NCBI RefSeq assembly: GCF_964245445.1
Contig: NZ_CAXTNE010000006.1
Location: 3,909 to 67,908 of the forward strand
From: an uncultured Nostoc sp.
Lineage (GTDB): Bacteria; Cyanobacteriota; Cyanobacteriia; Cyanobacteriales; Nostocaceae
Reading direction: 5' to 3'
Length of the DNA stretch: 64,000 nucleotides
Positions within the stretch are counted from its first letter, which is position 1. Every line of letters starts with the position of its first letter. The notes beneath the pieces are model-generated. The model made no database searches, had not been told where the DNA came from, and was given only the letters and a program-made list of their open reading frames with translations. The translations under genes were made by a program, and so were the position numbers. Shown piece after piece: positions 1 to 64,000 of this stretch.

Positions 1-268
1 TCTAAAACTTTTGCTGATGTCTTGTCGTGTCATGTCTAGAGGTGTCGGCACAATTATGCTAAATCATATTATGAAATTGGCTAAAAACAATAATGTTCGT
101 TTGCGGGCTGAGTTTATTTCAAATAATCGGAATCGCATGATGTACATATCTTATAAGTTTTCAGGCTTTCAGGAAGTTGATAAAAATGGAGATTTGCTGA
201 TTTTAGAAAATGATCTAAGTCGAATACAGCCTGTCCCTGAGTATGTGAATGTCAAAGTTATAAATTAA
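1..268 (+). CDS. FkbH-like HAD-IIIC glyceryl transferase/phosphatase, C-terminal fragment (5' end outside window)
   Basis: Frame is open from base 2. It contains LMSCRVMSRGVG and NRNRMMY, the FkbH C-terminal signature, and has no fused ACP after it. Confidence 0.85.
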   Translation, partial: LKLLLMSCRVMSRGVGTIMLNHIMKLAKNNNVRLRAEFISNNRNRMMYISYKFSGFQEVDKNGDLLILENDLSRIQPVPEYVNVKVIN

Positions 269-306
269 AAAATATTGCTGGTTTTTGTAGTTTGACAGGG
301 GAGATT

Positions 307-3300
307 ATGGATAAAAGAAAAGATGAAATTTCAAAACGACGGTCAAAGCTTTCACTCGTGCAGCAAGAGTTTCTCAAAAAGCGGTTACAAGGTGAAATTC
401 ACTCTGACTTTCAATTAGAAGTTATTCCAAAACGTTCCCAAATAAATCCGGCTCCCCTGTCCTTTGCTCAACAACGCTTATGGTTTTTGGCCCAGTTAGA
501 GCCAAACAGTCCTTTCTACAACATCCCTGCTGCTGTTCGTTTACAGGGACAATTGAATCTAGGAGCATTGCAACAAAGTTTCAACGAAATTATCAGTCGC
601 CATGAAGCGTTGCGAAGCAATTTCCAAACAATAGAAGGGCAAGCAATATCTGTCATTTCTGAAATGATGCCCTTAATATTACCAATATTTGATATTAGCG
701 AGCTACCTTTAAATCAACAAGAAGCTGAAGTCAGACAACAGGCTTCTCAAGAAGCACAAAAACCTTTTGCTCTCAACAGCGACTTGTTACTGAGAGCAAA
801 GCTGTTGAGACTTAGTAAACAAGAACATATATTATTACTGACAATGCACCACATTGTCTCTGACGGTTGGTCGATAGGTGTTATGGTGCGCGAATTAGCA
901 ACACTTTATCAAGCCTTCTGTAATGGACAACCCTCGCCGTTACCTGCACTACCAATACAGTATGTAGACTTCGCGGTTTGGCAAAGAGAATGGCTGCAAG
1001 GAGAAGTACTCGAAACTCAGATATCTTATTGGCTTAAGCACTTAGAGAACGCACCAAAAGTATTAGAGTTACCTACAGACCACCCAAGACCAGCAATTCA
1101 GACTTTCCGGGGTGCAACCTACTCATTTAAATTATCAAAAGAATTATCCGCATCCCTAAACAAATTAAGTGAGCAACAGGGAAGTACTTTATTTATGACT
1201 CTGTTAGCAGGTTTCCAAACACTGCTATGGCGTTATACGGGTAAGGAAGATATTGTGATCGGTTCAGCAATCGCTAACCGCAACCGAACAGAGATAGAAG
1301 GGTTAATTGGATTTTTTGTCAATACCTTGGTATTGAGAACTAACCTGGCAGGAAATCCCAGCTTTGAAGAACTACTAAAAAGGGTGCGGGAAGTAGCGTT
1401 AGGAGCTTATGCACATCAGGATTTGCCTTTTGAGTTGTTAGTTGAGCAACTGCAACCACAGCGAGACTTAAGCTATACACCATTATTTCAAGTGATGTTT
1501 GTGCTTCAGAATGCACCGATGTCTGCGTTAGAGTTGCCTGGTTTGACTTTAACTCCCTTAGAAAGCAGTAGTGATAGTGCCAAGTTTGATTTAACCTTAC
1601 AAATGACAGAAACAGAGGAGGGACTAGCTGGAAGCTTAGAATACAATACTGATTTATTTCAAGAAAGTACGATACATCGAATGGCGGGTCATTTGCAAAC
1701 GTTGCTTGAAGGAATTGTTGCTAATCCGCAGCAGCGTTTGTCGGAATTACCACTGTTGAGTGAATCTGAACGGCATCAATTGCTAGTGGAGTGGAATGAC
1801 ACTCAGGTTAATTATCCTCAAGATCAATGCATCCATCAGTTATTCGAGGCTCAAGTAGAACGCACACCTGATTCTATAGCAGTGGTGTTTGAAGACCAAC
1901 AGTTGACCTATGGGGAATTAAACACCAAAGCAAATCAACTAGCGCATTATTTGCAAACATTAGGAGTAAAACCAGAAGTATTAGTCGGGATTTGTGTAGA
2001 GCGATCGCTGTTAATGGCGATCGGACTATTAGCCATCCTGAAAGCAGGTGGTGCATATATACCATTAGACCACAGCTATCCTCAAGAACGCATTGCATTT
2101 ATACTAGAAGACACTCAAGCCCCAGTCTTGCTTACTCAAGAGTCGCTTCTTGAGGCGATGCCGCAACACAAAGCTAAAGTGGTTTGTTTAGATACCGATT
2201 GGCAGACAATCGCCCAACAAACCCAGGAAAATTTATTATCTCTTGTCAATAGTCAGAACTTAGCTTATATCATCTATACCTCAGGTTCAACAGGCAGACC
2301 AAAAGGTGTAATGATTCAACACGCAAACACAGTTGCAATGTTGGATTGGGCAAACAAAACCTTTGCGATGGAAGCTATGCAAGGAGTTTTAGCATCAACC
2401 TCAATTTGCTTCGATCTTTCGGTATTCGAGATATTTGTTCCTCTGTGTTGTGGTGGCAAAGTGATTTTAATCGAGAACGCACTCTTGTTACCAACTTCAT
2501 CAGTAGCCTTAGATGTAACCTTAATTAATACTGTCCCAAGTGTAATTTCACAGTTATTAAAAACTGATAGTATTCCAGCTTCAGTGCAGATTGTGAATGT
2601 CGCAGGTGAACCACTTCATAATAAACTTGTACAACAACTTTATCAGCAAGATAATATACAAAAAGTATTTAACCTATATGGACCTTCAGAAGATACAACT
2701 TATTCAACCTTTGCCTGCATACACAAGGATACCAGCAGCACTCCACCTATCGGTCGCCCGATTTACAACACCCAGATTTATTTATTAGATCAAAATTTAC
2801 AACCTGTTCCTGTAGGTGTAGCAGGGATGTTGTATATTGGTGGTGCAGGTTTAGCCCGTGGTTATCTAAACAAAGCGGAACTGACTGCCGAGAAATTTAT
2901 TCCCAATCCTTACGCCAACTTGCCAGGGGAACGGTTATATAAAACTGGAGATCAAGCACGCTATTTGCCTAATGGAGAGATCGAATATATTGGTCGCGTT
3001 GACTATCAAGTAAAAGTGCGTGGTTTTCGTATTGAACTGTTAGAAATTGAAGCAGTTATTATTCAACACCCAACAGTCCAAGAAGCTGTAGTTGTGGTTA
3101 ATTTTTCACAGGCGGATTCTCAACAAATAGTTGCCTATATAGTTCCACAAATAGAGCAAACGCTAACGATTTCTGAACTGCGTGGCTTTTTGGAGTCAAA
3201 GTTGCCAAGCTATATGGTGCCAGCAGCTTTTGTGATATTATCAGCACTACCATTAACACCTAATGGTAAGGTTGACCGTAAGGCACTACCTACACCTGAT

Positions 3301-5016
3301 ACAGCTAGACCTGAAGACAAAGAACTAGTAGCACCTCGTAATTACATAGAAGCCAAACTGACCGAAATTTGGGCAGGAGTGCTTGGTGTGGATAAAGTGG
3401 GTATTTTTGATAACTTTTTTGAGTTAGGTGGGGATTCTATCCTTGGCATTGTAGTTATTACCAGAGCCAACCAGGCTGGCCTAAAACTGGGAGTTAAACA
3501 ATTATTTCAAGCTCAAACAGTTGCTGGCTTGGCAAGTTTGGCAGTTACGAAAAAGGTAAACCAAACTGAACAAGGACTCATCACAGGTTTAGCCTCTCTC
3601 ACACCAATACAATACTGGTTTTTTGAACAGAATCTACTTGAACCTTACCACTGGAACCAAGCAGTTTTACTAGAAGTTAAACAAGTTCTTCATCTAACTA
3701 TATTAGAAAAATCTGTACAGCAACTACTGTTACACCATGATGTTCTTCGCTTACGTTTTGAGCAAACAGAGTCTGGTTGGCAGCAAATTATATCCAGCCC
3801 TGATACAGAATTACCCTTAATAAATTTTGATTTCTCTGCCCTGTCAGCAAGCAAACAAGAACTAGCCATCGAAACAGCTGCTACCAAATTACAAGCCAGT
3901 CTTAATCTCTCAACAGGCCCATTGATGCGAGTTGCTCTGTTCGACTTAGGGCATCGACCAAGCCGTTTGCTGATACTCATCCACCATTTAGCCGTAGATG
4001 GCGTTTCTTGGCGGATTTTACTGGAGGACTTGGAGACAGTATACCAACAGTTAAATCAAGGCAAGAAAGCGCAATTGCCAACAAAGACAACTTCGTTTAA
4101 ATATTGGTCGCAATGCTTACAGGAATATGCACAATCAGCTACCCTCCAGCAAGAATGGGACTATTGGCTGAGTCCGTCTTGGCAGCAGATTGCTCCTTTA
4201 CCAGTCGATTTTTCTAACGGCGACAATACTGTGGCGGAAGTTCGGAACATCTCAATTTTTCTGACTGTAGAACAGACTCAAGCCTTGCTAAAAGAAGTAC
4301 CAAAAGCTTATAATACACAAATTAATGATGTCTTGTTAACGGCATTAGTACAAGCTTTTTCTCAATGGACTAGCAACAGTTCTTTGTTGTTGGCTCTCGA
4401 AGGTCATGGGCGGGAAGAAATTTTCGATGATGTCGATTTGTCGCGCACAGTAGGTTGGTTTACCTCTGTTTTCCCTGTACTGTTAAATTTAGGAAAAACG
4501 TCTCATCCCGTAGAAGCGTTGAAAGTAGTAAAAGAGCAGCTGCGGGGCATTCCAAATAAGGGAATGGGCTATGGTGTACTACGTTACCTGAGTCAGGATA
4601 CTATGAGAGTAGAGTCACTGCGATCGCTTCCCCAAGCTGAGGTGATCTTCAATTACTTAGGTCAGTTCGATCAAACATTTTCGGACTCGTCAATATTTAA
4701 AATCTCTCATAAATCCCAAGGACAAACGCGCAGTTCGCAAAACTGCGAGACATATATGCTAAATATCGATGCTTTAGTAATTGATAACCAGTTAAGAGTG
4801 AATTGGGCGTACAGTGAAAAAATATATCGACGAAGTACTATTGAACGATTAGCGCAAGAGTTTTTGGAAGCATTGCAAGTACTCGTGACTCATTGTCAAT
4901 ACCCTGAAGACAGAGGATATACACCTTCTGATTTTCCAGAAGCAGACTTAATTCAACAAGACCTTGATCGGTTTTTAGAGAAAATCAACCGAGGGAGTAA
5001 AAATAAAACAACATGA
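307..5016 (+). CDS. NRPS module C-A(Ala)-T-E (D-Ala)
   Basis: C motif MHHIVSDGWS; A cores YTSGSTGRPKG and YKTGD; specificity code read by eye DLFNNALTYK (Ala-type); T motif GGDS; E motif HHLAVDGVSW; C-terminal COM TPSDFPEA. ATG at 307 follows GGGGAG, so it is preferred over TTG at 292. Confidence 0.95.
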   Translation: MDKRKDEISKRRSKLSLVQQEFLKKRLQGEIHSDFQLEVIPKRSQINPAPLSFAQQRLWFLAQLEPNSPFYNIPAAVRLQGQLNLGALQQSFNEIISRHEALRSNFQTIEGQAISVISEMMPLILPIFDISELPLNQQEAEVRQQASQEAQKPFALNSDLLLRAKLLRLSKQEHILLLTMHHIVSDGWSIGVMVRELATLYQAFCNGQPSPLPALPIQYVDFAVWQREWLQGEVLETQISYWLKHLENAPKVLELPTDHPRPAIQTFRGATYSFKLSKELSASLNKLSEQQGSTLFMTLLAGFQTLLWRYTGKEDIVIGSAIANRNRTEIEGLIGFFVNTLVLRTNLAGNPSFEELLKRVREVALGAYAHQDLPFELLVEQLQPQRDLSYTPLFQVMFVLQNAPMSALELPGLTLTPLESSSDSAKFDLTLQMTETEEGLAGSLEYNTDLFQESTIHRMAGHLQTLLEGIVANPQQRLSELPLLSESERHQLLVEWNDTQVNYPQDQCIHQLFEAQVERTPDSIAVVFEDQQLTYGELNTKANQLAHYLQTLGVKPEVLVGICVERSLLMAIGLLAILKAGGAYIPLDHSYPQERIAFILEDTQAPVLLTQESLLEAMPQHKAKVVCLDTDWQTIAQQTQENLLSLVNSQNLAYIIYTSGSTGRPKGVMIQHANTVAMLDWANKTFAMEAMQGVLASTSICFDLSVFEIFVPLCCGGKVILIENALLLPTSSVALDVTLINTVPSVISQLLKTDSIPASVQIVNVAGEPLHNKLVQQLYQQDNIQKVFNLYGPSEDTTYSTFACIHKDTSSTPPIGRPIYNTQIYLLDQNLQPVPVGVAGMLYIGGAGLARGYLNKAELTAEKFIPNPYANLPGERLYKTGDQARYLPNGEIEYIGRVDYQVKVRGFRIELLEIEAVIIQHPTVQEAVVVVNFSQADSQQIVAYIVPQIEQTLTISELRGFLESKLPSYMVPAAFVILSALPLTPNGKVDRKALPTPDTARPEDKELVAPRNYIEAKLTEIWAGVLGVDKVGIFDNFFELGGDSILGIVVITRANQAGLKLGVKQLFQAQTVAGLASLAVTKKVNQTEQGLITGLASLTPIQYWFFEQNLLEPYHWNQAVLLEVKQVLHLTILEKSVQQLLLHHDVLRLRFEQTESGWQQIISSPDTELPLINFDFSALSASKQELAIETAATKLQASLNLSTGPLMRVALFDLGHRPSRLLILIHHLAVDGVSWRILLEDLETVYQQLNQGKKAQLPTKTTSFKYWSQCLQEYAQSATLQQEWDYWLSPSWQQIAPLPVDFSNGDNTVAEVRNISIFLTVEQTQALLKEVPKAYNTQINDVLLTALVQAFSQWTSNSSLLLALEGHGREEIFDDVDLSRTVGWFTSVFPVLLNLGKTSHPVEALKVVKEQLRGIPNKGMGYGVLRYLSQDTMRVESLRSLPQAEVIFNYLGQFDQTFSDSSIFKISHKSQGQTRSSQNCETYMLNIDALVIDNQLRVNWAYSEKIYRRSTIERLAQEFLEALQVLVTHCQYPEDRGYTPSDFPEADLIQQDLDRFLEKINRGSKNKTT
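1783..3335 (+). repeat. 1553-bp direct repeat, copy 1 (entire Ala A domain); copy 2 at 16911-18463
   Basis: Identity starts at CTAGTGGAGTGGAATGAC and ends at GTAGCACC, offset 15128. Off-frame ORFs in the track are duplicated exactly (1874/17002, 2346/17474, 2597/17725). Confidence 0.95.
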
Positions 5017-6413
5017 AAGAAAATATCCAAGATATATATCCATTATCTCCGATACAGCATGGTATGCTTTTTCACAGTTTGCACGCTCCTGAAATGGAAC
5101 TATACCATGCACAAACCGTCTACACTTTCAGTGGCAATCTGAATCTTGCGGCTTTTAAATACGCTTGGCAGCAAGTAGCAACCCGACACACAATGTTGCG
5201 TACTAGCTTCTATTGGGAAGAATTGGATAAACCACTACAAGTTGTGCATCGGCAAGTAGAAGTACCTGTAGAATATCAAGACTGGCAGGAAATCAATCCA
5301 TTAGAACAGCAAGAGCGTTTACAGTCTTTTCTCAACAGCGATCGCCAGCGACGTTTTGATTTTTCCCAAGCACCTCTAATGCGTGTGGCTATCATCCAGA
5401 TTCAAGAACACGCTTACTACCTTGTTTGGAGTAGCAACCTGATCGTTCTAGATGGTTGGTCATATCCATTGGTATTAAATGATGTGATTGAAATTTATGA
5501 AGCTTATTGTCAGGGTGAGGATGCATCCTTAGCAGATGGCAGTTGCTTTAAAGATTATATCAAATGGCTCAAACAGCAGGATTCATCAAAAGCAGAGGAT
5601 TTCTGGCGACAGCATCTTAATGGAGTTAAAGAGGCTACTCCTTTAAGGAATTTAGAGTCAAACAATTTGTCCAACTTAGAACAACGATACGAGGATATAA
5701 AAATCAGTCTATCGGAAGCAACGACAAAGAATCTATATTTATTAGCAAGACAGCATCACCTCACCATGAGTACCCTAGTTCAGGGAGCTTGGGCTATACT
5801 TCTGTATCACTACAGTGGCAAAAATGATGTAGTCTATGGTTGTACTACTTCTGGTCGTCCAGTAGATTTACAAGGTTCAGAGTCAATGGTAGGGGAAATG
5901 GTTAATACCTTACCAGTAAATATCAAGGTAGATATGAATGAGTATTTATTACCTTGGCTTCAACAATTGCAAAATCAGTTAATAGATATTCGTGAATATG
6001 AATATTATCCATTGGTAGATATTCAAAAGTGCAGCGAAGTTCGGGGTAATGTAACCTTGTTTGAGAGCATAGTGGTGTTCGAGAACCAAAAAACAGGTAA
6101 ATTTCTGGAAGAATGGGGGAGTCTAAACATCTCTGAGAAAACTGAATATTACAAAACTAACTATCCTCTAACGATAGTTGGGTATCCTGGTTCAGAACTG
6201 ACAATTGGGATTAATTATGATTTTCGCCGCTTTGATGCTGCAACAATCATTAATATATTGGAGCATTTAAAAATATTGCTCGAAGGCATAGTGACGAATC
6301 CTAAAGTACGTCTTCAGGAGTTATTATTGCTTATAGAGCAAAAACTCCATATTAAATTATCAATGTTAGAAATAGAAATGTCATTGGATTTTGATTTTGT
6401 TTCCACAAATTAA
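5013..6413 (+). CDS. Stand-alone condensation domain (DCL-like) with degenerate active site
   Basis: Starts with acceptor-type IYPLSPIQHGMLFH. The active-site region reads WSSNLIVLDGWS instead of WSHHHxxxDGWS (codons 5427-5459). There is no A or T domain. Confidence 0.9.
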   Translation: MKENIQDIYPLSPIQHGMLFHSLHAPEMELYHAQTVYTFSGNLNLAAFKYAWQQVATRHTMLRTSFYWEELDKPLQVVHRQVEVPVEYQDWQEINPLEQQERLQSFLNSDRQRRFDFSQAPLMRVAIIQIQEHAYYLVWSSNLIVLDGWSYPLVLNDVIEIYEAYCQGEDASLADGSCFKDYIKWLKQQDSSKAEDFWRQHLNGVKEATPLRNLESNNLSNLEQRYEDIKISLSEATTKNLYLLARQHHLTMSTLVQGAWAILLYHYSGKNDVVYGCTTSGRPVDLQGSESMVGEMVNTLPVNIKVDMNEYLLPWLQQLQNQLIDIREYEYYPLVDIQKCSEVRGNVTLFESIVVFENQKTGKFLEEWGSLNISEKTEYYKTNYPLTIVGYPGSELTIGINYDFRRFDAATIINILEHLKILLEGIVTNPKVRLQELLLLIEQKLHIKLSMLEIEMSLDFDFVSTN

Positions 6414-6614
6414 ATAGCTAGATAAAGCTTAAAAAATAAAAGTTAGCAAAAAAAATATTTCCAATATTTTAATATTGATTTATTTATAATTAGAGAAAAA
6501 GAAGGGGTTTTTGGCTTTTAGCGATCGCTTGTTTGACCCGAAGATTTTTTTGAAGGAAAACCCCAGATTCAGCAATACCAGATTAATGTATTTTGTAATT
6601 TAAATAGAAAACTC

Positions 6615-7871
6615 ATGAATATATTTGAAAAGCGTGAATCAAATGTCAGAAGCTATTGCCGCAATTTTACCGCAATCTTTCATAGAGCTAAAGGTTCTAT
6701 AATTTATTCTGAATCAGGTAAAGAATATATTGATTTTTTAGCAGGAGCAGGTGCTTTAAATTATGGACATAATCACGACTATATCAAAGAAAAGGTGATC
6801 TCATACTTAGATGCCGATGGAATAACACATGGTTTGGATATGTATACTTCGGCTAAGGAGAAATTTTTAGCCAAGTTTGATGAGGTAATACTAAGTTCAA
6901 CAAAACTAGATTATCGCATTCAGTTTTGTGGACCAACAGGAACAAATGCAGTTGAAGCTGCTTTAAAACTAGCGAGAAAAATCAAACGAAGAACAGGCAT
7001 ATTTTCCTTCATGGGAGCATATCACGGAATGACTTTAGGGAGCCTATCGATTAGTGGCAACATCGAAATTAGAGCAGGCACAATTGGTACATCAAGTAAT
7101 GTAAATTTTATGCCTTATCCCTATGGATTCATGGAGAGTTTTGACACAATAGAATATATAAATTCTGTTTTAAATGATGTCAAGTCCGGAATTGAAAAAC
7201 CAGCAGCAATAATCTTTGAAACAGTGCAGGCTGAAGGTGGAGTTGTTGTAGCTCCCATTGAGTGGATGCAAAGACTAAGAAGGTTATGTGACGAGAATGA
7301 TATTTTATTAATCTGCGATGATATTCAGGTTGGCTGTGGTCGAACAGGCTCTTTCTTTTCCTTTGAAAGAGCAGATATTGTTCCCGATATGGTAGTACTT
7401 TCTAAATCTATTAGCGGGTACGGGTTTCCAATGTCACTATTATTGATTAAACCAGAATTGGATATATGGGAACCAGGTGAGCATAATGGTACTTTTCGGG
7501 GTAATCAATTGGCATTTATAGGAGCAACAGCGGCTCTAGAGTATAGAGAAAGTAGCAATCTCGAACAAGATGTCAAAGCCAAAGAACTTTTTTTGAAAAA
7601 TTTTCTCACTCAGCAAATAGCACCAATTAGTGAAAAGATAGCAATACGTGGAATTGGTATGATTTGGGGTATTGATTTAAAAAGTTTTGGCGGCAATAGT
7701 TTTGCTAAAAGTATAACATCACGTTGTTTTGAGCTAGGATTAATAGTTGAACGCGCAGGTAGAAATGATACTGTAATTAAAATTTTGCCCCCTTTGGTAA
7801 TTGATATGTCTACCTTAGAAAAAGGTTGTTCAATTATCAAAGAAGCTTTTAATGACTGCATGTCAAATTAA
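6615..7871 (+). CDS. Diaminobutyrate--2-oxoglutarate transaminase (EctB/Dat-like class III aminotransferase)
   Basis: ESNVRSYCRNF N-terminus, GPTGTNAVEAALKLARK, ETVQAEGG, DDIQVGCGRTG, PLP lysine in LSKSISG. Confidence 0.92.
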   Translation: MNIFEKRESNVRSYCRNFTAIFHRAKGSIIYSESGKEYIDFLAGAGALNYGHNHDYIKEKVISYLDADGITHGLDMYTSAKEKFLAKFDEVILSSTKLDYRIQFCGPTGTNAVEAALKLARKIKRRTGIFSFMGAYHGMTLGSLSISGNIEIRAGTIGTSSNVNFMPYPYGFMESFDTIEYINSVLNDVKSGIEKPAAIIFETVQAEGGVVVAPIEWMQRLRRLCDENDILLICDDIQVGCGRTGSFFSFERADIVPDMVVLSKSISGYGFPMSLLLIKPELDIWEPGEHNGTFRGNQLAFIGATAALEYRESSNLEQDVKAKELFLKNFLTQQIAPISEKIAIRGIGMIWGIDLKSFGGNSFAKSITSRCFELGLIVERAGRNDTVIKILPPLVIDMSTLEKGCSIIKEAFNDCMSN

Positions 7872-7924
7872 ATTGGCATACTAATATTTATAACTCAGCA
7901 AGTAATTTATTATCACGAAACAAT

Positions 7925-10696
7925 ATGAGTACCAAATCACACTCAAATGACTTATTATCTCAAAAAATTTATTGGATAAATAAGTTATCAGGAGAACTAC
8001 CAGAAACAAATCTAATTCTGGACTATGTAAGACCTTCATTTTCTAGTGATAGAAACAAATCTCTTAGCTTTGACTTATCAAATGACTTATCTAAAGCAAT
8101 CATTAAGCTAGCTAAAGGTTCTTATTTTTCAACGTACTTGATATTAGTGTCTGCATTGAATATATTGCTACAAAAATATACTCGAAATAATGATGTTATT
8201 ATTGGAATACCTATATATGAAGAAAATTGTATAGGTTGTGTAAATAGCAAAGTCATTCCCTTGCGTACTCAGGTAACACGTCAACTTTCATTCAAAGATT
8301 TTACTTTTGAAGTAAAAGATGCAATTATCGGTGCTTTCAACAATCAGAACTATAATTTTAATGAGTTAATTAAGTTGTTAGAACTATCAACAAGCCCTAA
8401 TCGTTGTCCAATTTTTGACATAGTAGTTTTATTAGAAAATATTCATAGAAAAAAAGATTTAAATCAACTTAATAATGACATAACATTTTATTTTTCAGTT
8501 AATGGTGAAGATATTATTATTAATGTTGAGTATAAAGAACATCTTTTTCAACGTGAAAATATAAAATTGATGATTAGGTATTATGCTAATGGTCTTGAAA
8601 GTATTATCAAAAATGTGAATGATAAAATATCAGATATTCTTTTTTTGAAAGAATCTGATACACACCAGTTATTGAAACAATATAACAACAATACTAAAAT
8701 ATACCCAGTTGATCAGACAATAAATCAATTATTTGAATATCAGGTATCTCAAACTCCAAATAAGATAGCTGTGATTCACAAATCAGCTAAATTAACATAT
8801 CAAGAAATAAATAAGAAAGCTAATCAAATAGCTAGACTACTACGGAAAATAGGAGTTTCTAAAGGAGAGTTTGTAGGCATTTTTAAAGACCGCGATATCA
8901 ATTTTCTGGTTGCTATCCTTGCTGTCTACAAGGCGGGTGGGGCATATATACCGATTGATAGTACTTATCCACCAAATCGAATTAAATATATGCTATCTAA
9001 TAGCGAAGTTAAATTTATATTAACAGATTGTTCGCTATTAAACTCCTTATCAGACTTGCTAGAACATGATTCGCAATTATCATCTATTATTTGTTTAGAT
9101 GATGTCTTGACTAAGACTACACTATTGGCTAATAAAGCAGAGCTTAAAATATATAGCAAGTGTGATTTTGACCAGCTACCTCATGACAATATAGAACATC
9201 TGAATGATGCTGTCACCCCAGCTTATATACTTTATACTTCCGGCTCTACAGGATTATCTAAAGGGGCAATTGTTAGACATGATGGTGCAATAAATCATAT
9301 TTATGCTCAATTTGATGAGTTGGAGTTAAGGTCGGAATTTTGTTTTCTCCAAAGCGCTCCTTCCTCAACAGATATTTCTGTATGGCAATTTTTGGCGCCA
9401 CTTTTAATTGGCGGAAAGACTATAATTATAGATATCGAAACTGTTGCGATTCCCGAACAATTATTTGAAGTACTTAAATCAGAAAAAATTACGGTTGTTG
9501 AATTAGTACCAACATTATTTGGTGGGTTACTTGAATATACTTCCCAATTACCAAATTATGAGCGGGTATTACCAGATTTAAAATGGATGATATTATCGGG
9601 TGAATCTGTATCGGTTAAATGGGTAAATAAGTGGCTTGAGATATACCCCCATATCAGAATTGCTAATGCTTACGGTCCTACCGAAGCTGCTGATGATATT
9701 ACCCAGTTTATCGTTAACAAACCTTTGCCAGAAAATCAGCGAACAGTTCCAATTGGTAAACCATTAGCAAACTTAAATCTCTACATTCTGGATGAAGAAA
9801 TGCAGCTATTACCTATTGGTGTTCCTGGAGAAATTTGTGTATCGGGAATTGGTGTAGGTGATGGGTACTGGAAAAACGAAGAAAAAACTAATTTAAGCTT
9901 TGTTGCTAACCCGTTTACAAATACCATAAACAGCTTACCTGGTAATCGCAGAGATTTAATTTATAAGACTGGAGATTTAGGAAGATGGCTGACTGATGGG
10001 AATATCGAATTCCTTGGACGTATTGACCATCAAGTGAAGATTCGTGGTTTCCGGGTTGAACTTGGAGAAATTGAGACATTTCTAGGTCAGCACCCGAATG
10101 TACGTGAAAATGTAGTTGTGGTTCAACACGAGCAAGCAGATAACGTGCAATTAGTTGCCTATGTGGTTGCGAAGACAGAAGTAGTTCCTAGTATTAACGA
10201 ACTCCGTAGCTTCTTGAAGGAAAAATTACCTGACCACATGATTCCTTCTGCCTTTGTAGTACTGGAAAAACTACCGCTAGCACCAAGCGGTAAAGTAGAC
10301 CGTAAAGCTCTGCCTAAACCAAATAATCTTCGTTTAGAATTAGAAACAGTTTACGTGTCTCCGCGAAATGAGATAGAGCGGACGGTTGCCGATATTTGGC
10401 AAAAAGTACTTAAGGTGGAGAAAGTTGGCATTAAAGATAACTTTTTTGACCTCGGTGGTCATTCGCTAAATGTACTTCAGGTTTATAGCAAAGTGCGAGA
10501 ACTTTTGAAAGCGGATTTAGCTATAACTGACCTTTTTAAATATCCGACTATAAATTCTTTATCACAGTATTTAAGTCAAAAAAATCATAGTGATGAAGTA
10601 TTTGCTTCTGAAAGTCATCAAATCAATGAAAATCTAGAAGCTGGTAAAGCTAGATTAAAACAAAGCCTCTTACGAAAAAAACAACAACTTATTTAA
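7925..10696 (+). CDS. NRPS: N-terminal half-C domain, A(Dab-like), T
   Basis: The N-terminal ~250 aa resemble only the C-terminal lobe of a C domain (YWINKLSGELP, no HHxxxDG). A code by eye DIWEISADDK is close to the Dab code DIWELTADDK. T motif GGHS. Confidence 0.9.
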   Translation: MSTKSHSNDLLSQKIYWINKLSGELPETNLILDYVRPSFSSDRNKSLSFDLSNDLSKAIIKLAKGSYFSTYLILVSALNILLQKYTRNNDVIIGIPIYEENCIGCVNSKVIPLRTQVTRQLSFKDFTFEVKDAIIGAFNNQNYNFNELIKLLELSTSPNRCPIFDIVVLLENIHRKKDLNQLNNDITFYFSVNGEDIIINVEYKEHLFQRENIKLMIRYYANGLESIIKNVNDKISDILFLKESDTHQLLKQYNNNTKIYPVDQTINQLFEYQVSQTPNKIAVIHKSAKLTYQEINKKANQIARLLRKIGVSKGEFVGIFKDRDINFLVAILAVYKAGGAYIPIDSTYPPNRIKYMLSNSEVKFILTDCSLLNSLSDLLEHDSQLSSIICLDDVLTKTTLLANKAELKIYSKCDFDQLPHDNIEHLNDAVTPAYILYTSGSTGLSKGAIVRHDGAINHIYAQFDELELRSEFCFLQSAPSSTDISVWQFLAPLLIGGKTIIIDIETVAIPEQLFEVLKSEKITVVELVPTLFGGLLEYTSQLPNYERVLPDLKWMILSGESVSVKWVNKWLEIYPHIRIANAYGPTEAADDITQFIVNKPLPENQRTVPIGKPLANLNLYILDEEMQLLPIGVPGEICVSGIGVGDGYWKNEEKTNLSFVANPFTNTINSLPGNRRDLIYKTGDLGRWLTDGNIEFLGRIDHQVKIRGFRVELGEIETFLGQHPNVRENVVVVQHEQADNVQLVAYVVAKTEVVPSINELRSFLKEKLPDHMIPSAFVVLEKLPLAPSGKVDRKALPKPNNLRLELETVYVSPRNEIERTVADIWQKVLKVEKVGIKDNFFDLGGHSLNVLQVYSKVRELLKADLAITDLFKYPTINSLSQYLSQKNHSDEVFASESHQINENLEAGKARLKQSLLRKKQQLI

Positions 10697-10731
10697 AAAC
10701 GAATAGAATATTAATTAAAAGGATAAAAATA

Positions 10732-13700
10732 ATGCCTAACTCAGTAGATTATTTAAGTGACAAAACAGGCTTAGAAATAGCTATTATTGGGATGAGTGGC
10801 TGTTTTCCCAAATCTCAAAATATTGAGCGATTTTGGCAAAATATCCGAGACGGAGTAGAATTGATTCATTATTTCACCGCTTCAGAGCTAAAAGATTTAG
10901 GTGTAGATTCTGCCGACCTGACAAACCCTTATTATGTCAGGGCAGAGGGTGTAGTTGAAGGTATAGATTTGTTTGATGCTTCATTCTTCGGTATAAATCC
11001 CAGAGAAGCTGAAATTATGGATCCCGGACTCCGTTTGTTTTTAGAACATGCATGGACAGCACTTGAAAATGCTGGTTATAGTTCCGAAGCTTACAATCAG
11101 CCGATTGGAGTTTATGTTGGTACTAGTTTTGGCGGTTATTTACGTAATATTTATTCAAATTATGAAATTGTAGAATCTCTTGGTGAACAACAAATAGAGA
11201 AAGGAACCTCTGGAGCTTCCGTTACATTTGCTTCTTATAAATTAAACTTGCAGGGACCAAGTTATGCCGTTCAAACTACCTGCTCAAGTTCATTGGTTGC
11301 TTTACATTTAGCCTGTCAAGGTTTACTTAGTGGCGAGTGTGATGTTGCTTTGGCGGCTGGAGTCTCAATTTCAGAAGCAGTCGGTTATGTATATCAGCAA
11401 GATGGAACTTCATCTCCTGATGGACATTGCCGTGCTTTTGATGTCAAGGCCAAGGGATGTCCGAGAGGAAGGGGTTTAGGTGTTGTAGTTTTAAAGCGTT
11501 TAGACGAAGCGATCGCAGATGGAGACTGCATCCATGCAGTCATCAAAGGTTCCGCCATTAATAATGATGGAGCAAACAAAGTTAGCTACACTGCACCCAG
11601 CGTTGACGGTCAGGCAAAGGTGATTAGAGCGGCTCAGATTATGGCTGAGGTGGAACCCGAAACAATTACCTATATAGAGGCTCATGGGACTGCAACCGCT
11701 CTAGGCGACCCCGTTGAAATTGCTGCTTTAACACAAGCTTTCCGCAGCAAAACTCAGAAAAAGGGCTTTTGTGCGATCGGTTCTTTGAAAACCAACATTG
11801 GACATTTGGACGAAGCTGCTGGCGTTGCAAGTCTAATCAAAACCGTTTTAGCGCTCAAGCATAAACAGATACCACCTAGCTTAAACTTTGAAGAACCTAA
11901 CCCCCAGATAGATTTTGCTAACAGTCCTTTTTACGTTAACAACACATTGTCTGAGTGGAAAAGCAATGACGCTCCTCGTCGTGCTGGAGTTAGTGCTTTT
12001 GGTTTTGGTGGGACAAATGCCCATGTAATTTTAGAAGAAGCGACCATAATTAAACCCTCTAGCCCTTCTCGGTCTTGGCAGTTATTATTACTTTCAACCA
12101 AAACAAATACAGCACTGGAAACTGCTACAGAAAATCTGGCTAATTATCTCCAAAAGCATCCAGATTTCAATCTTGCTGATGTTGCTCATACTTTGCAAGT
12201 GGGTCGCTGGACTTTGAACCATCGCCGAATGGTAGTTTGCCAAGACCAAGGAGATGCAATCAAAGCACTGCAAGACCCTCAAATGGCTTTCACCCATTAC
12301 CAAGAACCTTGTAATCGCTCGATTGTGTTTATGTTTTCTGGACAAGGTTCGCAGTATGTAAACATGGGTCGGGAATTATACGATAGTGAAACCGTATTTA
12401 GAGAGCAAGTTGATTACTGCTGCGAGCTGCTCATACCTCACTTAGAAATAGACCTACGTACAATTTTCTACCCCTGTGAAGAAAAAACTCAAGAAGCAGC
12501 ACAAAAGTTACAGCAAACAGCAATTATTCAACCAGCTTTGTTTGTGCTTGAATATGCTCTAGCCAAGTTATTGATGGCCTGGGGCGTGCGTCCTGAGAGT
12601 ATGATTGGTCACGGTGTAGGAGAGTATGTAGCTGCCACTGTGGCAGGGGTTTTCTCTTTGGAAGATGCCTTGGCAATAGTAGCCACTCGCGGAAAACTAA
12701 TGCAGCAATTGCCTGGTGGTGCTATGCTCTCAGTTCAGCTTCCAGAACAAGAGGTAGAACAACTGCTAGAAAAGGAAATCTCTCTGGCTGCAAGCAATGC
12801 ACCTTCTTCCTGCGTGGTGTCTGGTTCGACAGAAGCGATAGACCAATTGCAACAGATGCTACAAAAAATAGGTGTAAGTTGTAGACATTTGCATACTTCC
12901 CACGCCTTTCATTCTCAAATGATGGAACCCATCATTGAGACTTTCACCTGGTCGTTACAAAAACTAAAACTTAATCCCCCAAAAATTCCTTTTGTGTCCA
13001 ATGTTAGCGGAACTTGGATTACCGTAGCAGAAGCGACAGACCCTAACTATTGGGCGAGGCATTTAAGGCAGCCAGTGCGTTTTAGCCAAGGGGTAACAGA
13101 GTTACTCAAACAGCCAGAGCAAATACTGTTGGAGATTGGCCCGGGACGGACACTGAGTAGTTTGGCTAAACAACATCAAACAGATGAACTGATAGCGCTA
13201 ACCTCTATACGACATCCTCAAGAGCAACAATCAGATGTAGCATTTTTACTCAACACCTTGGGTAGACTTTGGGTAGTAGGAGTTCACATTAATTGGTCTG
13301 GTTTTTACGTAGATGAAAAGCGTCATCGTGTACCCTTACCTACTTATCCTTTTGAGCGCAAGCGTTACTGGCTGGAGGTAAATCGAAATGCACTTCTGGC
13401 AATGAAGTCGCCAAAAACCTTAGATAAGAAGCCAGATATTGCTGACTGGTTCTATATTCCTCGTTGGAGAGAATCTACACCGCTTGAGCTTTTCCAAAAA
13501 CAAAAGCTGGTAGAACAAAAGTTATGTTGGCTAGTTTTTGTCGATACCTATGGAGTTGGATCAGAAATTGCAGAAAGACTCAAACAACAAGGTAAGGATG
13601 TGATTACCGTCAAAGTCGCAAATAATTTTGCGAAACTTAGTGACTGTACATATACAATTAATCCCCAACAGAGAGATGATTATGATATCTTGCTTCAAAC

Positions 13701-15483
13701 ACTAAGAGAGCAGAATTGGACTGCCCAGGGGATTGCCCATTTTTGGGGCGTTACTCCCAACGATACTCTACACTCTCAAGAGCTAGAAAAACAAACACAA
13801 CATCAATTTTTTGAAGATTGTCAGTATCTCGGTTTCTGGAGTCTACTTTTTTTAGCACAGGCCTTAGGAAAACAAGATATTAGCAATTCTCTGAAGATGA
13901 TGGTAGTCACCAGTAATTTATATGATGTAACTGGCGAGGAGAAATTATGCCCTTCTAAAGCAACCGTATTAGGGCCATGTAAGGTAATTCCCAAGGAATA
14001 TTCAAACATATATTGCCGTAATATTGATATAGTAGTCAATTCTTTAAAAACCCCACCAGGACAAAATGTTTTAGACAATTTGCTCGCAGAATTTACAGCA
14101 GATCAAACAGATGACATAGTTGCCTACCGTGGTTATCATCGCTGGATTCAATCCTTCGAGCCTGTGCATTTAGAACAGAGCATAGCTGATAAAACTAAGT
14201 TAAAGGAGGGAGGGGTTTACTTAATTACTGGTGGACTAGGCGGTATTGGTTTAGTATTAGCAGAACATCTAGCAAAGAAAGTGCAGGCTAAATTAGTTCT
14301 AGTTGGACGAAAGAGTATTCCCGAAAAAAATAATTGGCAAGAATGGTTGGCAACTCATGATCAACAAGATAGGGTTAGCCGGATAATTTGTAAACTGCAA
14401 GTATTAGAGGCTCTTGGTGCAGAAGTTTTGGTAATCAGCGCAGATGTGACTAATTCCGAACAAATGCAGGCTGTGATTGCTCAGTCAACAGCAAAATTTG
14501 GTGTGATTAATGGTGTTGTCCACGCAGCTGGTATTGCTGGTGGCGGTGTCATCCAACTTAAAACCCCGGATATAGCAAGCAAGGTACTCGCACCAAAAGT
14601 CAGAGGAACGATATTACTAGAGCAAGTTTTTCAGAATATTAATCTAGATTTCTTGGTACTTTGTTCATCCCAAAGTTCTATATTGGGTGAATTTGGACAG
14701 GTAGATTATTGCGCGGCTAATGCATTTCTTGATGTATATGCATATAATCAAGTTTCTAAATCTGGACGATTAACAATATCAATCGACTGGGATACTTGGC
14801 AAGAAGTAGGTATGGCAACGGAGATTATTTTACCAGATAATCTCAAATATATAGCTGAAGATGTAGTTGCAGAAGAGTTAAAAGAAGCTATAATGCCCCA
14901 AGAAGGCGCTGATGCTTTTGATCGCATTTTGGGAAGTGCCTTACCTCACGTTGTTGTGTCAACAAAAAATTTCTCAGATGTAATTAAGGAGAATCATTAT
15001 CTCAATTTTCTGGCAGAAGGATTAAAACTTCTGGAAGATAACTCAGCTTCAGCTAGTATTTTCCAAGTAAACCATCCTCGCCCAAATCTAGGTAATGATT
15101 ATGTTGCACCTAATAATGAAATTGAAGGAACTATTGCTCGAATCTGGCAACAGATCCTGGGAATTAATCAAATAGGTATTCATGATAGCTTTTTTGATTT
15201 GGGAGGACATTCCCTATTAGCTACTCAACTTCTCTCTCGATTGCGTCAAGAGTTTCAAGTAAACCTGTCTCTGCATAGCTTTTTTGAAGCACCCACTATT
15301 ATCGATCAAGCATTGATGGTTGAACAGACCCGAAGTTCGGGAGAAAGGTATAGTATCAACATGATTGAAAGAATCGAGCGGAGTAATGAGCAACAGGTGT
15401 TGGCAAAGCTCGATCAAATTTCAGACCAAGAAGTAGAGTTACTGCTTAATAAGGTGTTAGCAGAAAAGGGAACCGAGCAATGA
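10732..15483 (+). CDS. Type I PKS KS-AT(inactive)-KR-ACP
   Basis: KS triad TTCSSS, EAHGT, GHL. AT active site is GHGVG (Ser to Gly at 12613-12615) with HAFH. KR has GGLGGIG and QVDYCAAN. ACP GGHS. Confidence 0.95.
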   Translation: MPNSVDYLSDKTGLEIAIIGMSGCFPKSQNIERFWQNIRDGVELIHYFTASELKDLGVDSADLTNPYYVRAEGVVEGIDLFDASFFGINPREAEIMDPGLRLFLEHAWTALENAGYSSEAYNQPIGVYVGTSFGGYLRNIYSNYEIVESLGEQQIEKGTSGASVTFASYKLNLQGPSYAVQTTCSSSLVALHLACQGLLSGECDVALAAGVSISEAVGYVYQQDGTSSPDGHCRAFDVKAKGCPRGRGLGVVVLKRLDEAIADGDCIHAVIKGSAINNDGANKVSYTAPSVDGQAKVIRAAQIMAEVEPETITYIEAHGTATALGDPVEIAALTQAFRSKTQKKGFCAIGSLKTNIGHLDEAAGVASLIKTVLALKHKQIPPSLNFEEPNPQIDFANSPFYVNNTLSEWKSNDAPRRAGVSAFGFGGTNAHVILEEATIIKPSSPSRSWQLLLLSTKTNTALETATENLANYLQKHPDFNLADVAHTLQVGRWTLNHRRMVVCQDQGDAIKALQDPQMAFTHYQEPCNRSIVFMFSGQGSQYVNMGRELYDSETVFREQVDYCCELLIPHLEIDLRTIFYPCEEKTQEAAQKLQQTAIIQPALFVLEYALAKLLMAWGVRPESMIGHGVGEYVAATVAGVFSLEDALAIVATRGKLMQQLPGGAMLSVQLPEQEVEQLLEKEISLAASNAPSSCVVSGSTEAIDQLQQMLQKIGVSCRHLHTSHAFHSQMMEPIIETFTWSLQKLKLNPPKIPFVSNVSGTWITVAEATDPNYWARHLRQPVRFSQGVTELLKQPEQILLEIGPGRTLSSLAKQHQTDELIALTSIRHPQEQQSDVAFLLNTLGRLWVVGVHINWSGFYVDEKRHRVPLPTYPFERKRYWLEVNRNALLAMKSPKTLDKKPDIADWFYIPRWRESTPLELFQKQKLVEQKLCWLVFVDTYGVGSEIAERLKQQGKDVITVKVANNFAKLSDCTYTINPQQRDDYDILLQTLREQNWTAQGIAHFWGVTPNDTLHSQELEKQTQHQFFEDCQYLGFWSLLFLAQALGKQDISNSLKMMVVTSNLYDVTGEEKLCPSKATVLGPCKVIPKEYSNIYCRNIDIVVNSLKTPPGQNVLDNLLAEFTADQTDDIVAYRGYHRWIQSFEPVHLEQSIADKTKLKEGGVYLITGGLGGIGLVLAEHLAKKVQAKLVLVGRKSIPEKNNWQEWLATHDQQDRVSRIICKLQVLEALGAEVLVISADVTNSEQMQAVIAQSTAKFGVINGVVHAAGIAGGGVIQLKTPDIASKVLAPKVRGTILLEQVFQNINLDFLVLCSSQSSILGEFGQVDYCAANAFLDVYAYNQVSKSGRLTISIDWDTWQEVGMATEIILPDNLKYIAEDVVAEELKEAIMPQEGADAFDRILGSALPHVVVSTKNFSDVIKENHYLNFLAEGLKLLEDNSASASIFQVNHPRPNLGNDYVAPNNEIEGTIARIWQQILGINQIGIHDSFFDLGGHSLLATQLLSRLRQEFQVNLSLHSFFEAPTIIDQALMVEQTRSSGERYSINMIERIERSNEQQVLAKLDQISDQEVELLLNKVLAEKGTEQ

Positions 15484-18400
15484 CCAAGAATCGCGAAAAA
15501 ATTAATGATATTTCACCAGAAAGAAAACGTGAATTGTTGGCAAAACTACTTCAAGAAAAGGTTAGCCAGCTTCAGATTTTTCCAATGTCTTTTGGTCAAC
15601 AACGACTTTGGTTTATAGACCAATTGCAACCTGGTAACTTTGCTAATCACATATCGGCAGCTTTGCGTCTTACAGGTTTCCTGAATCAAGCTGTATTATT
15701 GCAAACCCTGGATGAAATAGTGCAACGCCACGAAGTTTTGCGAACTACTTTCGCAACGGTGGAAGAAAAACCTGTTCAGGTAATTATTCCTACTTTAAGC
15801 TTGAATTTACCTACCATCAATCTGGAGGAATTATCTGAGGTTGAGCAAGAAGCTGAAGTTAAAAAGTTAGTTATACAAGAAATTCAGCAACCCTTTAATT
15901 TGAGCCAAGCTCCATTACTGCGAGCTACTTTGCTGCGTCTCAAAGAAACAGAACACATTTTAGTGTTCACAATGCACCATATTATCTCTGACGGATGGTC
16001 AATGGGAGTACTGACTCAAGAAGTCGCAGTACTTTACGAAGCCTTCTCGAAAGGGCAGCCTTCTTTGCTTTCAGAACTGCCAATACAGTATGTAGACTTT
16101 GCAGCTTGGCAGCGACAAAGGCTACAAGGAGAACTACTACAATCACAAATAGCTTATTGGAAAAACCAGTTAGAGGGCGCACCAAAATTATTAGAGTTAC
16201 CTACTGACTACCCACGACCTGCCGTTAGCAGCTTTCAGGGTGCCAGCTATTCATTTGAGTTATCTGATGATTTATATGTAGCCTTAAATAAATTGAGCCA
16301 GCAGTATGGAAGTACCTTATTTATGATCCTGCTGGCAGCCTTTCAAACATTACTATGGCGTTATACAGGTAGTGAAGATATTGTAGTCGGCTCGCCCATT
16401 GCTAACCGCGATCGCACAGAGTTAGAAGGATTAATTGGTTTTTTTGCCAATACAATTGCACTGCGAACTAATTTGGTAGGTAATCCTACCTTTGAGGATC
16501 TACTAACTCGCGTGCGGACAAAGCTATTAGAAGCTTACACCCATCAAGATTTACCTTTTGAGCAACTAGTAGAAGAACTGCAACCACAAAGAAACTTGAG
16601 CTACACCCCAGTATTTCAAGTGATGTTTGTACTTCAAAATACACCAATGTCAGTTTTTGAGTTGCCTGGTTTGACTATAAGTCCCTTGGCAATTGATAAT
16701 GGTAGTGCCAAGTTTGATTTGACCCTAGAGATAACAGAAACACCACAAAAAATTTTTGCTAACCTGGAGTTTAATACAGATTTATTTAAGGAAAGTACTA
16801 TTAAGCGGATGGCTGGACATTTCCAGACCTTACTTAAAGAGATTATTGCAAACCCGAAACTACGGCTTTCAGAATTATCACTGCTAACAGAAGCAGAAAA
16901 ACGTCAATTACTAGTGGAGTGGAATGACACTCAGGTTAATTATCCTCAAGATCAATGCATCCATCAGTTATTCGAGGCTCAAGTAGAACGCACACCTGAT
17001 TCTATAGCAGTGGTGTTTGAAGACCAACAGTTGACCTATGGGGAATTAAACACCAAAGCAAATCAACTAGCGCATTATTTGCAAACATTAGGAGTAAAAC
17101 CAGAAGTATTAGTCGGGATTTGTGTAGAGCGATCGCTGTTAATGGCGATCGGACTATTAGCCATCCTGAAAGCAGGTGGTGCATATATACCATTAGACCA
17201 CAGCTATCCTCAAGAACGCATTGCATTTATACTAGAAGACACTCAAGCCCCAGTCTTGCTTACTCAAGAGTCGCTTCTTGAGGCGATGCCGCAACACAAA
17301 GCTAAAGTGGTTTGTTTAGATACCGATTGGCAGACAATCGCCCAACAAACCCAGGAAAATTTATTATCTCTTGTCAATAGTCAGAACTTAGCTTATATCA
17401 TCTATACCTCAGGTTCAACAGGCAGACCAAAAGGTGTAATGATTCAACACGCAAACACAGTTGCAATGTTGGATTGGGCAAACAAAACCTTTGCGATGGA
17501 AGCTATGCAAGGAGTTTTAGCATCAACCTCAATTTGCTTCGATCTTTCGGTATTCGAGATATTTGTTCCTCTGTGTTGTGGTGGCAAAGTGATTTTAATC
17601 GAGAACGCACTCTTGTTACCAACTTCATCAGTAGCCTTAGATGTAACCTTAATTAATACTGTCCCAAGTGTAATTTCACAGTTATTAAAAACTGATAGTA
17701 TTCCAGCTTCAGTGCAGATTGTGAATGTCGCAGGTGAACCACTTCATAATAAACTTGTACAACAACTTTATCAGCAAGATAATATACAAAAAGTATTTAA
17801 CCTATATGGACCTTCAGAAGATACAACTTATTCAACCTTTGCCTGCATACACAAGGATACCAGCAGCACTCCACCTATCGGTCGCCCGATTTACAACACC
17901 CAGATTTATTTATTAGATCAAAATTTACAACCTGTTCCTGTAGGTGTAGCAGGGATGTTGTATATTGGTGGTGCAGGTTTAGCCCGTGGTTATCTAAACA
18001 AAGCGGAACTGACTGCCGAGAAATTTATTCCCAATCCTTACGCCAACTTGCCAGGGGAACGGTTATATAAAACTGGAGATCAAGCACGCTATTTGCCTAA
18101 TGGAGAGATCGAATATATTGGTCGCGTTGACTATCAAGTAAAAGTGCGTGGTTTTCGTATTGAACTGTTAGAAATTGAAGCAGTTATTATTCAACACCCA
18201 ACAGTCCAAGAAGCTGTAGTTGTGGTTAATTTTTCACAGGCGGATTCTCAACAAATAGTTGCCTATATAGTTCCACAAATAGAGCAAACGCTAACGATTT
18301 CTGAACTGCGTGGCTTTTTGGAGTCAAAGTTGCCAAGCTATATGGTGCCAGCAGCTTTTGTGATATTATCAGCACTACCATTAACACCTAATGGTAAGGT

Positions 18401-20135
18401 TGACCGTAAGGCACTACCTACACCTGATACAGCTAGACCTGAAGACAAAGAACTAGTAGCACCGCAGACAACCCTTGAAAAGCAGTTGGCTGTGATCTGG
18501 ACAGAAGTATTAGGCCTGAAAAATATAAGTATAAACGACAACTTTTTTGGATTAGGTGGGGATTCGATTCTTAGCCTTCAAGTAATATCCAAAGCCAACC
18601 AAACAGGGCTGCACCTAACTCCTAAACAGATGTTTCAGTACCAAACTATTGCCCAATTAGCGACAGTAATTGGTGCAACTCAGAAAATTCAAGCTGAACA
18701 AGGAGTTTTAACTGGAGCGCTAGAGCTAATACCTATTCAGCACTGGTTTTTTGAACAAAAGCAACCAGAACCACACCATTGGAATCAAGCTGTATTCTTA
18801 GAAAGCAAGCAGAATATTGACCCTGTGGTTTTAGAGAAAATTATAAAGTTTCTACAAATACATCATGATGTACTACGTTTACGATTTATACAAGAGGAAT
18901 TTAGTACTCAAGCACTTATTGTTAGTCCTGATGATGTAATACCACTGACATGCTTTAATTTCTCAGCACTACCAAAAGATCGACAATCGCCAGCAATAGA
19001 GGCAGCAGCAACTAAACTTCAAGCTAGCTTAAATCTGTCACAAGGGCCGTTATTCCAGGTTGCGCTTTTCAACTTGGGCGACAATCAACCCAACCGCTTG
19101 CTTTGGATTATTCACCACTTAGCTGTTGATGGTGTCTCTTGGCGAATTTTAATTGAAGATTTTCAAACAGCTTACCAGCAAATTAGTCAAGGCAAAGTAA
19201 TTAAGTTGCCACCCAAAACAACTTCTTACAAACAATGGTCTAGCCATCTACAAAAATATGCACAAGCTTCAGCACTACTTTCAGAGCTAGACTTTTGGCT
19301 GAGAACACAATATCAATCAGTTTCGTCTATACCAAGAGATTTTCCTGATGGAAATAATATAGAAGAAACCACTTCTATGGTATCGGTATCGCTGTCTGTA
19401 GAAGAAACCCAAAGTTTGCTGCAACAAGTGCCAGCAGCTTACCAAACACAAATTAATGATGTATTGTTAACAGCACTTATACTAACGTTTAATCACTGGA
19501 CGGGAGAAAATTCTCTACTAATTGACTTGGAAGGGCATGGGCGAGAAGAAATCTTTGAGGATGTGGACTTATCGAGGACTATCGGTTGGTTTACAACTAT
19601 TTTCCCAGTACACCTAAAGCTGGAAAATGCCAACGAGCAAGGAAAAGTCTTGAAGTCAATAAAAGAGCAGCTACGAGCAATTCCGAATCGAGGTATTGGC
19701 TATGGATTACTGCGCTATCTTTGTCAGGACAAAAAAATAGCTGAACAATTTTCCTCATCAAAGGCTGAAGTTGCTTTCAACTATTTAGGACAGTTCGATC
19801 AAGTTTTACCAGAATCATCTTTATTTAGCTTCGCGCAGGAATCGAGTGGTTCTACTAAAAATTTGCAAAGTAAACGAACTCATTTACTGGAAATTAACGG
19901 TGGTATTTATCAAGGAAATTTGGAAATGAGTTGGTTTTACAGTAGTCAGTTGCATCGACAAACCACGATTGAAGTACTTGCTCAGAGGTTTATTGAGGAA
20001 CTGCGATCGCTGATTGCTCATTGCCTATCTCCCAATGCAGGTGGTTTTACCCCTTCCGATTTCGCAGATTTTCAGCAAAGCCAATGGGATCAAACCGATC
20101 TCGATGCCATTACAGCAGCTATGGGGGATATCTAA
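15480..20135 (+). CDS. NRPS module C-A(Ala)-T-E (D-Ala)
   Basis: C MHHIISDGWS; A domain identical to that of 307-5016; T GGDS; E HHLAVDGVSW; COM TPSDFADF. Confidence 0.95.
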   Translation: MTKNREKINDISPERKRELLAKLLQEKVSQLQIFPMSFGQQRLWFIDQLQPGNFANHISAALRLTGFLNQAVLLQTLDEIVQRHEVLRTTFATVEEKPVQVIIPTLSLNLPTINLEELSEVEQEAEVKKLVIQEIQQPFNLSQAPLLRATLLRLKETEHILVFTMHHIISDGWSMGVLTQEVAVLYEAFSKGQPSLLSELPIQYVDFAAWQRQRLQGELLQSQIAYWKNQLEGAPKLLELPTDYPRPAVSSFQGASYSFELSDDLYVALNKLSQQYGSTLFMILLAAFQTLLWRYTGSEDIVVGSPIANRDRTELEGLIGFFANTIALRTNLVGNPTFEDLLTRVRTKLLEAYTHQDLPFEQLVEELQPQRNLSYTPVFQVMFVLQNTPMSVFELPGLTISPLAIDNGSAKFDLTLEITETPQKIFANLEFNTDLFKESTIKRMAGHFQTLLKEIIANPKLRLSELSLLTEAEKRQLLVEWNDTQVNYPQDQCIHQLFEAQVERTPDSIAVVFEDQQLTYGELNTKANQLAHYLQTLGVKPEVLVGICVERSLLMAIGLLAILKAGGAYIPLDHSYPQERIAFILEDTQAPVLLTQESLLEAMPQHKAKVVCLDTDWQTIAQQTQENLLSLVNSQNLAYIIYTSGSTGRPKGVMIQHANTVAMLDWANKTFAMEAMQGVLASTSICFDLSVFEIFVPLCCGGKVILIENALLLPTSSVALDVTLINTVPSVISQLLKTDSIPASVQIVNVAGEPLHNKLVQQLYQQDNIQKVFNLYGPSEDTTYSTFACIHKDTSSTPPIGRPIYNTQIYLLDQNLQPVPVGVAGMLYIGGAGLARGYLNKAELTAEKFIPNPYANLPGERLYKTGDQARYLPNGEIEYIGRVDYQVKVRGFRIELLEIEAVIIQHPTVQEAVVVVNFSQADSQQIVAYIVPQIEQTLTISELRGFLESKLPSYMVPAAFVILSALPLTPNGKVDRKALPTPDTARPEDKELVAPQTTLEKQLAVIWTEVLGLKNISINDNFFGLGGDSILSLQVISKANQTGLHLTPKQMFQYQTIAQLATVIGATQKIQAEQGVLTGALELIPIQHWFFEQKQPEPHHWNQAVFLESKQNIDPVVLEKIIKFLQIHHDVLRLRFIQEEFSTQALIVSPDDVIPLTCFNFSALPKDRQSPAIEAAATKLQASLNLSQGPLFQVALFNLGDNQPNRLLWIIHHLAVDGVSWRILIEDFQTAYQQISQGKVIKLPPKTTSYKQWSSHLQKYAQASALLSELDFWLRTQYQSVSSIPRDFPDGNNIEETTSMVSVSLSVEETQSLLQQVPAAYQTQINDVLLTALILTFNHWTGENSLLIDLEGHGREEIFEDVDLSRTIGWFTTIFPVHLKLENANEQGKVLKSIKEQLRAIPNRGIGYGLLRYLCQDKKIAEQFSSSKAEVAFNYLGQFDQVLPESSLFSFAQESSGSTKNLQSKRTHLLEINGGIYQGNLEMSWFYSSQLHRQTTIEVLAQRFIEELRSLIAHCLSPNAGGFTPSDFADFQQSQWDQTDLDAITAAMGDI
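16911..18463 (+). repeat. 1553-bp direct repeat, copy 2
   Basis: Same sequence as 1783-3335; I saw no mismatch by eye. Confidence 0.95.
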
Positions 20136-20136
20136 C

Positions 20137-23100
20137 ATGGGTGTGCAAAATAAAAACATTGAAGATTTTTATCCCCTCTCGCCTATGCAGCAGGGCATTC
20201 TGTTCCATAGTCTTGCAGATCCTAAATCTGGCATCTATTTTGAACAATTTAGCTGGACTCTCCACGGAAAGCTCAACGTTACAGCCTTTCATCGGGCATG
20301 GCAGCATATTGTAGAACAATATTCCATTCTCCGAACCTGCTTTGTTTGGGAAGGCTTAAAAGAACCAGTACAAATTGTGCATCGACAGGTGGCTTTACCG
20401 TGGCACGAGTATAATTGGCAGGATCTCTCCCCAGAAGAACAACAACAAAAGTTAGAACTTTTCTTACAAAGCGATCGCTCTAGTGGCTTTGAACTTAAGC
20501 AGCCACCATTGATGCGCTTAACACTGATTCAGCTTTCAGATATTTCCTATAACTTTACCTGGAGTCATCATCATCTGTTGCTAGATGGCTGGTCTGTTGC
20601 CTTAGTTTTTAAAGAAGTCCTTGCTTGTTACAAAGCTTTCAGCAATGGTCAAGATTTATACTTAGAATCAATTCGCCCGTATCGAGATTACATTGTCTGG
20701 CTACAGCAACAAAACCTATCTGAAGCTGAGACTTTCTGGCGACAGATGCTTAAAGGTTTTACCACTCCGACACAGCTATCGGTGAATCAAGGAACTAGAA
20801 AATTACTGACTCAAACAGATGGCTATGACGAGCGAGAAGTTAAACTTTCTGTAGTAACAACAGCAGCATTGCAGTCTGTAGCAAAGCAACACCAGTTAAC
20901 GCTGAACACTCTAGTACAGGGAGCCTGGGCTTTGCTATTGAGCTGCTACAGTGGTCAAGAAGACGTAGTTTTTGGGGCAGTAACTTCTGGTCGTCCCCCT
21001 ACTTTACCTCAAGCCGAGTCTATGGTAGGGCTGTTTATCAACATGTTACCGATTAGAGTACAAGTATCACCCAAAGAATTTCTTTTGCCTTGGCTTCAGA
21101 AAATCAAAGATCAACTAGTTGAAGCACGGCAATACGAGTATTGTCCATTAGTGAAAGTCCAAGAATGGAGCGAAGTTTCCAAAGGTGTATCTCTGTTCGA
21201 GAGTATAGTAGTTTTTGAGAACTATGCTGTAGATCCTTCCTTACGGCAGAGGGATATAAATTTGGAGATAGAGGAATTTCATAGCTTTGAAAAGACTAAC
21301 TATCCGATAACCCTAAGCGTGAATCCAGGTGAGGAGTTGTTGCTCAATATTACTTGCGATGACAGCGATCGCTTCGACACTGACACTATCACCCGGATGC
21401 TAGGACATTTACAGACTTTGCTAGAGGGTATGTCCACCAATCCACAGCAACGTCTTGGTGAGTTATCGCTCTTAACAGAACATGAGCGACATCAGTTACT
21501 TGTGGAATGGAATCAAACTCAGGTTGAATATTCTCAAGATCAATGCATCCATCAGTTATTCGAGGCTCAAGTAGAACGTACACCTGATGCGATCGCAGTG
21601 GTGTTTGAAGACCAACAGTTGAGCTACTGCGAACTCAACGCCAGAGCCAATCAACTAGCATATTATTTACAAACTTTAGGAGTAAAACCAGAAGTATTAG
21701 TCGGGATTTGTGTAGAGCGATCAATCGAGATGATAATTGGGATATTAGCCATCCTCAAAGCTGGGGGAGCCTATGTACCGATCGATCCAACCTATCCACA
21801 GCAGCGATTGGCACTGCTGCTAAATGATGCTCCACTTACAGTATTACTTACACAACAGTACCTACTGGCACAATTACCACCACATACAGCAAAAGTCATC
21901 TGCTTAGATGACGATATTAATTGGCAAGCCGGATCATCAGCAATCAAACAAAACCCTGTAAATCAAACCACCCCTGCAAATCTAGTCTATGTGATTTATA
22001 CATCAGGCTCTACTGGCACACCTAAAGGTGTTACTATTGAACATCAGTCTTTGGTAAACTTTGTCCAAGCAGCGATCGCAGAGTACGAACTACAAGCACA
22101 AGACCGGATCTTGCAATTTGCCTCTATCAGCTTCGATGTTGCTTGCGAAGAAATTTTTTCTTGTTTGCTGCATGGCGCAACCTTGGTACTGCGAACCGAT
22201 GATATGCTGGCTTCAATACCAGCTTTATTGGAAAAATGCCAACAACAGTGTATATCTGTTTTAGACATACCTACTGCCTTCTGGCATCAGCTAACTTCTG
22301 AACTTTCAACATCAGAATTAAAGTTACCAGAATCACTGCGCCTAGTTATTATTGGTGGCGAAAAAGCTTCCCCAGATAAGGTTCTCACCTGGCAACAAAA
22401 AGTAAAACCAGAGATAAGGCTAGTAAATGCTTATGGTCCGACAGAAACTACGGTTAGCGCTACGGTTTGCAACTTTGCAAGAACCAAAGAACTGGTAAAA
22501 GTGGAGCGCGAAGTTCCCATTGGACGAGCGATCGCTAATATGCAAACCTATGTGTTAAATACTGATTTACAACCGGTTCCCATCGGTGTTTGGGGCGAAT
22601 TGTACATTGGAGGAATTGGCGTAGCCAGAGGTTATCTGCACCAACCAGGACTAACAGCTCAGAAGTTTATACCAAATCCTTTTAGCGATCGCCCAGGTTC
22701 TCGTCTTTACAAAACAGGCGATCGGGTACGCTACCGCAGCGATGGTCAAATTGAATTTAGCGATCGTATTGACAACCAAGTAAAAATTAGGGGCTTCCGT
22801 ATTGAGCTAGGGGAAATAGAAGCACTCATCAACGAACATCCATCTGTTATGGAAGCAACAGTGATTTCTAGGAAAGATGTGTCAGACTACGAGCAGTTAG
22901 TGGCTTATGTAGTTGCTAATACATCTGATGTTGTAAAAGAGCAAACATCAGCAGTTGTGTCTCAATTACGGCAGCATTTAGAGGCGAAGCTGCCGAACTA
23001 CATGATGCCGTCAGCATTCGTGATGCTAAATGCACTACCACTTACACCTAATGGTAAGGTTGATCGCCAAGCATTGCCTGCACCTGGTACGACAAGACCT

Positions 23101-23469
23101 AAATTAGAAGCAGCTTATCAGCCACCCCAAACCGAAATAGAAAAAACTATTGCTAGTATATGGCAACAAATACTGAATGTTGAGGACGTAGGAATTTATG
23201 ACAATTTCTTTGAACTTGGTGGTCATTCATTGCTATTAATTCAAGTTCATAGCAAGTTGCAAAAAGTATTTCAGCGATATTTCACCTTAGTTGATATGTT
23301 TGAATATCCGACTGTAAGTCACTTGGCTAAATATTTTAGTCAGGAATCTAGCGAAGAAACACCTGTTTTACTAGCTGCTCATCATCCAGAGAGCAGAACG
23401 GCTTCAGTACAGCGGCGAAAACAAGTTAGAAAACAGTATCGAGAAGCAACAAAGCAAAAAGATATTTAG
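20137..23469 (+). CDS. NRPS module C(DCL)-A(basic amino acid, Arg/Lys/Orn-like)-T
   Basis: The likely start is the ATG at 20137, one base after the upstream stop (the ORF-track start at 20014 overlaps the previous gene). FYPLSPMQQG, WSHHHLLLDGWS; A code by eye DVEDIGAVSK; T GGHS. Confidence 0.92.
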   Translation: MGVQNKNIEDFYPLSPMQQGILFHSLADPKSGIYFEQFSWTLHGKLNVTAFHRAWQHIVEQYSILRTCFVWEGLKEPVQIVHRQVALPWHEYNWQDLSPEEQQQKLELFLQSDRSSGFELKQPPLMRLTLIQLSDISYNFTWSHHHLLLDGWSVALVFKEVLACYKAFSNGQDLYLESIRPYRDYIVWLQQQNLSEAETFWRQMLKGFTTPTQLSVNQGTRKLLTQTDGYDEREVKLSVVTTAALQSVAKQHQLTLNTLVQGAWALLLSCYSGQEDVVFGAVTSGRPPTLPQAESMVGLFINMLPIRVQVSPKEFLLPWLQKIKDQLVEARQYEYCPLVKVQEWSEVSKGVSLFESIVVFENYAVDPSLRQRDINLEIEEFHSFEKTNYPITLSVNPGEELLLNITCDDSDRFDTDTITRMLGHLQTLLEGMSTNPQQRLGELSLLTEHERHQLLVEWNQTQVEYSQDQCIHQLFEAQVERTPDAIAVVFEDQQLSYCELNARANQLAYYLQTLGVKPEVLVGICVERSIEMIIGILAILKAGGAYVPIDPTYPQQRLALLLNDAPLTVLLTQQYLLAQLPPHTAKVICLDDDINWQAGSSAIKQNPVNQTTPANLVYVIYTSGSTGTPKGVTIEHQSLVNFVQAAIAEYELQAQDRILQFASISFDVACEEIFSCLLHGATLVLRTDDMLASIPALLEKCQQQCISVLDIPTAFWHQLTSELSTSELKLPESLRLVIIGGEKASPDKVLTWQQKVKPEIRLVNAYGPTETTVSATVCNFARTKELVKVEREVPIGRAIANMQTYVLNTDLQPVPIGVWGELYIGGIGVARGYLHQPGLTAQKFIPNPFSDRPGSRLYKTGDRVRYRSDGQIEFSDRIDNQVKIRGFRIELGEIEALINEHPSVMEATVISRKDVSDYEQLVAYVVANTSDVVKEQTSAVVSQLRQHLEAKLPNYMMPSAFVMLNALPLTPNGKVDRQALPAPGTTRPKLEAAYQPPQTEIEKTIASIWQQILNVEDVGIYDNFFELGGHSLLLIQVHSKLQKVFQRYFTLVDMFEYPTVSHLAKYFSQESSEETPVLLAAHHPESRTASVQRRKQVRKQYREATKQKDI

Positions 23470-23626
23470 TCTCAACAAGGTATTGAAGAAATAAGAGCGA
23501 TCGCTAGAAGATGGATACCCTATAAAATCAAACATTTTAGAAAGTGTTCATAACACTTAAAAAAAAGAAGGCAAAACCTTCTTATTTCAAAAATGAAGTA
23601 TAAAAATTTATTGCAACAAACACAAT

Positions 23627-25273
23627 ATGACATCGAGCAGCCAAGAAATGCTAAACAAGAATTACCTTTTTGAATCTGAACAGGTATTACATGATGGGAT
23701 AGAAGAGCAAGTAATGCAAATGTTTGCTTCATTCAATCAGGTAAACTCTATTGAAAAACAAATAGATGAAATAACTGATAATATTTCTCAAGATTTTTTA
23801 AGCAATATTGACTCTAATACCAACATTGATTTAGACTCACTATTAGAAAAGTTTTCTGATAGTAAAATTCCAGTTCAGCCCACTAATTTTGAGGGCTATC
23901 TTAAGTACATAGGCAATAATCTTGTTGCTCATTCAATACATACATCTTCGCCACGATTTATTGGTCACATGACCTCGGCACTTCCTAGTTTTGTACGCCC
24001 TTTGGCTAAACTCATGACGGCAATGAATCAAAACGCCGTCAAAATAGAGACAGCTAAAGCCCTCACCTTCTGTGAACGTGAGGCTTTGGCTATGTTGCAT
24101 CGACAGATTTATAATTTCTCTGACGGTTTCTACACTCAACATATTCAAAATAACCTCAGTACACTAGGAATCTTAGTTTCTGGTGGAACAGTGGCGAATA
24201 TCTCAGCACTTTGGTGCGCGCGAAATGCTTCACTAGGGCCAAAAGATGGATTTCTCGGCGTAGAAAAAGAAGGTTTAGCAGCTGCTCTAGATTTCTATGG
24301 CTACAAAGGAGCAGTAATTATTGGCTCTGACTTGATGCACTACTCTTTTGATAAAGCTGCGGATTTGATGGGCATTGGTACTCATAGTTTGATAAGAATT
24401 CCTGCTGACTGTAATAATCGAGTTAACTTACAAGCACTGCGCCAAACTGTTATAGACTGTCGTAACCAAAACTTACTAATTATCGCAATTGTAGGGGTTG
24501 CTGGCACGACAGATTCAGGTGGAGTTGATTCCCTTAAAGATATTGCGGAGATTGCACAAGAAGCCAATGCTCATTTTCACGTAGATGCTGCTTGGGGTGG
24601 CCCACTGATTTTTTCTGAACAATATCGGTATAAGCTTGCTGGTATAGAAAAAGCTGATTCAGTCACTATTGATGGACATAAACAACTGTATTTGCCAATG
24701 GGTATTGGTATGGTCTTTTTCCGCAACCCCTATCTAGCTTCTTCAATCGAAAAACAGGCTAGCTATACCATGCGTAAGGGATCGTTTGATTTAGGTAAAC
24801 GTGCTTTAGAAGGTTCTCGGCCGGGCATGGCTTTATTTTTACACGCTGGTCTAAAACTAATTGGGCTTAAGGGATATGAGTTTTTAATTGATGAAGGAAT
24901 CCGCAAAACTCAATACATGGCTGCTCGGATTTCGGCGATGCCTGAATTTGAATTGTTGGCAGAACCTGATACTAATTTGTTAATCTATCGCTATATTCCA
25001 GAGCAATTTAGAGGGCTGATTGCCAAAACACAGTTAACAGAAACAGATAATCAAATTATTAATGATTGTAATGAATATTTACAAAAGATGCAGCGTCATA
25101 TCGGTCGCACTTTTATCTCACGAACAACGAAAATAACTATCAGCTTGGACAAAGAAATTCCTATAATTGCCATGCGTGCAGTAATTGCTAATCCATTAAC
25201 GACTGAAGAAGATATTGAGGCTGTTTTAAATGACCAAATTCAGATTGCTTCTGAAATTTCACTTTCATATTGA
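23627..25273 (+). CDS. panP: PLP-dependent group II decarboxylase, PanP-type aspartate 1-decarboxylase-like (beta-alanine supply)
   Basis: HTSSPRFIGHMTSALP and NQNAVKIETAK match the PanP-type family as I recall it; HVDAAWGG; PLP lysine in DGHKQLY; EGSRPG. Confidence 0.75.
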   Translation: MTSSSQEMLNKNYLFESEQVLHDGIEEQVMQMFASFNQVNSIEKQIDEITDNISQDFLSNIDSNTNIDLDSLLEKFSDSKIPVQPTNFEGYLKYIGNNLVAHSIHTSSPRFIGHMTSALPSFVRPLAKLMTAMNQNAVKIETAKALTFCEREALAMLHRQIYNFSDGFYTQHIQNNLSTLGILVSGGTVANISALWCARNASLGPKDGFLGVEKEGLAAALDFYGYKGAVIIGSDLMHYSFDKAADLMGIGTHSLIRIPADCNNRVNLQALRQTVIDCRNQNLLIIAIVGVAGTTDSGGVDSLKDIAEIAQEANAHFHVDAAWGGPLIFSEQYRYKLAGIEKADSVTIDGHKQLYLPMGIGMVFFRNPYLASSIEKQASYTMRKGSFDLGKRALEGSRPGMALFLHAGLKLIGLKGYEFLIDEGIRKTQYMAARISAMPEFELLAEPDTNLLIYRYIPEQFRGLIAKTQLTETDNQIINDCNEYLQKMQRHIGRTFISRTTKITISLDKEIPIIAMRAVIANPLTTEEDIEAVLNDQIQIASEISLSY

Positions 25274-25319
25274 ACAACTTGCTATTAGACAAAAAATATT
25301 TATTATAATATTTTGACTT

Positions 25320-28300
25320 ATGGATATAACCAATAATTCTATTCATAGCTTAAATGATAATGATCGAGATGAAATTGCTATTATTGGTATGGCAGGTCGT
25401 TTTCCGGGAGCAAATGAAATTGATAGCTTTTGGAAAAACCTGCAAGATGGCATAGAGTCAATTTCTTTTTTCACTAATGAAGAACTAATATCTGCTGGGG
25501 TAGATCGATCATTGCTTAACGAACCTAATTACGTGAAGGCAAGCGGTATATTAGAAGATATAGAGTTATTTGATGCTTCATTTTTTGGTTTTTCCCCCAG
25601 AGAAGCTGAACTTACAGACCCACAACACCGTCTTTTTATGGAAAGTGTTTGGGAAGCTTTAGAAAATGCTGGCTATAACTCGGAAACTTATAGCGGTCAA
25701 ATAGGTCTTTTTGCTGGTCTTGCTGCCAGTTCCTACCTGCTATCAAACTTATATTCCCATCGGGATTTAATGGAATCAGAAGGCAGTATTACTATTGGGA
25801 ATGATAAGGATTTTCTCTCAACACAAATTTCTTACAAATTAAACTTAACAGGGCCAAGTATCAATGTTCAGACAGCCTGTTCCACATCATTGGTTGCTGT
25901 CCACCTAGCTTGCCAAAGTTTACTAAATGGTGAAAGTGATATGGCTTTAGCAGGAGGTGTTAGCGTTGGAGTGCCGCAAAAAACTGGTTACCACTATCAA
26001 CAAGGAGGAATTCATTCTCCTGATGGTCATTGTCGAGCTTTTGACGCTCAAGCGAAAGGAACTAATGGTGGCAGTGGTTTAGGTGTAGTAGTCTTGAAAA
26101 GATTAGAGGATGCTATTGCTGATGGTGATTTTATTTATGCAGTAATCAAGGGATCAGCTGTTAATAACGATGGCTCTTTAAAGGTTGGATATACAGCCCC
26201 TAGTGTTGATGGTCAAAGGAAAGTTATTTTAGAAGCTTTAGCTTTAGCTGGAGTCGAACCTGAGACTGTTTCTTATGTAGAAACGCACGGTACAGGAACT
26301 ATCTTAGGAGACCCGATTGAAATTAAAGCTCTCACACAAGCTTTTCGTGCTAGCACAAATAAAAAAGGTTTTTGTGCTATTGGTTCAGTAAAGACCAATG
26401 TTGGACATTTGGATACAGCAGCTGGTGTAACAGGCTTAATTAAAACAGTCCTTGCATTAAAACATAAAAAAATACCTCCAAGTTTGCACTTTCGAGAGCC
26501 AAATCCACAGATAGACTTTGCCAATAGCCCCTTTTACGTCAATACCAAATTATCCGAGTGGAAAACTAACGGAACACCCCGCAGAGCAGGTGTGAGTTCT
26601 TTTGGTATTGGCGGGACTAATGCCCATGTTATTTTGGAAGAAGCTCCAGTAGAGACGCGCCAAGTTGCGTCTCTACACTCCCGTCCGTGGCAATTGTTGT
26701 TGCTCTCAGCCAAAACCAGCAAAGCTTTAGACACTGCAACAACACAACTGCGTGATTATTTAGAGCAAAACCCCGATATTCCCCTACAAGATATCGCTTA
26801 CACCCTACAAGTAGGTCGTCGAGCTTTTGACTATCGCCGCATCGTGATTTGCCAAGACCCAAATGATGCAGTGAAATCGCTTAACAGCCAATACCCACAA
26901 CGTACTTTTAGTCACCACCACAAGCCAGGTCACTGTCCAGTCATCTTAATGTTTTCAGGACAAGGGTCACAGTATGCAAACATGGGTCGGGAACTGTATG
27001 AAGTCGAACCGACGTTTAAAAAACATGTAGATACTTGCGCTGTGATTTTGCAATCTCATCTAGGTATTGATATCCGTTCCCTACTTTATCCCAGAGAAGA
27101 AGATACTCAAGCAGCTTGTTTGCAACTACAACAAACAGCCCTCACCCAAAGCGCGTTATTCGTTACAGAGTACGCCCTGACTCAGTTATTAATGTCTTGG
27201 GGTGTGCGACCAGAAGCAATGATTGGTCATAGTATTGGGGAATATGTCGCTGCAACCATTGCAGATGTATTTTCTCTAGAGGATGCCTTAAAAATTGTGG
27301 CAAAAAGAGGACAGTTGATGCAACAGTTGCCCTCTGGGAGTATGCTGGCAATCAGGCTGCCAGAAAAAGATGTGCAGTTGCTGCTGTCTGCACAAACGTT
27401 GTATAAAACATCTCTACAAATCGCAGCGATTAACAGCCCATCTTCTTGTGTAGTTTCCGGAACAAACGAAGCAGTTGCAGCCCTAGAAAAGCAATTATCC
27501 TCTCAAGAAGTTGAATGTCAGCTGTTACATACATCTCATGCGTTTCATTCTGTGATGATGGAGCCAATATTGTCAGCATTTATTCAGGCGATAAAAACAG
27601 TCAAACTGAATCCACCACGCATCCGTTTTATTTCTAATGTAACTGGTAGTTGGATTAGTAAAGAGCAAGCGACAAATCCCGATTATTGGTGTCAACATTT
27701 ACGAGAAACTGTAAGATTTTCAGATGGGATATCCCAACTTATACAGGAATTTGAAGGTGTTTTTCTGGAGGTGGGACCAGGGCGAACTTTAAGTACATTA
27801 ACGACACAGCATTTGGATGGAAATGCCAAGCAACAGGTATTGACTTCATTACGCCATGTTAAAGAACAGCAATCGGATGTTGCTTGGTTGTTGCAAACAT
27901 TAGGTCGCTTGTGGCTTTCTGGTGTCGAAATAGATTGGTCGGGATTTTATACCCATGAGCAGCGTCATCGTTTGCCTTTGCCTACTTACCCCTTTGAACG
28001 ACAAAGGTACTGGATTGAACCTAACAAGCAAGGACAAGATGAGCGTCACACTCCAGTATCACTGGGTAAAAAACCTGATATAGCCGACTGGTTTTATATC
28101 CCTTTTTGGAAGCCTTCTTTGCCCCCATTACAACTTGAACATCAAGAATTAGCATCTGAGAAGTCCTGTACTTTGGTGTTTATCGATGAGTGTGGCTTGG
28201 GTAGTAAATTGGTCAAACAATTAGAAACACAAAACCAGGATGTAATTACTGTAAAAGTTGGTGAGAGTTTTACCATACTAAGTGAATCTCAATATACTAT

Positions 28301-30002
28301 CAATCCGAAAAATAATTATGACTACGATATTTTACTCCATGAGCTTTATAAGCAAAATAATTTGCCAAAAACGATTGTTCATTTATGGAATGTTACACCT
28401 AGTAGTGACGAAGAATTAGAAATTGAAAAAGTTGAAAAAGCTCAAACAATAGGATTTTACAGCCTGCTATATCTTGCTCAAGCTTTAGGAAAACTAGAAA
28501 CTAGTAATGATTTTCAAATTACAGTTATTTCTAACGACCTACAGTCAGTAACGGGCAATGAAGTACTTTGTCCGGAGAAAGCTACTTTACTTGGGCCAAT
28601 TAAAGTCATATCTCAAGAATATTCAAATATAAACTGTCGTAGTATTGATGTTATACTTGCAAAACAACGAAATTGGCAAGAAGAAAAACTTGTAGAACAA
28701 TTGCTGGCGGAACTGATAGTTCCTGATTCGGAAAAACTCATTGCTTATCGAGGTTTGAACCGTTGGGTACAAACTTTTGAAGCTGTACGCTTCGATAAAG
28801 CTAAAATCGAAAAGCCTCGACTAAGAGAAAAAGGAGTCTATTTAATTACAGGTGGACTCGGAGGTATTGGACTTGTTTTGGCAAAATACTTGGCTCGAAC
28901 TGTACAAGCAAAACTAGTATTGATAGGACGTTCTGGTTTACCCAAAAAAGACGAATGGTCTCAATGGCTTGCTACCCACGATGAAACTGATAGGACTAGC
29001 TACAAAATTCGCAAAGTTCAAGAAATCGAAGACTTAGGTGCAGAAGTTTTAGTGGTGAGTACTGATGTAAGCAACATCGAAAAAATGCAAAGTATCATTG
29101 CTCAAACTCAACAGCAATTTGGTCAGTTAAACGGTGTTATCCATGCAGCTGGAGTTCCTGGAAGCGGTGTTATTCAGCGAAAAACTCAAGCAGAAGCAGA
29201 AAGTATTCTGGCTCCGAAAGTCAAGGGTACAGTAGTTATTGATTCACTTGTCAAAGAGATTCAGTTAGATTTCTTTATTCTAGTATCATCAAGCACCTCA
29301 ATTTTAGGGGATTTTGGACAAGTAGACTATTGTGGAGCAAATGCTTTTCTTGATACCTTTGCTCACCGTAATGCCTCAAAATATGATACATTTACTACAA
29401 GTATCAACTGGGATACTTGGCAAGAAGTTGGAATGGCTGTAAACACAGGAATTCCTCAACACCTCCAAGAATCACGAATAGAAGAGCTTAAACAAGGCAT
29501 ATTACCTAATGAGGGTGTAGAGGTTTTTCTACGTACTTTGGGAAGTACAATATCTCAAGTTGTAATATCTACCTCTGACTTCTTAAACAAACTCAAACAT
29601 TATAATTCTTCCAAACAAATACAATCCCTAGAATTTTTAGAAACTGCCAATCTATCTAACTCAAAATATCCTCGACCGGAATTAAGTAATGATTATGTTG
29701 CTCCTCGAAATAAAATTGAGCAACAGCTATTTGAAATTTGGCAACAAATCCTTGGCATTGAAAGGATAGGAATCCATGATAATTTTTTTGAACTTGGTGG
29801 GGATTCGCTGATAGGTATTCAACTTATTGCAACATTAAATAAGGTATTTAATGTAAATATTTCTGTTGCCAAACTTTATGAATGTCCGAACATCAGTTCT
29901 ATGGCAAAGATTTTTACCCCTGAAGAATCTCAGGAAAATACTTTTGAACAAAGACTAAGCCGAGGACAGAAAAGAAGACAGATGAAAATAAAAAGTAACT
30001 AA
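25320..30002 (+). CDS. Type I PKS KS-AT(malonyl)-KR-ACP
   Basis: KS TACSTS, ETHGT, GHL; AT GHSIG with HAFH; KR GGLGGIG and QVDYCGAN; ACP GGDS. Confidence 0.95.
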   Translation: MDITNNSIHSLNDNDRDEIAIIGMAGRFPGANEIDSFWKNLQDGIESISFFTNEELISAGVDRSLLNEPNYVKASGILEDIELFDASFFGFSPREAELTDPQHRLFMESVWEALENAGYNSETYSGQIGLFAGLAASSYLLSNLYSHRDLMESEGSITIGNDKDFLSTQISYKLNLTGPSINVQTACSTSLVAVHLACQSLLNGESDMALAGGVSVGVPQKTGYHYQQGGIHSPDGHCRAFDAQAKGTNGGSGLGVVVLKRLEDAIADGDFIYAVIKGSAVNNDGSLKVGYTAPSVDGQRKVILEALALAGVEPETVSYVETHGTGTILGDPIEIKALTQAFRASTNKKGFCAIGSVKTNVGHLDTAAGVTGLIKTVLALKHKKIPPSLHFREPNPQIDFANSPFYVNTKLSEWKTNGTPRRAGVSSFGIGGTNAHVILEEAPVETRQVASLHSRPWQLLLLSAKTSKALDTATTQLRDYLEQNPDIPLQDIAYTLQVGRRAFDYRRIVICQDPNDAVKSLNSQYPQRTFSHHHKPGHCPVILMFSGQGSQYANMGRELYEVEPTFKKHVDTCAVILQSHLGIDIRSLLYPREEDTQAACLQLQQTALTQSALFVTEYALTQLLMSWGVRPEAMIGHSIGEYVAATIADVFSLEDALKIVAKRGQLMQQLPSGSMLAIRLPEKDVQLLLSAQTLYKTSLQIAAINSPSSCVVSGTNEAVAALEKQLSSQEVECQLLHTSHAFHSVMMEPILSAFIQAIKTVKLNPPRIRFISNVTGSWISKEQATNPDYWCQHLRETVRFSDGISQLIQEFEGVFLEVGPGRTLSTLTTQHLDGNAKQQVLTSLRHVKEQQSDVAWLLQTLGRLWLSGVEIDWSGFYTHEQRHRLPLPTYPFERQRYWIEPNKQGQDERHTPVSLGKKPDIADWFYIPFWKPSLPPLQLEHQELASEKSCTLVFIDECGLGSKLVKQLETQNQDVITVKVGESFTILSESQYTINPKNNYDYDILLHELYKQNNLPKTIVHLWNVTPSSDEELEIEKVEKAQTIGFYSLLYLAQALGKLETSNDFQITVISNDLQSVTGNEVLCPEKATLLGPIKVISQEYSNINCRSIDVILAKQRNWQEEKLVEQLLAELIVPDSEKLIAYRGLNRWVQTFEAVRFDKAKIEKPRLREKGVYLITGGLGGIGLVLAKYLARTVQAKLVLIGRSGLPKKDEWSQWLATHDETDRTSYKIRKVQEIEDLGAEVLVVSTDVSNIEKMQSIIAQTQQQFGQLNGVIHAAGVPGSGVIQRKTQAEAESILAPKVKGTVVIDSLVKEIQLDFFILVSSSTSILGDFGQVDYCGANAFLDTFAHRNASKYDTFTTSINWDTWQEVGMAVNTGIPQHLQESRIEELKQGILPNEGVEVFLRTLGSTISQVVISTSDFLNKLKHYNSSKQIQSLEFLETANLSNSKYPRPELSNDYVAPRNKIEQQLFEIWQQILGIERIGIHDNFFELGGDSLIGIQLIATLNKVFNVNISVAKLYECPNISSMAKIFTPEESQENTFEQRLSRGQKRRQMKIKSN
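26937..28018 (+). repeat. ~1082-bp direct repeat, copy 1 (AT domain plus post-AT linker); copy 2 at 31633-32714
   Basis: Runs from CCAGTCATCTT to TGGATTGA, offset 4696. Two synonymous differences seen near the 5' end. Off-frame ORFs 27163 and 31859 are identical. Confidence 0.95.
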
Positions 30003-30042
30003 AATATGTTAGCTTCAGTTAATTTATCTAGATCGGGAAATT

Positions 30043-33000
30043 ATGAATACCAATATAAAACAAGAACAAACAGCAAATATAGATATAGCAATAGTGGGAA
30101 TGTCTGGTCGTTTTCCTGGAGCAAAAAATATTGATGATTTTTGGCATAATCTTCAAAATGGTGTTGAATCTATTTCATTTTTTTCCAATCATGACTTAGT
30201 AGATTTAAATATTGAAGAGGAAGTTTTAAACGAATTCAATTATGTTAAAGCAGCACCTGTATTAGAAGATATTGAGTATTTTGATGCTAGGTTCTTTGGT
30301 TGCAGCCCTAAAGAAGCTGAAGTAACGGACCCCCAACATCGCCTATTCATAGAATGTGCCTGGGAAGCTCTTGAAAATGCTGGATACGATCCAGAAACCT
30401 ATGAAGGTTTGATTGGGGTTTACGCTGGCGTAAGTACAAATAGTTACTTTTTTCACAATATATATGAAAACGTTAATTTAATAAATATTTCCAATAACTA
30501 TACTCTAAACAAAGACTTTTTGACGACCAATATATCGTATAAATTAAATTTAAAAGGGCCAAGTATAGGTATCCAAACTTACTGTTCTACTTCATTAGTT
30601 GCTGTACATTTAGCCTGCAAAAGTTTACTTGATGAAGAGTGTGATATTGCTTTAGCAGGTGGGGTTACGATTATAGTTCCACAAAAGTCAGGTTACTTAT
30701 ATGAAGAGGACGGAATTTTGTCTCCTGATGGTCATTGTCGAGCCTTTGATGCTAAAGCACAGGGTACTATTTTCGGCAGTGGACTGGGAATAGTCGTCTT
30801 AAAAAGATTAAAAGATGCAATAGCAGACAGAGATTACATTCATGCAGTTATTAAAGGTTCAGCAATCAACAATGATGGCTCTTTAAAAGTTAGCTATACA
30901 GCACCTAGTGTAAATGGCCAGGCTGAAGTTATTGTAGAGGCTCTGGCAAATGCCGGAATAGATGCTGATGATATTTCCTATATCGAAACTCATGGAACTG
31001 GAACAGCTGCTGGAGACCCAGTAGAAATTGCTGCGCTCACTAAAGCTTTTCGTGCTTTTACGCGAAGAAATGGCTTCTGCGCTGTAGGTTCAGTAAAACC
31101 AAATATTGGACATCTAGACACAGCATCTGGTGTTGCAAGTCTGATCAAAACTGTCCTAGCATTAAAATATAAACAAATACCTCCTAGTATAAATTTTGAA
31201 GCTCCCAATCCTGAGATTGATTTTGCCAACAGTCCCTTCTACGTTAATACTAAACTTACCGAGTGGAAAGCTAACAATACTCCCCGTAGAGCAGGAGTTA
31301 GTTCCTTAGGTTTTGGTGGAACTAATGCCCATCTGATTCTGGAAGAAGCCCCTTACATTAAATATTTTGATGACTCTAGACCTTGGCAATTGATATTATT
31401 ATCAGCCAAAACTAGCACAGCCTTAGATACTGCGACTGAAAATTTGGTTACGTATTTAAAACAATATCCAGATATAAATTTAGCTAATGTTGCTCACACT
31501 CTAAAAGTGGGTCGTAGAGCTTTTAACCATCGCCGAATTTTGGTGTGTGAGAGTGTTCAAGATGCTGTAAACTTATTGGCAACACAGGCGCAGGAACGGA
31601 TTTTTACTGTATGTCAAGAGCATAGAGAACAGCCAGTCATCTTGATGTTTTCAGGACAAGGGTCACAATATGCAAACATGGGTCGGGAACTGTATGAAGT
31701 CGAACCGACGTTTAAAAAACATGTAGATACTTGCGCTGTGATTTTGCAATCTCATCTAGGTATTGATATCCGTTCCCTACTTTATCCCAGAGAAGAAGAT
31801 ACTCAAGCAGCTTGTTTGCAACTACAACAAACAGCCCTCACCCAAAGCGCGTTATTCGTTACAGAGTACGCCCTGACTCAGTTATTAATGTCTTGGGGTG
31901 TGCGACCAGAAGCAATGATTGGTCATAGTATTGGGGAATATGTCGCTGCAACCATTGCAGATGTATTTTCTCTAGAGGATGCCTTAAAAATTGTGGCAAA
32001 AAGAGGACAGTTGATGCAACAGTTGCCCTCTGGGAGTATGCTGGCAATCAGGCTGCCAGAAAAAGATGTGCAGTTGCTGCTGTCTGCACAAACGTTGTAT
32101 AAAACATCTCTACAAATCGCAGCGATTAACAGCCCATCTTCTTGTGTAGTTTCCGGAACAAACGAAGCAGTTGCAGCCCTAGAAAAGCAATTATCCTCTC
32201 AAGAAGTTGAATGTCAGCTGTTACATACATCTCATGCGTTTCATTCTGTGATGATGGAGCCAATATTGTCAGCATTTATTCAGGCGATAAAAACAGTCAA
32301 ACTGAATCCACCACGCATCCGTTTTATTTCTAATGTAACTGGTAGTTGGATTAGTAAAGAGCAAGCGACAAATCCCGATTATTGGTGTCAACATTTACGA
32401 GAAACTGTAAGATTTTCAGATGGGATATCCCAACTTATACAGGAATTTGAAGGTGTTTTTCTGGAGGTGGGACCAGGGCGAACTTTAAGTACATTAACGA
32501 CACAGCATTTGGATGGAAATGCCAAGCAACAGGTATTGACTTCATTACGCCATGTTAAAGAACAGCAATCGGATGTTGCTTGGTTGTTGCAAACATTAGG
32601 TCGCTTGTGGCTTTCTGGTGTCGAAATAGATTGGTCGGGATTTTATACCCATGAGCAGCGTCATCGTTTGCCTTTGCCTACTTACCCCTTTGAACGACAA
32701 AGGTACTGGATTGATGCGAAATCCCCATCCACTTCAGTAAATACAAAATTAATAACATTAGATCATAAACAAGATATTGCTGACTGGTTTTATATTCCTT
32801 CATGGAAGCGCTCTTTACTGCATAATTCATCCTCTTATTCAATAAAATCTGCACAACAAAAATGGCTATTTTTTGTGGATGATTTGGGAATGGCGAAAAA
32901 AGTAATTGGTGTGTTAAAAAATCAAAATAAAAATACTATTTTTGTTAAAAAAGGAGAGTATTTTAGTAAGTTAAGTGAGGGTATTTATACAATTAATCCA

Positions 33001-34674
33001 TATATAAGTGAAGACTACAATACCTTACTAAAAGAATTAGTATTATCAGGTCAAACTCCAGAAAATATTGCTTATTTCTGGAGCGTAAGCTATGTTGAAA
33101 CCCGTCAAAAATGGAATTATTTAGAATTAAACAGTTTACTATTTTTAATGCAGAGCCTTAGTAAGCTGAAAATTAGCGATCGCTTACAAGTTTTGGTTGT
33201 ATCGAACAATATCCAAGAGGTTAATGGTAACGAAAAACTGGACACAGAGAAAGCAGCCATATTAGGTTTATGTAAAGTCATCCCTCAAGAGTATCCTAAT
33301 ATTACTTGTCGATGTATCGATATTGCTTTAACTAATCGCAAAGACGCAGAAAAAGGACAAGAAGATTGTGAGAGTAATATTATTGACCAACTTTTGGATG
33401 AGTTGACCTCTGTATCCTCAGACATGGTAGTTGCTTATCGCGATCGCTACCGTTGGGTACAAACGTTTGAGCCAGTTCGCTTAGAGTCAGTAGTTAACGA
33501 AAAAACACCATTGAGAAAACAAGGTGTTTACCTGTTTACTGGCGGTTTAGAAAGTATTGAAGTTGTGCTTGCAGAATATTTAGCAAAAACTTTTCAAGCA
33601 AAACTCATATTTATTGAGGATTTTAGCTTCCCAGAAAAAGACGATTTCTCGCAATGGCTGGAATCTCACACTCAAGAAGATGAAGTGAGTTGCAAAATTC
33701 AACAATTGCTTGTATTAGAAAAATTAGGTGCAAAAGTTTTGGTAATGCGTGCAGATACAACTAATTATGAGCAAATGTCTCAAAGTCTTGCATCTGAAAA
33801 TATTAGACAAATTAATGGGGTCATTTATTCAACTGGAATAAAACGCGAAAATATATTTGGTTCCATTCCAGAAATTGGTAAAATAGAATTACAAAAACTT
33901 TTAGACTCCCAACTTTGTAAGATTACAGTATTAGAACAAGTCTTACAAAATATAAAATTAGATTTTTGTATTATTTTTTCTTCTTTATCTTCCATTTTAG
34001 GAGGATTTGGATTAGGCTTATATTCAGCAGCTAATCAATCCATTGACACCTTTACTAACCGACACAACAGGAATAATTCTTTTCCGTGGTATATTATAAA
34101 TTGGGATAAATTACAACTGAATACTAACCAAGAAGAAACAACACTTGCTCAAGTATCTGGGTCAAAATTAGATATTACCCAAACAGAAACTGTAGAACTA
34201 TTTAAACGAGTATTTTCTTTAAGAGAAGGAACTCAAATTATTCTTTCTAAAGTAGATATTAATATAAGAAAGAATCATATATTTAGCCTCAACTCTCTGG
34301 CAACTTCAACATCAACTAATCAATTAGATTTATCTTCACACTACTCTAGACCTAGCCTTAGTAATTCCTATGTTGCTCCGACAAATGAGTTGGAAAAACA
34401 AATTACAGAAATATGGCAAGAGGTACTTGGGATTGCAGAAATTGGTATTTACGATAACTTCTATGAGTTAGGAGGCGACTCACTGATTGCAACTCAATTA
34501 GTTTCTCGATTGCGAACCAAATTCCCTGTAGACTTACCACTACGTGATATTTTATTTGAAGCAATGATACCAGCCAAACAAGCAGAAATAGTTGAACAAC
34601 TTCTGTTGGAAAAAATCGAAGAATTATCTGAAGAAGAAGCAGTTCTTTTGTTATCAGTTTTCCAAAATAGTTGA
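30043..34674 (+). CDS. Type I PKS KS-AT(malonyl)-KR(degenerate)-ACP
   Basis: KS TYCSTS, ETHGT, GHL; AT GHSIG with HAFH; KR NADPH motif reads GGLESIE (33541-33561) and HAAG is replaced by YSTG; ACP GGDS. Confidence 0.93.
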   Translation: MNTNIKQEQTANIDIAIVGMSGRFPGAKNIDDFWHNLQNGVESISFFSNHDLVDLNIEEEVLNEFNYVKAAPVLEDIEYFDARFFGCSPKEAEVTDPQHRLFIECAWEALENAGYDPETYEGLIGVYAGVSTNSYFFHNIYENVNLINISNNYTLNKDFLTTNISYKLNLKGPSIGIQTYCSTSLVAVHLACKSLLDEECDIALAGGVTIIVPQKSGYLYEEDGILSPDGHCRAFDAKAQGTIFGSGLGIVVLKRLKDAIADRDYIHAVIKGSAINNDGSLKVSYTAPSVNGQAEVIVEALANAGIDADDISYIETHGTGTAAGDPVEIAALTKAFRAFTRRNGFCAVGSVKPNIGHLDTASGVASLIKTVLALKYKQIPPSINFEAPNPEIDFANSPFYVNTKLTEWKANNTPRRAGVSSLGFGGTNAHLILEEAPYIKYFDDSRPWQLILLSAKTSTALDTATENLVTYLKQYPDINLANVAHTLKVGRRAFNHRRILVCESVQDAVNLLATQAQERIFTVCQEHREQPVILMFSGQGSQYANMGRELYEVEPTFKKHVDTCAVILQSHLGIDIRSLLYPREEDTQAACLQLQQTALTQSALFVTEYALTQLLMSWGVRPEAMIGHSIGEYVAATIADVFSLEDALKIVAKRGQLMQQLPSGSMLAIRLPEKDVQLLLSAQTLYKTSLQIAAINSPSSCVVSGTNEAVAALEKQLSSQEVECQLLHTSHAFHSVMMEPILSAFIQAIKTVKLNPPRIRFISNVTGSWISKEQATNPDYWCQHLRETVRFSDGISQLIQEFEGVFLEVGPGRTLSTLTTQHLDGNAKQQVLTSLRHVKEQQSDVAWLLQTLGRLWLSGVEIDWSGFYTHEQRHRLPLPTYPFERQRYWIDAKSPSTSVNTKLITLDHKQDIADWFYIPSWKRSLLHNSSSYSIKSAQQKWLFFVDDLGMAKKVIGVLKNQNKNTIFVKKGEYFSKLSEGIYTINPYISEDYNTLLKELVLSGQTPENIAYFWSVSYVETRQKWNYLELNSLLFLMQSLSKLKISDRLQVLVVSNNIQEVNGNEKLDTEKAAILGLCKVIPQEYPNITCRCIDIALTNRKDAEKGQEDCESNIIDQLLDELTSVSSDMVVAYRDRYRWVQTFEPVRLESVVNEKTPLRKQGVYLFTGGLESIEVVLAEYLAKTFQAKLIFIEDFSFPEKDDFSQWLESHTQEDEVSCKIQQLLVLEKLGAKVLVMRADTTNYEQMSQSLASENIRQINGVIYSTGIKRENIFGSIPEIGKIELQKLLDSQLCKITVLEQVLQNIKLDFCIIFSSLSSILGGFGLGLYSAANQSIDTFTNRHNRNNSFPWYIINWDKLQLNTNQEETTLAQVSGSKLDITQTETVELFKRVFSLREGTQIILSKVDINIRKNHIFSLNSLATSTSTNQLDLSSHYSRPSLSNSYVAPTNELEKQITEIWQEVLGIAEIGIYDNFYELGGDSLIATQLVSRLRTKFPVDLPLRDILFEAMIPAKQAEIVEQLLLEKIEELSEEEAVLLLSVFQNS
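31633..32714 (+). repeat. ~1082-bp direct repeat, copy 2
   Basis: Same sequence as 26937-28018. Confidence 0.95.
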
Positions 34675-34714
34675 TTTTAAATCTTATCTATAAATAGGAA
34701 AGGAAAAATAGTTT

Positions 34715-35476
34715 ATGTCTTTAGCCAATAATGATGGAAATCATGATCCTATTGCTTCGGTATATAACGCTATAGGTGTCACTTCCGAGGCGGAAAGTAT
34801 AGCACTAATTTTAGAACAATTAATGCTAAAACACCTCTCTAAAGGAACACATATTCTCGACATTGGTTGCGCTAACGGACAGTTAGTCCAACAGTTTCAT
34901 ATAAGAGGTTATCAAACAACTGGACTTGATTGTTCTGAAAAACTATTGCACCACGCCCAAATAAATGCACCTGAAAGTAAATTTATTCTTAGTGATATAC
35001 GTAATTTTGAGTCGCTACCTACCTATGATGCAGTTTTTTCAAGAAACACTCTCGGCTTCATTCTAAACCTTGAAGAATTGACAACTGTCTTCCGAAACGT
35101 ATATGCGGCGATGCATAATAATGGTATTTTTGTGTTCGCCATAGTAACTGGGGACAGTGTATTGCGTGATAGTTTTCTACAAGATTACAATATATGTGAT
35201 GTCAATGATAAATATGTTTATGTTGAAAAAGGCAAATACAACCCAGAAGAAAGGATACGGGAACTCAAGTCCACCACGTTTGAATTGATAAATGGAATTT
35301 GGGAGCGTTCGGACAGTACTCTACTGGAAAAAAATTATTTCTCATCAGAAATTCAGTCGGCTTTAGAAAATGTGGGCTTTATAGAAATTAATCAGTATGA
35401 TAGCAAAGATTTTGGAGACCCTACTCCAGCAGGTGAAGATTGCTTCGTTTGTCGAAAACCATCCCTGACGCCATAG
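34715..35476 (+). CDS. Class I SAM-dependent methyltransferase
   Basis: Motif I ILDIGCANG, motif II TTGLDCSE, then SDIRNF and YDAVFS. Confidence 0.85.
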   Translation: MSLANNDGNHDPIASVYNAIGVTSEAESIALILEQLMLKHLSKGTHILDIGCANGQLVQQFHIRGYQTTGLDCSEKLLHHAQINAPESKFILSDIRNFESLPTYDAVFSRNTLGFILNLEELTTVFRNVYAAMHNNGIFVFAIVTGDSVLRDSFLQDYNICDVNDKYVYVEKGKYNPEERIRELKSTTFELINGIWERSDSTLLEKNYFSSEIQSALENVGFIEINQYDSKDFGDPTPAGEDCFVCRKPSLTP

Positions 35477-35663
35477 TATAATTGCAGAGATTAGTGGCTA
35501 AGTCAAAATTAATTTTTTTGATGATAGGACTTGTCACTTAATAAGCTTTTGATAACAGTATAGTTATCTGAATCAAGAGTTTGGGAATGAGAATTTTTAT
35601 TAAGCGGCAAGTCAAAATTTAGCTAAAAAACTAAAAATAATAAATATTAATAATTTCTTGGCA

Positions 35664-38600
35664 ATGGATAAACAAGACTTTAATTTATCACCAGCGAAAA
35701 AAGCCCTTTTAGAAAAATGGAAGAGAGGAAATATTCAAGCTGATATTATCCCCAAACGTCAAGTATTTAAAAATATTCCCTTATCTTTTTCTCAACAAAG
35801 ACTGTGGTTTATTGACCAGCTTTATCATGGGAGTTCTTTCTACAATATTCCCATCGCTTTTCATATCAAAGGACAGCTGAATATTAAAGTACTTCAGCAA
35901 AGTCTGAATGAAATTCTCAAACGTCATGAAGTTTGGCGCACAACTTTTAGCGTTGTAAATGGAGAGCCAGTACAGGAGATTGCACCCCAATTAACTTGGG
36001 ATTTACCCATTATTAATCTTGAGCATTTGTCTGGTAAAGATTGGGAATCTGAGGTTAAACAACTTGTAGCAGAGTCAGCGAAAAAACCTTTTAATTTAGC
36101 TAAAGGACTTTTAGTCAGAGCAACTTTACTTCGCTTGAGTGAAGAAGAACACATTTTGCTTGTGACCATGCACCACATTATTACAGATGGATGGTCTTGT
36201 AGTGTGTTCCTGCGCGAGCTGTCAATGCTATACGCTGCTTTCTTGACAAATCAACCTTCTCCCTTACCCGAACTCCCCATTCAGTATGCAGATTTTGCAA
36301 TTTGGCAACGCGATCGCATCCAAGGTGAATTCCTCGCAACCCAACTAAATTATTGGAAGCAACAACTCAAAGCTGAGTTACCTGTACTACAATTACCTAC
36401 ATACCGTCCGCGACCTAAGGTTACTACTTTCAGTGGTGCCAAGCAGTACTTTACATTCTCAAAAGCCCTAACTGACGTACTCAGACAATTAAGCCAGCGA
36501 GAAGACGCGACTTTATTTATGAGTTTGCTGGCAGCATTTAACATATTATTATATTGTTACACAGACCAAGAAGATATCTTAATTGGTTCTCCAATTGCCA
36601 ACCGCAACCGCGCAGAATTAGAAGGGATGCTAGGTTTATTTGTTAATACTTTGGTGTTACGTAATAACCTCAGTGGTAATCCCAGTTTCCGCGAATTTTT
36701 ACATCGAGTCCGTGAGGTGACTCTCGATGCTTATGCACATCAAGATTTGCCTTTTGAGATGCTTGTGGAAAAATTGCAACCCGAACGCCACTTAAGCCGA
36801 AATCCACTTTATGAAATCATGTTTGTCCTGCAAAATACTCCAACGTCTGTGCAGGAAGTGTCTGGATTAACCTTACGTACCTTGGAATTTGATAGTGGAA
36901 CAGCTCAACTAGATATTTTCTTGTCGATATCTGAATCTCAAGAAGGGTTAACAGGGTCTTTGGAGTACAATACAGATATTTTTGATTCAACAATGATTAC
37001 TCAATTTATCAACAATTTCCAAACATTGTTAGGGAATATTGTTGATAATCCAGAGCAGCGCATCAGTGAGTTGTCACTACTAACTGCTTCTGAGCAAGAA
37101 CAACTATTATTTAAATTTAATCAAACTAGTGCTGATTATCCTCAAGATACATCTTTGCATCAATTATTTGAGCAACAAGTAGAATTAACACCTGATTCTT
37201 TAGCGTTAATTAGCCAGTCTGAGAAACTGACTTATCGTCAACTTAACCACAAAGTTAATCAACTTGCACATTATCTACAAAAACAGGGTGTAACAAAAGA
37301 AACGCTGGTTGCCCTATGTGTGGAACGCTCCATAGAGATAGTGACAGGAATTTTAGCTATTCTTAAAGCTGGTGGTGCATACATTCCCCTCGATCCAAGT
37401 TATCCAGTGGAACGCCTGAATTTCATGCTCTCTGATTCCCAAGCATCGCTGTTAATTACCAAGCAAGAGATATTAGAAAAACTATCATTATCTTCGGCTA
37501 AAACCGTTTGTTTAGATATCCAAAAAGATGAAATCGCTCAAGAAAGTTCGGAAAATCCCATTAACATTTATTTATTTGATAATCTCGATAATCTCGCCTA
37601 TATTATCTACACTTCTGGCTCAACTGGAACACCTAAAGGCGTTCTTGGCACTCATCGCGGTACAGTCAACGGCTTACACTGGTTATGGAAAACCTATCCT
37701 TTTACGCAAGGAGAAGTTTGTTGTCAAAAAACAGCTACTAGTTTTGTAGATTCTGTATGGGAAATTTTTGCTCCTTTACTTCAAGGAATTCCTACAGTAA
37801 TTATCAGCAATGCAACTATACTAGACCCGCAACTATTTATAGAAGCTCTGGCACATCACAAAGTAAGCCGTATTATACTTGTACCTTCACTACTAGGCTT
37901 ACTTGTTGATAATTACAGTCATTTGACCAAAAAATTATCGCAGCTAAAACTTTGGATAACTAGCGGGGAAACACTATCTATTAACTTAGCTAAAACTTTT
38001 CGAGAATTAATGCCATTTGTAAAATTAATTAACTTTTATGGCTCCTCAGAAGTTTCCGCCAACGCTACTTACTATGATACTAGTTTATTACAAGAGCAAG
38101 CCAGCAGTGTCCCTATCGGTAGTGCTATTGACAATACTCAAATTTATGTGTTGAATCGTGATTTAAAATTAACACCTATAGGAGTGATTGCAGAACTTTA
38201 TATTGGTGGTGATGGATTGGCGAAGGGTTATTTACATCGTCCGGAATTAACTCAAGAAAAATTTATTGATAACCCCTTTGTTCCTGGAACCAAGCTTTAC
38301 AAAACAGGCGATTTTGTGCGTCATCTAAACGATGGTAGTCTAGAGTATTTGGGTCGTCAGGATGAACAAGTAAAAATTAGAGGTTTTCGAGTAGAATTGG
38401 ATGAAATTACGGCTGCGATCGCCCAACATCCAGATGTACAAGAATCTGTTGTCATTGCCAGCAATGATGCTCAAGAAAATCAGCGTTTGATTGCCTATGT
38501 CGTCACAAATAAACAGGATTTAACTACACAACTTTTGTCCTATTTGCAGCATCAATTGCCTAATTACATGCTGCCATCTGCTTTCGTTGTGCTGGATAAG

Positions 38601-39770
38601 CTCCCACTTACACCTAATGGCAAAGTAGATAAGCGTTCTCTGCCAATTGATGAAGTTATCCGATCAACTACTATCCAATCATTTGTTGCTCCTCGGAATT
38701 TTACAGAATTATCATTAGTAAAACTTTGGGAAAATCTCCTAAATACTAACCCTATTGGGGTAACAGATAACTTCTTCGACTTGGGTGGTCACTCGTTTTT
38801 AGCTGTACGCTTAATGGCTCAAATTCATGACAGATTCGAGCATAATCTTCCCTTGTCTACTCTTTTTGAAAACCCGACAATTGAAAAACTAGCAAGCATT
38901 GTCAGTCAGCCAGCCCGTCAGAGTTCTAATTCTCCTCTAGTAGCAATTAATTCTTCTGGTTCTAAGATACCTTTTTTCTGTATGCATGGTGCTGGTGGAG
39001 GTATTAGTCACTATTTTAATTTATCCCGAAGACTTGGTGAAGATTATCAATTTTACGCTTTGGAAGATACCTTAGAACAAGACAAACCAGAAATTATTTC
39101 AGTAGAAGAGACAGCAACTCGCTACCTCCAAGAAATTCGTAAAATACAACCAAATGGCCCTTATCTTTTAGGTGGTCATTGTTATGGCGGTGTACTTGCT
39201 TTTGAAATAGCGCAACAATTACAAAATAAGGGTCAAACAGTAAGTTTATTAGTTGTCATCGATGCCATACTATCAGAAACACCCATTGAATCTACAGACG
39301 ATGACGATGCAAAATTTTTACTCCGCATCGCTGAATCAATAAAAACCGATAATAATATAGACTTTGTAGTACCTTTTGAAGAACTTCGAGATTTGCCATT
39401 AAATCAGCAACTTCATTTTATTAATCAAAAAGCAAAGTTCATCTTTAGCGATACAGAAATTAACGATTTTCTTCACCATTACAATCTGTTTAAAGCTCAT
39501 GTCCAAGCTATGCGAGGTTATATTCCGCAGATTTATCCAAAAAAAATGACTTTATTCCGAGCAAAGGAGGAAATAATCCATGATTTTGAAAGCCCTGAAT
39601 GGAATACCGACGATCCATTTCTAGGTTGGGAGAAATTTTCAAATCAACCTATACAAATAATTGAAATTCCAGGCGACCATTTTTCAATTTTCGTAGAACC
39701 TTATATTGAAGAATTAGCTAAACGTTTGAAAATTTGTATCGATCATGCTGTGTGCGATCTAAATAATTAA
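35664..39770 (+). CDS. Terminal NRPS C-A(beta-Ala)-T-TE
   Basis: C MHHIITDGWS. A domain SFVDSVWE has Val at the usual Asp235 position; code by eye VDWIISFANK is close to the beta-Ala code VDWVISLADK. T GGHS; TE GGHCYGG and GDHFS. Confidence 0.93.
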   Translation: MDKQDFNLSPAKKALLEKWKRGNIQADIIPKRQVFKNIPLSFSQQRLWFIDQLYHGSSFYNIPIAFHIKGQLNIKVLQQSLNEILKRHEVWRTTFSVVNGEPVQEIAPQLTWDLPIINLEHLSGKDWESEVKQLVAESAKKPFNLAKGLLVRATLLRLSEEEHILLVTMHHIITDGWSCSVFLRELSMLYAAFLTNQPSPLPELPIQYADFAIWQRDRIQGEFLATQLNYWKQQLKAELPVLQLPTYRPRPKVTTFSGAKQYFTFSKALTDVLRQLSQREDATLFMSLLAAFNILLYCYTDQEDILIGSPIANRNRAELEGMLGLFVNTLVLRNNLSGNPSFREFLHRVREVTLDAYAHQDLPFEMLVEKLQPERHLSRNPLYEIMFVLQNTPTSVQEVSGLTLRTLEFDSGTAQLDIFLSISESQEGLTGSLEYNTDIFDSTMITQFINNFQTLLGNIVDNPEQRISELSLLTASEQEQLLFKFNQTSADYPQDTSLHQLFEQQVELTPDSLALISQSEKLTYRQLNHKVNQLAHYLQKQGVTKETLVALCVERSIEIVTGILAILKAGGAYIPLDPSYPVERLNFMLSDSQASLLITKQEILEKLSLSSAKTVCLDIQKDEIAQESSENPINIYLFDNLDNLAYIIYTSGSTGTPKGVLGTHRGTVNGLHWLWKTYPFTQGEVCCQKTATSFVDSVWEIFAPLLQGIPTVIISNATILDPQLFIEALAHHKVSRIILVPSLLGLLVDNYSHLTKKLSQLKLWITSGETLSINLAKTFRELMPFVKLINFYGSSEVSANATYYDTSLLQEQASSVPIGSAIDNTQIYVLNRDLKLTPIGVIAELYIGGDGLAKGYLHRPELTQEKFIDNPFVPGTKLYKTGDFVRHLNDGSLEYLGRQDEQVKIRGFRVELDEITAAIAQHPDVQESVVIASNDAQENQRLIAYVVTNKQDLTTQLLSYLQHQLPNYMLPSAFVVLDKLPLTPNGKVDKRSLPIDEVIRSTTIQSFVAPRNFTELSLVKLWENLLNTNPIGVTDNFFDLGGHSFLAVRLMAQIHDRFEHNLPLSTLFENPTIEKLASIVSQPARQSSNSPLVAINSSGSKIPFFCMHGAGGGISHYFNLSRRLGEDYQFYALEDTLEQDKPEIISVEETATRYLQEIRKIQPNGPYLLGGHCYGGVLAFEIAQQLQNKGQTVSLLVVIDAILSETPIESTDDDDAKFLLRIAESIKTDNNIDFVVPFEELRDLPLNQQLHFINQKAKFIFSDTEINDFLHHYNLFKAHVQAMRGYIPQIYPKKMTLFRAKEEIIHDFESPEWNTDDPFLGWEKFSNQPIQIIEIPGDHFSIFVEPYIEELAKRLKICIDHAVCDLNN

Positions 39771-39788
39771 TGGGAGTGAAAAAAGCTG

Positions 39789-41129
39789 ATGAAACTACCT
39801 CCAGGACCGAAAACTCCTTCTTGGTTGATAGCTCTACAATTTAAGGCTGATCCCTTTGGCTATATGGATACTATTTCCAAACGTTATGGTGATATTGTCA
39901 CTTTAATGTTTGGCTTTACACCAAGAATTTATATCAGTAATCCTTCAGCAATAAAGGAGATTTTTACAAATACCAAGGAAATTGTAGCTGGGGGTGAGTT
40001 GAACCCGGAGTTCGTCTTGATGACAGGAAATCAAGGAGTTCTCCAACTTGATGGTTTAATTCACAAAAATCGACGCAAACTGTTAATGCAGAGTTTTCAT
40101 GGAGCGCGGATGCAAGCCTGTGGGCAACGTATATGCGAACTTACAGAAAAAATTATCAGTCAACAGGCAGTCGCAAAGCATTTTGTTGCATACCCAATAA
40201 TTGAAGATATTACCTTGCGAGTGGGTATAGAAGTTGTAATGGGTTTATATAGAGGAGAGCGCTATGACAAAATTAAGCATTTATTTGTGTCTGCACTTAG
40301 ACATGGAGAATCTCCAGTAAATAAGATTCTTAGCAATATTTTTGGAGAAAGAGATTTAGGTCGATGGAGTCCATATGGTTCTCTCCTTCACCTTCGACAA
40401 CAACTTTTTCAATTGCTATTGAGTGAGGTGGAAGAACGTCGCAAGCAAGCAGATTTTTCACGCGTTGATATGATTAGCGATCTGATATTTGCTAAAGATG
40501 AAACAGGTCAACCACTAAGTAATGAAGAAGTACGCGACCTCTTATTATCGCCTATATTTGCAGCTGGTGATGCTTCCGGAACTGCGATCGCTTGGTCTTT
40601 GTACTGGATTCACCGTTTACCTTATATTCATCATCGCCTGCTATCAGAACTAGACAGCCTTGGTGAAAACCCAGATCCCATGAGCATTGTTGCACTACCC
40701 TACCTCAGCGCAGTTTGTAATGAAGCCTTACGAATTTACCCAACTCAGTTGTTTACATTTCCCAGGCTGGTAGAGTCTCCAGTCGAGGTGATGGGTTACA
40801 AGTTGAATCCTGGTACAATAGTTATTGGTAATATTTATTCCACTCATCAACGCGAAGATTTATACCTTAATCCAAAAGAATTTCAGCCAGAGCGCTTTTT
40901 AGAAAAACAATTTTCTCCCTACGAATTTTTCCCATTTGGTGGCGGCTCTCGGGTTTGTATTGGCGGGACTTTTGCTCTATTTGAAATGAAACTTATATTA
41001 GCAACTATTCTTTCCCGTTATGAATTAGAGCTAGTTAGTCAGCGCCCAGAACGTCCCAAATTTGGAGGTCTAATTTGTTACCCAGCTAGCGGCGTCAAGA
41101 TGGCCGTGCGTGGTCTGCGTCAACATTAA
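39789..41129 (+). CDS. Cytochrome P450 (CYP110-like)
   Basis: KLPPGP N-terminus, EALR (ExxR), PERF, heme motif FGGGSRVCIG. Confidence 0.95.
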   Translation: MKLPPGPKTPSWLIALQFKADPFGYMDTISKRYGDIVTLMFGFTPRIYISNPSAIKEIFTNTKEIVAGGELNPEFVLMTGNQGVLQLDGLIHKNRRKLLMQSFHGARMQACGQRICELTEKIISQQAVAKHFVAYPIIEDITLRVGIEVVMGLYRGERYDKIKHLFVSALRHGESPVNKILSNIFGERDLGRWSPYGSLLHLRQQLFQLLLSEVEERRKQADFSRVDMISDLIFAKDETGQPLSNEEVRDLLLSPIFAAGDASGTAIAWSLYWIHRLPYIHHRLLSELDSLGENPDPMSIVALPYLSAVCNEALRIYPTQLFTFPRLVESPVEVMGYKLNPGTIVIGNIYSTHQREDLYLNPKEFQPERFLEKQFSPYEFFPFGGGSRVCIGGTFALFEMKLILATILSRYELELVSQRPERPKFGGLICYPASGVKMAVRGLRQH

Positions 41130-41215
41130 CGACAGTCATAGCCATCGATTGCTGACTTAGTTTAAAACCTATCTTAAAACCTATCAATTATTTAACATTT
41201 CTCAGAAAAATACCA

Positions 41216-42550
41216 ATGAAACTACCTGATGGCCCAAAAACTTCTCGCCGATTACTCAGTCAATTTGAGACTGATCCCCTTACCTTCATGGATACTATGG
41301 GCGATCGCTATGGCGACATTTTCACTATTATGGCTGATTCAATACCTCTAGTAATAATCAGCAACCCAGAAGGGATGAAGCAGATTTTTACTAATGCAAA
41401 AGAGATTACAGCTTCTGGTAAGTTGAATCAAGGTGGAGAATCAATTGTCGGCAAGAATGGGTTGCTTGCACTAGATGGGTTGCGTCACAGAAATCGCCGT
41501 AAGTTGTTGATGTCACCGATGCGCGAAACTCAGACACAAGAATATGGACAGCATATTTGTAGAGTCACAGAAAAAGTTATGAATCAACTGACTTTAGGTA
41601 AATCTTTTCTTGCTTATCCCACTATGCAAAAGATTACCCTAGAAGTAGTTTTGCCATCATTATTTGGGTTACATCAAGGAGAGCGTTACGAACAATTTCG
41701 ACAACTGTTTTCTAATCTAATAAGTTACGCTCGGTCTCGCTGGCTGGACATCTCTCTGTCCTATCCTTTTCTAAAGAGGGATTTGGGTCCCTGGAGTCCT
41801 TGGGGATACTGGCTTCACTTACAACGACAATTTGACAAACTGCTCCACATCGAAATTGAAGAGCGTCACCAACAAGTAAATGCTTTGCGTACCGATGTAT
41901 TATCAGAACTGGTATTTGCTTACGATGAAACTGGTCAAGCAATGACCTATGAATATATACGAGATTTGTTTCCATCATTGCTATTTGGTGGTCAAGATGC
42001 GTCAGCCACTGCTATAAGTTGGTCTTTGTACTGGATTCATAGTACACCTGGTGTTCGCGATCGCTTATTAGAAGAACTTGACAGTCTTGGTGAATCCCTA
42101 GAACCTGGGAAGATTATTGCATTACCTTACTTAAATGCTGTTTGTAATGAATCCCTACGAATTTATCCAACTCAGGTTGTGACATTTCCACGACTTGTAG
42201 AATTACCAATTGAAGTCATGGACTACAAATTAGACCCAGGTACCGTAGTAAGAGGATGTATATACTTAACTCATCAACGAGAGGATTTATATCCACAACC
42301 AAAGCAATTCAGACCAGAGCGCTTTCTAGAAAAAGAATATTCTCCCTATGAGTTTCTACCATTTGGTGGTGGCGCTCGTCGCTGTCCAGGTGAGTTATTA
42401 GCACTTTTTGAAATGAAACTGGTATTAGCAACAATTCTCTCACGCTATCAATTAGCGTTAGCAGATAAAAGAGTAGAGAAACCTAAGGCTAGGGGCGTTA
42501 ACTATCCTCCTGCTAGTGGCTTGAAGATGGTAATGCTTGGGTCACGGTAA
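41216..42550 (+). CDS. Cytochrome P450 (CYP110-like), tandem paralogue
   Basis: KLPDGP, ESLR, PERF, heme motif FGGGARRCPG. Confidence 0.95.
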   Translation: MKLPDGPKTSRRLLSQFETDPLTFMDTMGDRYGDIFTIMADSIPLVIISNPEGMKQIFTNAKEITASGKLNQGGESIVGKNGLLALDGLRHRNRRKLLMSPMRETQTQEYGQHICRVTEKVMNQLTLGKSFLAYPTMQKITLEVVLPSLFGLHQGERYEQFRQLFSNLISYARSRWLDISLSYPFLKRDLGPWSPWGYWLHLQRQFDKLLHIEIEERHQQVNALRTDVLSELVFAYDETGQAMTYEYIRDLFPSLLFGGQDASATAISWSLYWIHSTPGVRDRLLEELDSLGESLEPGKIIALPYLNAVCNESLRIYPTQVVTFPRLVELPIEVMDYKLDPGTVVRGCIYLTHQREDLYPQPKQFRPERFLEKEYSPYEFLPFGGGARRCPGELLALFEMKLVLATILSRYQLALADKRVEKPKARGVNYPPASGLKMVMLGSR

Positions 42551-42568
42551 TAAGTAAATAAATTAAAA

Positions 42569-43945
42569 ATGACTTCACAAAACCAATCTAAAATAAAAAA
42601 GGAGATCCTTCAAGGTAACATCTTAAAACTGATGTTCAAGTTATCAGCCCCTGGCATTCTAGTAATGCTGCTGATTAATATGAATGCTTTTATTGATGCT
42701 CTATTTGCTGGGCAGTTTATAGGAGAAACAGCAATTGCTGGCATATCTTTATCTCTACCACTTACTGCTATCATCGATGGTTTTGCTTACTTAGTTGGAA
42801 CAGGTTCAGCTTCTGTCCTGAGCCAAGCTATTGGTGCTGGAGATATAAAAACTCAGTCCAAAATATTTGGCAATTTAATTATAATGGGTATTTTTATATC
42901 CTTTTTTATTACTATAATTGGCTACAGTTTTAGTGAAGAATTAATTAAATTAATGGGAGGAAGTGGTCAAGTAGCTTTTGTCGGTTCTGAATACTTTAAA
43001 ACTTATATGCTAGGCGCAGTATTTTATATTTTAGCAGTAGCTTCCAACCAACTTATTAAGTCAGAAGGTAAAGTTAGATTAGCTATGACTTTTGCAGGTA
43101 TTTATGTCATTATTAATATAATTTTAAATCCTATATTTGTTGTAGTTTTTCATTGGGGTATCCGGGGAATTGCTCTTGCTACTGTTATTGCTATGATAGT
43201 ATTTTGTATAATAAACTTTATATACTTCTTATCTGGTAAAAGTTCTATTCCAGTGAATCCTAGAAAGCTGGCTCTAGCAATAAATTTACTTCCGAGAATT
43301 TTATCAGTGGGAATGTCAGCATTACTCGCTAATGTTATGGAATTAGTTCAAAATTTTGTTGTTTTTAAATCTATCTCCTATTACGGAACAAATAGTGATA
43401 TTGCTTTCTACGGAGCAACTATAAGATTGACTTTATTAGCATTCATTCCTTTAAATGGATTTGTGCAAGCATTACAACCAGTGATTGGCATAAATTATGG
43501 AGCCAAAAATTATGATAGACTGAAAAAAGCTTATTTTACTTTTATTATTTCTGTGACTGCTTTAGCTGTGTTATTTTGGTTGCCAATGCAATTATCACCA
43601 GAAATATTTTTAAGTTGGCTATTGCCAAATTCGACTTTCACAAACAATGATTTACTCAATTTTCGCGTTTTGAGTTTATTAATACCAACAATAGCTTTTG
43701 TTCCCTTTGGTTCAGTTTTATTTCAGTCTATAGGAAAGGGTAAAACTGTTTCTATAATAATTATTTTAAATAATCTAGTTTTATTTATTCCATTAGTGGT
43801 TATTTTATCAAATTTACTAGGTGTTAGTGGTGTATATTATGGAATAGCTATAACAGACTTTTTACTGATGATTATTGCACTTCTGTTAACATTTATTGAA
43901 TTCAAAAAAATGAATATAAATCATCTCAAAGATAATCATTATTAA
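42569..43945 (+). CDS. MATE family efflux transporter
   Basis: About 12 hydrophobic segments; IDALFAGQFIG, SQAIGAGD, NIILNPIF, GIRGIALAT, QPVIGINYGAKNYDR. Confidence 0.9.
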   Translation: MTSQNQSKIKKEILQGNILKLMFKLSAPGILVMLLINMNAFIDALFAGQFIGETAIAGISLSLPLTAIIDGFAYLVGTGSASVLSQAIGAGDIKTQSKIFGNLIIMGIFISFFITIIGYSFSEELIKLMGGSGQVAFVGSEYFKTYMLGAVFYILAVASNQLIKSEGKVRLAMTFAGIYVIINIILNPIFVVVFHWGIRGIALATVIAMIVFCIINFIYFLSGKSSIPVNPRKLALAINLLPRILSVGMSALLANVMELVQNFVVFKSISYYGTNSDIAFYGATIRLTLLAFIPLNGFVQALQPVIGINYGAKNYDRLKKAYFTFIISVTALAVLFWLPMQLSPEIFLSWLLPNSTFTNNDLLNFRVLSLLIPTIAFVPFGSVLFQSIGKGKTVSIIIILNNLVLFIPLVVILSNLLGVSGVYYGIAITDFLLMIIALLLTFIEFKKMNINHLKDNHY

Positions 43946-44027
43946 ACTATCAATATAATTCCAATTGTATTCATTTTAAATTGTAGTTCTCACACATGCA
44001 TATTTATTCACTATAAAGGTCACAAAA

Positions 44028-44906
44028 ATGCCTCTAAAACATAAAGGTGCTATCGTAATTACAGGAGCATCAACAGGTGTAGGCAGAGCAGCAGCTCTTA
44101 TGCTTGACAAAAAAGGATATCGAGTGTTTGCATCAGTCCGTAAAGAAAAAGATGCTGAATCTCTCAAGAGTGATTCCTCCGAGAATTTGACACCGATTTT
44201 CATGGATATTACAAAAGCAGAAGAAATCAAATCTGCCGCAGATATTGTTTCAAAATCTATTCCTGATGAAGGATTAGTAGGATTAGTAAATAATGCTGGT
44301 CTGTTAGTTGATGGGCCACTGGAGTTTATTTCGCTTGATGATCTGAGATGGCAATTTGAAGTCAATGTTTTTGGGCAAATAGCAGTGACGCAGGAATTTT
44401 TACCGTTAATCCGAAAAGTTAAAGGTCGGATTATTAATATTGGCTCTATCGGAGGAGTAATTTCTGGACCATATATCTCTGCTTTGTGTGCTTCCAAGTT
44501 TGCGTTAGAGGCATTTACCGATGCTCTGAGAATAGAATTACATCCTTGGGGAATCGAAGTTATCTTAATTGAACCAGGCTCAATTGCATCTGCGGCTCCG
44601 GATAAAGTAGAAGAAAGCTTTAGAAAAAATTTTGCCAATATGTCACCTGATGCTAAAGCAATGTATGGAGATACATATAAACTTTTTGTAGAAGATTTAA
44701 TTCAATCAAATCGTGAAGGGATGCCGCCGGAACAAGTTGCAGATGCAATTATAAAGGCTTTAGAAGTCAGGAAGCCTAAAACACGTTATTTCTTATCTAA
44801 GGGGCAGCTAGGTTTAATGCTTGAACTAGTGCTGAAAAAATTTACACCAGACCGTAGTTATGATGCAATGATTATAAAAAGTTTGAATTTAAAACATCAG
44901 ATTTGA
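44028..44906 (+). CDS. Short-chain dehydrogenase/reductase with atypical catalytic motif
   Basis: TGASTGVG, LVNNAG, EVNVFG, IEPGSI; the YxxxK position reads LCASK. Confidence 0.9.
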   Translation: MPLKHKGAIVITGASTGVGRAAALMLDKKGYRVFASVRKEKDAESLKSDSSENLTPIFMDITKAEEIKSAADIVSKSIPDEGLVGLVNNAGLLVDGPLEFISLDDLRWQFEVNVFGQIAVTQEFLPLIRKVKGRIINIGSIGGVISGPYISALCASKFALEAFTDALRIELHPWGIEVILIEPGSIASAAPDKVEESFRKNFANMSPDAKAMYGDTYKLFVEDLIQSNREGMPPEQVADAIIKALEVRKPKTRYFLSKGQLGLMLELVLKKFTPDRSYDAMIIKSLNLKHQI

Positions 44907-45005
44907 ATTCATTATTGTGCATTTTATCCGGTTGAATACTCAAATCATAAGTATATCACTGGAATATTACAGACAATCAACACTTAGTTAATTCACTTCA
45001 AAATC

Positions 45006-46046
45006 ATGATTTCATCTGATTCAAAACCTAATAATACAGACTTTCAAATCAGTCCGATAGAATGGGTACATGCTTACTGGGTTTCACGGTGTATCTATGT
45101 CGTCGCTAAACTTGGTATTGCTGATTTGCTAAAGGATGGTTCTCAACATTGCGATATTTTAGCTGCTGCAACAAATACGCATAGTGATTCTCTATATCGA
45201 GTTTTGCGGGCGATCGCCAGTATCGGAATTTTTGCGGAGACACAAACTCGATGCTTTGAGCTAACACCATTGGCAGATTGTTTACAAAGCAACGTTCCTG
45301 ACTCAATTCGTGCTATGGCTATTTTCCGAGGTGAAGAGCATTACTATAAATCCTGGGGAAATTTAATGTATTGCTTACAAACTGGTAAAAGTGCCTTTGA
45401 AGATTTGTATGGTATGGATTTGTTTGAATACAATGAACAGAATTCCAGCCGAGGAGAAATCTTCGACCAGGCTATGACTTCATCAAAAGATTCTTATACC
45501 GAACACCTGGAAGCTTATGATTTTTCGTCAATTAATAAGCTAATAGACGTTGGTGGTGGTAAAGGGAGCTTTTTAGCTGCTGTACTCGAAGCTAATCCTA
45601 CTATGATAGGAGTATTGTTCGATCAGGCAGAAGTGATTAATAGAGCCAAGGATTCACAAGAAATAGCATCCGTTATTAGTCGTTGTCAGCTTGTAGGAGG
45701 TAGCTTTTTTGAAGCTCTGCCACAAGGAGGAGATGCTTATGTTCTTAAACATATTATTCAGGACTGGGATGACGAGCGATCGCTTGCTATTCTTCAACGT
45801 TGTCATCAAGCCATGATAGAGCAAGGACGGGTTTTAGTGATAGACTACGTACTTCCTCCTGCTAACGAGTTTTCAGGAAGCAAGTTTATAGATGTCAACA
45901 TGTTAGTAATGTGTCCAGGTGGACGTATTCGTACTGAAGCTGAGTTTGAAGATTTATTTAAATCAGCAGGTTTCAAACTTACTAAAATTTATCCAACACA
46001 ATCGGATGTTAGTATTATTGAAGGAGTTAAAATAGATATCAATTAA
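45006..46046 (+). CDS. Family-2 O-methyltransferase-fold SAM methyltransferase with dimerisation domain
   Basis: AKLGIADLL dimerisation region, LIDVGGGKG, GSFFEALP, KHIIQDW, GGRIRTEAEF. Confidence 0.9.
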   Translation: MISSDSKPNNTDFQISPIEWVHAYWVSRCIYVVAKLGIADLLKDGSQHCDILAAATNTHSDSLYRVLRAIASIGIFAETQTRCFELTPLADCLQSNVPDSIRAMAIFRGEEHYYKSWGNLMYCLQTGKSAFEDLYGMDLFEYNEQNSSRGEIFDQAMTSSKDSYTEHLEAYDFSSINKLIDVGGGKGSFLAAVLEANPTMIGVLFDQAEVINRAKDSQEIASVISRCQLVGGSFFEALPQGGDAYVLKHIIQDWDDERSLAILQRCHQAMIEQGRVLVIDYVLPPANEFSGSKFIDVNMLVMCPGGRIRTEAEFEDLFKSAGFKLTKIYPTQSDVSIIEGVKIDIN

Positions 46047-46921
46047 TAATGAAGAATGCTGAGTTAAAAGTGCTGAATTCTGAGTTGAAAGACAACCCAT
46101 AAACAGAAAGAATGCTATCCCTGTTTTGTCACTATAGGCAGAGGGAAAATAGAAATCAGGGTGAGTTAGGAAAATAAAAATTGAACTAGTGAGGTTATAA
46201 ATAATAGATTGAAGTTTAGAAAACTCCAAGGACAATTGGGGAATAGGAAAAACTGTTAACCAGGGATATATTAACCCAAGTTGCGGGTTATCAAATACAA
46301 ATTTACTGCAGTTGTAATAATTTCTGCGTCGCTCACCTCACGGCGACAATCTTCATCATGTCCAATCGCTTTTAATAAGTCGTCAGTCATAGCATAGATG
46401 GTAATTATCTCATTAAGCATATTCCCCTCCTACTTTTCTCTCTGGAGGGGATTTTATTGCTTAAATTCCCCCATGCGATCGCCTGAATATATAACTAGCA
46501 ACTTGAGTTAATAAATTTACAACTTGAAGCAGGTATTATTTGCAATTAAACTCGCAGAAAGATGACTGTTAGAATGCATCCTGATGCATTGGCATTGTAA
46601 GGAGACGCATTAACAATGCGACCGACGCATTGGCATTGCAAGGGATTGCCAAATTTAATTCGCTACGAATTAATGAAATGCTGTACTTAACAAGCCAAGG
46701 TTAAGACTGCAACCTAAAACTTGAGTTTATTGAGCTTAGTGAAACCCCAGAACAAGCCCGAAAGCTGGCAAAAATAGTGTGATTGACGTAGAGATATCAA
46801 GCAGCAATTGGGAAAGGAAACTACTACCTTGAATTGGGTATAACCCGTATGCTCTATGGCTTCAAGTCACTTTTCTAGATTTTATAATGTAAGTAAGACT
46901 TAAAAATAACGCTTCAATTAT

Positions 46922-47278
46922 ATGAAAATACTCTCATCAGAACTAGTCCATTTGGGATTTGGCAAATATGTGCGTTCTGACCAAGTGACAGCAGTTATAC
47001 CAATAGAAGAGGAGCGAGGCCCAGGGCGACGAACCTTTGTTCACGTTCAAGGGCAAAGCGATCCAATTATCGCCTCTCGCGCTGAAGATACCATTGTGCG
47101 TGATTTAGTACAGGAACCACACGAGGTTACTCAAGCCCGTCAGCAGCAGGAAATTCTTCAAGATTTATTGGTTAATTTAGCTAACGTTAATTCAACTGTG
47201 CGTCGAATTAACCGTGATGAAGGCAGTTTGGATCTTGATTTGTTAGAACGACGAATTAAGCAAGTCCTTGAAAATTAA
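46922..47278 (+). CDS. Small protein with RemA/DUF370-like N-terminus and helical C-terminus
   Basis: LVHLGFGKYVRSDQVTAVI...GRRTFVHV resembles the RemA pattern NIGFGNxVxxxRIxAI...GRRTRAVI. Directly upstream of the SPL-like gene. Confidence 0.55.
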   Translation: MKILSSELVHLGFGKYVRSDQVTAVIPIEEERGPGRRTFVHVQGQSDPIIASRAEDTIVRDLVQEPHEVTQARQQQEILQDLLVNLANVNSTVRRINRDEGSLDLDLLERRIKQVLEN

Positions 47279-47315
47279 TTGTAGAAATCAGCAAACTAAA
47301 TAACGGAGAAAGATA

Positions 47316-48404
47316 TTGCTGAATACCATTACAGACCAAGTTTCAGTATCAGATACACAAACAAGATCGCCAAGGTTGTGGATACCTGAACGGGTACTGT
47401 TTACACCTGCTGCCCTAGATGAGGATTGGGGGCAGCAGATTCTTAAACGTGTGCAGTCACTCAACTTACCAATAGAAGAACTATCACAGAACCGCCTGAA
47501 GGGACTGCGCGGTGAGTCTGAGCGGGATACTTACAACATCGCCAAGCGTACCTTAGCGGTGGTTACTGCACCACCCAGTTCTTTTAAACTGAGTCCGATC
47601 CCACCTTCTGCGGATTGGCAGTTTCACATTGCCGAAGGTTGTCCTGCTCACTGTCAATACTGCTACCTAGCAGGTAGCTTATCGGGGCCACCTGTCATTC
47701 GCGCTTTTGCCAACTTACCGCAGATATTAGAGAACTTAGCGAACTACGAGCAACAGGGAAAAACCACAAGTTATGAAGTTAGCTGTTATACAGACCCATT
47801 GGGTATTGAGCATTTAACTGGAAGTCTTGCTGAATGTATCCGTTACTTTGGCACTCGTACCAATGCACATCTACGTTGGGTATCGAAGTTTGATGCTGTG
47901 GATGGATTACTCGATTTACCACACAATGGGCATACTCGTTGTCGGATGAGCGTTAATGCAGCACCGATTTCTGGTAAGTTTGAAGGTGGCACGGCATCCG
48001 TAGTATCCAGACTGAATGCATTGCGACGGTTGGCGCTACCACAAGAGCGTGGCGGTGGCGGTTATCCAATAGGCTTGGTTATCGCGCCAATTATGCCGAT
48101 AGACGATTGGCAAATGCACTATAGTCGTTTGTTTGACCAGATAAACGAGGCACTGGATTTTGACTGTGACCTTACCTTTGAGTTAATCTCACATCGGTTC
48201 ACACCTGGGTCAAAAGAAGTGTTACAAACTTGGTATCCGCAATCAAAATTAGAAATGGATGAAGCAAAACGTAGCGTCAAGCGTAATAAGTTTGGCGGAA
48301 CGAAGTACGTTTACGAGAAGGACACAATGAAGGCGTTGCGTAACTTTTTTGAGAGTGAGATTAGTAGGCACTTTCCAAATGCTGAAATTCTTTATTGGAC
48401 TTAG
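47316..48404 (+). CDS. splB: Spore photoproduct lyase (SplB)-like radical SAM protein
   Basis: CxxxCxxC motif GCPAHCQYCYL; SCYTDPLGIEHLTG aligns with SplB ACTSDIVGIDHLTH and keeps the H-donor Cys; APIMP; ELISHRFT; C-terminal KYVY. TTG start with GGAG 7 nt upstream. Confidence 0.8.
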   Translation: MLNTITDQVSVSDTQTRSPRLWIPERVLFTPAALDEDWGQQILKRVQSLNLPIEELSQNRLKGLRGESERDTYNIAKRTLAVVTAPPSSFKLSPIPPSADWQFHIAEGCPAHCQYCYLAGSLSGPPVIRAFANLPQILENLANYEQQGKTTSYEVSCYTDPLGIEHLTGSLAECIRYFGTRTNAHLRWVSKFDAVDGLLDLPHNGHTRCRMSVNAAPISGKFEGGTASVVSRLNALRRLALPQERGGGGYPIGLVIAPIMPIDDWQMHYSRLFDQINEALDFDCDLTFELISHRFTPGSKEVLQTWYPQSKLEMDEAKRSVKRNKFGGTKYVYEKDTMKALRNFFESEISRHFPNAEILYWT

Positions 48405-48450
48405 AAGACTACTTCGCTCATATAGAGTTTGAGCAAATTAATTATTGGGC

Positions 48451-48486
48451 AAGAGAGCGATCAATAGATGCGATCGCTCTCTTTTC
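48451..48486 (+). terminator. Rho-independent terminator after splB-like gene
   Basis: AAGAGAGCGATC / GATCGCTCTCTT stem (48451-48462, 48472-48483) followed by a T run. Confidence 0.65.
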
Positions 48487-48572
48487 AGGTTGCTCAGGTG
48501 CGTTAGGGTAAAGCCGTAACACATCCTACTTAAGATTTACTTTATAAATGGTGTCTTACCTTTAAAACCTAT

Positions 48573-48701
48573 TAGTCTGTCCCATTAATTCTGAGAGTTA
48601 AGAGAACGAACCGCAAAGGACGCAAAGAGCGCGAAGGAAGAGGTAAGGAAGAGAAATTTAAAAACTGATTTACTCTGCAAAATTAATGGGACAGACCACT
48701 A
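48573..48701. mobile_element. MITE-like element with 16-bp perfect TIRs
   Basis: GTCTGTCCCATTAATT (48575-48590) and AATTAATGGGACAGAC (48681-48696), TA at the flanks, purine-rich short-repeat interior, no coding capacity. Confidence 0.75.
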
Positions 48702-48801
48702 GTACAGTGCAGCATAAATCAAGCTACTATTTTAAAACTTGCAAAAGCCTTGATGCACAAAACTTTTCATTTTTGAATGCGTGACTTCCGCCTTGGGGTA
48801 C
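48702..48801. mobile_element. Second TA-flanked MITE-like element abutting the first
   Basis: Ends GTACAGTGCAGCATAAAT and CTTCCGCCTTGGGGTAC, with TA at 48700-48701 and 48802-48803. Resembles Nostoc dispersed repeats as I recall them. Confidence 0.55.
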
Positions 48802-48997
48802 TAGTATGTCTACTGCACCAAGATGAAATCTGCTGTAAGTCGAGCTATTGCAAGTTAAACTTGCACGATGCCAGGGTTGGACTACGCCCACTCAAAGCCG
48901 GATAATTTGGGCAGATTACAGGCGGCGTTATACATTAATAAGTGTATCTGCAATACCGGACTTGTTCTGGCTTAGTCTCAATAGCAAAGGTTTGGAG

Positions 48998-50479
48998 ATG
49001 TTTACTTTATCAGAAACTTCTATCCTGGCGGCAATCCTACTGGTAGCTTTAGGCATTTTGGGCTGGGGCTTTTATCGCGCCAGACCTTTTGGTAAACTGG
49101 GAATCTTAGCCTGGTTACAGTCGGTGGTGTTGATGACTCCCTGGCTCCTGTTTTTTGGATTGTTTGCCACAGGGATTTACATCAATATAGCGGGTATATT
49201 GTTCTTAGTGGTGACTTCTGCTGGATTGTACGTGTACTTGGGCAGACAGTTACGCGCAGCTGGGCAAGATGCCATCCTCAAGCAACGCGCAACAGAAAGA
49301 CTCGCTGCTGATTCCTTACTTGAAGCAAATTCCCCACAACCAAAAGTAGCAGAACTGAAACCGGAGATCCCACCGATACCAGAAGAAGACTTGAATGTAG
49401 TTAAAGGTATTTTCGGTATCGATACGTTTTTTGCTACAGAAACGATCGCCTACCAAGATGGAGCCATTTTCAAAGGCAATTTGCGGGGAGAACCAGAAGA
49501 GACTCACAACCGTCTAACTGCAAGTTTACGGCAACGCCTTGGTGATCAATATCGCCTGTTTTTAGTGGAAAATACAGACGGCAAACCAGTGGTAATCGTC
49601 CTACCCAGCCGCAATGATCCCCGGCCGATGTTGTTATCGCAAAAAGCTTTTGCAGGTATTCTGTTGATAGCGACCATTGCCACAAGTTTAGAAGCTGCGG
49701 GATTACTGTTGAATTTTGATTTCTTTGGCAATCCAGGGCGGTTTCAAGAAGCTTTGCCCATAGGCGCTGGGATATTTGCGATTTTAGTAGCTCACGAAAT
49801 CGGTCATTGGTTACTTGCTCGGCGTCACCAAATCCGCCTTAGCTGGCCTTTCTTTCTGCCGGCCGTGCAAATTGGTTCCTTTGGTGCAATTACCCGCTTT
49901 GAATCTCTGTTACCCAACCGGAAAGTATTATTTGATATTGCCTTGGCAGGGCCAGCCGCAGGTGGTATTGTTTCTTTGTTAATGTTGGTGACGGGCTTGG
50001 TGCTTTCCCGCCCAGGTAGTTTATTTCAATTGCCAAATCAGTTTTTCCAAGGGTCGATTTTGGTGGGAAGTTTGGCGCGAGTTGTCCTTGGTTCGGCGTT
50101 GCAGTCGTCGTTGGTAAGTGTTCATCCCTTAGTGATAATTGGTTGGCTGGGGTTAGTAATTAACGCTTTGAACTTAATGCCAGCCGGACAACTCGATGGT
50201 GGGCGCATTGTTCAGGCGATTTATGGACGCAAAACCGCAGGACGAGCAACAGTAGCAACTTTAATTTTACTGGCGCTAGTGTCTCTAGGTAATACTCTTG
50301 CCATGTACTGGGCGATCGTAATTTTCTTTTTGCAACGGGATCAAGAACGCCCCAGCTTGAATGAAATCACTGAACCCGATGATGCTAGAGCCGCTTTAGG
50401 GCTTTTGGCTCTATTCTTGATGATTACCACGCTTCTACCTCTAACTCCCGGTTTGGCTGGGCGTTTGGGAATAGGATAG
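48998..50479 (+). CDS. Site-2 (M50) intramembrane metalloprotease
   Basis: AHEIGH zinc motif, IALAGP, NLMPAGQLDGG. ATG at 48998 follows GGAG (ORF-track start 48848 is probably too long). Confidence 0.92.
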   Translation: MFTLSETSILAAILLVALGILGWGFYRARPFGKLGILAWLQSVVLMTPWLLFFGLFATGIYINIAGILFLVVTSAGLYVYLGRQLRAAGQDAILKQRATERLAADSLLEANSPQPKVAELKPEIPPIPEEDLNVVKGIFGIDTFFATETIAYQDGAIFKGNLRGEPEETHNRLTASLRQRLGDQYRLFLVENTDGKPVVIVLPSRNDPRPMLLSQKAFAGILLIATIATSLEAAGLLLNFDFFGNPGRFQEALPIGAGIFAILVAHEIGHWLLARRHQIRLSWPFFLPAVQIGSFGAITRFESLLPNRKVLFDIALAGPAAGGIVSLLMLVTGLVLSRPGSLFQLPNQFFQGSILVGSLARVVLGSALQSSLVSVHPLVIIGWLGLVINALNLMPAGQLDGGRIVQAIYGRKTAGRATVATLILLALVSLGNTLAMYWAIVIFFLQRDQERPSLNEITEPDDARAALGLLALFLMITTLLPLTPGLAGRLGIG

Positions 50480-50484
50480 AGTTT

Positions 50485-50661
50485 ATGGAGCCTACACCCA
50501 AACAAGCAATATCCGCAATTCGGGTGTGTGCCCAACTTACCAGAGTTTATAAAAGAATAAACCTTGTAAGATTAGACGAGCGCACCAGAAATGTTTATAT
50601 CTTGGCGAATAATTCAATCGAAGCTGAGGTAACACCAACTGGAGAAATTCTTTGGTTATGA
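50485..50661 (+). CDS. 58-aa DUF6888-like protein (not in the ORF track)
   Basis: My translation: MEPTPKQAISAIRVCAQLTRVYKRINLVRLDERTRNVYILANNSIEAEVTPTGEILWL. Its stop overlaps the next start (ATGA at 50658-50661). Confidence 0.7.
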   Translation: MEPTPKQAISAIRVCAQLTRVYKRINLVRLDERTRNVYILANNSIEAEVTPTGEILWL

Positions 50662-50849
50662 CAAAACCTAACTTTCAACAAATGCCTTTAGAGCAGCTAA
50701 GAACTTATATTTTGGAGCATCGCAACGACAATGAAGCATTCCATATCTACATTGACAGGAGACGCGCCCAATCTCCCAAACAGGTTCCGATGACAATTGA
50801 GGAAGCGGAGGCTGATTTACAGAGACGGTTTGGACAGCAAGCTAGTTAA
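50658..50849 (+). CDS. 63-aa DUF6887-like protein
   Basis: MTKPNFQQMPLEQLRTYILEHRNDNEAF matches the recurrent cyanobacterial partner of DUF6888; translationally coupled to it. Confidence 0.7.
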   Translation: MTKPNFQQMPLEQLRTYILEHRNDNEAFHIYIDRRRAQSPKQVPMTIEEAEADLQRRFGQQAS

Positions 50850-50884
50850 AAGCTCGTGACAGATTTTTAAGTGATTGGCGGTGA

Positions 50885-51045
50885 GTCAGCGCGGTCTTCT
50901 CCCAAAGGGAGAGGCTAGCGCCAAGGGGGTTTCCCCCATGAGCGACTGACGTTAGCGCAGCGTTAGCGAGCTTGCGTATCGCTAAAGCGAAAGCTCCGCT
51001 AACGCGCAGCGTCTCGTAGAGAGCGTCACCCCTTCAGGGGGTGAA
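50885..51045. repeat. Nested cluster of small palindromic dispersed repeats
   Basis: Local GC-rich island with nested inverted repeats: GTCAG/CTGAC, TCTCCC-AAA-GGGAGA, GGGGGTTTCCCCC, GTTAGCGAGCTT/AAGCTCCGCTAAC enclosing TCGC-TAAA-GCGA, TCACCCC/GGGGTGA. Confidence 0.65.
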
Positions 51046-51089
51046 CCTTCACTGAAATTAAGCGTTTCACCGACAGCTTATGAAGAAAA

Positions 51090-52352
51090 TTAACTGAATG
51101 GTTTCCAACCTGCTAGCAAATTCGGGTAAGCCGTTGGTGTAGGGAAAAGATTCTGGAAACCAGTTTGACGCTCTTGAGGCTTTTCTTTGCTCATATTCCA
51201 AAGGGTTTCATAGAAAAAGAAAGAGACTCCAGCGAAATTGCGATCGCGTACTTTTTGCACTTGTGTTTGAATCTGCTGCATCGGTATAGATCGGTTTTTC
51301 AACCCAGCCAAAATGCCCACACTGATTGGAATATGGCTTTTTGCTGCTTTCACTTCTGGATACTCTAATTCGCTAATAAAAACATTCAAGTCATCACGAT
51401 ATATCTGCAAAACTAAGTCTTCAATAATTCCCAGCCGTTCCCATTTCTGCCAGTCTGCTAAAAAGAAATCGTAGGACAAACGTTGAGGATTAGGAGCAAC
51501 AGAAACCAGGCAATTTTTTTTAGTAGCTTTAATGGCTGTAAATACCCGTTTCATAAACTCGGTGATTTTGTTAGCTCTCCAACTCACCCATTCTGGATCT
51601 TTAAAGTTTTTGGAGGGAGCTTTCCCACGATGTTCTTTTTTGTAAAGTGCCACTGTATAGGCATCGTAACCTAATTCTGATGGTAAGCCAAAATGGTCAT
51701 CAAATTGAATCCCATCAATATTGTAGTTTCTAACAATTTCAACGATTAAATCTTGGATAAACTGTTGTACTTCTGGGCGAAAGGGATTTAGCCAAACGCG
51801 ATTATGTGTCCCTTCTTTGACAATCCGAGTTCCATCACTGCGACTGGTGAGCCATTGGGAACGATTTTTAGCTAATAGAGAATCTGCTGGTGCCATGAAA
51901 CCAAATTCAAACCAAGGAATCACTGTTAAGCCTTTTTGATGTCCCACATCTACAATTTCTTTGAGGATATCTCGCCCTTTGAGTCCCGGCGTGGGATCGA
52001 GCGATCGCCCAATAATTTTGGCTGCAACTTTGCTAGGATACAATGTATATCCCCAATTCCAAACCGCCGGATATATGGTGTTAAAATTGAGTTCATCAAG
52101 GCGTTGCAAAGATCCCTTGAGGCGATCGCGCTCAAATAACACATCACTATCAATATTTGTTAACCACACCCCCCTTAACTCAGATGCTGGCGTTCGCCGC
52201 AGATTAATTTGAGCGTTCAAGGGGAACGATAGCATCACCGTAGCAACTACACTCAAGATAGCTATAACGGCAAACAAAAGAGACTTTCTGCTTTGGCGAA
52301 TATTCAACCAAGAAGGAAACTCAACACACCACTTGACAAACCTTTTTATCAT
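51090..52352 (-). CDS. Glycoside hydrolase GH10-like (DUF187/YddW family), secreted
   Basis: ELRGVWLTN, IPWFEFGF, WLNPFRPEVQ, YNIDGIQFDDHF; N-terminal hydrophobic signal. Confidence 0.88.
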   Translation of the reverse strand: MIKRFVKWCVEFPSWLNIRQSRKSLLFAVIAILSVVATVMLSFPLNAQINLRRTPASELRGVWLTNIDSDVLFERDRLKGSLQRLDELNFNTIYPAVWNWGYTLYPSKVAAKIIGRSLDPTPGLKGRDILKEIVDVGHQKGLTVIPWFEFGFMAPADSLLAKNRSQWLTSRSDGTRIVKEGTHNRVWLNPFRPEVQQFIQDLIVEIVRNYNIDGIQFDDHFGLPSELGYDAYTVALYKKEHRGKAPSKNFKDPEWVSWRANKITEFMKRVFTAIKATKKNCLVSVAPNPQRLSYDFFLADWQKWERLGIIEDLVLQIYRDDLNVFISELEYPEVKAAKSHIPISVGILAGLKNRSIPMQQIQTQVQKVRDRNFAGVSFFFYETLWNMSKEKPQERQTGFQNLFPTPTAYPNLLAGWKPFS

Positions 52353-52443
52353 TTGCTAAAGACATCATTCAATTATGAACAATCAGCATGAATAGCAATC
52401 GTTTCGATTGTAAGCGCTTACAATCGAAACGATCGCTGAGGTT

Positions 52444-52563
52444 TATGGGAACTCCAAAAAATAAATTATCTAATTTTTGGAATCAAAAGGATTTTTCCTC
52501 CCCCTGCTCCCTACTCCCCTGCCCTAAAAGTGATAGGATATTTTTTTATTTGTCAGTCCCTTA
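52444..52563. mobile_element. MITE-like element with imperfect TIRs and CCCCTGCT-type interior repeats
   Basis: TA-TGGGAACTCCAAAAAATAAATTATC ... GATAGGATATTTTTTTATTTGTCAGTCCCT-TA, directly after the stop codon of 52564-53523. Confidence 0.55.
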
Positions 52564-53523
52564 TTACTGTGCGCTGGCTATGAGATCATTCCAGGCTTTG
52601 ACTGCTGCTTGTAAATTCTTTGGCAGGTTATTTCGAGAAATATCGTTGTACTCAACCGTACCCTCTTGGCTGGTAAGAGTGTAGCCGATATAATCAGCGG
52701 CACCGCTAGGAGCTGGGTAACTCAGATTTTTGAATTTACTAAATTTAAAACGTTCTAGCGATCGCACAAATTGTTGCACCTGTTGCACAGAAACGCGGCG
52801 AACACTACGCTCAGAATCATTGGCATCACCAATCCGCACCCGGATCAATTGTCCATCTTTGAGTAAAACAGTCTCGTAACTTCTGCCAGTAATACCACCA
52901 CCGGAAATTTCCCGAAATACTACATATTGATCTAATGGTGGTGGTAACTGGCTGACTGGAATTTTCACAGGGGCCAATGGAATTGAGCTAGCTTTTTCAT
53001 TCAGCCTGAGTGCGGAACCTGTTTGATTGGTATGATAAACCAAGGTTTGTTCACCAATGCCTACAACCACCCGCCAACCTTGTACCAAAGCTTCGGTACA
53101 GAATTCATCAGCATTAGCTAATTCTAAACAGCCATTTTTCCAAGTTTGCTGTTGAAACTCAATGATTCTTAGCTGAGAAATTGGCTGTTGCAAACGTTTG
53201 GAGGCGGCTTGCAAAACAGCATTTTTTACAGATGTGGGTAATTTATTTTGCAGATTGTTTCCCAAAGCTAAATCTAGCGATCGCCCATTGTTAGGGCCTA
53301 AATCTTGCAGTACCGCGTTAGCTACTGGAAATGGCAAACGGTTTGGTTTAATATTGTCTTTGAGAAGTTCATTGCTTGTTTCTAGCGATAACTTTGCAGT
53401 AGCGCCCGTAGCACCTTTAATAAATGTTAAACCGCTAGCAACTGACAAAATTCCAGTCAAAATCAAAACAGTGAAAATTCGCGCTTGATTGGGGTTAAAG
53501 TAGTCTTTCAGCATTAATTTCAT
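52564..53523 (-). CDS. Conserved hypothetical secreted protein
   Basis: 320-codon ORF with signal-like N-terminus. W-x-x-GCL...FCTEALVQGWRVVV and YHTN motif, and C-terminal ISGGGITGR...AADYIGYTL, both typical of cyanobacterial exported proteins. Confidence 0.75.
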   Translation of the reverse strand: MKLMLKDYFNPNQARIFTVLILTGILSVASGLTFIKGATGATAKLSLETSNELLKDNIKPNRLPFPVANAVLQDLGPNNGRSLDLALGNNLQNKLPTSVKNAVLQAASKRLQQPISQLRIIEFQQQTWKNGCLELANADEFCTEALVQGWRVVVGIGEQTLVYHTNQTGSALRLNEKASSIPLAPVKIPVSQLPPPLDQYVVFREISGGGITGRSYETVLLKDGQLIRVRIGDANDSERSVRRVSVQQVQQFVRSLERFKFSKFKNLSYPAPSGAADYIGYTLTSQEGTVEYNDISRNNLPKNLQAAVKAWNDLIASAQ

Positions 53524-53685
53524 AGTAAGATTTAGTAAAGAGTTATAGGACTCATAAATAGTATCCAGCCAATAATATATAATAAAGTATACAATTCCAA
53601 AACTTCACAAGTTGGAATTAATTTAGTACCTGTCTTCTAAAACAGATATAAAGACAGACGCTGATGTAGTGATTGTTTGTTCCTT

Positions 53686-53895
53686 ATAGCGATTCTCATT
53701 TGAATAAGGGACATAGCATTCCCGTGTCCCTACGAGTATCTGTGTTCATCTGTTGTTAATTATTTTTCTGTAACTTACCCATACGGGAAGCGTTATACAG
53801 CAGATTGTAAACTTAGTGAAGTAGATAATCGTAATGGGCACAACATACCATTTGTGACCCTAGCCGTGTAGTTCATTTACCTGAAATACGCTTTA
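53686..53895. mobile_element. Two adjacent MITE-like remnants
   Basis: First begins TATAGCGATTCTCATTTGAAT and has the hairpin AGGGACA/TGTCCCT. Second (53798-53893) has imperfect TIRs CAGCAGATTGTAAACTTAGTGAAGTA / TAGTTCATTTACCTGAAATACGCTT and is flanked by TA. Confidence 0.45.
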
Positions 53896-54190
53896 TACAA
53901 ATTTTGGATAAAAATACACTTAATCAAAACGCCCTATAGCTCTACGGCAATCAAGTAAGAACTGAAAAGCTCAGGCTTCATTAGATGAGAAGTTCCTTGG
54001 AGAAGATAAGCCACACCTCTGGCTGGTAAAATAGGTTGCGAGAAAAGCTTGCAATACTTTCTGCCTCACCTTCGTAAGCAAGAGTTCAATAAAAGTAATT
54101 TTAGATAAAGAATGCTAGAGAACCGTAGCGGAGGCTTTGCTCGGCTCAAACTTACCGTATACAATATTTTGCAAGTAATCTTAGGCAATA

Positions 54191-54694
54191 TTAAGCGCTA
54201 ATCGCTTGTTGTTCAGCTTCAACTAACTGATTTTGAGGTACATCAAATCTAATAGTACTAGCTGCCCAGTCTTTTAAATCGGGTGCTAGCCAAACTAGCT
54301 TACGCAGAATTTCATCATTGACCCACAACACCAACGGAAACTGGAACTCTTTCCGAAACTGATTTCGCATAATATTAGTACTGATGATTAATTTGGTAAT
54401 TTCTATTACAGATTCTAATCCCCGTACCATCAAAGCTTCGGGTTGAGTAGCACCAATCGCAGTTGTAATAGCTGTATATAATGTGTCTGTTGCAGGTGAA
54501 AGCAGGATTTCGTGGATATCTGCTGATGAAAATTCTGTTAACACATTCAGCACTTGCTGCTGCCTTTCAACACTGTTACAACAAGCTAATATCAGTGAGA
54601 ACTCCCCACCAGAAACCATTATCGACCTTGCCAGCCTTTTAGTGGCTGCTGTGCTGCTAGTTGTGCCCTTTTCCGAATGACTTAAGCTGATCAT
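54191..54694 (-). CDS. Stand-alone copy of the N-terminal domain found on cyanobacterial STAND/TPR/WD40 NTPase proteins
   Basis: LARSI...GEFSLILACCN, ALMVRGLESV, RNQFRKEFQFPLVLWVNDEILRKLVWLAPDLKDWA. No Walker A motif follows before the stop. Confidence 0.6.
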   Translation of the reverse strand: MISLSHSEKGTTSSTAATKRLARSIMVSGGEFSLILACCNSVERQQQVLNVLTEFSSADIHEILLSPATDTLYTAITTAIGATQPEALMVRGLESVIEITKLIISTNIMRNQFRKEFQFPLVLWVNDEILRKLVWLAPDLKDWAASTIRFDVPQNQLVEAEQQAISA

Positions 54695-55352
54695 TAAAAA
54701 AATCCTACTTTGAATTTTAAAAATATCTGACCAATATTCAGTTATTTTACCCTATGTATTTTTATTCAAAAGTGTTAAACCAGTAATTTCCATAAGGTTT
54801 TTTCTCTAATACCAAACATAATACTACGTATTATCTAAGAAAGGAGGATATTGTGTATTATCCCACACTTAATAATTAAAGGATAATGTAAAGGTAGTAC
54901 CAAAATCATGTAAGTAAAAGATAATGCAAGCATAAGGAAGCAATTGGCGAATTAAAATTGTAATTATTACTGTATTCATAGATTTTGGCATCTCCCAATG
55001 GTTAAGTAATTATATTTTAATATAAAGTTAAAAAAATGCTCAGTACAAGTTTAACAATAAACATTGGGAAGTGGGAAAAAGTTAACTTGCAACTGGTTTA
55101 CTGTCGCCTATGGTAAGCTTTTTCCGTTGCCAAACCATTTCGGGACGGGTGTAGAGTGTGGAGTAGTGAAATGGGATCAGCCCAAGATGCGAAAATCTTC
55201 TTCCGTAAAAATTAACTCATCCGTTTGATAGAACTGTAGATTGAAGATGTCGCCTCATTAGTCAGAGGGCAGGGAATTGTTAGCTTTCTAAGATCAGTTC
55301 AGAACATCTAAAAATTTAACAAGTCATGCATTAAGACAAATTTGCAGGGAAA

Positions 55353-55502
55353 ATGAAACATGATGAGTTTATTGGCCAGGCGCAAAATCCCGCCCGTTTC
55401 AATACCGTTCGATTAAGAAATTTCTTGGTAGAGGCAGGCAGTCAAGTCGCAACTCTTAGAGATGTTGTGCGAATGCTCCAATTAAAAACTAAAAATTACT
55501 AA
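55353..55502 (+). pseudogene. DUF2267-like 5' remnant
   Basis: MKHDEFIGQAQNPAR resembles the DUF2267 start MKHDEFIGQVQxRA; similarity is lost after ~15 codons and the ORF stops at 49 aa. Confidence 0.4.
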
Positions 55503-55665
55503 TTAAAAATTGCAAGACGCTCCAGGATGAGCTAATGCTTCTCGACCAGGCGCTACGCGAACGCTATCATTGTGGGCTGCTGAACCCAAAATTAATTAAA
55601 AAAAGTCAAGGGCGAATACATGTAAATACTTAATTTTTTTGTAAACTAATCAGGAGTGCCACACC

Positions 55666-56316
55666 ATGCGATTCAAAGACCGGAGGTTTGCGGGTCAAGT
55701 TTTGGCTAAAGAGTTAGCCGCTTATACTAACCGCCCAGATGTTCTGGTATTAGGGCTACCAAGGGGTGGTGTACCCGTTGCCTTTGAGATTGCCAAAGCA
55801 TTAAATGCTCCTTTAGATATTTTGGTAGTACGTAAATTGGGTATGCCTGATCAAGAAGAACTAGCTATGGGAGCGATCGCTTCTGGTGGTGTGCGGATAG
55901 TCAATGAATATATAATTAGCCTGGTGAAGATATCCGATGAAGTAATTGCTAGGGTGGCAGTGCAAGAAGAACGGGAGTTAGAGCGGCGAGAACGCCTTTA
56001 TCGTTCAAATCGTCCCTTGCCGAATTTACAAGGACGCACGGTCATTATAGTAGATGATGGTTTAGCCACGGGTGCAACTATGTGGGCTGCTGTTGTGGCT
56101 GTGCGAAAGCAGCAACCCGCTCAAATTGTGATTGCTGTACCTGTCGGCGCACCCGAAACTTGCCATGAGTTAGAAGTTAAGGTAGATAAAATTGTTTGTA
56201 TCTTGACACCTAGCCATTTCCAAAGCGTTGGTCTTTGGTACGAAAACTTTCCCCAAACTACGGATCAAGAAGTCTGCGACTTACTCGCAAAAGCCGCAGG
56301 GGGTACTTCTTGCTGA
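55666..56316 (+). CDS. Phosphoribosyltransferase family protein
   Basis: FKDRRFAG, LGLPRGGVPVA, PRPP-binding motif VIIVDDGLATGAT. Confidence 0.9.
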   Translation: MRFKDRRFAGQVLAKELAAYTNRPDVLVLGLPRGGVPVAFEIAKALNAPLDILVVRKLGMPDQEELAMGAIASGGVRIVNEYIISLVKISDEVIARVAVQEERELERRERLYRSNRPLPNLQGRTVIIVDDGLATGATMWAAVVAVRKQQPAQIVIAVPVGAPETCHELEVKVDKIVCILTPSHFQSVGLWYENFPQTTDQEVCDLLAKAAGGTSC

Positions 56317-56432
56317 GGAGAGAACCCCATCCATACATATTGAGGAATTCTTCGAGAGTGAGAAACGAAGGAGTTGCTGTAGTCATCGCCATGAGTTCAG
56401 TATCTATTCCCACTTTGCTACAATTTTATCGT

Positions 56433-57476
56433 TTATATTTTCTGCTGAGATAAATCCATTAAATTTGCCAGCTTGTAAACTACCCGCGCTCCAACATTAC
56501 CATCCCACTCACCATCACCGATTTCGCAGATATCAAAACCAATAATTTTTCTGCCACTATTGACTAATTCCCGAAATAGACAAAATGTTTGCTCTAATTC
56601 CAACCCACCTGGAACAGGAGTACCTGTACTCGGACAGAGTTTGGGATCTAGACCATCTGCATCAAAGCTAATGTAAACAGACTCAGGTAAATGACTGATA
56701 ATTTCTCGGCATAAATCAATCCAAGTTGTTCCAGAGTAAAGCTTTTGTTTAATGGCTGGGTCGTAATATGCAATAATGCGATTATCAGATTGGTCAATCA
56801 TTTGCACTTCATCATGACTAATATCACGCAAAGCCACCTGCACTAGCTTGGAAATTTGCGGTATTTTCATCGCATTAAACATAATAGACGCATGGGAAAA
56901 TTCAAATCCCTCATACGCATCACGTAAATCTGCGTGGGCATCAATGTGCAAAATGCCATAGTTTGCGTACTTAGCCGCTAATGCTTGGAAATAACCTAAC
57001 GGCGAACTATGATCCCCACCAATGACTGCAACTCGCTTACCATTATTAATTGCTTCCTGACAATTTTCAAACAGCCATTGATTTACTTGTTGACAAACTT
57101 GATTAATTTCTGTGAGGACAGGTGTTAAATCTGGTGTATCAGAGAGTTGTTTACCTTGGGCTAATCGTTCAATAATTTTTGCTGCCAAGGCGCGGTAATA
57201 TGTATTCTTCTCTAAAATATCTTGGGGAATTTCCACCATGAAAATTCCCTGCTTCCAACCATCAGGGTTATCAAAATCGAACAAATCTAGTTGAGTCGAA
57301 GCATCGAGAATTCGCTGTGGGCCGTTAGCAGTGCCTGCGCCATAAGAAACAGTGACTTCCCACGGCACACCAAAGACAATCAGGTTTGCAGACTCATAAT
57401 CGCAGGGCAAACCTAAGAGGTTGCCATTTACTTCACCTACGCCGCTAGGATTGTAGTCTTGTAGTTGATTACTCAT
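56433..57476 (-). CDS. speB: Agmatinase (ureohydrolase/arginase family)
   Basis: GGDHS, DAHADLRD, SFDADGLDP...TGTPVPGGL, FDICEI. Confidence 0.82.
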   Translation of the reverse strand: MSNQLQDYNPSGVGEVNGNLLGLPCDYESANLIVFGVPWEVTVSYGAGTANGPQRILDASTQLDLFDFDNPDGWKQGIFMVEIPQDILEKNTYYRALAAKIIERLAQGKQLSDTPDLTPVLTEINQVCQQVNQWLFENCQEAINNGKRVAVIGGDHSSPLGYFQALAAKYANYGILHIDAHADLRDAYEGFEFSHASIMFNAMKIPQISKLVQVALRDISHDEVQMIDQSDNRIIAYYDPAIKQKLYSGTTWIDLCREIISHLPESVYISFDADGLDPKLCPSTGTPVPGGLELEQTFCLFRELVNSGRKIIGFDICEIGDGEWDGNVGARVVYKLANLMDLSQQKI

Positions 57477-57562
57477 CGATTATCTTCTGGATTTACGTGG
57501 ATAGACAGCACGCCGCCTAGTGGACATCTGCATTGTAATAAAAATTTTTCCCAGACGGTAAA

Positions 57563-59161
57563 CTACAGGATCTCTATTACTTGGTCAAAATTGCGGCGAT
57601 ACACCTGTTGGCTGTACTCCTGCCACTCTTTGTCTGAGGAGTAGGGCGATCGCTTTAATGTTGCCTGTTGGACGTATGCCATCAATGGGCGACGAAGACA
57701 CTCATATTTCTCAAAGGCTTTGGCTATAGCTTGCAGATTATCCCAGTTATTATTCTCAGCAATTTTAGCGATGAGTGTTGTAATTATTAGTGCATCCTCA
57801 AATCCTTGATTAGCTCCTTGAGCCATGAAGGGAGGCATTCCATGTGCGGCATCGCCAACTAAGACGATTCGCCCTACACTCCAGGCTGGTGGAACTTTGG
57901 CAGGATCAGCTTTAGTATTGAGATCAGTTGGGTTAGAAACTTGTAGAGAATCCCAAATGGTAGCAGGGTGAACGTAGTATGGACGCTGCTGCATCTTGGC
58001 AGGAGGAGATATACGCACTAATTGCTTGAGCGCATCAGGAAAGCCTGCTTTCTCCAACTCCTGCAAAGCTAAGTTAATTAAAGAACTTTCTGACTTTCCT
58101 TGCAGAGATTCTAAAGGCAAAGCAAGATGTATTATGTACCCAAGTTCACCAGTTGGTCTGCTAAATAATATTATCCTGATGTTATTTATACAAACAGAGT
58201 TTTCAGATATTTCATCATTAGTGATTGTTACAAGTGGTGAACCTTGAAAGAAATCTTCTTCTAGTTTTGTCCATAGTTCCTTTGGTACTTCAGCTATTTC
58301 TCTACAAAATATAGCTGCAAACCCAGAGTATTCAGGTCGGGCAAAATCATGATATTGAGTATCTGTGTAAAGCAGCCTACGAACTGTAGAATTAATGCCA
58401 TCTGCTGCAACAATTAGTTTAGCTCTAATCGATTTTGTTGCTAATTGTTGGGGGGGAATATCTAAGTTTTGAGGCTGCGGATCGTTATCTTTCTGCCCAT
58501 CTATCCAATAGGCATAGGGATTGGTTTCTATTTGTGTATCACCTACACAATCTATGCGGATACAACCTTTTTCCGGCTCATTCACAACATTAATACAACG
58601 ATAATTAGCTTTAACTCGGTCTTGTGGAAGTAGCTGTCTAAGGGTTGTCTGCAAATTGTACCAAGAAATTGACACTCGACCCTCGCCATATTCTTTAAAC
58701 CAGTCATCAAAACTAAGCGAAATTGACTGAATTATCTCCCCCTGTAAATTTTTATAAACCCATTGTGGTGAAGCCTTTGCAGGTTGTTGCTTTTGAGCAG
58801 ATTCGACAGTTTCCTGGTCATTAGACTGCTTGGGATTCAATAAATCCAGTCCAGTTTTTTTGACTTTTTCGTAAGCGTTAGGATCTAAGTATTTGAGAGC
58901 TTGTAATCCATTGGGGAGAAGATCCACTGTTTGTCCAACTTGACGAAAGGCACGAGTTTGATCGATGACAAGGACATTTTCAATACCACGTTTACGTAAG
59001 CCAATGGCAGTTGCTAACCCGATAGGCCCAGCGCCAACCACTAGAACATCGTAGATTTCTTGAGGATTAGAAGAGGAGATAACAGATGCAGCTAAGGTAT
59101 CAGCTTTGGTTGATGTGTTTGTATGTGTATGAGGACTTGATTTAGTTTCTGGCATATTCAT
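57563..59161 (-). CDS. FAD-dependent monooxygenase (group A flavoprotein)
   Basis: VVGAGPIGLATA, AADGINSTVR, LVGDAAHGMPPFMAQGANQGFED. Start is probably ATG at 59161 or 59155. Confidence 0.88.
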   Translation of the reverse strand: MNMPETKSSPHTHTNTSTKADTLAASVISSSNPQEIYDVLVVGAGPIGLATAIGLRKRGIENVLVIDQTRAFRQVGQTVDLLPNGLQALKYLDPNAYEKVKKTGLDLLNPKQSNDQETVESAQKQQPAKASPQWVYKNLQGEIIQSISLSFDDWFKEYGEGRVSISWYNLQTTLRQLLPQDRVKANYRCINVVNEPEKGCIRIDCVGDTQIETNPYAYWIDGQKDNDPQPQNLDIPPQQLATKSIRAKLIVAADGINSTVRRLLYTDTQYHDFARPEYSGFAAIFCREIAEVPKELWTKLEEDFFQGSPLVTITNDEISENSVCINNIRIILFSRPTGELGYIIHLALPLESLQGKSESSLINLALQELEKAGFPDALKQLVRISPPAKMQQRPYYVHPATIWDSLQVSNPTDLNTKADPAKVPPAWSVGRIVLVGDAAHGMPPFMAQGANQGFEDALIITTLIAKIAENNNWDNLQAIAKAFEKYECLRRPLMAYVQQATLKRSPYSSDKEWQEYSQQVYRRNFDQVIEIL

Positions 59162-59608
59162 ATACAGTAATCTTGGATAGAAGCTGGGCAATATGGAAAG
59201 CTATAACCCTTAAGTTACATAGGATTACACAACAATATTAAAATTTAATACAAAAAGTTAAATATTTTGCCGCATCAGACTTATTAAAAGCTGGATCTTC
59301 ATAGAAATCCAGTTCCCATTCCACCAGAGATTTTGAGGACGAAGGCTGACTACAAAGATCCAGGCGATGTGAATGAAATTCTTGATTTCTATTTTTGGGT
59401 GCAAGATCCATCTGAAACCGAACCTTTCTACGAAGCAAAATTCTTGATTGTTGGCGAAGGAGGAGCGAGTCATTGCTGAATGCGATCGCAGCCCGTCTAG
59501 ATGAGTAAAACTAGGCTATGGATGAGTGTCAAAAATAATTTCATTTTTTTGGCAATGGTCTTGAAGCACGTTAAACTACTAAGAAATTGAAGTTAAGGAT
59601 GGATTTAT

Positions 59609-60103
59609 ATGCGCTTACCAATTGCAATTAGTGCCATTTTAGTCACGTCTTTAGGTTTGAGTACACCTGTAATATCTCAACCTCCTATACAGGTAGCCCA
59701 AAAACCAGCGTCTAATAGTTTCGCTTTAGAACAATTTAAGATTAATCACCGATTATGGAGACAAAAAAAAATCTCTAACTATCGCTATGAATTTACTAGA
59801 AGTTGCTTTTGTTTCCCCAAAGCCACAGAACCAGTGATTATTGAAGTACGTAATGGAGTCACGACTTCTATTACTTATAAATATAGTAAAAATCCAGTAG
59901 ATCAAGCATTATTTCAAAAATATAATACAATTCCTAAACTCTTTAATATCATTAGAAATGCGTTCATTCAAAGAGCAGACAACTTGACTGTACAATATAA
60001 CCCAACACTTGGCTATCCTACTCAAATTAACATTGATTATGATAAGCAAAGAACTGATGATGAAATATTCATTACAATTAGTAATCTGCAACAAATCAAG
60101 TAA
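59609..60103 (+). CDS. Secreted DUF6174-like protein, paralogue A
   Basis: Signal peptide, W...YRYEF..SCFC, YNPTLGYPTQINID. Confidence 0.75.
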   Translation: MRLPIAISAILVTSLGLSTPVISQPPIQVAQKPASNSFALEQFKINHRLWRQKKISNYRYEFTRSCFCFPKATEPVIIEVRNGVTTSITYKYSKNPVDQALFQKYNTIPKLFNIIRNAFIQRADNLTVQYNPTLGYPTQINIDYDKQRTDDEIFITISNLQQIK

Positions 60104-60307
60104 ATATAGCTAACGAAAGCATTCATATAATAGAAAAGTCCTGATTTATCGAAAAAGGCTAGTTCAGTCATTTTCTATCTAAAAGTTGGGGCAGCAAAAT
60201 CAAAAATATTGAAATATAACAACCTGCCCCTTAATTTAACTAGTTTTCCATCAGCAAATATTTAGGGTGGGTTGCTTTTGTTATTTTGTAGAAGCAGTAT
60301 CAGGTTC

Positions 60308-60453
60308 ATTGGTGTCAACTTAAGTTCAAACGTTTATTCCACAAGCATTTTACCCTATCCCTCAATTCCTCCCCGCAAGCGGGGAGGCAAGACAAAGCAT
60401 AGCTTTGGCGAGGTGGGGTTCTTCAGGTTTAGTAATCACCCGAACTTGATATA
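60308..60453. repeat. Nostoc-type dispersed repeat/MITE remnant with GC hairpin
   Basis: CATTGGTGTCAACTTAAG left end, CCTCCCCGC-AA-GCGGGGAGG hairpin (60367-60386), CCGAACTTGATATA right end. Confidence 0.45.
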
Positions 60454-60546
60454 AATTCTATTTGACACTGTAAATCCAGGTTGTCATCAACAAACAGAGT
60501 TGTGAAGTTTTCTTAGTGGGGATTTATTGGATTGTCAAAAACAGTG

Positions 60547-61053
60547 TCATCGCTTTATGTATGATCCCTGATGAAGTACTTCAAAATTGCTAATTGTAGT
60601 AAATACTCCAGCATCGGCAGCTAGATTACCGATATTAATTTGGGTTGGATAACCAAGTTGTGGGTTGTACACTACAGTTAACTCGGATTCTCCACTATTG
60701 ATCGTATTCCGAATCAAAGTAAAGAGTTTAGGGATTGTACTATATTGTTGTAATAGCTTTGGATCTACTCGCTTACCAGTTTGAGCATTCGTGATAGATT
60801 TTGTGATGCCGTTACGTACTTCAATGATTACTGGCCCTCTGAAATCGGGAAGACAAAAACAATTATTGCTAAGTTTGTAGCGATAGTTGTTAATTTTTTT
60901 CTGATTCCACAATTGGCGATTAATTGTTAGCTGTGTTAAGTTCGAGTTATTAATCTCTGCTTTTGCTCCATGCGTAGGAGGCACAGACATTACTGGAGCG
61001 TTCAAACTCAAAGATGCTACTAAGATTGCACCAATAGCAATAGGTAAGCGCAT
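60547..61053 (-). CDS. Secreted DUF6174-like protein, paralogue B
   Basis: Same MRLPIAI start, W...YRYKL..NCFC, YNPQLGYPTQINI. Confidence 0.75.
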   Translation of the reverse strand: MRLPIAIGAILVASLSLNAPVMSVPPTHGAKAEINNSNLTQLTINRQLWNQKKINNYRYKLSNNCFCLPDFRGPVIIEVRNGITKSITNAQTGKRVDPKLLQQYSTIPKLFTLIRNTINSGESELTVVYNPQLGYPTQINIGNLAADAGVFTTISNFEVLHQGSYIKR

Positions 61054-61370
61054 ATCAATCCTTTGTTAACTAACGTTGAGTTATAACTTCACTGTGACTA
61101 AATAGGATTCCAGAGAGTTGAAATCACATTCTAGAAGTTGACACAGTTTATACAAAGAATTCCCAAGCGCTCGTAACAGCAGGAATATTCCCTAGTATAA
61201 ACTGAAAAAAATCCCATACAACCATACAATACTATTCACCTCAAATTTTGTGTTTTATGCAAAAAACGAATAATTTTAAAATTGGCATTATAAAATTTAG
61301 AAGCCAGTATCAGAGAAACCCCAAGACTTTAGCTACATAAGACTTTCAGGAAATTAAATATTCAGTTTTT

Positions 61371-61389
61371 AGTAATGATAATCATTACA
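61371..61389. promoter_or_regulatory. Putative Fur box
   Basis: AGTAATGATAATCATTACA matches 15 of 19 positions of GATAATGATAATCATTATC and contains the perfect 8-1-8 palindrome GTAATGAT-A-ATCATTAC. It lies in a divergent intergenic region. Confidence 0.55.
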
Positions 61390-61569
61390 AGGCGGAAGTT
61401 AGAGGCACATACAGTCGAATATAAGCTAATTTATATTTTCTGAAAAGAGTTAATTTATTTTATCATTACATCAATTTTTACAATTATTTAGTAAGAATAG
61501 CTATACCCATGTAGTAATTGCTCTAGTAAGAGCAACTACTTATAAAACGCTGCTAGAAATTGAAATTCT

Positions 61570-62058
61570 ATGAGAAAAATTATTGTTGGGGTAATGGGGC
61601 CTGGAAAAAATGCGACAGCAAATGATTTACAGAATGCTTATACACTAGGTCAACTTATTGCCAAACAAGGATGGATTTTACTCACAGGTGGTAGAAATGT
61701 AGGTGTAATGGATACAGTAAGTAAAGGTGCAAAATCTGGTGAGGGTTTAACTATTGGTATTCTTCCCAGCGATAATCAAGATAGTATTTCCTCTTCAGTA
61801 GATATTGCTATTTTCACAGACATGGGAAATGCTAGAAATAATATTAATGTTCTCACTAGTGATGTGGTAATTGCCTGCGGTATGGGTGCAGGAACTGCTT
61901 CAGAAATTGCCTTAGCTTTGAAAGGAAATAAGCAAGTAATTTTGTTGACTAATGATGAAGAAAGTCTTACTTTCTTCAAAAAGCTATCACCAGAAAATGT
62001 TTACATTGTGGAGAGTGTGGATCAGGCGATCGCTACAGCCAAAACAATCTTATACTAA
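61570..62058 (+). CDS. TIGR00725/LOG-family Rossmann-fold protein
   Basis: IVGVMG, LLTGG...GVMD, TIGILP, TDMGNARNNINV, GAGTASEI. Confidence 0.85.
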   Translation: MRKIIVGVMGPGKNATANDLQNAYTLGQLIAKQGWILLTGGRNVGVMDTVSKGAKSGEGLTIGILPSDNQDSISSSVDIAIFTDMGNARNNINVLTSDVVIACGMGAGTASEIALALKGNKQVILLTNDEESLTFFKKLSPENVYIVESVDQAIATAKTILY

Positions 62059-62085
62059 TTCGTAATTTGTAATGTTTAAGTCCAG

Positions 62086-63149
62086 TTAGTTAAGCTGATT
62101 GAATTGTTGTTCTAGAGCACATACAGCTTGCTCACCAGACCAAAAAGCGCCATGCACAGTACCTGCATCGGTTGGACGTAAGTAAGTCAGTGCAATAAAA
62201 CCAAACTGTGTGAAGAAAAGTAAATAAGGCTCAAACTCTTTCTCCCCCTGCTCCCAGCAAGAACTGCCCCCTGCGTTATTCCAACAAGAATTATTTACGC
62301 CGACCTACTTAGAGCCTCGCTAGCGTTGTATACTCTACCTGCAATGGGTTGGCTTAACTGCCTGGATTCAAGTCCCGTTGCCCCGATTAGCATTCGTGCG
62401 TAAGAACCTAATATAAATGGTTCCTGACCCCATCGGGTGATGTAAACATCTGTTGGTTCGGGAATTTTGCTACCGAGAACCGCAGTGAGTTCTGCACAAA
62501 GGCGTTTTTTAATCTCCTCATCTGTACGAACCTCAATCTCATGTGAGGCATGTTTGCCAACCATGCCAATCAGAATCGGTCTTCCACTATATCGAACATA
62601 GTTTACATAAAATGGACATAAGGAGTTGCTCAACATGGCAAGCAGATCAACCTCTTCCGGCCAGAAGACATCTGGAAATCGGAGAACAATTTTGTTCAAA
62701 AGTCCCATATCAATGCGAGTCAGTGCGCGGCGATATGTTATTGGTAGTTCAGGATTAAAAAGAATTTGACCTGAGCGCAAGACACCAATCGATAGTGTCA
62801 CAATTACTGCGTCGGCTTGGTAAATCTGACGTTGAGTGTGAATGCACACACCTTGATGGTTATAGATAATTTGATTAACCACCTCAGACAACTGTATAGT
62901 TAGCCCACGAGCCAGATAATCTATGATTCTATCCATACCACCCACGACAAAGCGATCGCTACTTGGAAGTAGTTCTGTCTGTGCTTGGGTAGCTGACTTA
63001 GATATCAAGTTAGCAAATCCGAGTTCTTCTGCCGATGAGGCGAAAAAATTTTCTCCCATCATCCTCATTAGGCGCGGGAAATCAGAACCGGGTTGAGTGG
63101 AGCGATTAAACGCCGTATTAAGAAACTTGCACCATATTATGTGGTCTAT
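62086..63149 (-). pseudogene. Flavin-containing amine oxidase pseudogene (5'-truncated, MITE-interrupted)
   Basis: ADAVIVTLSIGVL, KIVLRF...FW, TRWGQEPF..GSY. The C-terminal GTVHGAFWSG motif lies in 62086-62178 beyond the insertion. No N-terminal GxGxxG FAD motif; in-frame stop at 63150-63152. Confidence 0.8.
62181..62309. mobile_element. 129-bp MITE-like insertion with TA target duplication
   Basis: Imperfect TIRs AGTAAGTCAGTGCAAT / ATTTACGCCGACCTACT; TA at 62179-62180 and 62310-62311; removing it restores the reading frame. Confidence 0.8.
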
Positions 63150-63965
63150 TTATTTAAAGATTTAATATATAAATGCGTGAAAATTGTATTTTTTCTGCGA
63201 AGAAGTGTTCCTTATGTAATATTTTATAAAATTTACACGAAAATAAGCATAGGCTATTCAAACTTTAAGTTAATCAGTGTAAGCTAATGATGTAAATATG
63301 TTTATCGCAAAACTATTTAATCACTCAGACTAATTTTACTATAGGAGGTGTAATAAAATTTACATATCTCTTCGGGTATATGTTTAAAGAGACTAAACAT
63401 GACTGTAAAAAGATTGAGTTTAGTAGCTTCTAAGCAAACCAAGCAATATTGTTGAAGTGAGATTTTTATTAAGTAGTAAAATCTCAAAAAGTCCTGATGT
63501 CATTTATAGTTTTTCTCGTCTCTTGACTGTAGCCTTCCCAAAGCCAGCTTTTTAATGGTAGAGGTTATGCGCTGTAGACTGAGGCATCCCCTACTAAATT
63601 GATTCTGATGCTTTGGCAAAGCCGTAAACGCTTTGCTTCTAAATTCTTCTTCAAGCTCTTGCTTAAAGCACGAATCTTGCGGCGTCCGAAGACACCGCAA
63701 GGATTGATGCTTTGCGAGTAAATATACTCGGCTAGGAAAACGTCTAGCTCAATATTTTGGCATTCACATTAGTGATTGTCATATCAAGGGTTTGTTAGAA
63801 ACAGTGGCCCTGCTTGCCAAATAAAAATACTTTTTATATAACAATACTCTTTTATTGTAGGAGGCTTAGGGTTTCCTCACAGAAAAAGGGAGTATCAAAT
63901 ATTATCTATCATTTTATTTTTTTCAATTTAGACCAATAGCTAAATTTCGTCTTGGAGGTTAGAGA

Positions 63966-64000
63966 ATGCCACCCGTGCTTTCTGGAGAACATGTAGGCGA
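63966..64000 (+). CDS. Possible start of a gene running off the right edge
   Basis: GGAGG at 63954-63958, then ATG at 63966 with an open frame (MPPVLSGEHVG). Too short to identify. Confidence 0.3.
   Translation, partial: MPPVLSGEHVG

What the first reader, a model, noticed from the sequence alone, without database searches (positions are those of the whole stretch)
38930..39770. Thioesterase with a cysteine nucleophile (GHCYG)
TGT at 39180-39182 replaces the usual Ser, and the Asp (VIDA) and His (GDHF) are kept. Characterised Cys-TEs include ObiF (beta-lactone) and SulM (beta-lactam), where the more reactive thioester supports strained-ring formation. After a beta-Ala residue this could mean unusual cyclisation, macrolactamisation onto a Dab amine, or aminolysis by a free diamine (inference).
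Basis: partly seen in the sequence, partly recalled or inferred. Interest (0 to 1): 0.7.

Follow-up and report, generated by a model that had tools for sequence, protein, structure and literature searches.

The report
Cysteine thioesterase ending a Nostoc assembly line
The release domain of this Nostoc peptide-polyketide assembly line does use cysteine in place of serine, but it is unrelated to the known strained-ring cysteine enzymes and belongs to a gene cassette conserved across Nostocales that looks built to close a beta-alanine-derived pyridone-type ring.

Summary
ORF 35658-39770 is an NRPS termination module (C-A-T-TE). Its TE carries GHCYG, with TGT at 39180-39182, Asp111 at 39261-39263 and His250 at 39678-39680.

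The cysteine is not an error. It is present in all 81 related loci examined (79 TGT, 2 TGC).

The ObiF/SulM analogy fails. Those enzymes have a relocated Asp, and SulM has Gln-Cys-Asn. This TE keeps the canonical Asp and has His-Cys-Tyr. Its best sequence and structure match is the uncharacterised Cys-TE of AB3403; ObiF1 scores only E = 0.084.

The Cys clade is nested among Ser-TEs. It is tied to a conserved cassette:
- a last PKS module that cannot reduce its beta-keto group, seen in three architectures (dead KR, no KR, KS-ACP only);
- a beta-alanine-type A domain (code VDWSIS[L/F]ANK), with a PanP aspartate decarboxylase that is fused to the module in one relative;
- the Cys-TE;
- a P450 starting a median of 24 bp downstream.

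This parallels kirromycin pyridone formation: KirD, KirB, the Cys-Asp-His Dieckmann cyclase KirHI, and the P450 KirOI.

My best explanation (confidence 0.42, inferred) is that the TE releases the chain by Dieckmann cyclisation to a 3-acyl-dihydropyridone. Plain hydrolysis is the main rival. I found no described product.

The parts
35658..39770 (+). NRPS termination module C-A-T-TE (1370 aa; TTG at 35658, with ATG two codons later at 35664)
   Evidence: Pfam finds Condensation aa 39-484, AMP-binding 504-859, AMP-binding_C 916-989, PP-binding 1020-1080 and Thioesterase 1106-1346. The HHIITDG motif is intact.
38931..39767 (+). Thioesterase domain (279 aa) with a Cys84-Asp111-His250 triad
   Evidence: PF00975 scores 101.4 bits. 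The AF2 model has mean pLDDT 93.5. The best Foldseek match is AB3403, 4ZXH, TMq 0.80. phmmer against AB3403 gives 2.1e-30.
39180..39182 (+). TGT codon for the nucleophile Cys84 (GHCYG)
   Evidence: Read directly. Cys is invariant in 81 of 81 loci.
39261..39263 (+). GAT codon for Asp111 (VVIDA), at the canonical triad position
   Evidence: It aligns with the catalytic Asp of AB3403 and Pks13. The column is at least 90% conserved in alignment A2.
39678..39680 (+). CAT codon for His250 (PGDHF)
   Evidence: It aligns with the catalytic His of AB3403 and Pks13.
37167..38624 (+). Adenylation domain with the beta-amino-acid-type specificity code VDWSISFANK
   Evidence: The code was extracted by motif alignment. 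VDWSIS[L/F]ANK occurs in 79 of 82 sequences and also in the fused PanP-NRPS relative P0101.
30043..34674 (+). Last PKS module, KS-AT-KR0-ACP; the AT is malonyl-specific and the KR is degenerate
   Evidence: The KR scores only 70 bits against 167-170 for its two sister modules. GGLESIE replaces GGLGGIG, IED replaces VGR/IGR, and the catalytic Lys is lost. The AT carries GHSIGE...HAFH. The degenerate KR is conserved in 66 of 75 loci.
34715..35476 (+). Free-standing class I SAM methyltransferase between the PKS and the NRPS genes
   Evidence: Pfam Methyltransf_25/31/11. No informative equivalog or PDB relative was found. It is present in most but not all related loci.
23627..25273 (+). PanP, a PLP-dependent aspartate 1-decarboxylase that supplies beta-alanine
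   Evidence: TIGR03799 scores 614.7 bits against an equivalog cut-off of 606.1. It is 58% identical to the decarboxylase domain fused to the C-A-T-TE module in P0101.
39789..41129 (+). Cytochrome P450 (P450a), starting 19 bp after the TE stop codon
   Evidence: PF00067 scores 237 bits. A P450 begins a median of 24 bp after the TE in 78 of 81 loci. The nearest PDB relative is CYP120.
41216..42550 (+). Second P450 (P450b), a paralogue of P450a
   Evidence: PF00067 scores 236 bits. It is 56% identical to P450a. A second P450 is present in 44 of 81 loci.
42569..46046 (+). MATE exporter (42569-43945), SDR (44028-44906) and O-methyltransferase (45006-46046): probable export and tailoring genes
   Evidence: Assigned by Pfam. 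MATE and SDR recur downstream in most related loci.
6615..7871 (+). EctB-type diaminobutyrate-2-oxoglutarate transaminase (Dab supply; cluster context)
   Evidence: TIGR02407 scores 575.6 bits against a cut-off of 552.2. The adjacent A domain at 7925-10696 has the code DIWTISADDK.

Best explanation
The TE is a type I thioesterase in which a Ser-to-Cys change became fixed in a Nostocales-wide clade. I propose it acts as a built-in Dieckmann-type off-loading cyclase.

Proposed steps:
1. The last PKS module cannot reduce its product, so it hands a beta-ketoacyl chain to the C domain.
2. The A domain loads beta-alanine made by PanP, giving N-(3-oxoacyl)-beta-alanyl-S-T.
3. The chain moves to Cys84 as a thioester.
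4. His250/Asp111 help the active methylene attack that thioester. This releases a 3-acyl-piperidine-2,4-dione, i.e. a 3-acyl-4-hydroxy-5,6-dihydro-2-pyridone.
5. The adjacent P450(s) then oxidise the ring, for example to the 2-pyridone.

Shown: the Cys triad and its invariance, the clade position, the beta-Ala-type module and PanP, the non-reducing upstream module, and the TE-P450 adjacency.

Inferred: the Dieckmann step, the role of the P450, and any metal-binding function of the product.
For: 1. Cys is invariant in 81 of 81 loci at 69-92% identity. The Cys clade is nested among Ser-TEs.

2. The Cys is tightly coupled to a beta-amino-acid-type A domain. VDWSIS[L/F]ANK occurs in 79 of 82 sequences. 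The nearest Ser-TE neighbours follow alpha-amino-acid A domains or PKS modules.

3. PanP is in the cluster, above its equivalog cut-off. In the 48%-identical relative P0101 it is fused as PanP-C-A-T-TE(GWCYG).

4. The module directly upstream is non-reducing in three independent architectures:
- KS-AT-KR0-ACP in the window and in 66 of 75 loci;
- KS-AT-ACP in L033 and seven other loci, where the KR has been deleted;
- KS-ACP in L082, with an intact KS Cys-His-His.
The beta-keto group that Dieckmann chemistry needs is therefore conserved.

5. A P450 starts a median of 24 bp after the TE in 78 of 81 loci, and also in L082.

6. There is a direct precedent in kirromycin. [quoted passage not shown] The KirHI family has a Cys88-Asp115-His253 triad on a TE-like fold. 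The P450 KirOI makes the ring C5-C6 double bond (PMC4979870; PMC5818483; PMC10956176).

7. In BpdE, a member of that family, C89S abolishes function.

8. The 55-56% relatives sit next to TonB-dependent receptors and transporters. That fits a chelating acyl-dione or pyridone product.
Against: - No biochemical or metabolite data exist, and I found no described cyanobacterial product of this kind.
- The TE is not detectably closer to NcmC/TrdC-type cyclases than to ordinary TEs. NcmC is absent from the PDB sequence and Foldseek lists shown.
- C-terminal TE domains that perform Dieckmann cyclisation in bacteria are reported with Ser, so Cys is not required for that chemistry.
- Its nearest solved relatives have no known chemistry (AB3403) or transfer acyl groups to an alcohol (Pks13).
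- The free-standing methyltransferase at 34715-35476 could O-methylate the enol or doubly C-methylate the methylene. Either would block Dieckmann closure.
- KR inactivity is inferred from motifs only.
Confidence: 0.42

Rival explanations
1. Plain hydrolytic release. The Cys-TE simply hydrolyses the acyl-beta-alanyl thioester to a linear acid ending in N-(3-oxoacyl)-beta-alanine. On this reading the Cys is a neutral or kinetically tuned substitution, and the P450s act elsewhere on the chain.
For: Hydrolysis is the default TE chemistry. Cys replaces Ser repeatedly in this TE family: 12 pure-Cys clades and 32 of 177 domain hits among the top representatives. That suggests the swap is easily tolerated. 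AB3403, the closest solved Cys-TE, has no special chemistry assigned.
Against: It does not explain why Cys is invariant in 81 of 81 loci. It also does not explain the strict coupling to a beta-Ala-type module, a non-reducing PKS module kept in three architectures, and an abutting P450.
Confidence: 0.25
2. Macrolactamisation or aminolysis. The thioester on Cys84 is attacked by the side-chain amine of the Dab residue, or by a free amine, giving a macrolactam or a C-terminal amide.
For: EctB is in the cluster and the adjacent A domain has a code consistent with a basic amino acid, DIWTISADDK. A thioester acyl-enzyme is a good acyl donor for amines (general chemistry).
Against: EctB was not detected within 10 kb of the TE in any of the 81 loci, whereas the KR0-PKS/beta-Ala/P450 cassette is constant. 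The decarboxylase is PanP (614.7 bits), not a Dab decarboxylase (152.9 bits against a cut-off of 900), so no diamine-forming pathway is indicated.
Confidence: 0.12
3. Acyl transfer. Like Pks13 TE, or SyrC/CmaE-type Cys hydrolases, the domain passes the chain to an acceptor such as a sugar, an alcohol or another carrier protein, rather than releasing it by water or cyclisation.
For: After AB3403, the Pks13 TE is the best sequence and structure match (E about 4e-19; NCBIfam mycolic_Pks13 segment hit). That Cys hydrolases shuttle thioesters (SyrC, CmaE) is from my own knowledge and was not checked here.
Against: No candidate acceptor-forming gene or second carrier protein is conserved next to the TE. 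The similarity to Pks13 is only 24-25% identity by Foldseek.
Confidence: 0.1
4. Strained-ring (beta-lactone or beta-lactam) formation as in ObiF and SulM.
For: Only the shared Cys nucleophile.
Against: The Asp is at the canonical position, not the relocated one. The motif is His-Cys-Tyr, not Gln-Cys-Asn. The terminal residue is beta-Ala and has no beta-OH or beta-NH nucleophile. ObiF1 scores E = 0.084, and SulM is not among the 60 best of 65 matches at E<=10.
Confidence: 0.03

Closest known systems
TE domain of AB3403 (Acinetobacter baumannii NRPS termination module, PDB 4ZXH/4ZXI)
   Same: It is a type I TE fused to C-A-T, with a Cys nucleophile and Asp at the canonical position. It is the best sequence match (phmmer 2.1e-30) and the best structure match (Foldseek E 1.2e-21, TMq 0.80, rmsd 3.1).
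   Different: Identity is only about 29%. In the NJ tree it falls in a separate pure-Cys clade, so the Cys probably arose independently. It sits in a different cluster context, and both its product and its chemistry are unknown.
TrdC/SlgL/LipX2/KirHI/NcmC/BpdE family of TE-like Dieckmann cyclases
   Same: Both have a Cys-Asp-His triad on an alpha/beta-hydrolase scaffold. [quoted passage not shown] The kirromycin pathway also has an Asp decarboxylase and a ring-desaturating P450. The model here has a four-helix insertion at residues 125-195.
   Different: Those enzymes are free-standing, occur in clusters that lack a TE, and are actinobacterial. Here the domain is fused to the T domain. No significant sequence match to NcmC was seen in the PDB searches. 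The activity here is inferred, not shown.
ObiF and SulM Cys-thioesterases (beta-lactone and beta-lactam formation)
   Same: They are C-terminal NRPS TE domains with a catalytic Cys.
   Different: Their Asp is relocated to a RifR-like position with Gly at the canonical site, SulM has Gln-Cys-Asn, and their substrates carry a beta-nucleophile. None of this holds here, and sequence similarity is negligible (ObiF1 E = 0.084).
Pks13 thioesterase (Mycobacterium tuberculosis)
   Same: It belongs to the same TE subfamily, has a long helical lid, and is the second-best sequence and structure match.
   Different: It has a Ser nucleophile, transfers mycolates to trehalose, and sits at the end of a PKS rather than an NRPS.

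Membership tests
Type I NRPS/PKS thioesterase domain (PF00975, alpha/beta-hydrolase) | Significant match to the family profile, located C-terminal to a carrier domain | tested here: met
   PF00975 scores 101.4 bits against a cut-off of 26.4, at aa 1106-1346, directly after PP-binding 1020-1080.
Type I NRPS/PKS thioesterase domain (PF00975, alpha/beta-hydrolase) | Nucleophile-Asp-His triad at the canonical positions | tested here: met
   Cys84, Asp111 and His250 align with the triads of AB3403 and Pks13. The nucleophile is Cys rather than Ser.
Type I NRPS/PKS thioesterase domain (PF00975, alpha/beta-hydrolase) | Alpha/beta-hydrolase fold with a lid insertion | tested here: met
   The AF2 model has pLDDT 93.5. 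The top 50 Foldseek hits are all TE domains.
ObiF/SulM-type strained-ring-forming Cys-TE | Catalytic Cys nucleophile | tested here: met
   GHCYG.
ObiF/SulM-type strained-ring-forming Cys-TE | Catalytic Asp relocated to position II (RifR-like), with Gly at the canonical site (PMC6668435, PMC11298585) | tested here: not met
   Asp111 occupies the canonical site (VVIDA aligned to AB3403 VMIDT). That column is at least 90% conserved in homologues.
ObiF/SulM-type strained-ring-forming Cys-TE | Gln-Cys-Asn motif (a SulM criterion) | tested here: not met
   The motif is His-Cys-Tyr in 73 of 81 loci, and Phe or Trp-Cys-Tyr in the rest.
ObiF/SulM-type strained-ring-forming Cys-TE | Last module loads a residue with a beta-hydroxyl or beta-amino nucleophile (beta-OH amino acid, Dap) | tested here: not met
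   The A-domain code is VDWSISFANK with the V235/D236 shift, and PanP is in the cluster, so the residue is beta-alanine. The code-to-substrate step is an inference.
ObiF/SulM-type strained-ring-forming Cys-TE | Closer sequence relationship to ObiF or SulM than to ordinary TEs | tested here: not met
   ObiF1 scores E = 0.084 (about rank 50). SulM is not among the 60 best of 65 matches at E<=10. AB3403 scores 2e-30.
AB3403-like Cys-TE (Cys with canonical Asp) | Cys nucleophile together with Asp at position I | tested here: met
AB3403-like Cys-TE (Cys with canonical Asp) | Common descent of the Cys state with AB3403 | tested here: inconclusive
   In an NJ tree of 198 TE domains the two fall in different pure-Cys clades separated by Ser-TEs. 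The tree has no support values.
TrdC/NcmC/KirHI-type TE-like Dieckmann cyclases | Cys-Asp-His triad on a TE-like alpha/beta-hydrolase core | tested here: met
   The family description is from PMC4979870 and PMC10956176.
TrdC/NcmC/KirHI-type TE-like Dieckmann cyclases | Free-standing protein in a cluster that has no TE domain | tested here: not met
   The domain is fused to C-A-T in the window and in all full-length loci.
TrdC/NcmC/KirHI-type TE-like Dieckmann cyclases | Sequence or structure relationship to NcmC, including its four-helix-bundle subdomain | tested here: inconclusive
   NcmC is absent from the 60 best PDB sequence hits and the 50 best Foldseek hits. The model does have four lid helices at residues 125-195, but no direct superposition was possible.
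TrdC/NcmC/KirHI-type TE-like Dieckmann cyclases | Substrate is an N-(beta-ketoacyl)-aminoacyl thioester | tested here: met
   This is inferred from sequence. The upstream module is non-reducing in three architectures and the AT is malonyl-specific.
TrdC/NcmC/KirHI-type TE-like Dieckmann cyclases | Dieckmann cyclisation activity | not testable with these tools
   It needs an enzyme assay with N-acetoacetyl-beta-alanyl-SNAC, or a product structure.

The most novel reading that the evidence does not exclude
A fused Cys-nucleophile thioesterase has evolved in cyanobacteria, independently of the actinobacterial stand-alone Dieckmann cyclases, to close a beta-alanine-derived 3-acyl-dihydropyridone or pyridone head group. 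With its abutting P450, it marks a Nostocales-wide family of so far undescribed, possibly metal-binding, peptide-polyketides (211 related loci in species-representative genomes).
Probability: 0.35. Interest if true: 0.7.

Novelty: new variant of a known kind. Interest (0 to 1): 0.55.

Why it matters
Only a few Cys-nucleophile thioesterases have known chemistry: ObiF, SulM and the stand-alone Dieckmann cyclases. The one solved Cys-TE with a canonical triad, AB3403, has no assigned reaction.

This locus gives a large natural data set, 81 loci examined out of 211 found. In it the Cys is fixed and travels with a defined chemical context: a beta-keto polyketide, beta-alanine and a P450. That turns the question of what the Cys is for into a specific assay that can be run.

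If the Dieckmann reading is right, three things follow:
- It would be an example of convergent evolution of pyridone off-loading in cyanobacteria.
- It would give a sequence rule for genome mining: VDWSIS[L/F]ANK, plus G[HFW]CYG, plus a non-reducing last PKS module.
- It would point to an overlooked, widespread class of Nostocales metabolites, some encoded next to TonB-dependent receptors.

If it is wrong and the TE merely hydrolyses, the finding is an ordinary variant TE.

Tried and rejected
1. ObiF/SulM-like chemistry was rejected on triad geometry, motif, substrate and sequence distance.

2. I first suspected that the transaminase and decarboxylase form a Dat/Ddc pair making 1,3-diaminopropane for aminolytic release. 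NCBIfam assigns the decarboxylase to PanP (614.7 bits against 606.1), not RhbB-type Dab decarboxylase (152.9 bits against 900), so I dropped this.

3. The word-indexed homologue search suggested that Cys is the majority state (about 60 of 95). The exhaustive representative search showed this was a sampling bias: Ser 138, Cys 32 among the top representatives.

4. I tried to identify the source contig by exact look-up of the P450, and nothing was on record.

5. Literature searches for a described product or cluster (beta-Ala/P450/Nostoc; Dieckmann/pyridone/cyanobacteria; dihydropyridone) found nothing relevant.

6. A profile search of the PDB with alignment A2 was confounded by the carrier-domain columns and added nothing beyond AB3403.

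7. The function of the methyltransferase at 34715-35476 could not be narrowed by NCBIfam or PDB.

8. The P450s could not be assigned a reaction. Their nearest solved relative is CYP120 at 108 bits.
Full report
**1. The observation**

The window around 38930-39770 lies in one long ORF, 35658-39770 (1370 aa). Pfam resolves it as Condensation, AMP-binding, PP-binding and Thioesterase (PF00975, 101.4 bits, aa 1106-1346).

The in-frame TE is 38931-39767 (279 aa). It reads ...PYLLGGHCYGGVLAFE..., with TGT at 39180-39182. HMMER alignments to solved thioesterases place:
- Cys84 on the nucleophile (AB3403 GGWCFGG; Pks13 VGWSLGG);
- Asp111 (VVIDA, 39261-39263) on the catalytic Asp;
- His250 (PGDHF, 39678-39680) on the catalytic His.

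An AlphaFold2 model built on 48 sequences has mean pLDDT 93.5. It shows an alpha/beta-hydrolase core with four lid helices at residues 125-195.

**2. The cysteine is under selection**

A scan of one genome per species found 211 loci encoding a relative. The best 80 are all Nostocales (Nostoc, Scytonema, Calothrix, Fischerella, Tolypothrix, Westiellopsis and others), at 69-92% identity.

In all 81 loci examined the nucleophile codon is Cys (79 TGT, 2 TGC). The motifs are GHCYG in 73, GFCYG in 7 and GWCYG in 1.

**3. Place in the TE family**

An exhaustive HMMER search of 1.84 billion representatives gave 37,293 relatives at E<=1e-3.
- Among domain hits in the 150 best representatives, Ser is the nucleophile in 138 and Cys in 32.
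- The three nearest representative clusters carry G[HW]CYG. Everything next to them carries Ser.

In a neighbour-joining tree of 198 TE domains the window groups with P0001, P0002, P0006, P0007, P0096 and P0101 in a pure-Cys clade nested among Ser-TEs.
- AB3403 falls in a different Cys clade.
- There are 12 pure-Cys clades, and the inferred root state is Ser.
- The tree has no support values.

So 'Cys replaces the usual Ser' is right in the evolutionary sense, but the swap has happened repeatedly in this family. An earlier impression that Cys is the majority state was a bias of the word-indexed search.

**4. The ObiF/SulM analogy**

The structural papers on ObiF1 and SulM state the following (PMC6668435, PMC11298585):
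- In these beta-lactone and beta-lactam formers the catalytic Asp is moved to a RifR-like position, with Gly at the canonical site.
- SulM has a Gln-Cys-Asn motif, a positively charged pocket and a Dap-loading last module.
- AB3403 is the only other structurally characterised TE with a Cys, and it keeps the canonical Asp.

The TE here keeps the canonical Asp, has His-Cys-Tyr, and follows a module that loads an amino acid without a beta-nucleophile (section 5).

By sequence, AB3403 is the best PDB match (2.1e-30), followed by Pks13 TE (about 4e-19). ObiF1 scores E = 0.084, about rank 50, and SulM is not among the 60 best of the 65 matches at E<=10. By structure, Foldseek ranks AB3403 first (TMq 0.80, rmsd 3.1) and then Pks13. 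Neither ObiF, SulM nor NcmC appears in the top 50.

The strained-ring reading is therefore not supported.

**5. What travels with the Cys-TE**

*(a) The A domain.* Its specificity code is VDWSISFANK. The V235/D236 shift is typical of beta-amino-acid activation (my own knowledge).
- VDWSIS[L/F]ANK occurs in 79 of 82 sequences.
- The nearest Ser-TE neighbours follow alpha-amino-acid A domains or PKS modules.

*(b) Beta-alanine supply.* The cluster encodes PanP, a PLP-dependent aspartate 1-decarboxylase (23627-25273; 614.7 bits against an equivalog cut-off of 606.1). In the distant relative P0101 (48% TE identity, GWCYG) a PanP domain is fused to the module as PanP-C-A(VDWSISLANK)-T-TE.

*(c) The last PKS module is non-reducing.*
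- In the window it is KS-AT-KR-ACP (30043-34674) with a malonyl-specific AT (HAFH).
- Its KR has GGLESIE in place of GGLGGIG, has IED in place of VGR/IGR, and has lost the catalytic Lys. It scores only 70 bits, against 167-170 for the sister modules.
- The same degenerate KR is present in 66 of 75 loci.
- Eight other loci, such as Nostoc linckia NIES-25 (L033), have KS-AT-ACP with the KR deleted.
- L082 has a 765-aa KS-ACP with an intact KS Cys-His-His.
- Three architectures therefore give the same outcome: the beta-keto group is retained.

*(d) An adjacent P450.* A P450 gene starts a median of 24 bp after the TE in 78 of 81 loci, and also in L082. A second, paralogous P450 (56% identity) is present in 44 loci.

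*(e) Other neighbours.* MATE and SDR genes usually follow. The 55-56% relatives P0007 and P0096 are followed by a TonB-dependent receptor, transporters, a P450 and a type II TE.

**6. Mechanism proposed**

The predicted substrate of the TE is N-(3-oxoacyl)-beta-alanyl-S-T. This is the substrate class of KirHI in kirromycin biosynthesis.
- KirD, an aspartate decarboxylase, supplies beta-alanine.
- KirB loads it as the last unit.
- KirHI closes the pyridone by Dieckmann condensation while releasing the chain.
- The P450 KirOI introduces the ring C5-C6 double bond (PMC4979870; PMC5818483).

KirHI belongs to the TrdC/NcmC family. These enzymes have a thioesterase-like alpha/beta-hydrolase subdomain, a four-helix bundle and a Cys-Asp-His triad. 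In the family member BpdE, C89S abolishes function (PMC10956176).

I therefore propose that the Cys-TE here is a fused functional counterpart. The chain is transferred to Cys84. The active methylene, assisted by His250/Asp111, attacks the thioester. A 3-acyl-piperidine-2,4-dione (4-hydroxy-5,6-dihydro-2-pyridone) is released, and the P450(s) then oxidise it.

The anatomy and its conservation are shown. The Dieckmann step, the P450 role and a metal-binding function are inferences. I put the confidence at about 0.42.

**7. Reasons for caution**

- There is no biochemical or metabolite evidence, and I found no described cyanobacterial product.
- The TE is an ordinary type I TE by sequence and is not detectably related to NcmC beyond the shared fold.
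- C-terminal TE domains that perform Dieckmann cyclisation are reported with Ser, so Cys is not required for that chemistry.
- The free-standing methyltransferase (34715-35476) could modify the beta-keto methylene or enol and block cyclisation. Its function could not be narrowed.

Rival explanations:
- Plain hydrolysis (0.25) is the main one.
- Macrolactamisation on the Dab amine or aminolysis (0.12) is possible in this cluster. EctB is at 6615-7871 (575.6 bits against 552.2) and the neighbouring A-domain code is DIWTISADDK. EctB was not detected within 10 kb of the TE in any of the 81 loci, and no diamine-forming decarboxylase is present.
- Pks13-like acyl transfer (0.10) has no conserved acceptor gene.
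- Beta-lactone or beta-lactam formation (0.03) is contradicted.

**8. Novelty and verdict**

Cys-nucleophile TEs are known, so the bare observation is a new member of a known kind. Three features look new:
- an independently derived, invariant Cys clade;
- its strict coupling to a beta-Ala module, a non-reducing PKS module and a P450;
- its spread over at least 211 species-level genomes with no assigned product.

I rate it a new variant of a known kind, conditional on the inferred chemistry, with interest 0.55.

The decisive test is simple. Incubate the TE with N-acetoacetyl-beta-alanyl-SNAC, alongside C84S and C84A variants, and determine the C-terminal structure of the product in a cassette-bearing strain.

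Noticed in passing
window 817-3335 and 15946-18463; 26937-28018 and 31633-32714: There are large internal repeats. About 2.5 kb of the two C-A-T-E NRPS genes is 90% identical, and their A-domain segments from the TSGSTG motif to the A10 motif (about 330 aa) are identical, with code DLFSNALTYK. A 1082-bp stretch covering the AT domains of the last two PKS genes is 99.8% identical. This suggests recent duplication or gene conversion within the cluster.
   Followed up: partly
window 5013-6413, 6615-7871, 7925-10696: A free-standing full C domain (466 aa) is followed by the EctB gene and then by an ORF that starts with only the C-terminal half of a C domain before A-T. It looks as if the ectB insertion, or a rearrangement, split or duplicated part of a module.
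   Followed up: no
window 20014-23469 versus 15480-20135: The listed TTG start of the C-A-T gene overlaps the preceding gene by about 120 bp, so the true start is probably further downstream. Its A-domain code, DVETIGAVSK, has an acidic residue at position 239, which hints at a basic substrate.
   Followed up: no
L082 10001-15652 (protein P0101): This is a natural gene fusion of a PanP-type aspartate decarboxylase to a C-A-T-TE module. It is preceded by an AT-less, KR-less KS-ACP protein and followed by a P450, a phage-type integrase and an IS605 OrfB gene.
   Followed up: partly
proteins P0020-P0058 (one search list): This is a large group of free-standing carrier-protein-plus-TE proteins of about 375-395 aa, with GYC[L/M/G]G (Cys nucleophile). 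They occur on long contigs from diverse metagenomes, and JGI names them 'phthiocerol synthesis PKS type I PpsE'. They form the largest pure-Cys clade in the tree, with 26 members.
   Followed up: no
proteins P0098, P0102, P0108, P0110-P0113, P0117, P0125: These megasynthases have two TE domains, adjacent in some (P0098, P0102) and widely separated in others (P0108, P0110-P0113), in which both carry Cys (mostly GYCFG). One TE of each often has Asn or Glu in place of the triad Asp. P0116 combines sulfotransferase-TE(GRCFG)-TE(GHALG).
   Followed up: no
L001 1586-8262 and L085 2059-5854: The 55-56% identical Cys-TE relatives are followed directly by a TonB-dependent receptor with an AMIN domain and by ABC or MFS transporters. 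Several loci (L033, L085, L086) also carry a Suc_Fer-like (PF06999) gene next to the MATE gene. This hints that the products are metallophores.
   Followed up: partly
window 47316-63068: Genes downstream of the O-methyltransferase look unrelated to the cluster: a spore-photoproduct-lyase-like radical SAM protein, an M50 peptidase, a GHL10 hydrolase, an arginase-family protein, an FAD monooxygenase and an amine oxidase fragment. The cluster probably ends near 46046.
   Followed up: no

Follow-up and report, generated by a model that had tools for sequence, protein, structure and literature searches.

Biosynthetic P450s that lack the catalytic threonine of the I helix are well known. The acid–alcohol pair to which this residue belongs, (A/G)Gx(D/E)T(T/S), is common but not obligatory in P450s; P450eryF (CYP107A1) is an enzyme without it, with Ala for the conserved Thr and with a substrate hydroxyl essential to O2 activation (PMC8960966, citing Cupp-Vickery 1996). 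In the family CYP110, the described canonical members comprise CYP110A1 (fatty-acid binding), CYP110C1 (a germacrene A hydroxylase) and CYP110E1 (a flavone synthase/hydroxylase) (PMC7014017). The census of cyanobacterial P450s by Khumalo et al. 2020 (PMC7014017) also named CYP110Q2, CYP110Q3, CYP110Q4 and CYP110AT1, giving the names without a function, in clusters no more than 40% similar to any known cluster. As to pathways, the biosynthesis of kirromycin draws its beta-alanine from an aspartate decarboxylase, closes a ring by Dieckmann chemistry and requires the P450 KirOI for the C5-C6 double bond (PMC5818483). A literature search returned no paper on the I-helix threonine of CYP110, and none describing the cluster considered here or its product.

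The window, i.e., the whole stretch of 64,000 nucleotides analysed here from an uncultured Nostoc sp. (contig NZ_CAXTNE010000006.1), harbors two successive P450 genes on the forward strand: P450-A (39789..41129, CYP110Q type, 446 aa) and P450-B (41216..42550, CYP110AT type, 444 aa). Both score far above the Pfam p450 cut-off (PF00067, 22.8 bits), with 237.4 and 236 bits, respectively, and they share 56% identity. An earlier note on this DNA, made by a model from the letters alone, had described ExxR, PERF and the heme Cys as intact; indeed, both reading frames are complete P450s carrying all three. Motif reading places ExxR at residue 312 (EALR in P450-A, 40722..40733; ESLR in P450-B), PERF at 367 and the heme loop at 383, with PERF through the heme-ligand loop spanning 40887..40964 in P450-A (FGGGSRVCIG) and 42314..42391 in P450-B (FGGGARRCPG), all on the forward strand. 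These motifs are invariant in 45 clade members (E312, R315, F383, G384-386, R388 and C390). The AlphaFold (AF2) model of P450-A (pLDDT 87.5, pTM 0.88) matched CYP51, CYP120A1 and BM3 in Foldseek with TM values of 0.83-0.86, with both proteins being less than 25% identical to every solved P450.

What sets the two proteins apart is the I helix, where the acid–alcohol pair is incomplete in both, its alcohol position being occupied by Ala. The motifs AAGDAS (P450-A) and GGQDAS (P450-B) lie on the forward strand exactly where they had been reported, at 40560..40577 and 41987..42004, and the absence of the catalytic Thr from both proteins, also claimed in that report, was upheld: residue 262 is Ala in each (GCT, 40572-40574; GCG, 41999-42001), flanked in P450-A by Asp261 and Ser263, whereas the nearest canonical relatives read AG[H/Y]ETT. 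The register is backed by three independent alignments, in which Asp261-Ala262 falls on Glu-Thr of CYP120A1, His-Thr of CYP51 and Asp-Thr of CYP1A1/1A2, and in the model of P450-A the motif sits midway along a long I helix (residues 245-276). Searching the PDB with the fragment of this helix alone confirmed the register and found no solved P450 bearing the same motif.

The assignment of both proteins to CYP110, and more precisely to CYP110Q (P450-A) and CYP110AT (P450-B), is correct by the nomenclature rule, requiring above 40% identity for a family and above 55% for a subfamily. Thus, P450-A is 70% identical to a library protein (P0101) that is CYP110Q3 letter for letter, and P450-B is 65% identical to another one (P0172), likewise CYP110AT1 letter for letter; its identity to a homologue from an unclassified Nostoc (P0124) reaches 95%. 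In a FastTree phylogeny including canonical CYP110 outgroups, the Thr-less proteins form one monophyletic clade free of canonical sequences (SH-like support 0.998, stem 0.205), P450-A being placed in its A lineage and P450-B in its B lineage, both of which have been kept across many genera.

The replacement of the threonine is nearly universal among the homologues: the position is Ala in 196 of the 204 homologue clusters, with the Ala codon varying synonymously (GCT/GCG/GCA) and the Ser codon doing likewise. At the same time, the triad D-A-S does not occur in ordinary members of the family, either among the 149 wider-family library representatives or among the 75 nearest out-clade CYP110s (44-51% identity), which read AG[H/Y]ETT. 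The claim that the change is older than the duplication and has been maintained also stood, since Ala is common to the A, B and basal lineages of a single clade. The phylogeny thus indicates that Thr->Ala, together with Glu->Asp one residue earlier, arose once, on the clade stem, before the A/B split, and the codon and cluster data argue that the Ala state was retained through purifying selection. Judged by these comparisons, the Thr-less state is an inherited hallmark of the subfamily, present in hundreds of genomes, and not a rare local event. Overall, both genes very probably encode functional P450s dedicated to one pathway, in which the Thr-less I helix is ancestral and maintained by selection.

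Such a hallmark does not need to have a special meaning for catalysis. The two enzymes could be ordinary hydroxylases in which the small Ala gives heme-side room for a bulky or polar substrate, with Asp261, Ser263 and water delivering protons unaided, so that the loss of Thr would be a matter of fit only. This possibility, which we rate as rather unlikely, is in line with the retention of Ser directly after the Ala in 185 of 204 clusters and of the acid in 179 of 204 (178 Asp, 1 Glu), as well as with a heme loop, PERF and ExxR as in normal P450s dependent on electron transfer. Furthermore, Thr is present in 117 of the 149 wider-family representatives and replaced by Ser, Pro, Asn or Ala in 32; with about one-fifth of them lacking Thr, its loss need not mean special chemistry. 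On the other side, only six substitutions define the clade, and two of them constitute the acid–alcohol pair (Glu-Thr -> Asp-Ala), exactly coincident with the recruitment into one pathway. The additional loss of the acid in 19 clusters (QGAS, QHAS) is hard to square with a proton relay made of protein groups only. A point against the best explanation given below is that a sister lineage of second-copy P450s from the same cassette reads AGRNTE, i.e., Thr is back and the acid is gone, so that the pathway tolerates other I-helix solutions.

The C-terminus of P450-A deserves attention as well: the protein is 13 residues short due to two in-frame stops (TAA at 41127 and TAG at 41139), and a vestige of the tail is left beyond the first of them (stop 41127-41129) at 41130..41165 on the forward strand. 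Orthologues of 458-459 aa keep this tail, ending ...RGLRQNKRQSQPSVVGLV. This early end is absent from the earlier note. Conceivably, one twin could be an inactive remnant retained by linkage alone, as the lost tail of P450-A could imply, but we find this barely credible. The missing part follows the final strand of the P450 fold, and orthologues agree little over its sequence, where the 45-sequence consensus is mostly x. The closest orthologues of P450-B are likewise 444 aa long, the catalytic motifs are all intact, and both lineages have been kept in many genera.

The window was also said to lack a ferredoxin or a reductase gene. None was present among the Pfam matches of the larger open reading frames, and a scan for Fe-S motifs in all six frames of the window gave no credible match. 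This absence is uninformative. The electrons would come from the housekeeping ferredoxin and FNR. One or both enzymes could carry out non-hydroxylating chemistry without need of Thr, e.g., dehydrogenation or aromatisation via direct O-H or N-H abstraction, lactam N-hydroxylation, C-C, C-N or C-O coupling, or turnover driven by peroxide. Enzymes of these kinds include a disproportionate share of Thr-less P450s, and the general argument of the earlier note, namely, that such P450s rely on EryF-type assistance or perform non-standard chemistry, applies here and is a reasonable possibility by analogy with the literature. The predicted enolic, lactam-containing end group (see below) would suit such reactions, and an SDR gene is usually close by. 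Nevertheless, signatures of the CYP152 and CYP74 types are absent, and the I helix has D-A-S instead of Arg-Pro. With the NCBIfam model of CYP152 CypC, they scored 55-66 bits, over the C-terminal part only, where 600 bits would be required, and the heme loop is of normal length. Non-hydroxylating chemistry is regarded as improbable.

The neighborhood of the pair on the forward strand resembles the termination end of an NRPS-PKS assembly line. Upstream, a PLP-dependent aspartate 1-decarboxylase of the PanP type (23627..25273; NCBIfam equivalog TIGR03799, 614.7 bits with a cut-off of 606.1) would supply beta-alanine. The last PKS module, KS-AT-KR0-ACP (30043..34674), has a KR with a destroyed NADPH site (GGLESIE, YSTG); this KR scores 70 bits, those of the other two PKSs 167-170 bits. 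The unit ahead of beta-alanine is thus expected to keep its beta-keto group. This PKS module is followed by the terminal NRPS module C-A-T-TE (35658..39770; Pfam), with a beta-Ala-like A-domain code, VDWIISFAN, and a TE motif with Cys, GHCYG. Read against a GrsA reference fragment, this code shows the shift to V-D that characterizes codes for beta-amino acids; four relatives keep the beta-Ala code together with the Cys motif (GHCYG/GWCYG). Downstream of the P450s, Pfam matches and locus comparison reveal a MATE efflux protein (42569..43945) and an SDR oxidoreductase (44028..44906) of a conserved P450/SDR/MATE tailoring and export cassette, followed by a methyltransferase of the OMT fold (45006..46046; Pfam). 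The A domains of the cluster are predicted to load Ala (D-Ala), a Dab-like, a Lys/Orn-like and a beta-Ala unit. These units do not fit anachelin, which was rejected as a candidate product.

The arrangement recurs in the relatives. Among the 27 in-clade loci, all those with enough flank, apart from two of Oscillatoriales, adjoin a terminal NRPS-TE homologous to the present one (56-91% identity), usually accompanied by MATE and SDR; in Nostocales loci, this module always lies beside clade P450s. In the two Oscillatoriales loci with a P450 pair, the beta-Ala NRPS-TE is absent from 10 kb (L007) and 6.5 kb (L021) of upstream sequence; in Phormidium, the P450/MATE/SDR/OMT cassette adjoins a different assembly line. 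The NRPS-TE cassette was found beside a canonical CYP110 in none of about 58 loci. The OMT gene is present in the related loci only along with a second P450 (9 of 14 twin-P450 loci and 0 of 6 single-P450 loci, counts that ignore shared ancestry). Among culturable strains that carry the cluster, Nostoc sp. PCC 7107 has a single P450. Locus comparison thus shows the clade adjoining a putative termination cassette composed of a beta-keto PKS module, a beta-alanine-type NRPS with a Cys thioesterase, MATE and SDR, and the pair is best explained as confined to tailoring in a single family of orphan NRPS-PKS clusters from cyanobacteria.

Several further observations were made on these clusters. Genes for iron-siderophore transport (FecCD, ABC) and MbtH lie beside the Scytonema version, and a salicylate-synthase-like gene lies beside the Phormidium version, both being hints of metal binding. 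In a relative, the genes for the NRPS-TE, the two P450s and the OMT are covered by short contigs from a lichen metatranscriptome that are 92-98% alike, with DNA contamination being possible. The exact strain was not found in public sequencing runs, where the best word share was 0.23-0.45.

The position of both P450 genes directly after the last NRPS gene allows for another role, i.e., action on building blocks tethered to carrier proteins, such as beta-hydroxylation of PCP-bound amino acids. In-trans P450s of this sort are well known. Still, the predicted A-domain specificities include no typical target, the identity to every solved P450 is low, and the P450s travel with MATE, SDR and OMT as a post-assembly cassette, even beside the unlike assembly line of Phormidium. 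The tethered-substrate role is rated as very improbable.

The whole best explanation, which we favor tentatively and at somewhat less than even confidence, is that of an ancestral Thr-less CYP110Q/AT pair tailoring an end group derived from beta-alanine. PanP would provide beta-alanine to the terminal NRPS module, and the chain would be released by ring closure onto this unit, yielding a 3-acyl-4-hydroxy-5,6-dihydro-2-pyridone as in kirromycin. No gene for a KirHI-like Dieckmann cyclase was seen; instead, there is the TE with the Cys nucleophile, to which the ring closure is putatively ascribed, with hydrolysis or macrolactamisation onto the Dab/Lys side chain being equally possible from the sequence. 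The ever-present CYP110Q would then oxidise the dihydropyridone ring or its immediate surroundings, the likeliest reaction being hydroxylation at C5/C6 and loss of water to give the aromatic pyridone (cf. KirOI). The optional second P450, here CYP110AT, may install a further hydroxyl, to be methylated by the co-occurring OMT. This specific dihydropyridone reaction, drawn by analogy, is doubtful.

Activation of O2 without Thr would proceed via Asp261, Ser263 and an ordered water, probably with the help of an enol or hydroxyl of the substrate, as in P450eryF. Such substrate-assisted proton delivery, also based on analogy, is possible, albeit short of probable. Going further, CYP110Q/AT, SDR and OMT might turn the dihydropyridone into a metal-binding head group, namely, a (methoxy)pyridone with a hydroxyl on carbon or on nitrogen, in which case the clusters would specify a widespread family of Nostocales metabolites, including those of lichen-symbiotic Nostoc; this is speculative and has little probability. 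If true, the pyridone head group would represent a new class of cyanobacterial metallophores and a new type of CYP110 reaction, and the loss of Thr would reflect catalysis assisted by the substrate enol.

Thr-less P450s are useful natural experiments on oxygen activation, and nothing known about P450s is overturned by the present findings. Rather, they offer a comparative series for models of proton delivery, comprising about 200 Ala clusters, a few of them also acid-less, and a sister lineage that has regained Thr and is devoid of the acid, all from one pathway family. They also mark the tailoring end of a widespread family of orphan NRPS-PKS clusters of Nostocales, common in lichen cyanobionts, and suggest testable roles for its genes, i.e., core oxidation for CYP110Q and optional hydroxylation and methylation for the second P450 and OMT.

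Compared with the known systems, P450eryF (6-deoxyerythronolide B hydroxylase) is a polyketide-tailoring enzyme with Ala at the Thr position like the twins, its Glu-Ala-Ser being parallel to their Asp-Ala-Ser. However, it belongs to an unrelated actinomycete CYP family, acts on a macrolactone and is outside the 60 best PDB sequence matches to the twins. The pathway of kirromycin (KirOI with KirD, KirB and KirHI) follows a matching logic, with a dedicated aspartate decarboxylase and a last NRPS module loading beta-Ala. However, its Dieckmann cyclase is free-standing and its decarboxylase is of the pyruvoyl type, whereas a Cys-TE and a PLP-type decarboxylase are present here, and KirOI is closest to TiaP2, i.e., to a CYP family other than that of the twins. 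The P450 pair TenA/TenB turns a PKS-NRPS heterocycle into the hydroxylated, iron-binding 2-pyridone of tenellin, in this fungal case by expanding the ring of a tyrosine-derived tetramic acid; it has no sequence relationship to the twins and serves as an analogy only. Canonical CYP110s share the family, fold and motifs with the clade, but they have Glu-Thr-Thr where the clade P450s have Asp-Ala-Ser and are encoded away from the NRPS-TE/MATE/SDR cassette. By contrast, the named CYP110Q and CYP110AT proteins likewise have D-A-S, reading AAxDAS and GGRDAS, and their genes are adjacent within 'NRPS, T1PKS' clusters of Calothrix sp. 336/3 and Nostoc sp. CENA543; these are orthologues, with no difference in kind from the pair described here.

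The window carries a hybrid NRPS–PKS cluster of cyanobacterial (Nostoc) type, which begins upstream of base 292 on the + strand and extends to about 46,050. Directly 3' of its last NRPS gene, two tandem + strand ORFs encode P450-A (39789–41129, 446 aa) and P450-B (41216–42550, 444 aa), which share 56% identity and each give a Pfam p450 match of about 236 bits. Both proteins have intact ExxR, PERF and heme-ligand loop motifs and lack the I-helix Thr, just as the earlier note had read from the sequence: the helix carries AAGDAS in P450-A (40560–40577, +) and GGQDAS in P450-B (41987–42004, +), where canonical CYP110 reads AG[H/Y]ETT. In three independent alignments, Asp261-Ala262 falls on the acid–Thr pair (Glu-Thr of CYP120A1, His-Thr of CYP51, Asp-Thr of CYP1A1/1A2). 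An AlphaFold model (pLDDT 87.5) places the motif mid-way along a long I helix (residues 245–276) and superposes on CYP51, CYP120A1 and BM3 with TM 0.83–0.86. Neither a Pfam search nor a motif scan found a ferredoxin or reductase gene in the window, in agreement with the note; since a redox-partner gene rarely adjoins cyanobacterial P450 genes, this absence is regarded as uninformative.

Two peculiarities of P450-A were also recorded. It lacks a 13-residue C-terminal tail (41127–41165) present in its orthologues (458–459 aa, ending ...RQNKRQSQPSVVGLV); past its end the frame reads H*RQS*PSIADLV*, interrupted by TAA at 41127 and TAG at 41139, and the loss is probably harmless because the tail lies outside the fold. 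In addition, a tract at ~39600–40400, running from the last part of the NRPS gene through the 5' half of P450-A, has 66–78% nucleotide identity to the closest related cluster (L002, unclassified Nostoc), vs. 92–98% in its flanks, and is nearer the type of loci L001/L012 (82–90%). This mosaic looks like a recombination that swapped the N-terminal half of P450-A, which serves substrate recognition.

Sequences of CYP110Q2/Q3/Q4 (AAxDAS) and CYP110AT1 (GGRDAS) are given in a published census of cyanobacterial P450s (PMC7014017). According to this census, CYP110AT1 adjoins CYP110Q4 in Calothrix sp. 336/3 and Nostoc sp. CENA543, within clusters typed as "NRPS, T1PKS" whose similarity to known ones does not exceed 40%. 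Database homologues identical letter for letter to CYP110Q3 (P0101) and CYP110AT1 (P0172) are 70% and 65% identical to P450-A and P450-B, respectively. Thr-less biosynthetic P450s are already a known kind, and D-A-S marks a pair of CYP110 subfamilies that is widespread, restricted to one pathway type and had been named before.

Nearly all of the 120 best homologues of each P450 read x-D-A-S. Of 204 homologue clusters, 196 have Ala at the Thr position, 6 have Thr and 2 have Gly; Ser follows in 185, and Asp provides the acid in 178. Nineteen A-type clusters lack the acid (QGAS, QHAS and similar). In a library of wider-family representatives at 50% identity, where the whole Thr-less group amounts to one representative, the other 149 best matches carry Thr (117), Ser (14), Pro (9), Asn (4), Ala (4) or Val (1), and D-A-S occurs in none of them. 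A genome scan yielded 79 loci; all 27 loci of the clade set, including those fetched earlier, have the Thr-less helix, and the ~58 nearest outside relatives (44–51% identity) read AG[H/Y]ETT almost without exception. When the tree includes near outgroups, the Thr-less proteins group as a single clade (SH-like support 0.998; long stem of 0.205) that contains no canonical sequence. Hence, D-A-S is not common among ordinary CYP110 hydroxylases.

Only six positions set the clade apart from its relatives, two of them being Glu261Asp and Thr262Ala. Ala is common to both twin lineages, A and B, and to the basal "DAA" lineages, so the change predates the A/B duplication, as the note had proposed. Ala and Thr codons are one transition apart, and the Ala codon varies synonymously across loci (GCT, GCG, GCA), as does the Ser codon, so the Ala state is being maintained. 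In a sister lineage of B, which supplies the second P450 copy in Nostoc sp. UHCC 0926, Phormidium nigroviride and Microcoleus asticus (L005, 10001–11377; L007, 11681–13066; L021, ~7958), the motif reads AGRNTE: Thr was regained, and the acid became Asn, followed by Glu. The twins are, therefore, old paralogues, with orthologues of each in many genera, rather than products of a recent local duplication. Overall, the Thr-less twins were correctly observed and their evolutionary reading is supported by the sequence comparisons: these are two intact, conserved P450s with an ancestral, selected Thr-less I helix, and their conservation makes an inactive relic unlikely.

Members of the clade are tied to a single type of pathway terminus. 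The terminal NRPS of the window (C-A-T-TE) has a beta-Ala-like A-domain code (VDWIISFAN) and a Cys nucleophile in its TE (GHCYG); it is followed by the two P450s, a MATE exporter, an SDR and an OMT-fold protein, and a free-standing methyltransferase gene is found among the pathway-end genes. In every Nostocales clade locus with enough flank, an NRPS-TE homologue (56–91% identity, same A-domain code, same Cys) adjoins the P450(s), usually followed by MATE and SDR; these cassette genes lie beside none of the ~58 nearest canonical CYP110 loci. Two Oscillatoriales loci carry P450-P450-SDR-MATE beside a different, divergently oriented assembly line including a salicylate-synthase-like gene. In L023 (Nostoc minutum NIES-26 scaffold, 885–4255), decay or mis-scaffolding has affected the cassette: NRPS-TE is split in two, and P450-A is reduced to its C-terminal 184 residues ahead of an intact P450-B.

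Single-P450 loci are always of the A type, the second P450 being optional. The OMT-fold gene (45006–46046 in the window) occurs in 9/14 twin loci and 0/6 single-P450 loci among the window and L001–L026 (one-sided Fisher about 0.012, calculated by hand and ignoring shared ancestry), which suggests that OMT methylates a hydroxyl made by the second P450.

Upstream, the last PKS (30043–34674) has a ruined NADPH site in its KR region (residues ~1161–1355), with GGLESIE instead of GGLGGIG and YSTG instead of HAAG; judging by these motifs, KR is probably inactive and a beta-keto group would remain before beta-Ala. A PanP-type PLP-dependent aspartate 1-decarboxylase (23627–25273; 614.7 bits vs. the equivalog cut-off of 606.1) provides for beta-alanine. 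The P450s are dedicated to a terminus of beta-keto/beta-Ala/Cys-TE type that has a beta-alanine source of its own. The assembly line harbors two precursor-supply genes, the other being an EctB-type diaminobutyrate transaminase (6615–7871) adjoining an A domain whose code, DIWEISADD, is acidic. Its two C-A-T-E NRPSs (292–5016 and 15480–20135) are 71% identical overall, with A domains (code DLFNNALTY) 100% identical over about 530 residues, pointing to homogenisation at the level of domains or to recent copying of the A domain.

This strain was found in no public sequencing run. Short contigs of a relative in a lichen metatranscriptome (run X20), 92–98% alike to NRPS-TE, both P450s and OMT (35600–46100), hint weakly at transcription of a related cluster in lichens. 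In another relative (X1), OMT follows P450-B almost directly, the MATE and SDR genes being absent between them.

What gives these findings value is how cleanly the I-helix change associates with a single orphan pathway, together with the naturally occurring range of I-helix variants that comes with it. In kirromycin biosynthesis, beta-Ala comes from an aspartate decarboxylase and is loaded by the last NRPS module, the pyridone precursor is formed through Dieckmann cyclisation, and deletion of the P450 gene kirOI yields 5,6-dihydrokirromycin (PMC5818483). The logic of the beta-Ala terminus in the window seems parallel, which led to a three-step proposal: Cys-TE would release a 3-acyl-4-hydroxy-5,6-dihydro-2-pyridone, CYP110Q would oxidise the released ring, and the optional second P450 would introduce a hydroxyl to be methylated by OMT. 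Chief among the rival readings, the P450s may act on carrier-bound units, their chemistry may be non-hydroxylating, or they may be ordinary hydroxylases for which Ser263, Asp261 and water are enough without substrate help. As regards oxygen activation, the Asp-Ala-Ser of the twins recalls P450eryF, described in PMC8960966 as having Ala in place of Thr and needing a substrate hydroxyl; in the proposed reaction, an enolic 4-OH near C5/C6 could serve as a substrate hydroxyl of the P450eryF type.

Follow-up and report, generated by a model that had tools for sequence, protein, structure and literature searches.

Conservation of a leucine in place of the catalytic tyrosine in an old branch of classical SDRs, a member of which lies in a Nostoc biosynthetic cassette

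Introduction

What is the function of a classical SDR in which the catalytic Tyr has been replaced by Leu? This question is raised by a gene in a 64,000-nucleotide stretch of DNA from an uncultured Nostoc sp. (the window), which lies at the tail of a hybrid NRPS-PKS cluster. The Ser-Tyr-Lys mechanism is taken as near-universal in classical SDRs, and a protein that has no Tyr is usually written off as inactive. HSDL1 (“inactive hydroxysteroid dehydrogenase-like 1”) is a conserved classical SDR of eukaryotes in which the catalytic Tyr is replaced by Phe and which is considered inactive. HSDL1 is like the window protein in having a hydrophobic residue in place of the catalytic Tyr, whereas its genomic context is unrelated. 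In the original prediction, which was made from the letters of the window, the substitution was treated as an oddity of a single gene. The homologue survey and the tree described here indicate instead that it is the hallmark of a large and old clade. Leu in place of Tyr is not a defect but the conserved mark of an old and widespread branch of SDRs, which probably uses a different chemistry.

The SDR gene and its active-site residues

The SDR gene encodes a protein of 292 amino acids (P0001), and its translation contains no internal stop. The protein matches PF00106 (adh_short) over residues 8–193 with an E value of 1.8e-40 (Pfam; 139 bits against a cut-off of 26.6), and profile, predicted fold and cofactor motifs together identify it as a classical SDR. 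None of the named SDR models in NCBIfam was matched above its cut-off: the best was PRK06914, with 203 bits against 320, and PRK06182, PRK05993 and others likewise fell short. A search of the ESM Atlas returned generic SDR clusters only. The NmrA-like profile, which describes the atypical SDR/PIP proteins, gave 16.3 bits against a cut-off of 27 (E 0.0075). The features of the gene to which the text refers are as follows, where “homologues” are 152 distinct close homologues and “orthologues” are the 40 found in a tailoring cassette of the Nostocales.

44028–44906, + strand: classical SDR gene with Leu for the catalytic Tyr (ORF, PF00106, AF2 model)
44061–44084, + strand: glycine-rich cofactor motif TGASTGVG, residues 12–19; Gly13, Ser15, Gly17 and Gly19 invariant in 152 homologues
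44139–44141, + strand: Arg38 (CGT), after strand β2; invariant in 152 homologues, aligns with Arg37 of 17β-HSD1
44289–44300, + strand: NNAG, residues 88–91; Asn88 and Asn89 invariant, Gly91 replaced by Val, Tyr or Cys in deeper cassette subclades
44310–44312, + strand: Asp95 (GAT), clade-specific acidic residue; Asp in 35/40 orthologues, Gly or Ala in Tyr-type relatives
44364–44366, + strand: Asn113, residue of the tetrad; Asn in 123/152 homologues, Gly, Ser or Asp in some cassette subclades
44445–44447, + strand: Ser140 (TCT), catalytic serine; Ser in 22, Ala in 16 and Gly in 2 of 40 orthologues
44472–44474, + strand: Tyr149 (TAT), upstream Tyr; Tyr in 21 and Phe in 19 of 40 orthologues
44484–44486, + strand: Leu153 (TTG), at the position of the canonical catalytic Tyr; Leu in 40/40 orthologues
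44496–44498, + strand: Lys157 (AAG), catalytic and ribose-binding lysine; invariant in 152 homologues
44595–44600, + strand: Ala190-Pro191, in the loop past the PG motif, in place of Ile-Trp of Tyr-type relatives; aligns with Phe192 and Met193 of 17β-HSD1

The residue in question lies in the sequence GPYISALCASK. Codon 153 is TTG, specifying Leu, and is two base changes away from TAT or TAC. Translation and HMMER alignment bear out the original prediction that the canonical Tyr is absent while the cofactor motif, NNAG, Ser and Lys have been kept; the full set of retained elements comprises TGASTGVG, Arg38, Asp60, NNAG, Asn113, Ser140 and Lys157. We take Arg38 to be the likely contact for the 2′-phosphate of NADP. 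In terms of the Asn-Ser-Tyr-Lys tetrad, the protein has Asn113, Ser140 and Lys157 with canonical spacing, and Leu153 in place of the Tyr.

The assignment of Leu153 to the catalytic position comes from several alignments. Alignment to solved structures using HMMER places Leu153 opposite Tyr155 of human 17β-HSD1 (PFNDVYCASKFALE over PYISALCASKFALE), the catalytic Tyr of DHRS9 also faces Leu153, and a profile built from Leu-type relatives gives the same register. The distance from Ser140 to Leu153 is 13 residues and that from Leu153 to Lys157 is 4, which fits the canonical S-x12-Y-x3-K.

Four residues upstream of Leu153 there is another Tyr, as had been pointed out in the original prediction, where it was suggested that this shifted Tyr could serve in catalysis. 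It is Tyr149, which in the AF2 model sits in the loop ahead of helix αF (the helix starts at residue 151). The alignment does not bring Tyr149 to the canonical position, as Leu153 stays opposite Tyr155, and the orthologues read LCASK rather than YCASK. The suggestion itself fails: position 149 carries Phe in 19/40 cassette orthologues and in most Tyr-type relatives, and because Phe is so often found there, the hydroxyl of Tyr149 cannot be essential. Tyr149 as a substitute acid was rejected on these counts.

Conservation, clade and selection

The 120 best homologues are mostly from Nostoc, Scytonema, Fischerella, Chroococcidiopsis and their allies, and essentially all of them, down to about 50% identity, have Leu at position 153. 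In the alignment of the 152 distinct close homologues this position is Leu in 133 and Tyr in 19, and the residues that do not vary at all are Gly13, Ser15, Gly17, Gly19, Arg38, Asp60, Asn88, Asn89 and Lys157. In the cassette orthologues, all of which have Leu153, the codon is TTG in 22 and TTA in 18. Since Leu occurs in 133/152 homologues, and in all of the orthologues by way of two synonymous codons, chance and sequencing error are ruled out, and the aligned sequences indicate that Leu153 is inherited. The reading frame is intact at 40/40 loci, 16 pairs of genes from the cyanobacterial branch give dN/dS values of 0.11–0.31, and the gene is, as judged from these sequences, under purifying selection.

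Further afield, Leu or Ile was found at position 153 in 16 of 150 representatives (50%-identity clusters, drawn from 1.8 billion proteins). In a maximum-likelihood tree of 90 rows (a quick search, with no inferred root and with column 153 included), 39 Leu/Ile rows group together in a single clade with an SH-aLRT support of 95, and one additional Leu arose separately, outside this clade. The clade divides into a cyanobacterial cassette branch (22 rows, support 95) and a sister branch (17 rows, support 98), the hosts of which include Sorangium, Polyangiaceae, Mycobacterium, Nonomuraea, Paenibacillus mangrovi, Chloroflexota, Planctomycetota and others. With Leu or Ile replacing the Tyr, no Ile-Trp pair beyond the PG motif, an intact cofactor site and a place inside the clade as the defining features, the window protein belongs to this Tyr-less Leu/Ile clade of 17β-HSD-like SDRs.

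The sister branch (PFGGxL..SK) resembles the window protein in that both the Tyr and the Trp have been lost and the cofactor site is intact. It differs in lying outside biosynthetic clusters, with TetR regulators and CMD/AhpD-like proteins as recurrent neighbours, and in being without Asp95. Its members are uncharacterised, as is the window protein. The Tyr-type bacterial relatives (PFxGPYxASKFA ... PGSIATPIW) are 40–50% identical to the window protein and have the same length and the same motifs, but they have kept the Tyr and the Ile-Trp pair and are found outside the cassette (e.g. locus L088). The genome itself has one close Tyr-type paralogue, of 44% identity, which is on another contig (C34) and not in a cluster.

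Within the Leu-type proteins, the residues of the NADP(H) site have been kept more strictly than the classical catalytic residues. In the cassette subclades that are 49–58% identical to the window protein, Ser140 has become Ala (16) or Gly (2). In these same, deeper subclades Asn113 is sometimes Gly, Ser or Asp, NNAG has become NNAV or NNAY, and there is a Cys at position 142. Lys157 and the cofactor contacts are unchanged in the eroded subclades, and dN/dS is no higher there. This erosion could be either a retuning of a site that works independently of Tyr, or catalytic decay in a protein that merely binds NADP(H).

Predicted structure and the substrate pocket

The AF2 model has a mean pLDDT of 94.9 and a pTM of 0.92, with alternating strands and helices. 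The folds nearest to the model are DHRS9 (9b2f; TM 0.86) and 17β-HSD1 (about 0.80), and all structural matches are SDRs, including 3p19, an NADPH-binding blue fluorescent protein with an SDR fold. The same two enzymes are the closest solved relatives by sequence (DHRS9, E 1.9e-45; 17β-HSD1, E 3.5e-27). Searches of solved structures with the protein and with the profile of the Leu clade retrieved Tyr-type enzymes only, and the Leu/Ile clade apparently has no member with a solved structure.

The window protein shares with DHRS9 (SDR9C4) and 17β-HSD1 (SDR28C1; 1iol, 1fdt) the glycine motif, the Arg after β2, NNAG, the Asn, Ser and Lys, the CASKFALE helix and a C-terminal helical lid. In these two ordinary hydroxysteroid or retinoid dehydrogenases, in contrast, the catalytic Tyr is present.

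To find what changed together with the Tyr, 52 Leu/Ile sequences were compared with 48 Tyr sequences, position by position. The most discriminating positions are 153 (Leu vs Tyr), 191 (Pro, Val or Ala vs Trp) and 190 (Ala vs Ile), so that 190 and 191 are the best separators of the clade after 153; positions 194 (Val vs Gly or Ser) and 95 (Asp vs Gly or Ala) also discriminate. Asp95 is restricted to the cyanobacterial branch, where it is present in 35/40 orthologues, and is absent from the sister branch. In the HMMER alignment, positions 95, 153, 190 and 191 correspond, by homology only, to Leu96, Tyr155, Phe192 and Met193 of 17β-HSD1. In that enzyme, Gly94, Leu95, Leu96, Asn152, Tyr155 and Phe192 form one apolar sub-pocket at the catalytic centre, and Leu96 and Met193 are named as substrate contacts (PMC3153478). 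Compared with 17β-HSD1, the window protein has Leu for the Tyr, Ala-Pro for Phe192 and Met193, and Asp for Leu96. Because the discriminating positions map to the catalytic sub-pocket of 17β-HSD1, the alignment indicates that the clade-specific changes are clustered round the lost Tyr, with bulk being removed and, in the cyanobacterial branch, a carboxylate being gained.

The biosynthetic cassette

The cluster runs from the NRPS and PKS genes through a class III aminotransferase, a PLP decarboxylase and a methyltransferase to a terminal C-A-T-TE module; beyond it come two P450s and a MATE exporter, and then the SDR with an OMT-fold methyltransferase behind it. The neighbours of the SDR gene in the cassette are the following.

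35658–39770, + strand: terminal NRPS module C-A-T-TE (Pfam), the start of the cassette; upstream of the SDR in 39/39 related loci
39789–42550, + strand: two cytochrome P450 genes (PF00067, E about 1e-70); conserved in the cassette
42569–43945, + strand: MATE efflux transporter (PF01554), immediately upstream of the SDR; conserved in the cassette
45006–46046, + strand: OMT-fold methyltransferase (PF00891, E 1.9e-46), immediately downstream of the SDR, with KHIIQDW

On the + strand there are no terminator-like sites between the MATE, SDR and OMT genes, and a scan of promoters and terminators gave nothing above background. In the translation of the OMT-fold enzyme, the HDW of the family is replaced by QDW.

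A close SDR homologue is present in 91 of 389 genomes of the same family, and there is a near twin, with 97% identity, in Nostoc punctiforme NIES-2108 (L121). The context was read over 20 kb around 39 of the homologue loci. In these 39 loci, all Leu-type SDRs are in one type of cassette, after a terminal NRPS and one or two P450s; most of the cassettes also encode a MATE exporter and a Suc_Fer-like protein, and a TauD-type oxygenase is found in some. The P450s could not be used for co-occurrence as such, the threshold being too loose (CYP110-type P450s are found in 380/389 genomes), and only the top matches were used, to pick loci. In 19 of 20 sampled cassettes with a close P450 orthologue and no SDR match, the SDR is truly absent, and these cassettes read NRPS, P450, P450, Suc_Fer-like, MATE. 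The idea that the SDR is essential to the cassette or to the function of the P450s was rejected on this account. The gene of the cyanobacterial branch is confined to the cassette and is dispensable for it.

The gene that follows the Leu-SDR is of one of two kinds in 39/40 cassettes: an OMT-fold gene (23) or a canonical, Tyr-bearing SDR of about 295 residues (16). In cassettes without the Leu-SDR, the OMT is found in 3/19 and the canonical SDR in 0/19. These counts, which are drawn from related genomes and are not independent, suggest that the Leu-SDR is linked to the gene that follows it. The pattern fits a decorating step, the product of which feeds the next enzyme. That the Leu-SDR is inherited, selected, bound to the cassette and optional within it can be held with high confidence.

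Proposed hydride transfer without the tyrosine

What, then, does the protein do? The best explanation, with a probability of roughly one half, is that it is a functional NADP(H)-dependent tailoring enzyme which transfers hydride without Tyr as an acid. We infer this because the gene is selected, its NADP(H) site is strictly kept, and it is bound to a pathway yet dispensable. The proposed sequence of events is that in an old clade the catalytic Tyr was replaced by Leu or Ile and the surrounding pocket was rebuilt, and that in the Nostocales one branch would then have been recruited as an optional tailoring gene of an NRPS-TE/P450/Suc_Fer-like/MATE cassette. NADPH would donate hydride to a substrate whose reduction can proceed without the Tyr hydroxyl as a general acid.

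There is a precedent for such a reaction in a separate, NmrA-like branch of the SDR superfamily. Eugenol synthase is NADPH-dependent and has no Tyr, but has kept the Lys; it reduces a quinone methide, and a hydroxyl of the substrate itself sits where that of the Tyr would be (PMC1991597). Like the window protein, eugenol synthase and the PIP family have no catalytic Tyr but have kept the equivalent Lys.

The favoured substrate would be a cyclic imine or iminium, arising from a free amine and a putative unreduced β-keto group of the peptide-polyketide. Asp95, flanked by the non-polar Leu153, Val94 and Ala190, may act as a proton donor or as an anchor for the cation, and the amine product would then be methylated by the adjacent OMT-fold enzyme, which is without the His. 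In the D-type imine reductases, an Asp is the proton donor and its pKa is raised by non-polar neighbours (PMC7540600). As placed by homology, Asp95 has a setting that resembles that of this Asp. Asp95 in a sub-pocket with non-polar neighbours, together with the His-less OMT-fold partner, gives the imine option, which was raised in the original prediction, modest and indirect support, and the QDW of the OMT-fold enzyme appears compatible with N-methylation of the resulting amine. Asp95 cannot explain the loss of the Tyr throughout the clade, because it is missing from the sister clade and from 5/40 cassette orthologues. Other possible acceptors are a conjugated C=C, reduction of which would yield a stabilised enolate, and a substrate that brings the hydroxyl itself, as for eugenol synthase. 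An imine or iminium is the leading candidate among the substrates, albeit a rather doubtful one.

The protein does not belong to either known group of imine-reducing enzymes. The SDRs that reduce imines, noroxomaritidine reductase (NR) and Zt_SDR, keep Ser-Tyr-Lys with the Tyr as proton donor, and their pattern also includes flanking Tyr, Cys and His residues (PMC7540013, PMC7540600); the window protein, being without the Tyr, is not of the NR/Zt_SDR type. Nor is it an IRED (β-hydroxyacid-dehydrogenase/6-phosphogluconate-dehydrogenase-like fold), as its Pfam match and its structural matches are exclusively of the SDR type. The imine-reducing SDRs and the D-type imine reductases have in common with the proposed reaction the NADPH-dependent reduction of C=N on a Rossmann fold, whereas true IREDs have another fold. 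A bolder version of the proposal is that nature has made an “Asp-type” reductase for imines or iminium ions out of a classical SDR, in which, with the Tyr changed to Leu and the nearby Ile-Trp pair gone, Asp95 in the sub-pocket next to the nicotinamide serves in place of the Tyr and the secondary amine formed is N-methylated by the OMT-fold enzyme, and that the multi-phylum Leu/Ile clade more broadly is an unrecognised class of Tyr-independent SDR catalysts; taken as a whole, this is speculative and would be improbable on present evidence.

Of the alternatives to hydride transfer without Tyr, the one that survives best, although unlikely, is that the protein is a pseudoenzyme which binds NADP(H) without catalysis and acts as a scaffold, partner or sensor, for example as a subunit paired with a canonical SDR or with another enzyme of the cassette, the cofactor being structural only. 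Three of the four tetrad residues erode in the cassette clade (the Tyr in all, the Ser in 18/40 and the Asn in some), and the changes in Ser140, Asn113 and NNAG in the deeper subclades could reflect the slow decay of a non-catalytic protein, which runs counter to the preferred reading. In addition, 16 cassettes have a canonical, Tyr-bearing SDR two or three genes downstream which could be the partner, and the NADPH-binding blue fluorescent protein 3p19 is among the structural matches. The subclade to which the window belongs, however, has no canonical SDR in its cassette, and the only close Tyr-type paralogue in the genome is on another contig. Subclades that have lost the Ser are under selection as strong as those that have kept it. 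Furthermore, the changes are concentrated in the substrate sub-pocket and include the addition of a charged residue, which looks like retuning rather than decay.

It is distinctly unlikely that the protein is, as was also considered in the original prediction, a non-redox enzyme with an SDR fold (a cyclase, isomerase, epimerase, dehydratase or decarboxylase, for example), in which NADP(H) is bound but not consumed, or is used transiently. Loss of the general acid, strict retention of the cofactor site and rebuilding of the pocket would all suit such an enzyme, and there are SDR-derived enzymes with altered catalytic residues that carry out pericyclic or other non-standard chemistry. But SDRs that work by transient oxidation (epimerases and dehydratases) normally keep the Tyr, nothing points to any specific reaction, and an optional gene suits a decorating step better than one that forms the scaffold.

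Slightly less likely again is an ordinary ketoreductase or alcohol dehydrogenase, in which the proton would come from Tyr149, from Ser140, from Lys157 via water, or from Asp95. Asn113, Ser140 and Lys157 are all present in the window's subclade, and the putative unreduced β-keto group of the assembly line would be an obvious substrate. Against this, Phe is present instead of Tyr149 in 19/40 orthologues and Ser140 has been lost in 18/40, and although a simple ketoreductase solution was at hand, as the Tyr-type relatives demonstrate, at no point in the Leu/Ile clade did the Tyr return. Finally, that the gene is decaying or is an artefact of annotation or sequencing, for which only the missing catalytic residue speaks, is so improbable that it was rejected, given the intact frame at 40 loci, dN/dS of 0.11–0.31, the synonymous variation of the Leu codons and the invariant cofactor residues.

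Implications for the SDR family

The finding is moderately surprising, since other branches already include SDR-fold proteins without the Tyr. For a classical SDR with Leu for Tyr, a literature search, with subscription journals outside its reach, found neither a paper nor a solved structure; a literature search for MalC/PhqE gave nothing usable.

What makes the finding valuable is that the Leu/Ile clade is large, old and conserved, and that the presence or absence of the gene in cassettes amounts to a natural experiment. Within the clade the Tyr has been lost while every cofactor contact has been kept under purifying selection. Since this widespread natural-product cassette of the Nostocales occurs both in strains that have the gene and in strains that do not, comparison of their products could reveal the role of a classical SDR that has no Tyr. 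The protein may also offer a new scaffold for biocatalytic reduction of C=N or C=C. For the cluster itself, the finding adds to a picture in which several of its enzymes have inherited non-canonical active sites.

Genes adjoining the Leu-type SDR

On the minus strand, a 220-amino-acid open reading frame (43976-44638) lies inside the SDR gene and just upstream of it, and is probably spurious, because the plus-strand SDR frame is conserved and under selection. The Leu-type SDR and the OMT-fold methyltransferase (window 45006-46046, plus strand) co-occur; at the level of its sequence, the latter carries KHIIQDW versus the family motif HDW. In one cassette (L052, G396:C27), the OMT-fold gene is duplicated in tandem 3′ of the Leu-type SDR.

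In the more distant cassette subclades (L070-L087), the place held by the OMT-fold gene in the window's subclade is occupied by a second SDR of about 295 amino acids, 3′ of the Leu-type SDR, whose canonical catalytic Tyr lies in the motif GIYxSSK. The catalytic Ser, too, is gone from the Leu-type SDRs of these subclades.

Second SDR, example: L071, 14245-15144, plus strand

The top-scoring 50%-cluster representatives were tandem double-SDR proteins (P0121-P0124 and P0135; 580-600 amino acids), each half of which has Tyr at the catalytic position.

Outside cyanobacteria, Leu-type SDRs of the sister clade often have a TetR regulator 5′ and a CMD/AhpD-like protein 3′, which suggests that the three genes form a small regulated unit.

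TetR, Leu-type SDR, CMD/AhpD-like loci: L091 (Paenibacillus mangrovi), 9283-11605; L107, 9908-12293; L095; L099; L113; L135

Other genes in and beside the cassettes

Most cassettes include a sucrase/ferredoxin-like gene adjoining the P450 genes, the product of which may be a redox partner; this gene is missing from the window and from its two nearest relatives. Several cassettes are bordered by genes that encode a member of the penicillin-amidase family, an ABC exporter and a Peripla_BP_2 binding protein, a set that recalls siderophore or prodrug-maturation loci; all three are absent from the window.

Sucrase/ferredoxin-like gene, example: L051, 11792-12823, plus strand (PF06999, E 2e-34)
Penicillin-amidase-family, ABC exporter and Peripla_BP_2 flanking genes: L053, 2832-4982; L051, 14532-16304; L051, 17660-18685; all minus strand

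Cassettes without an SDR

Many Nostocaceae have the same terminal cassette (NRPS with thioesterase, two P450s, sucrase/ferredoxin-like protein, MATE) with no SDR at all (L169-L188). These are natural minus-SDR variants, suitable for comparative metabolomics.
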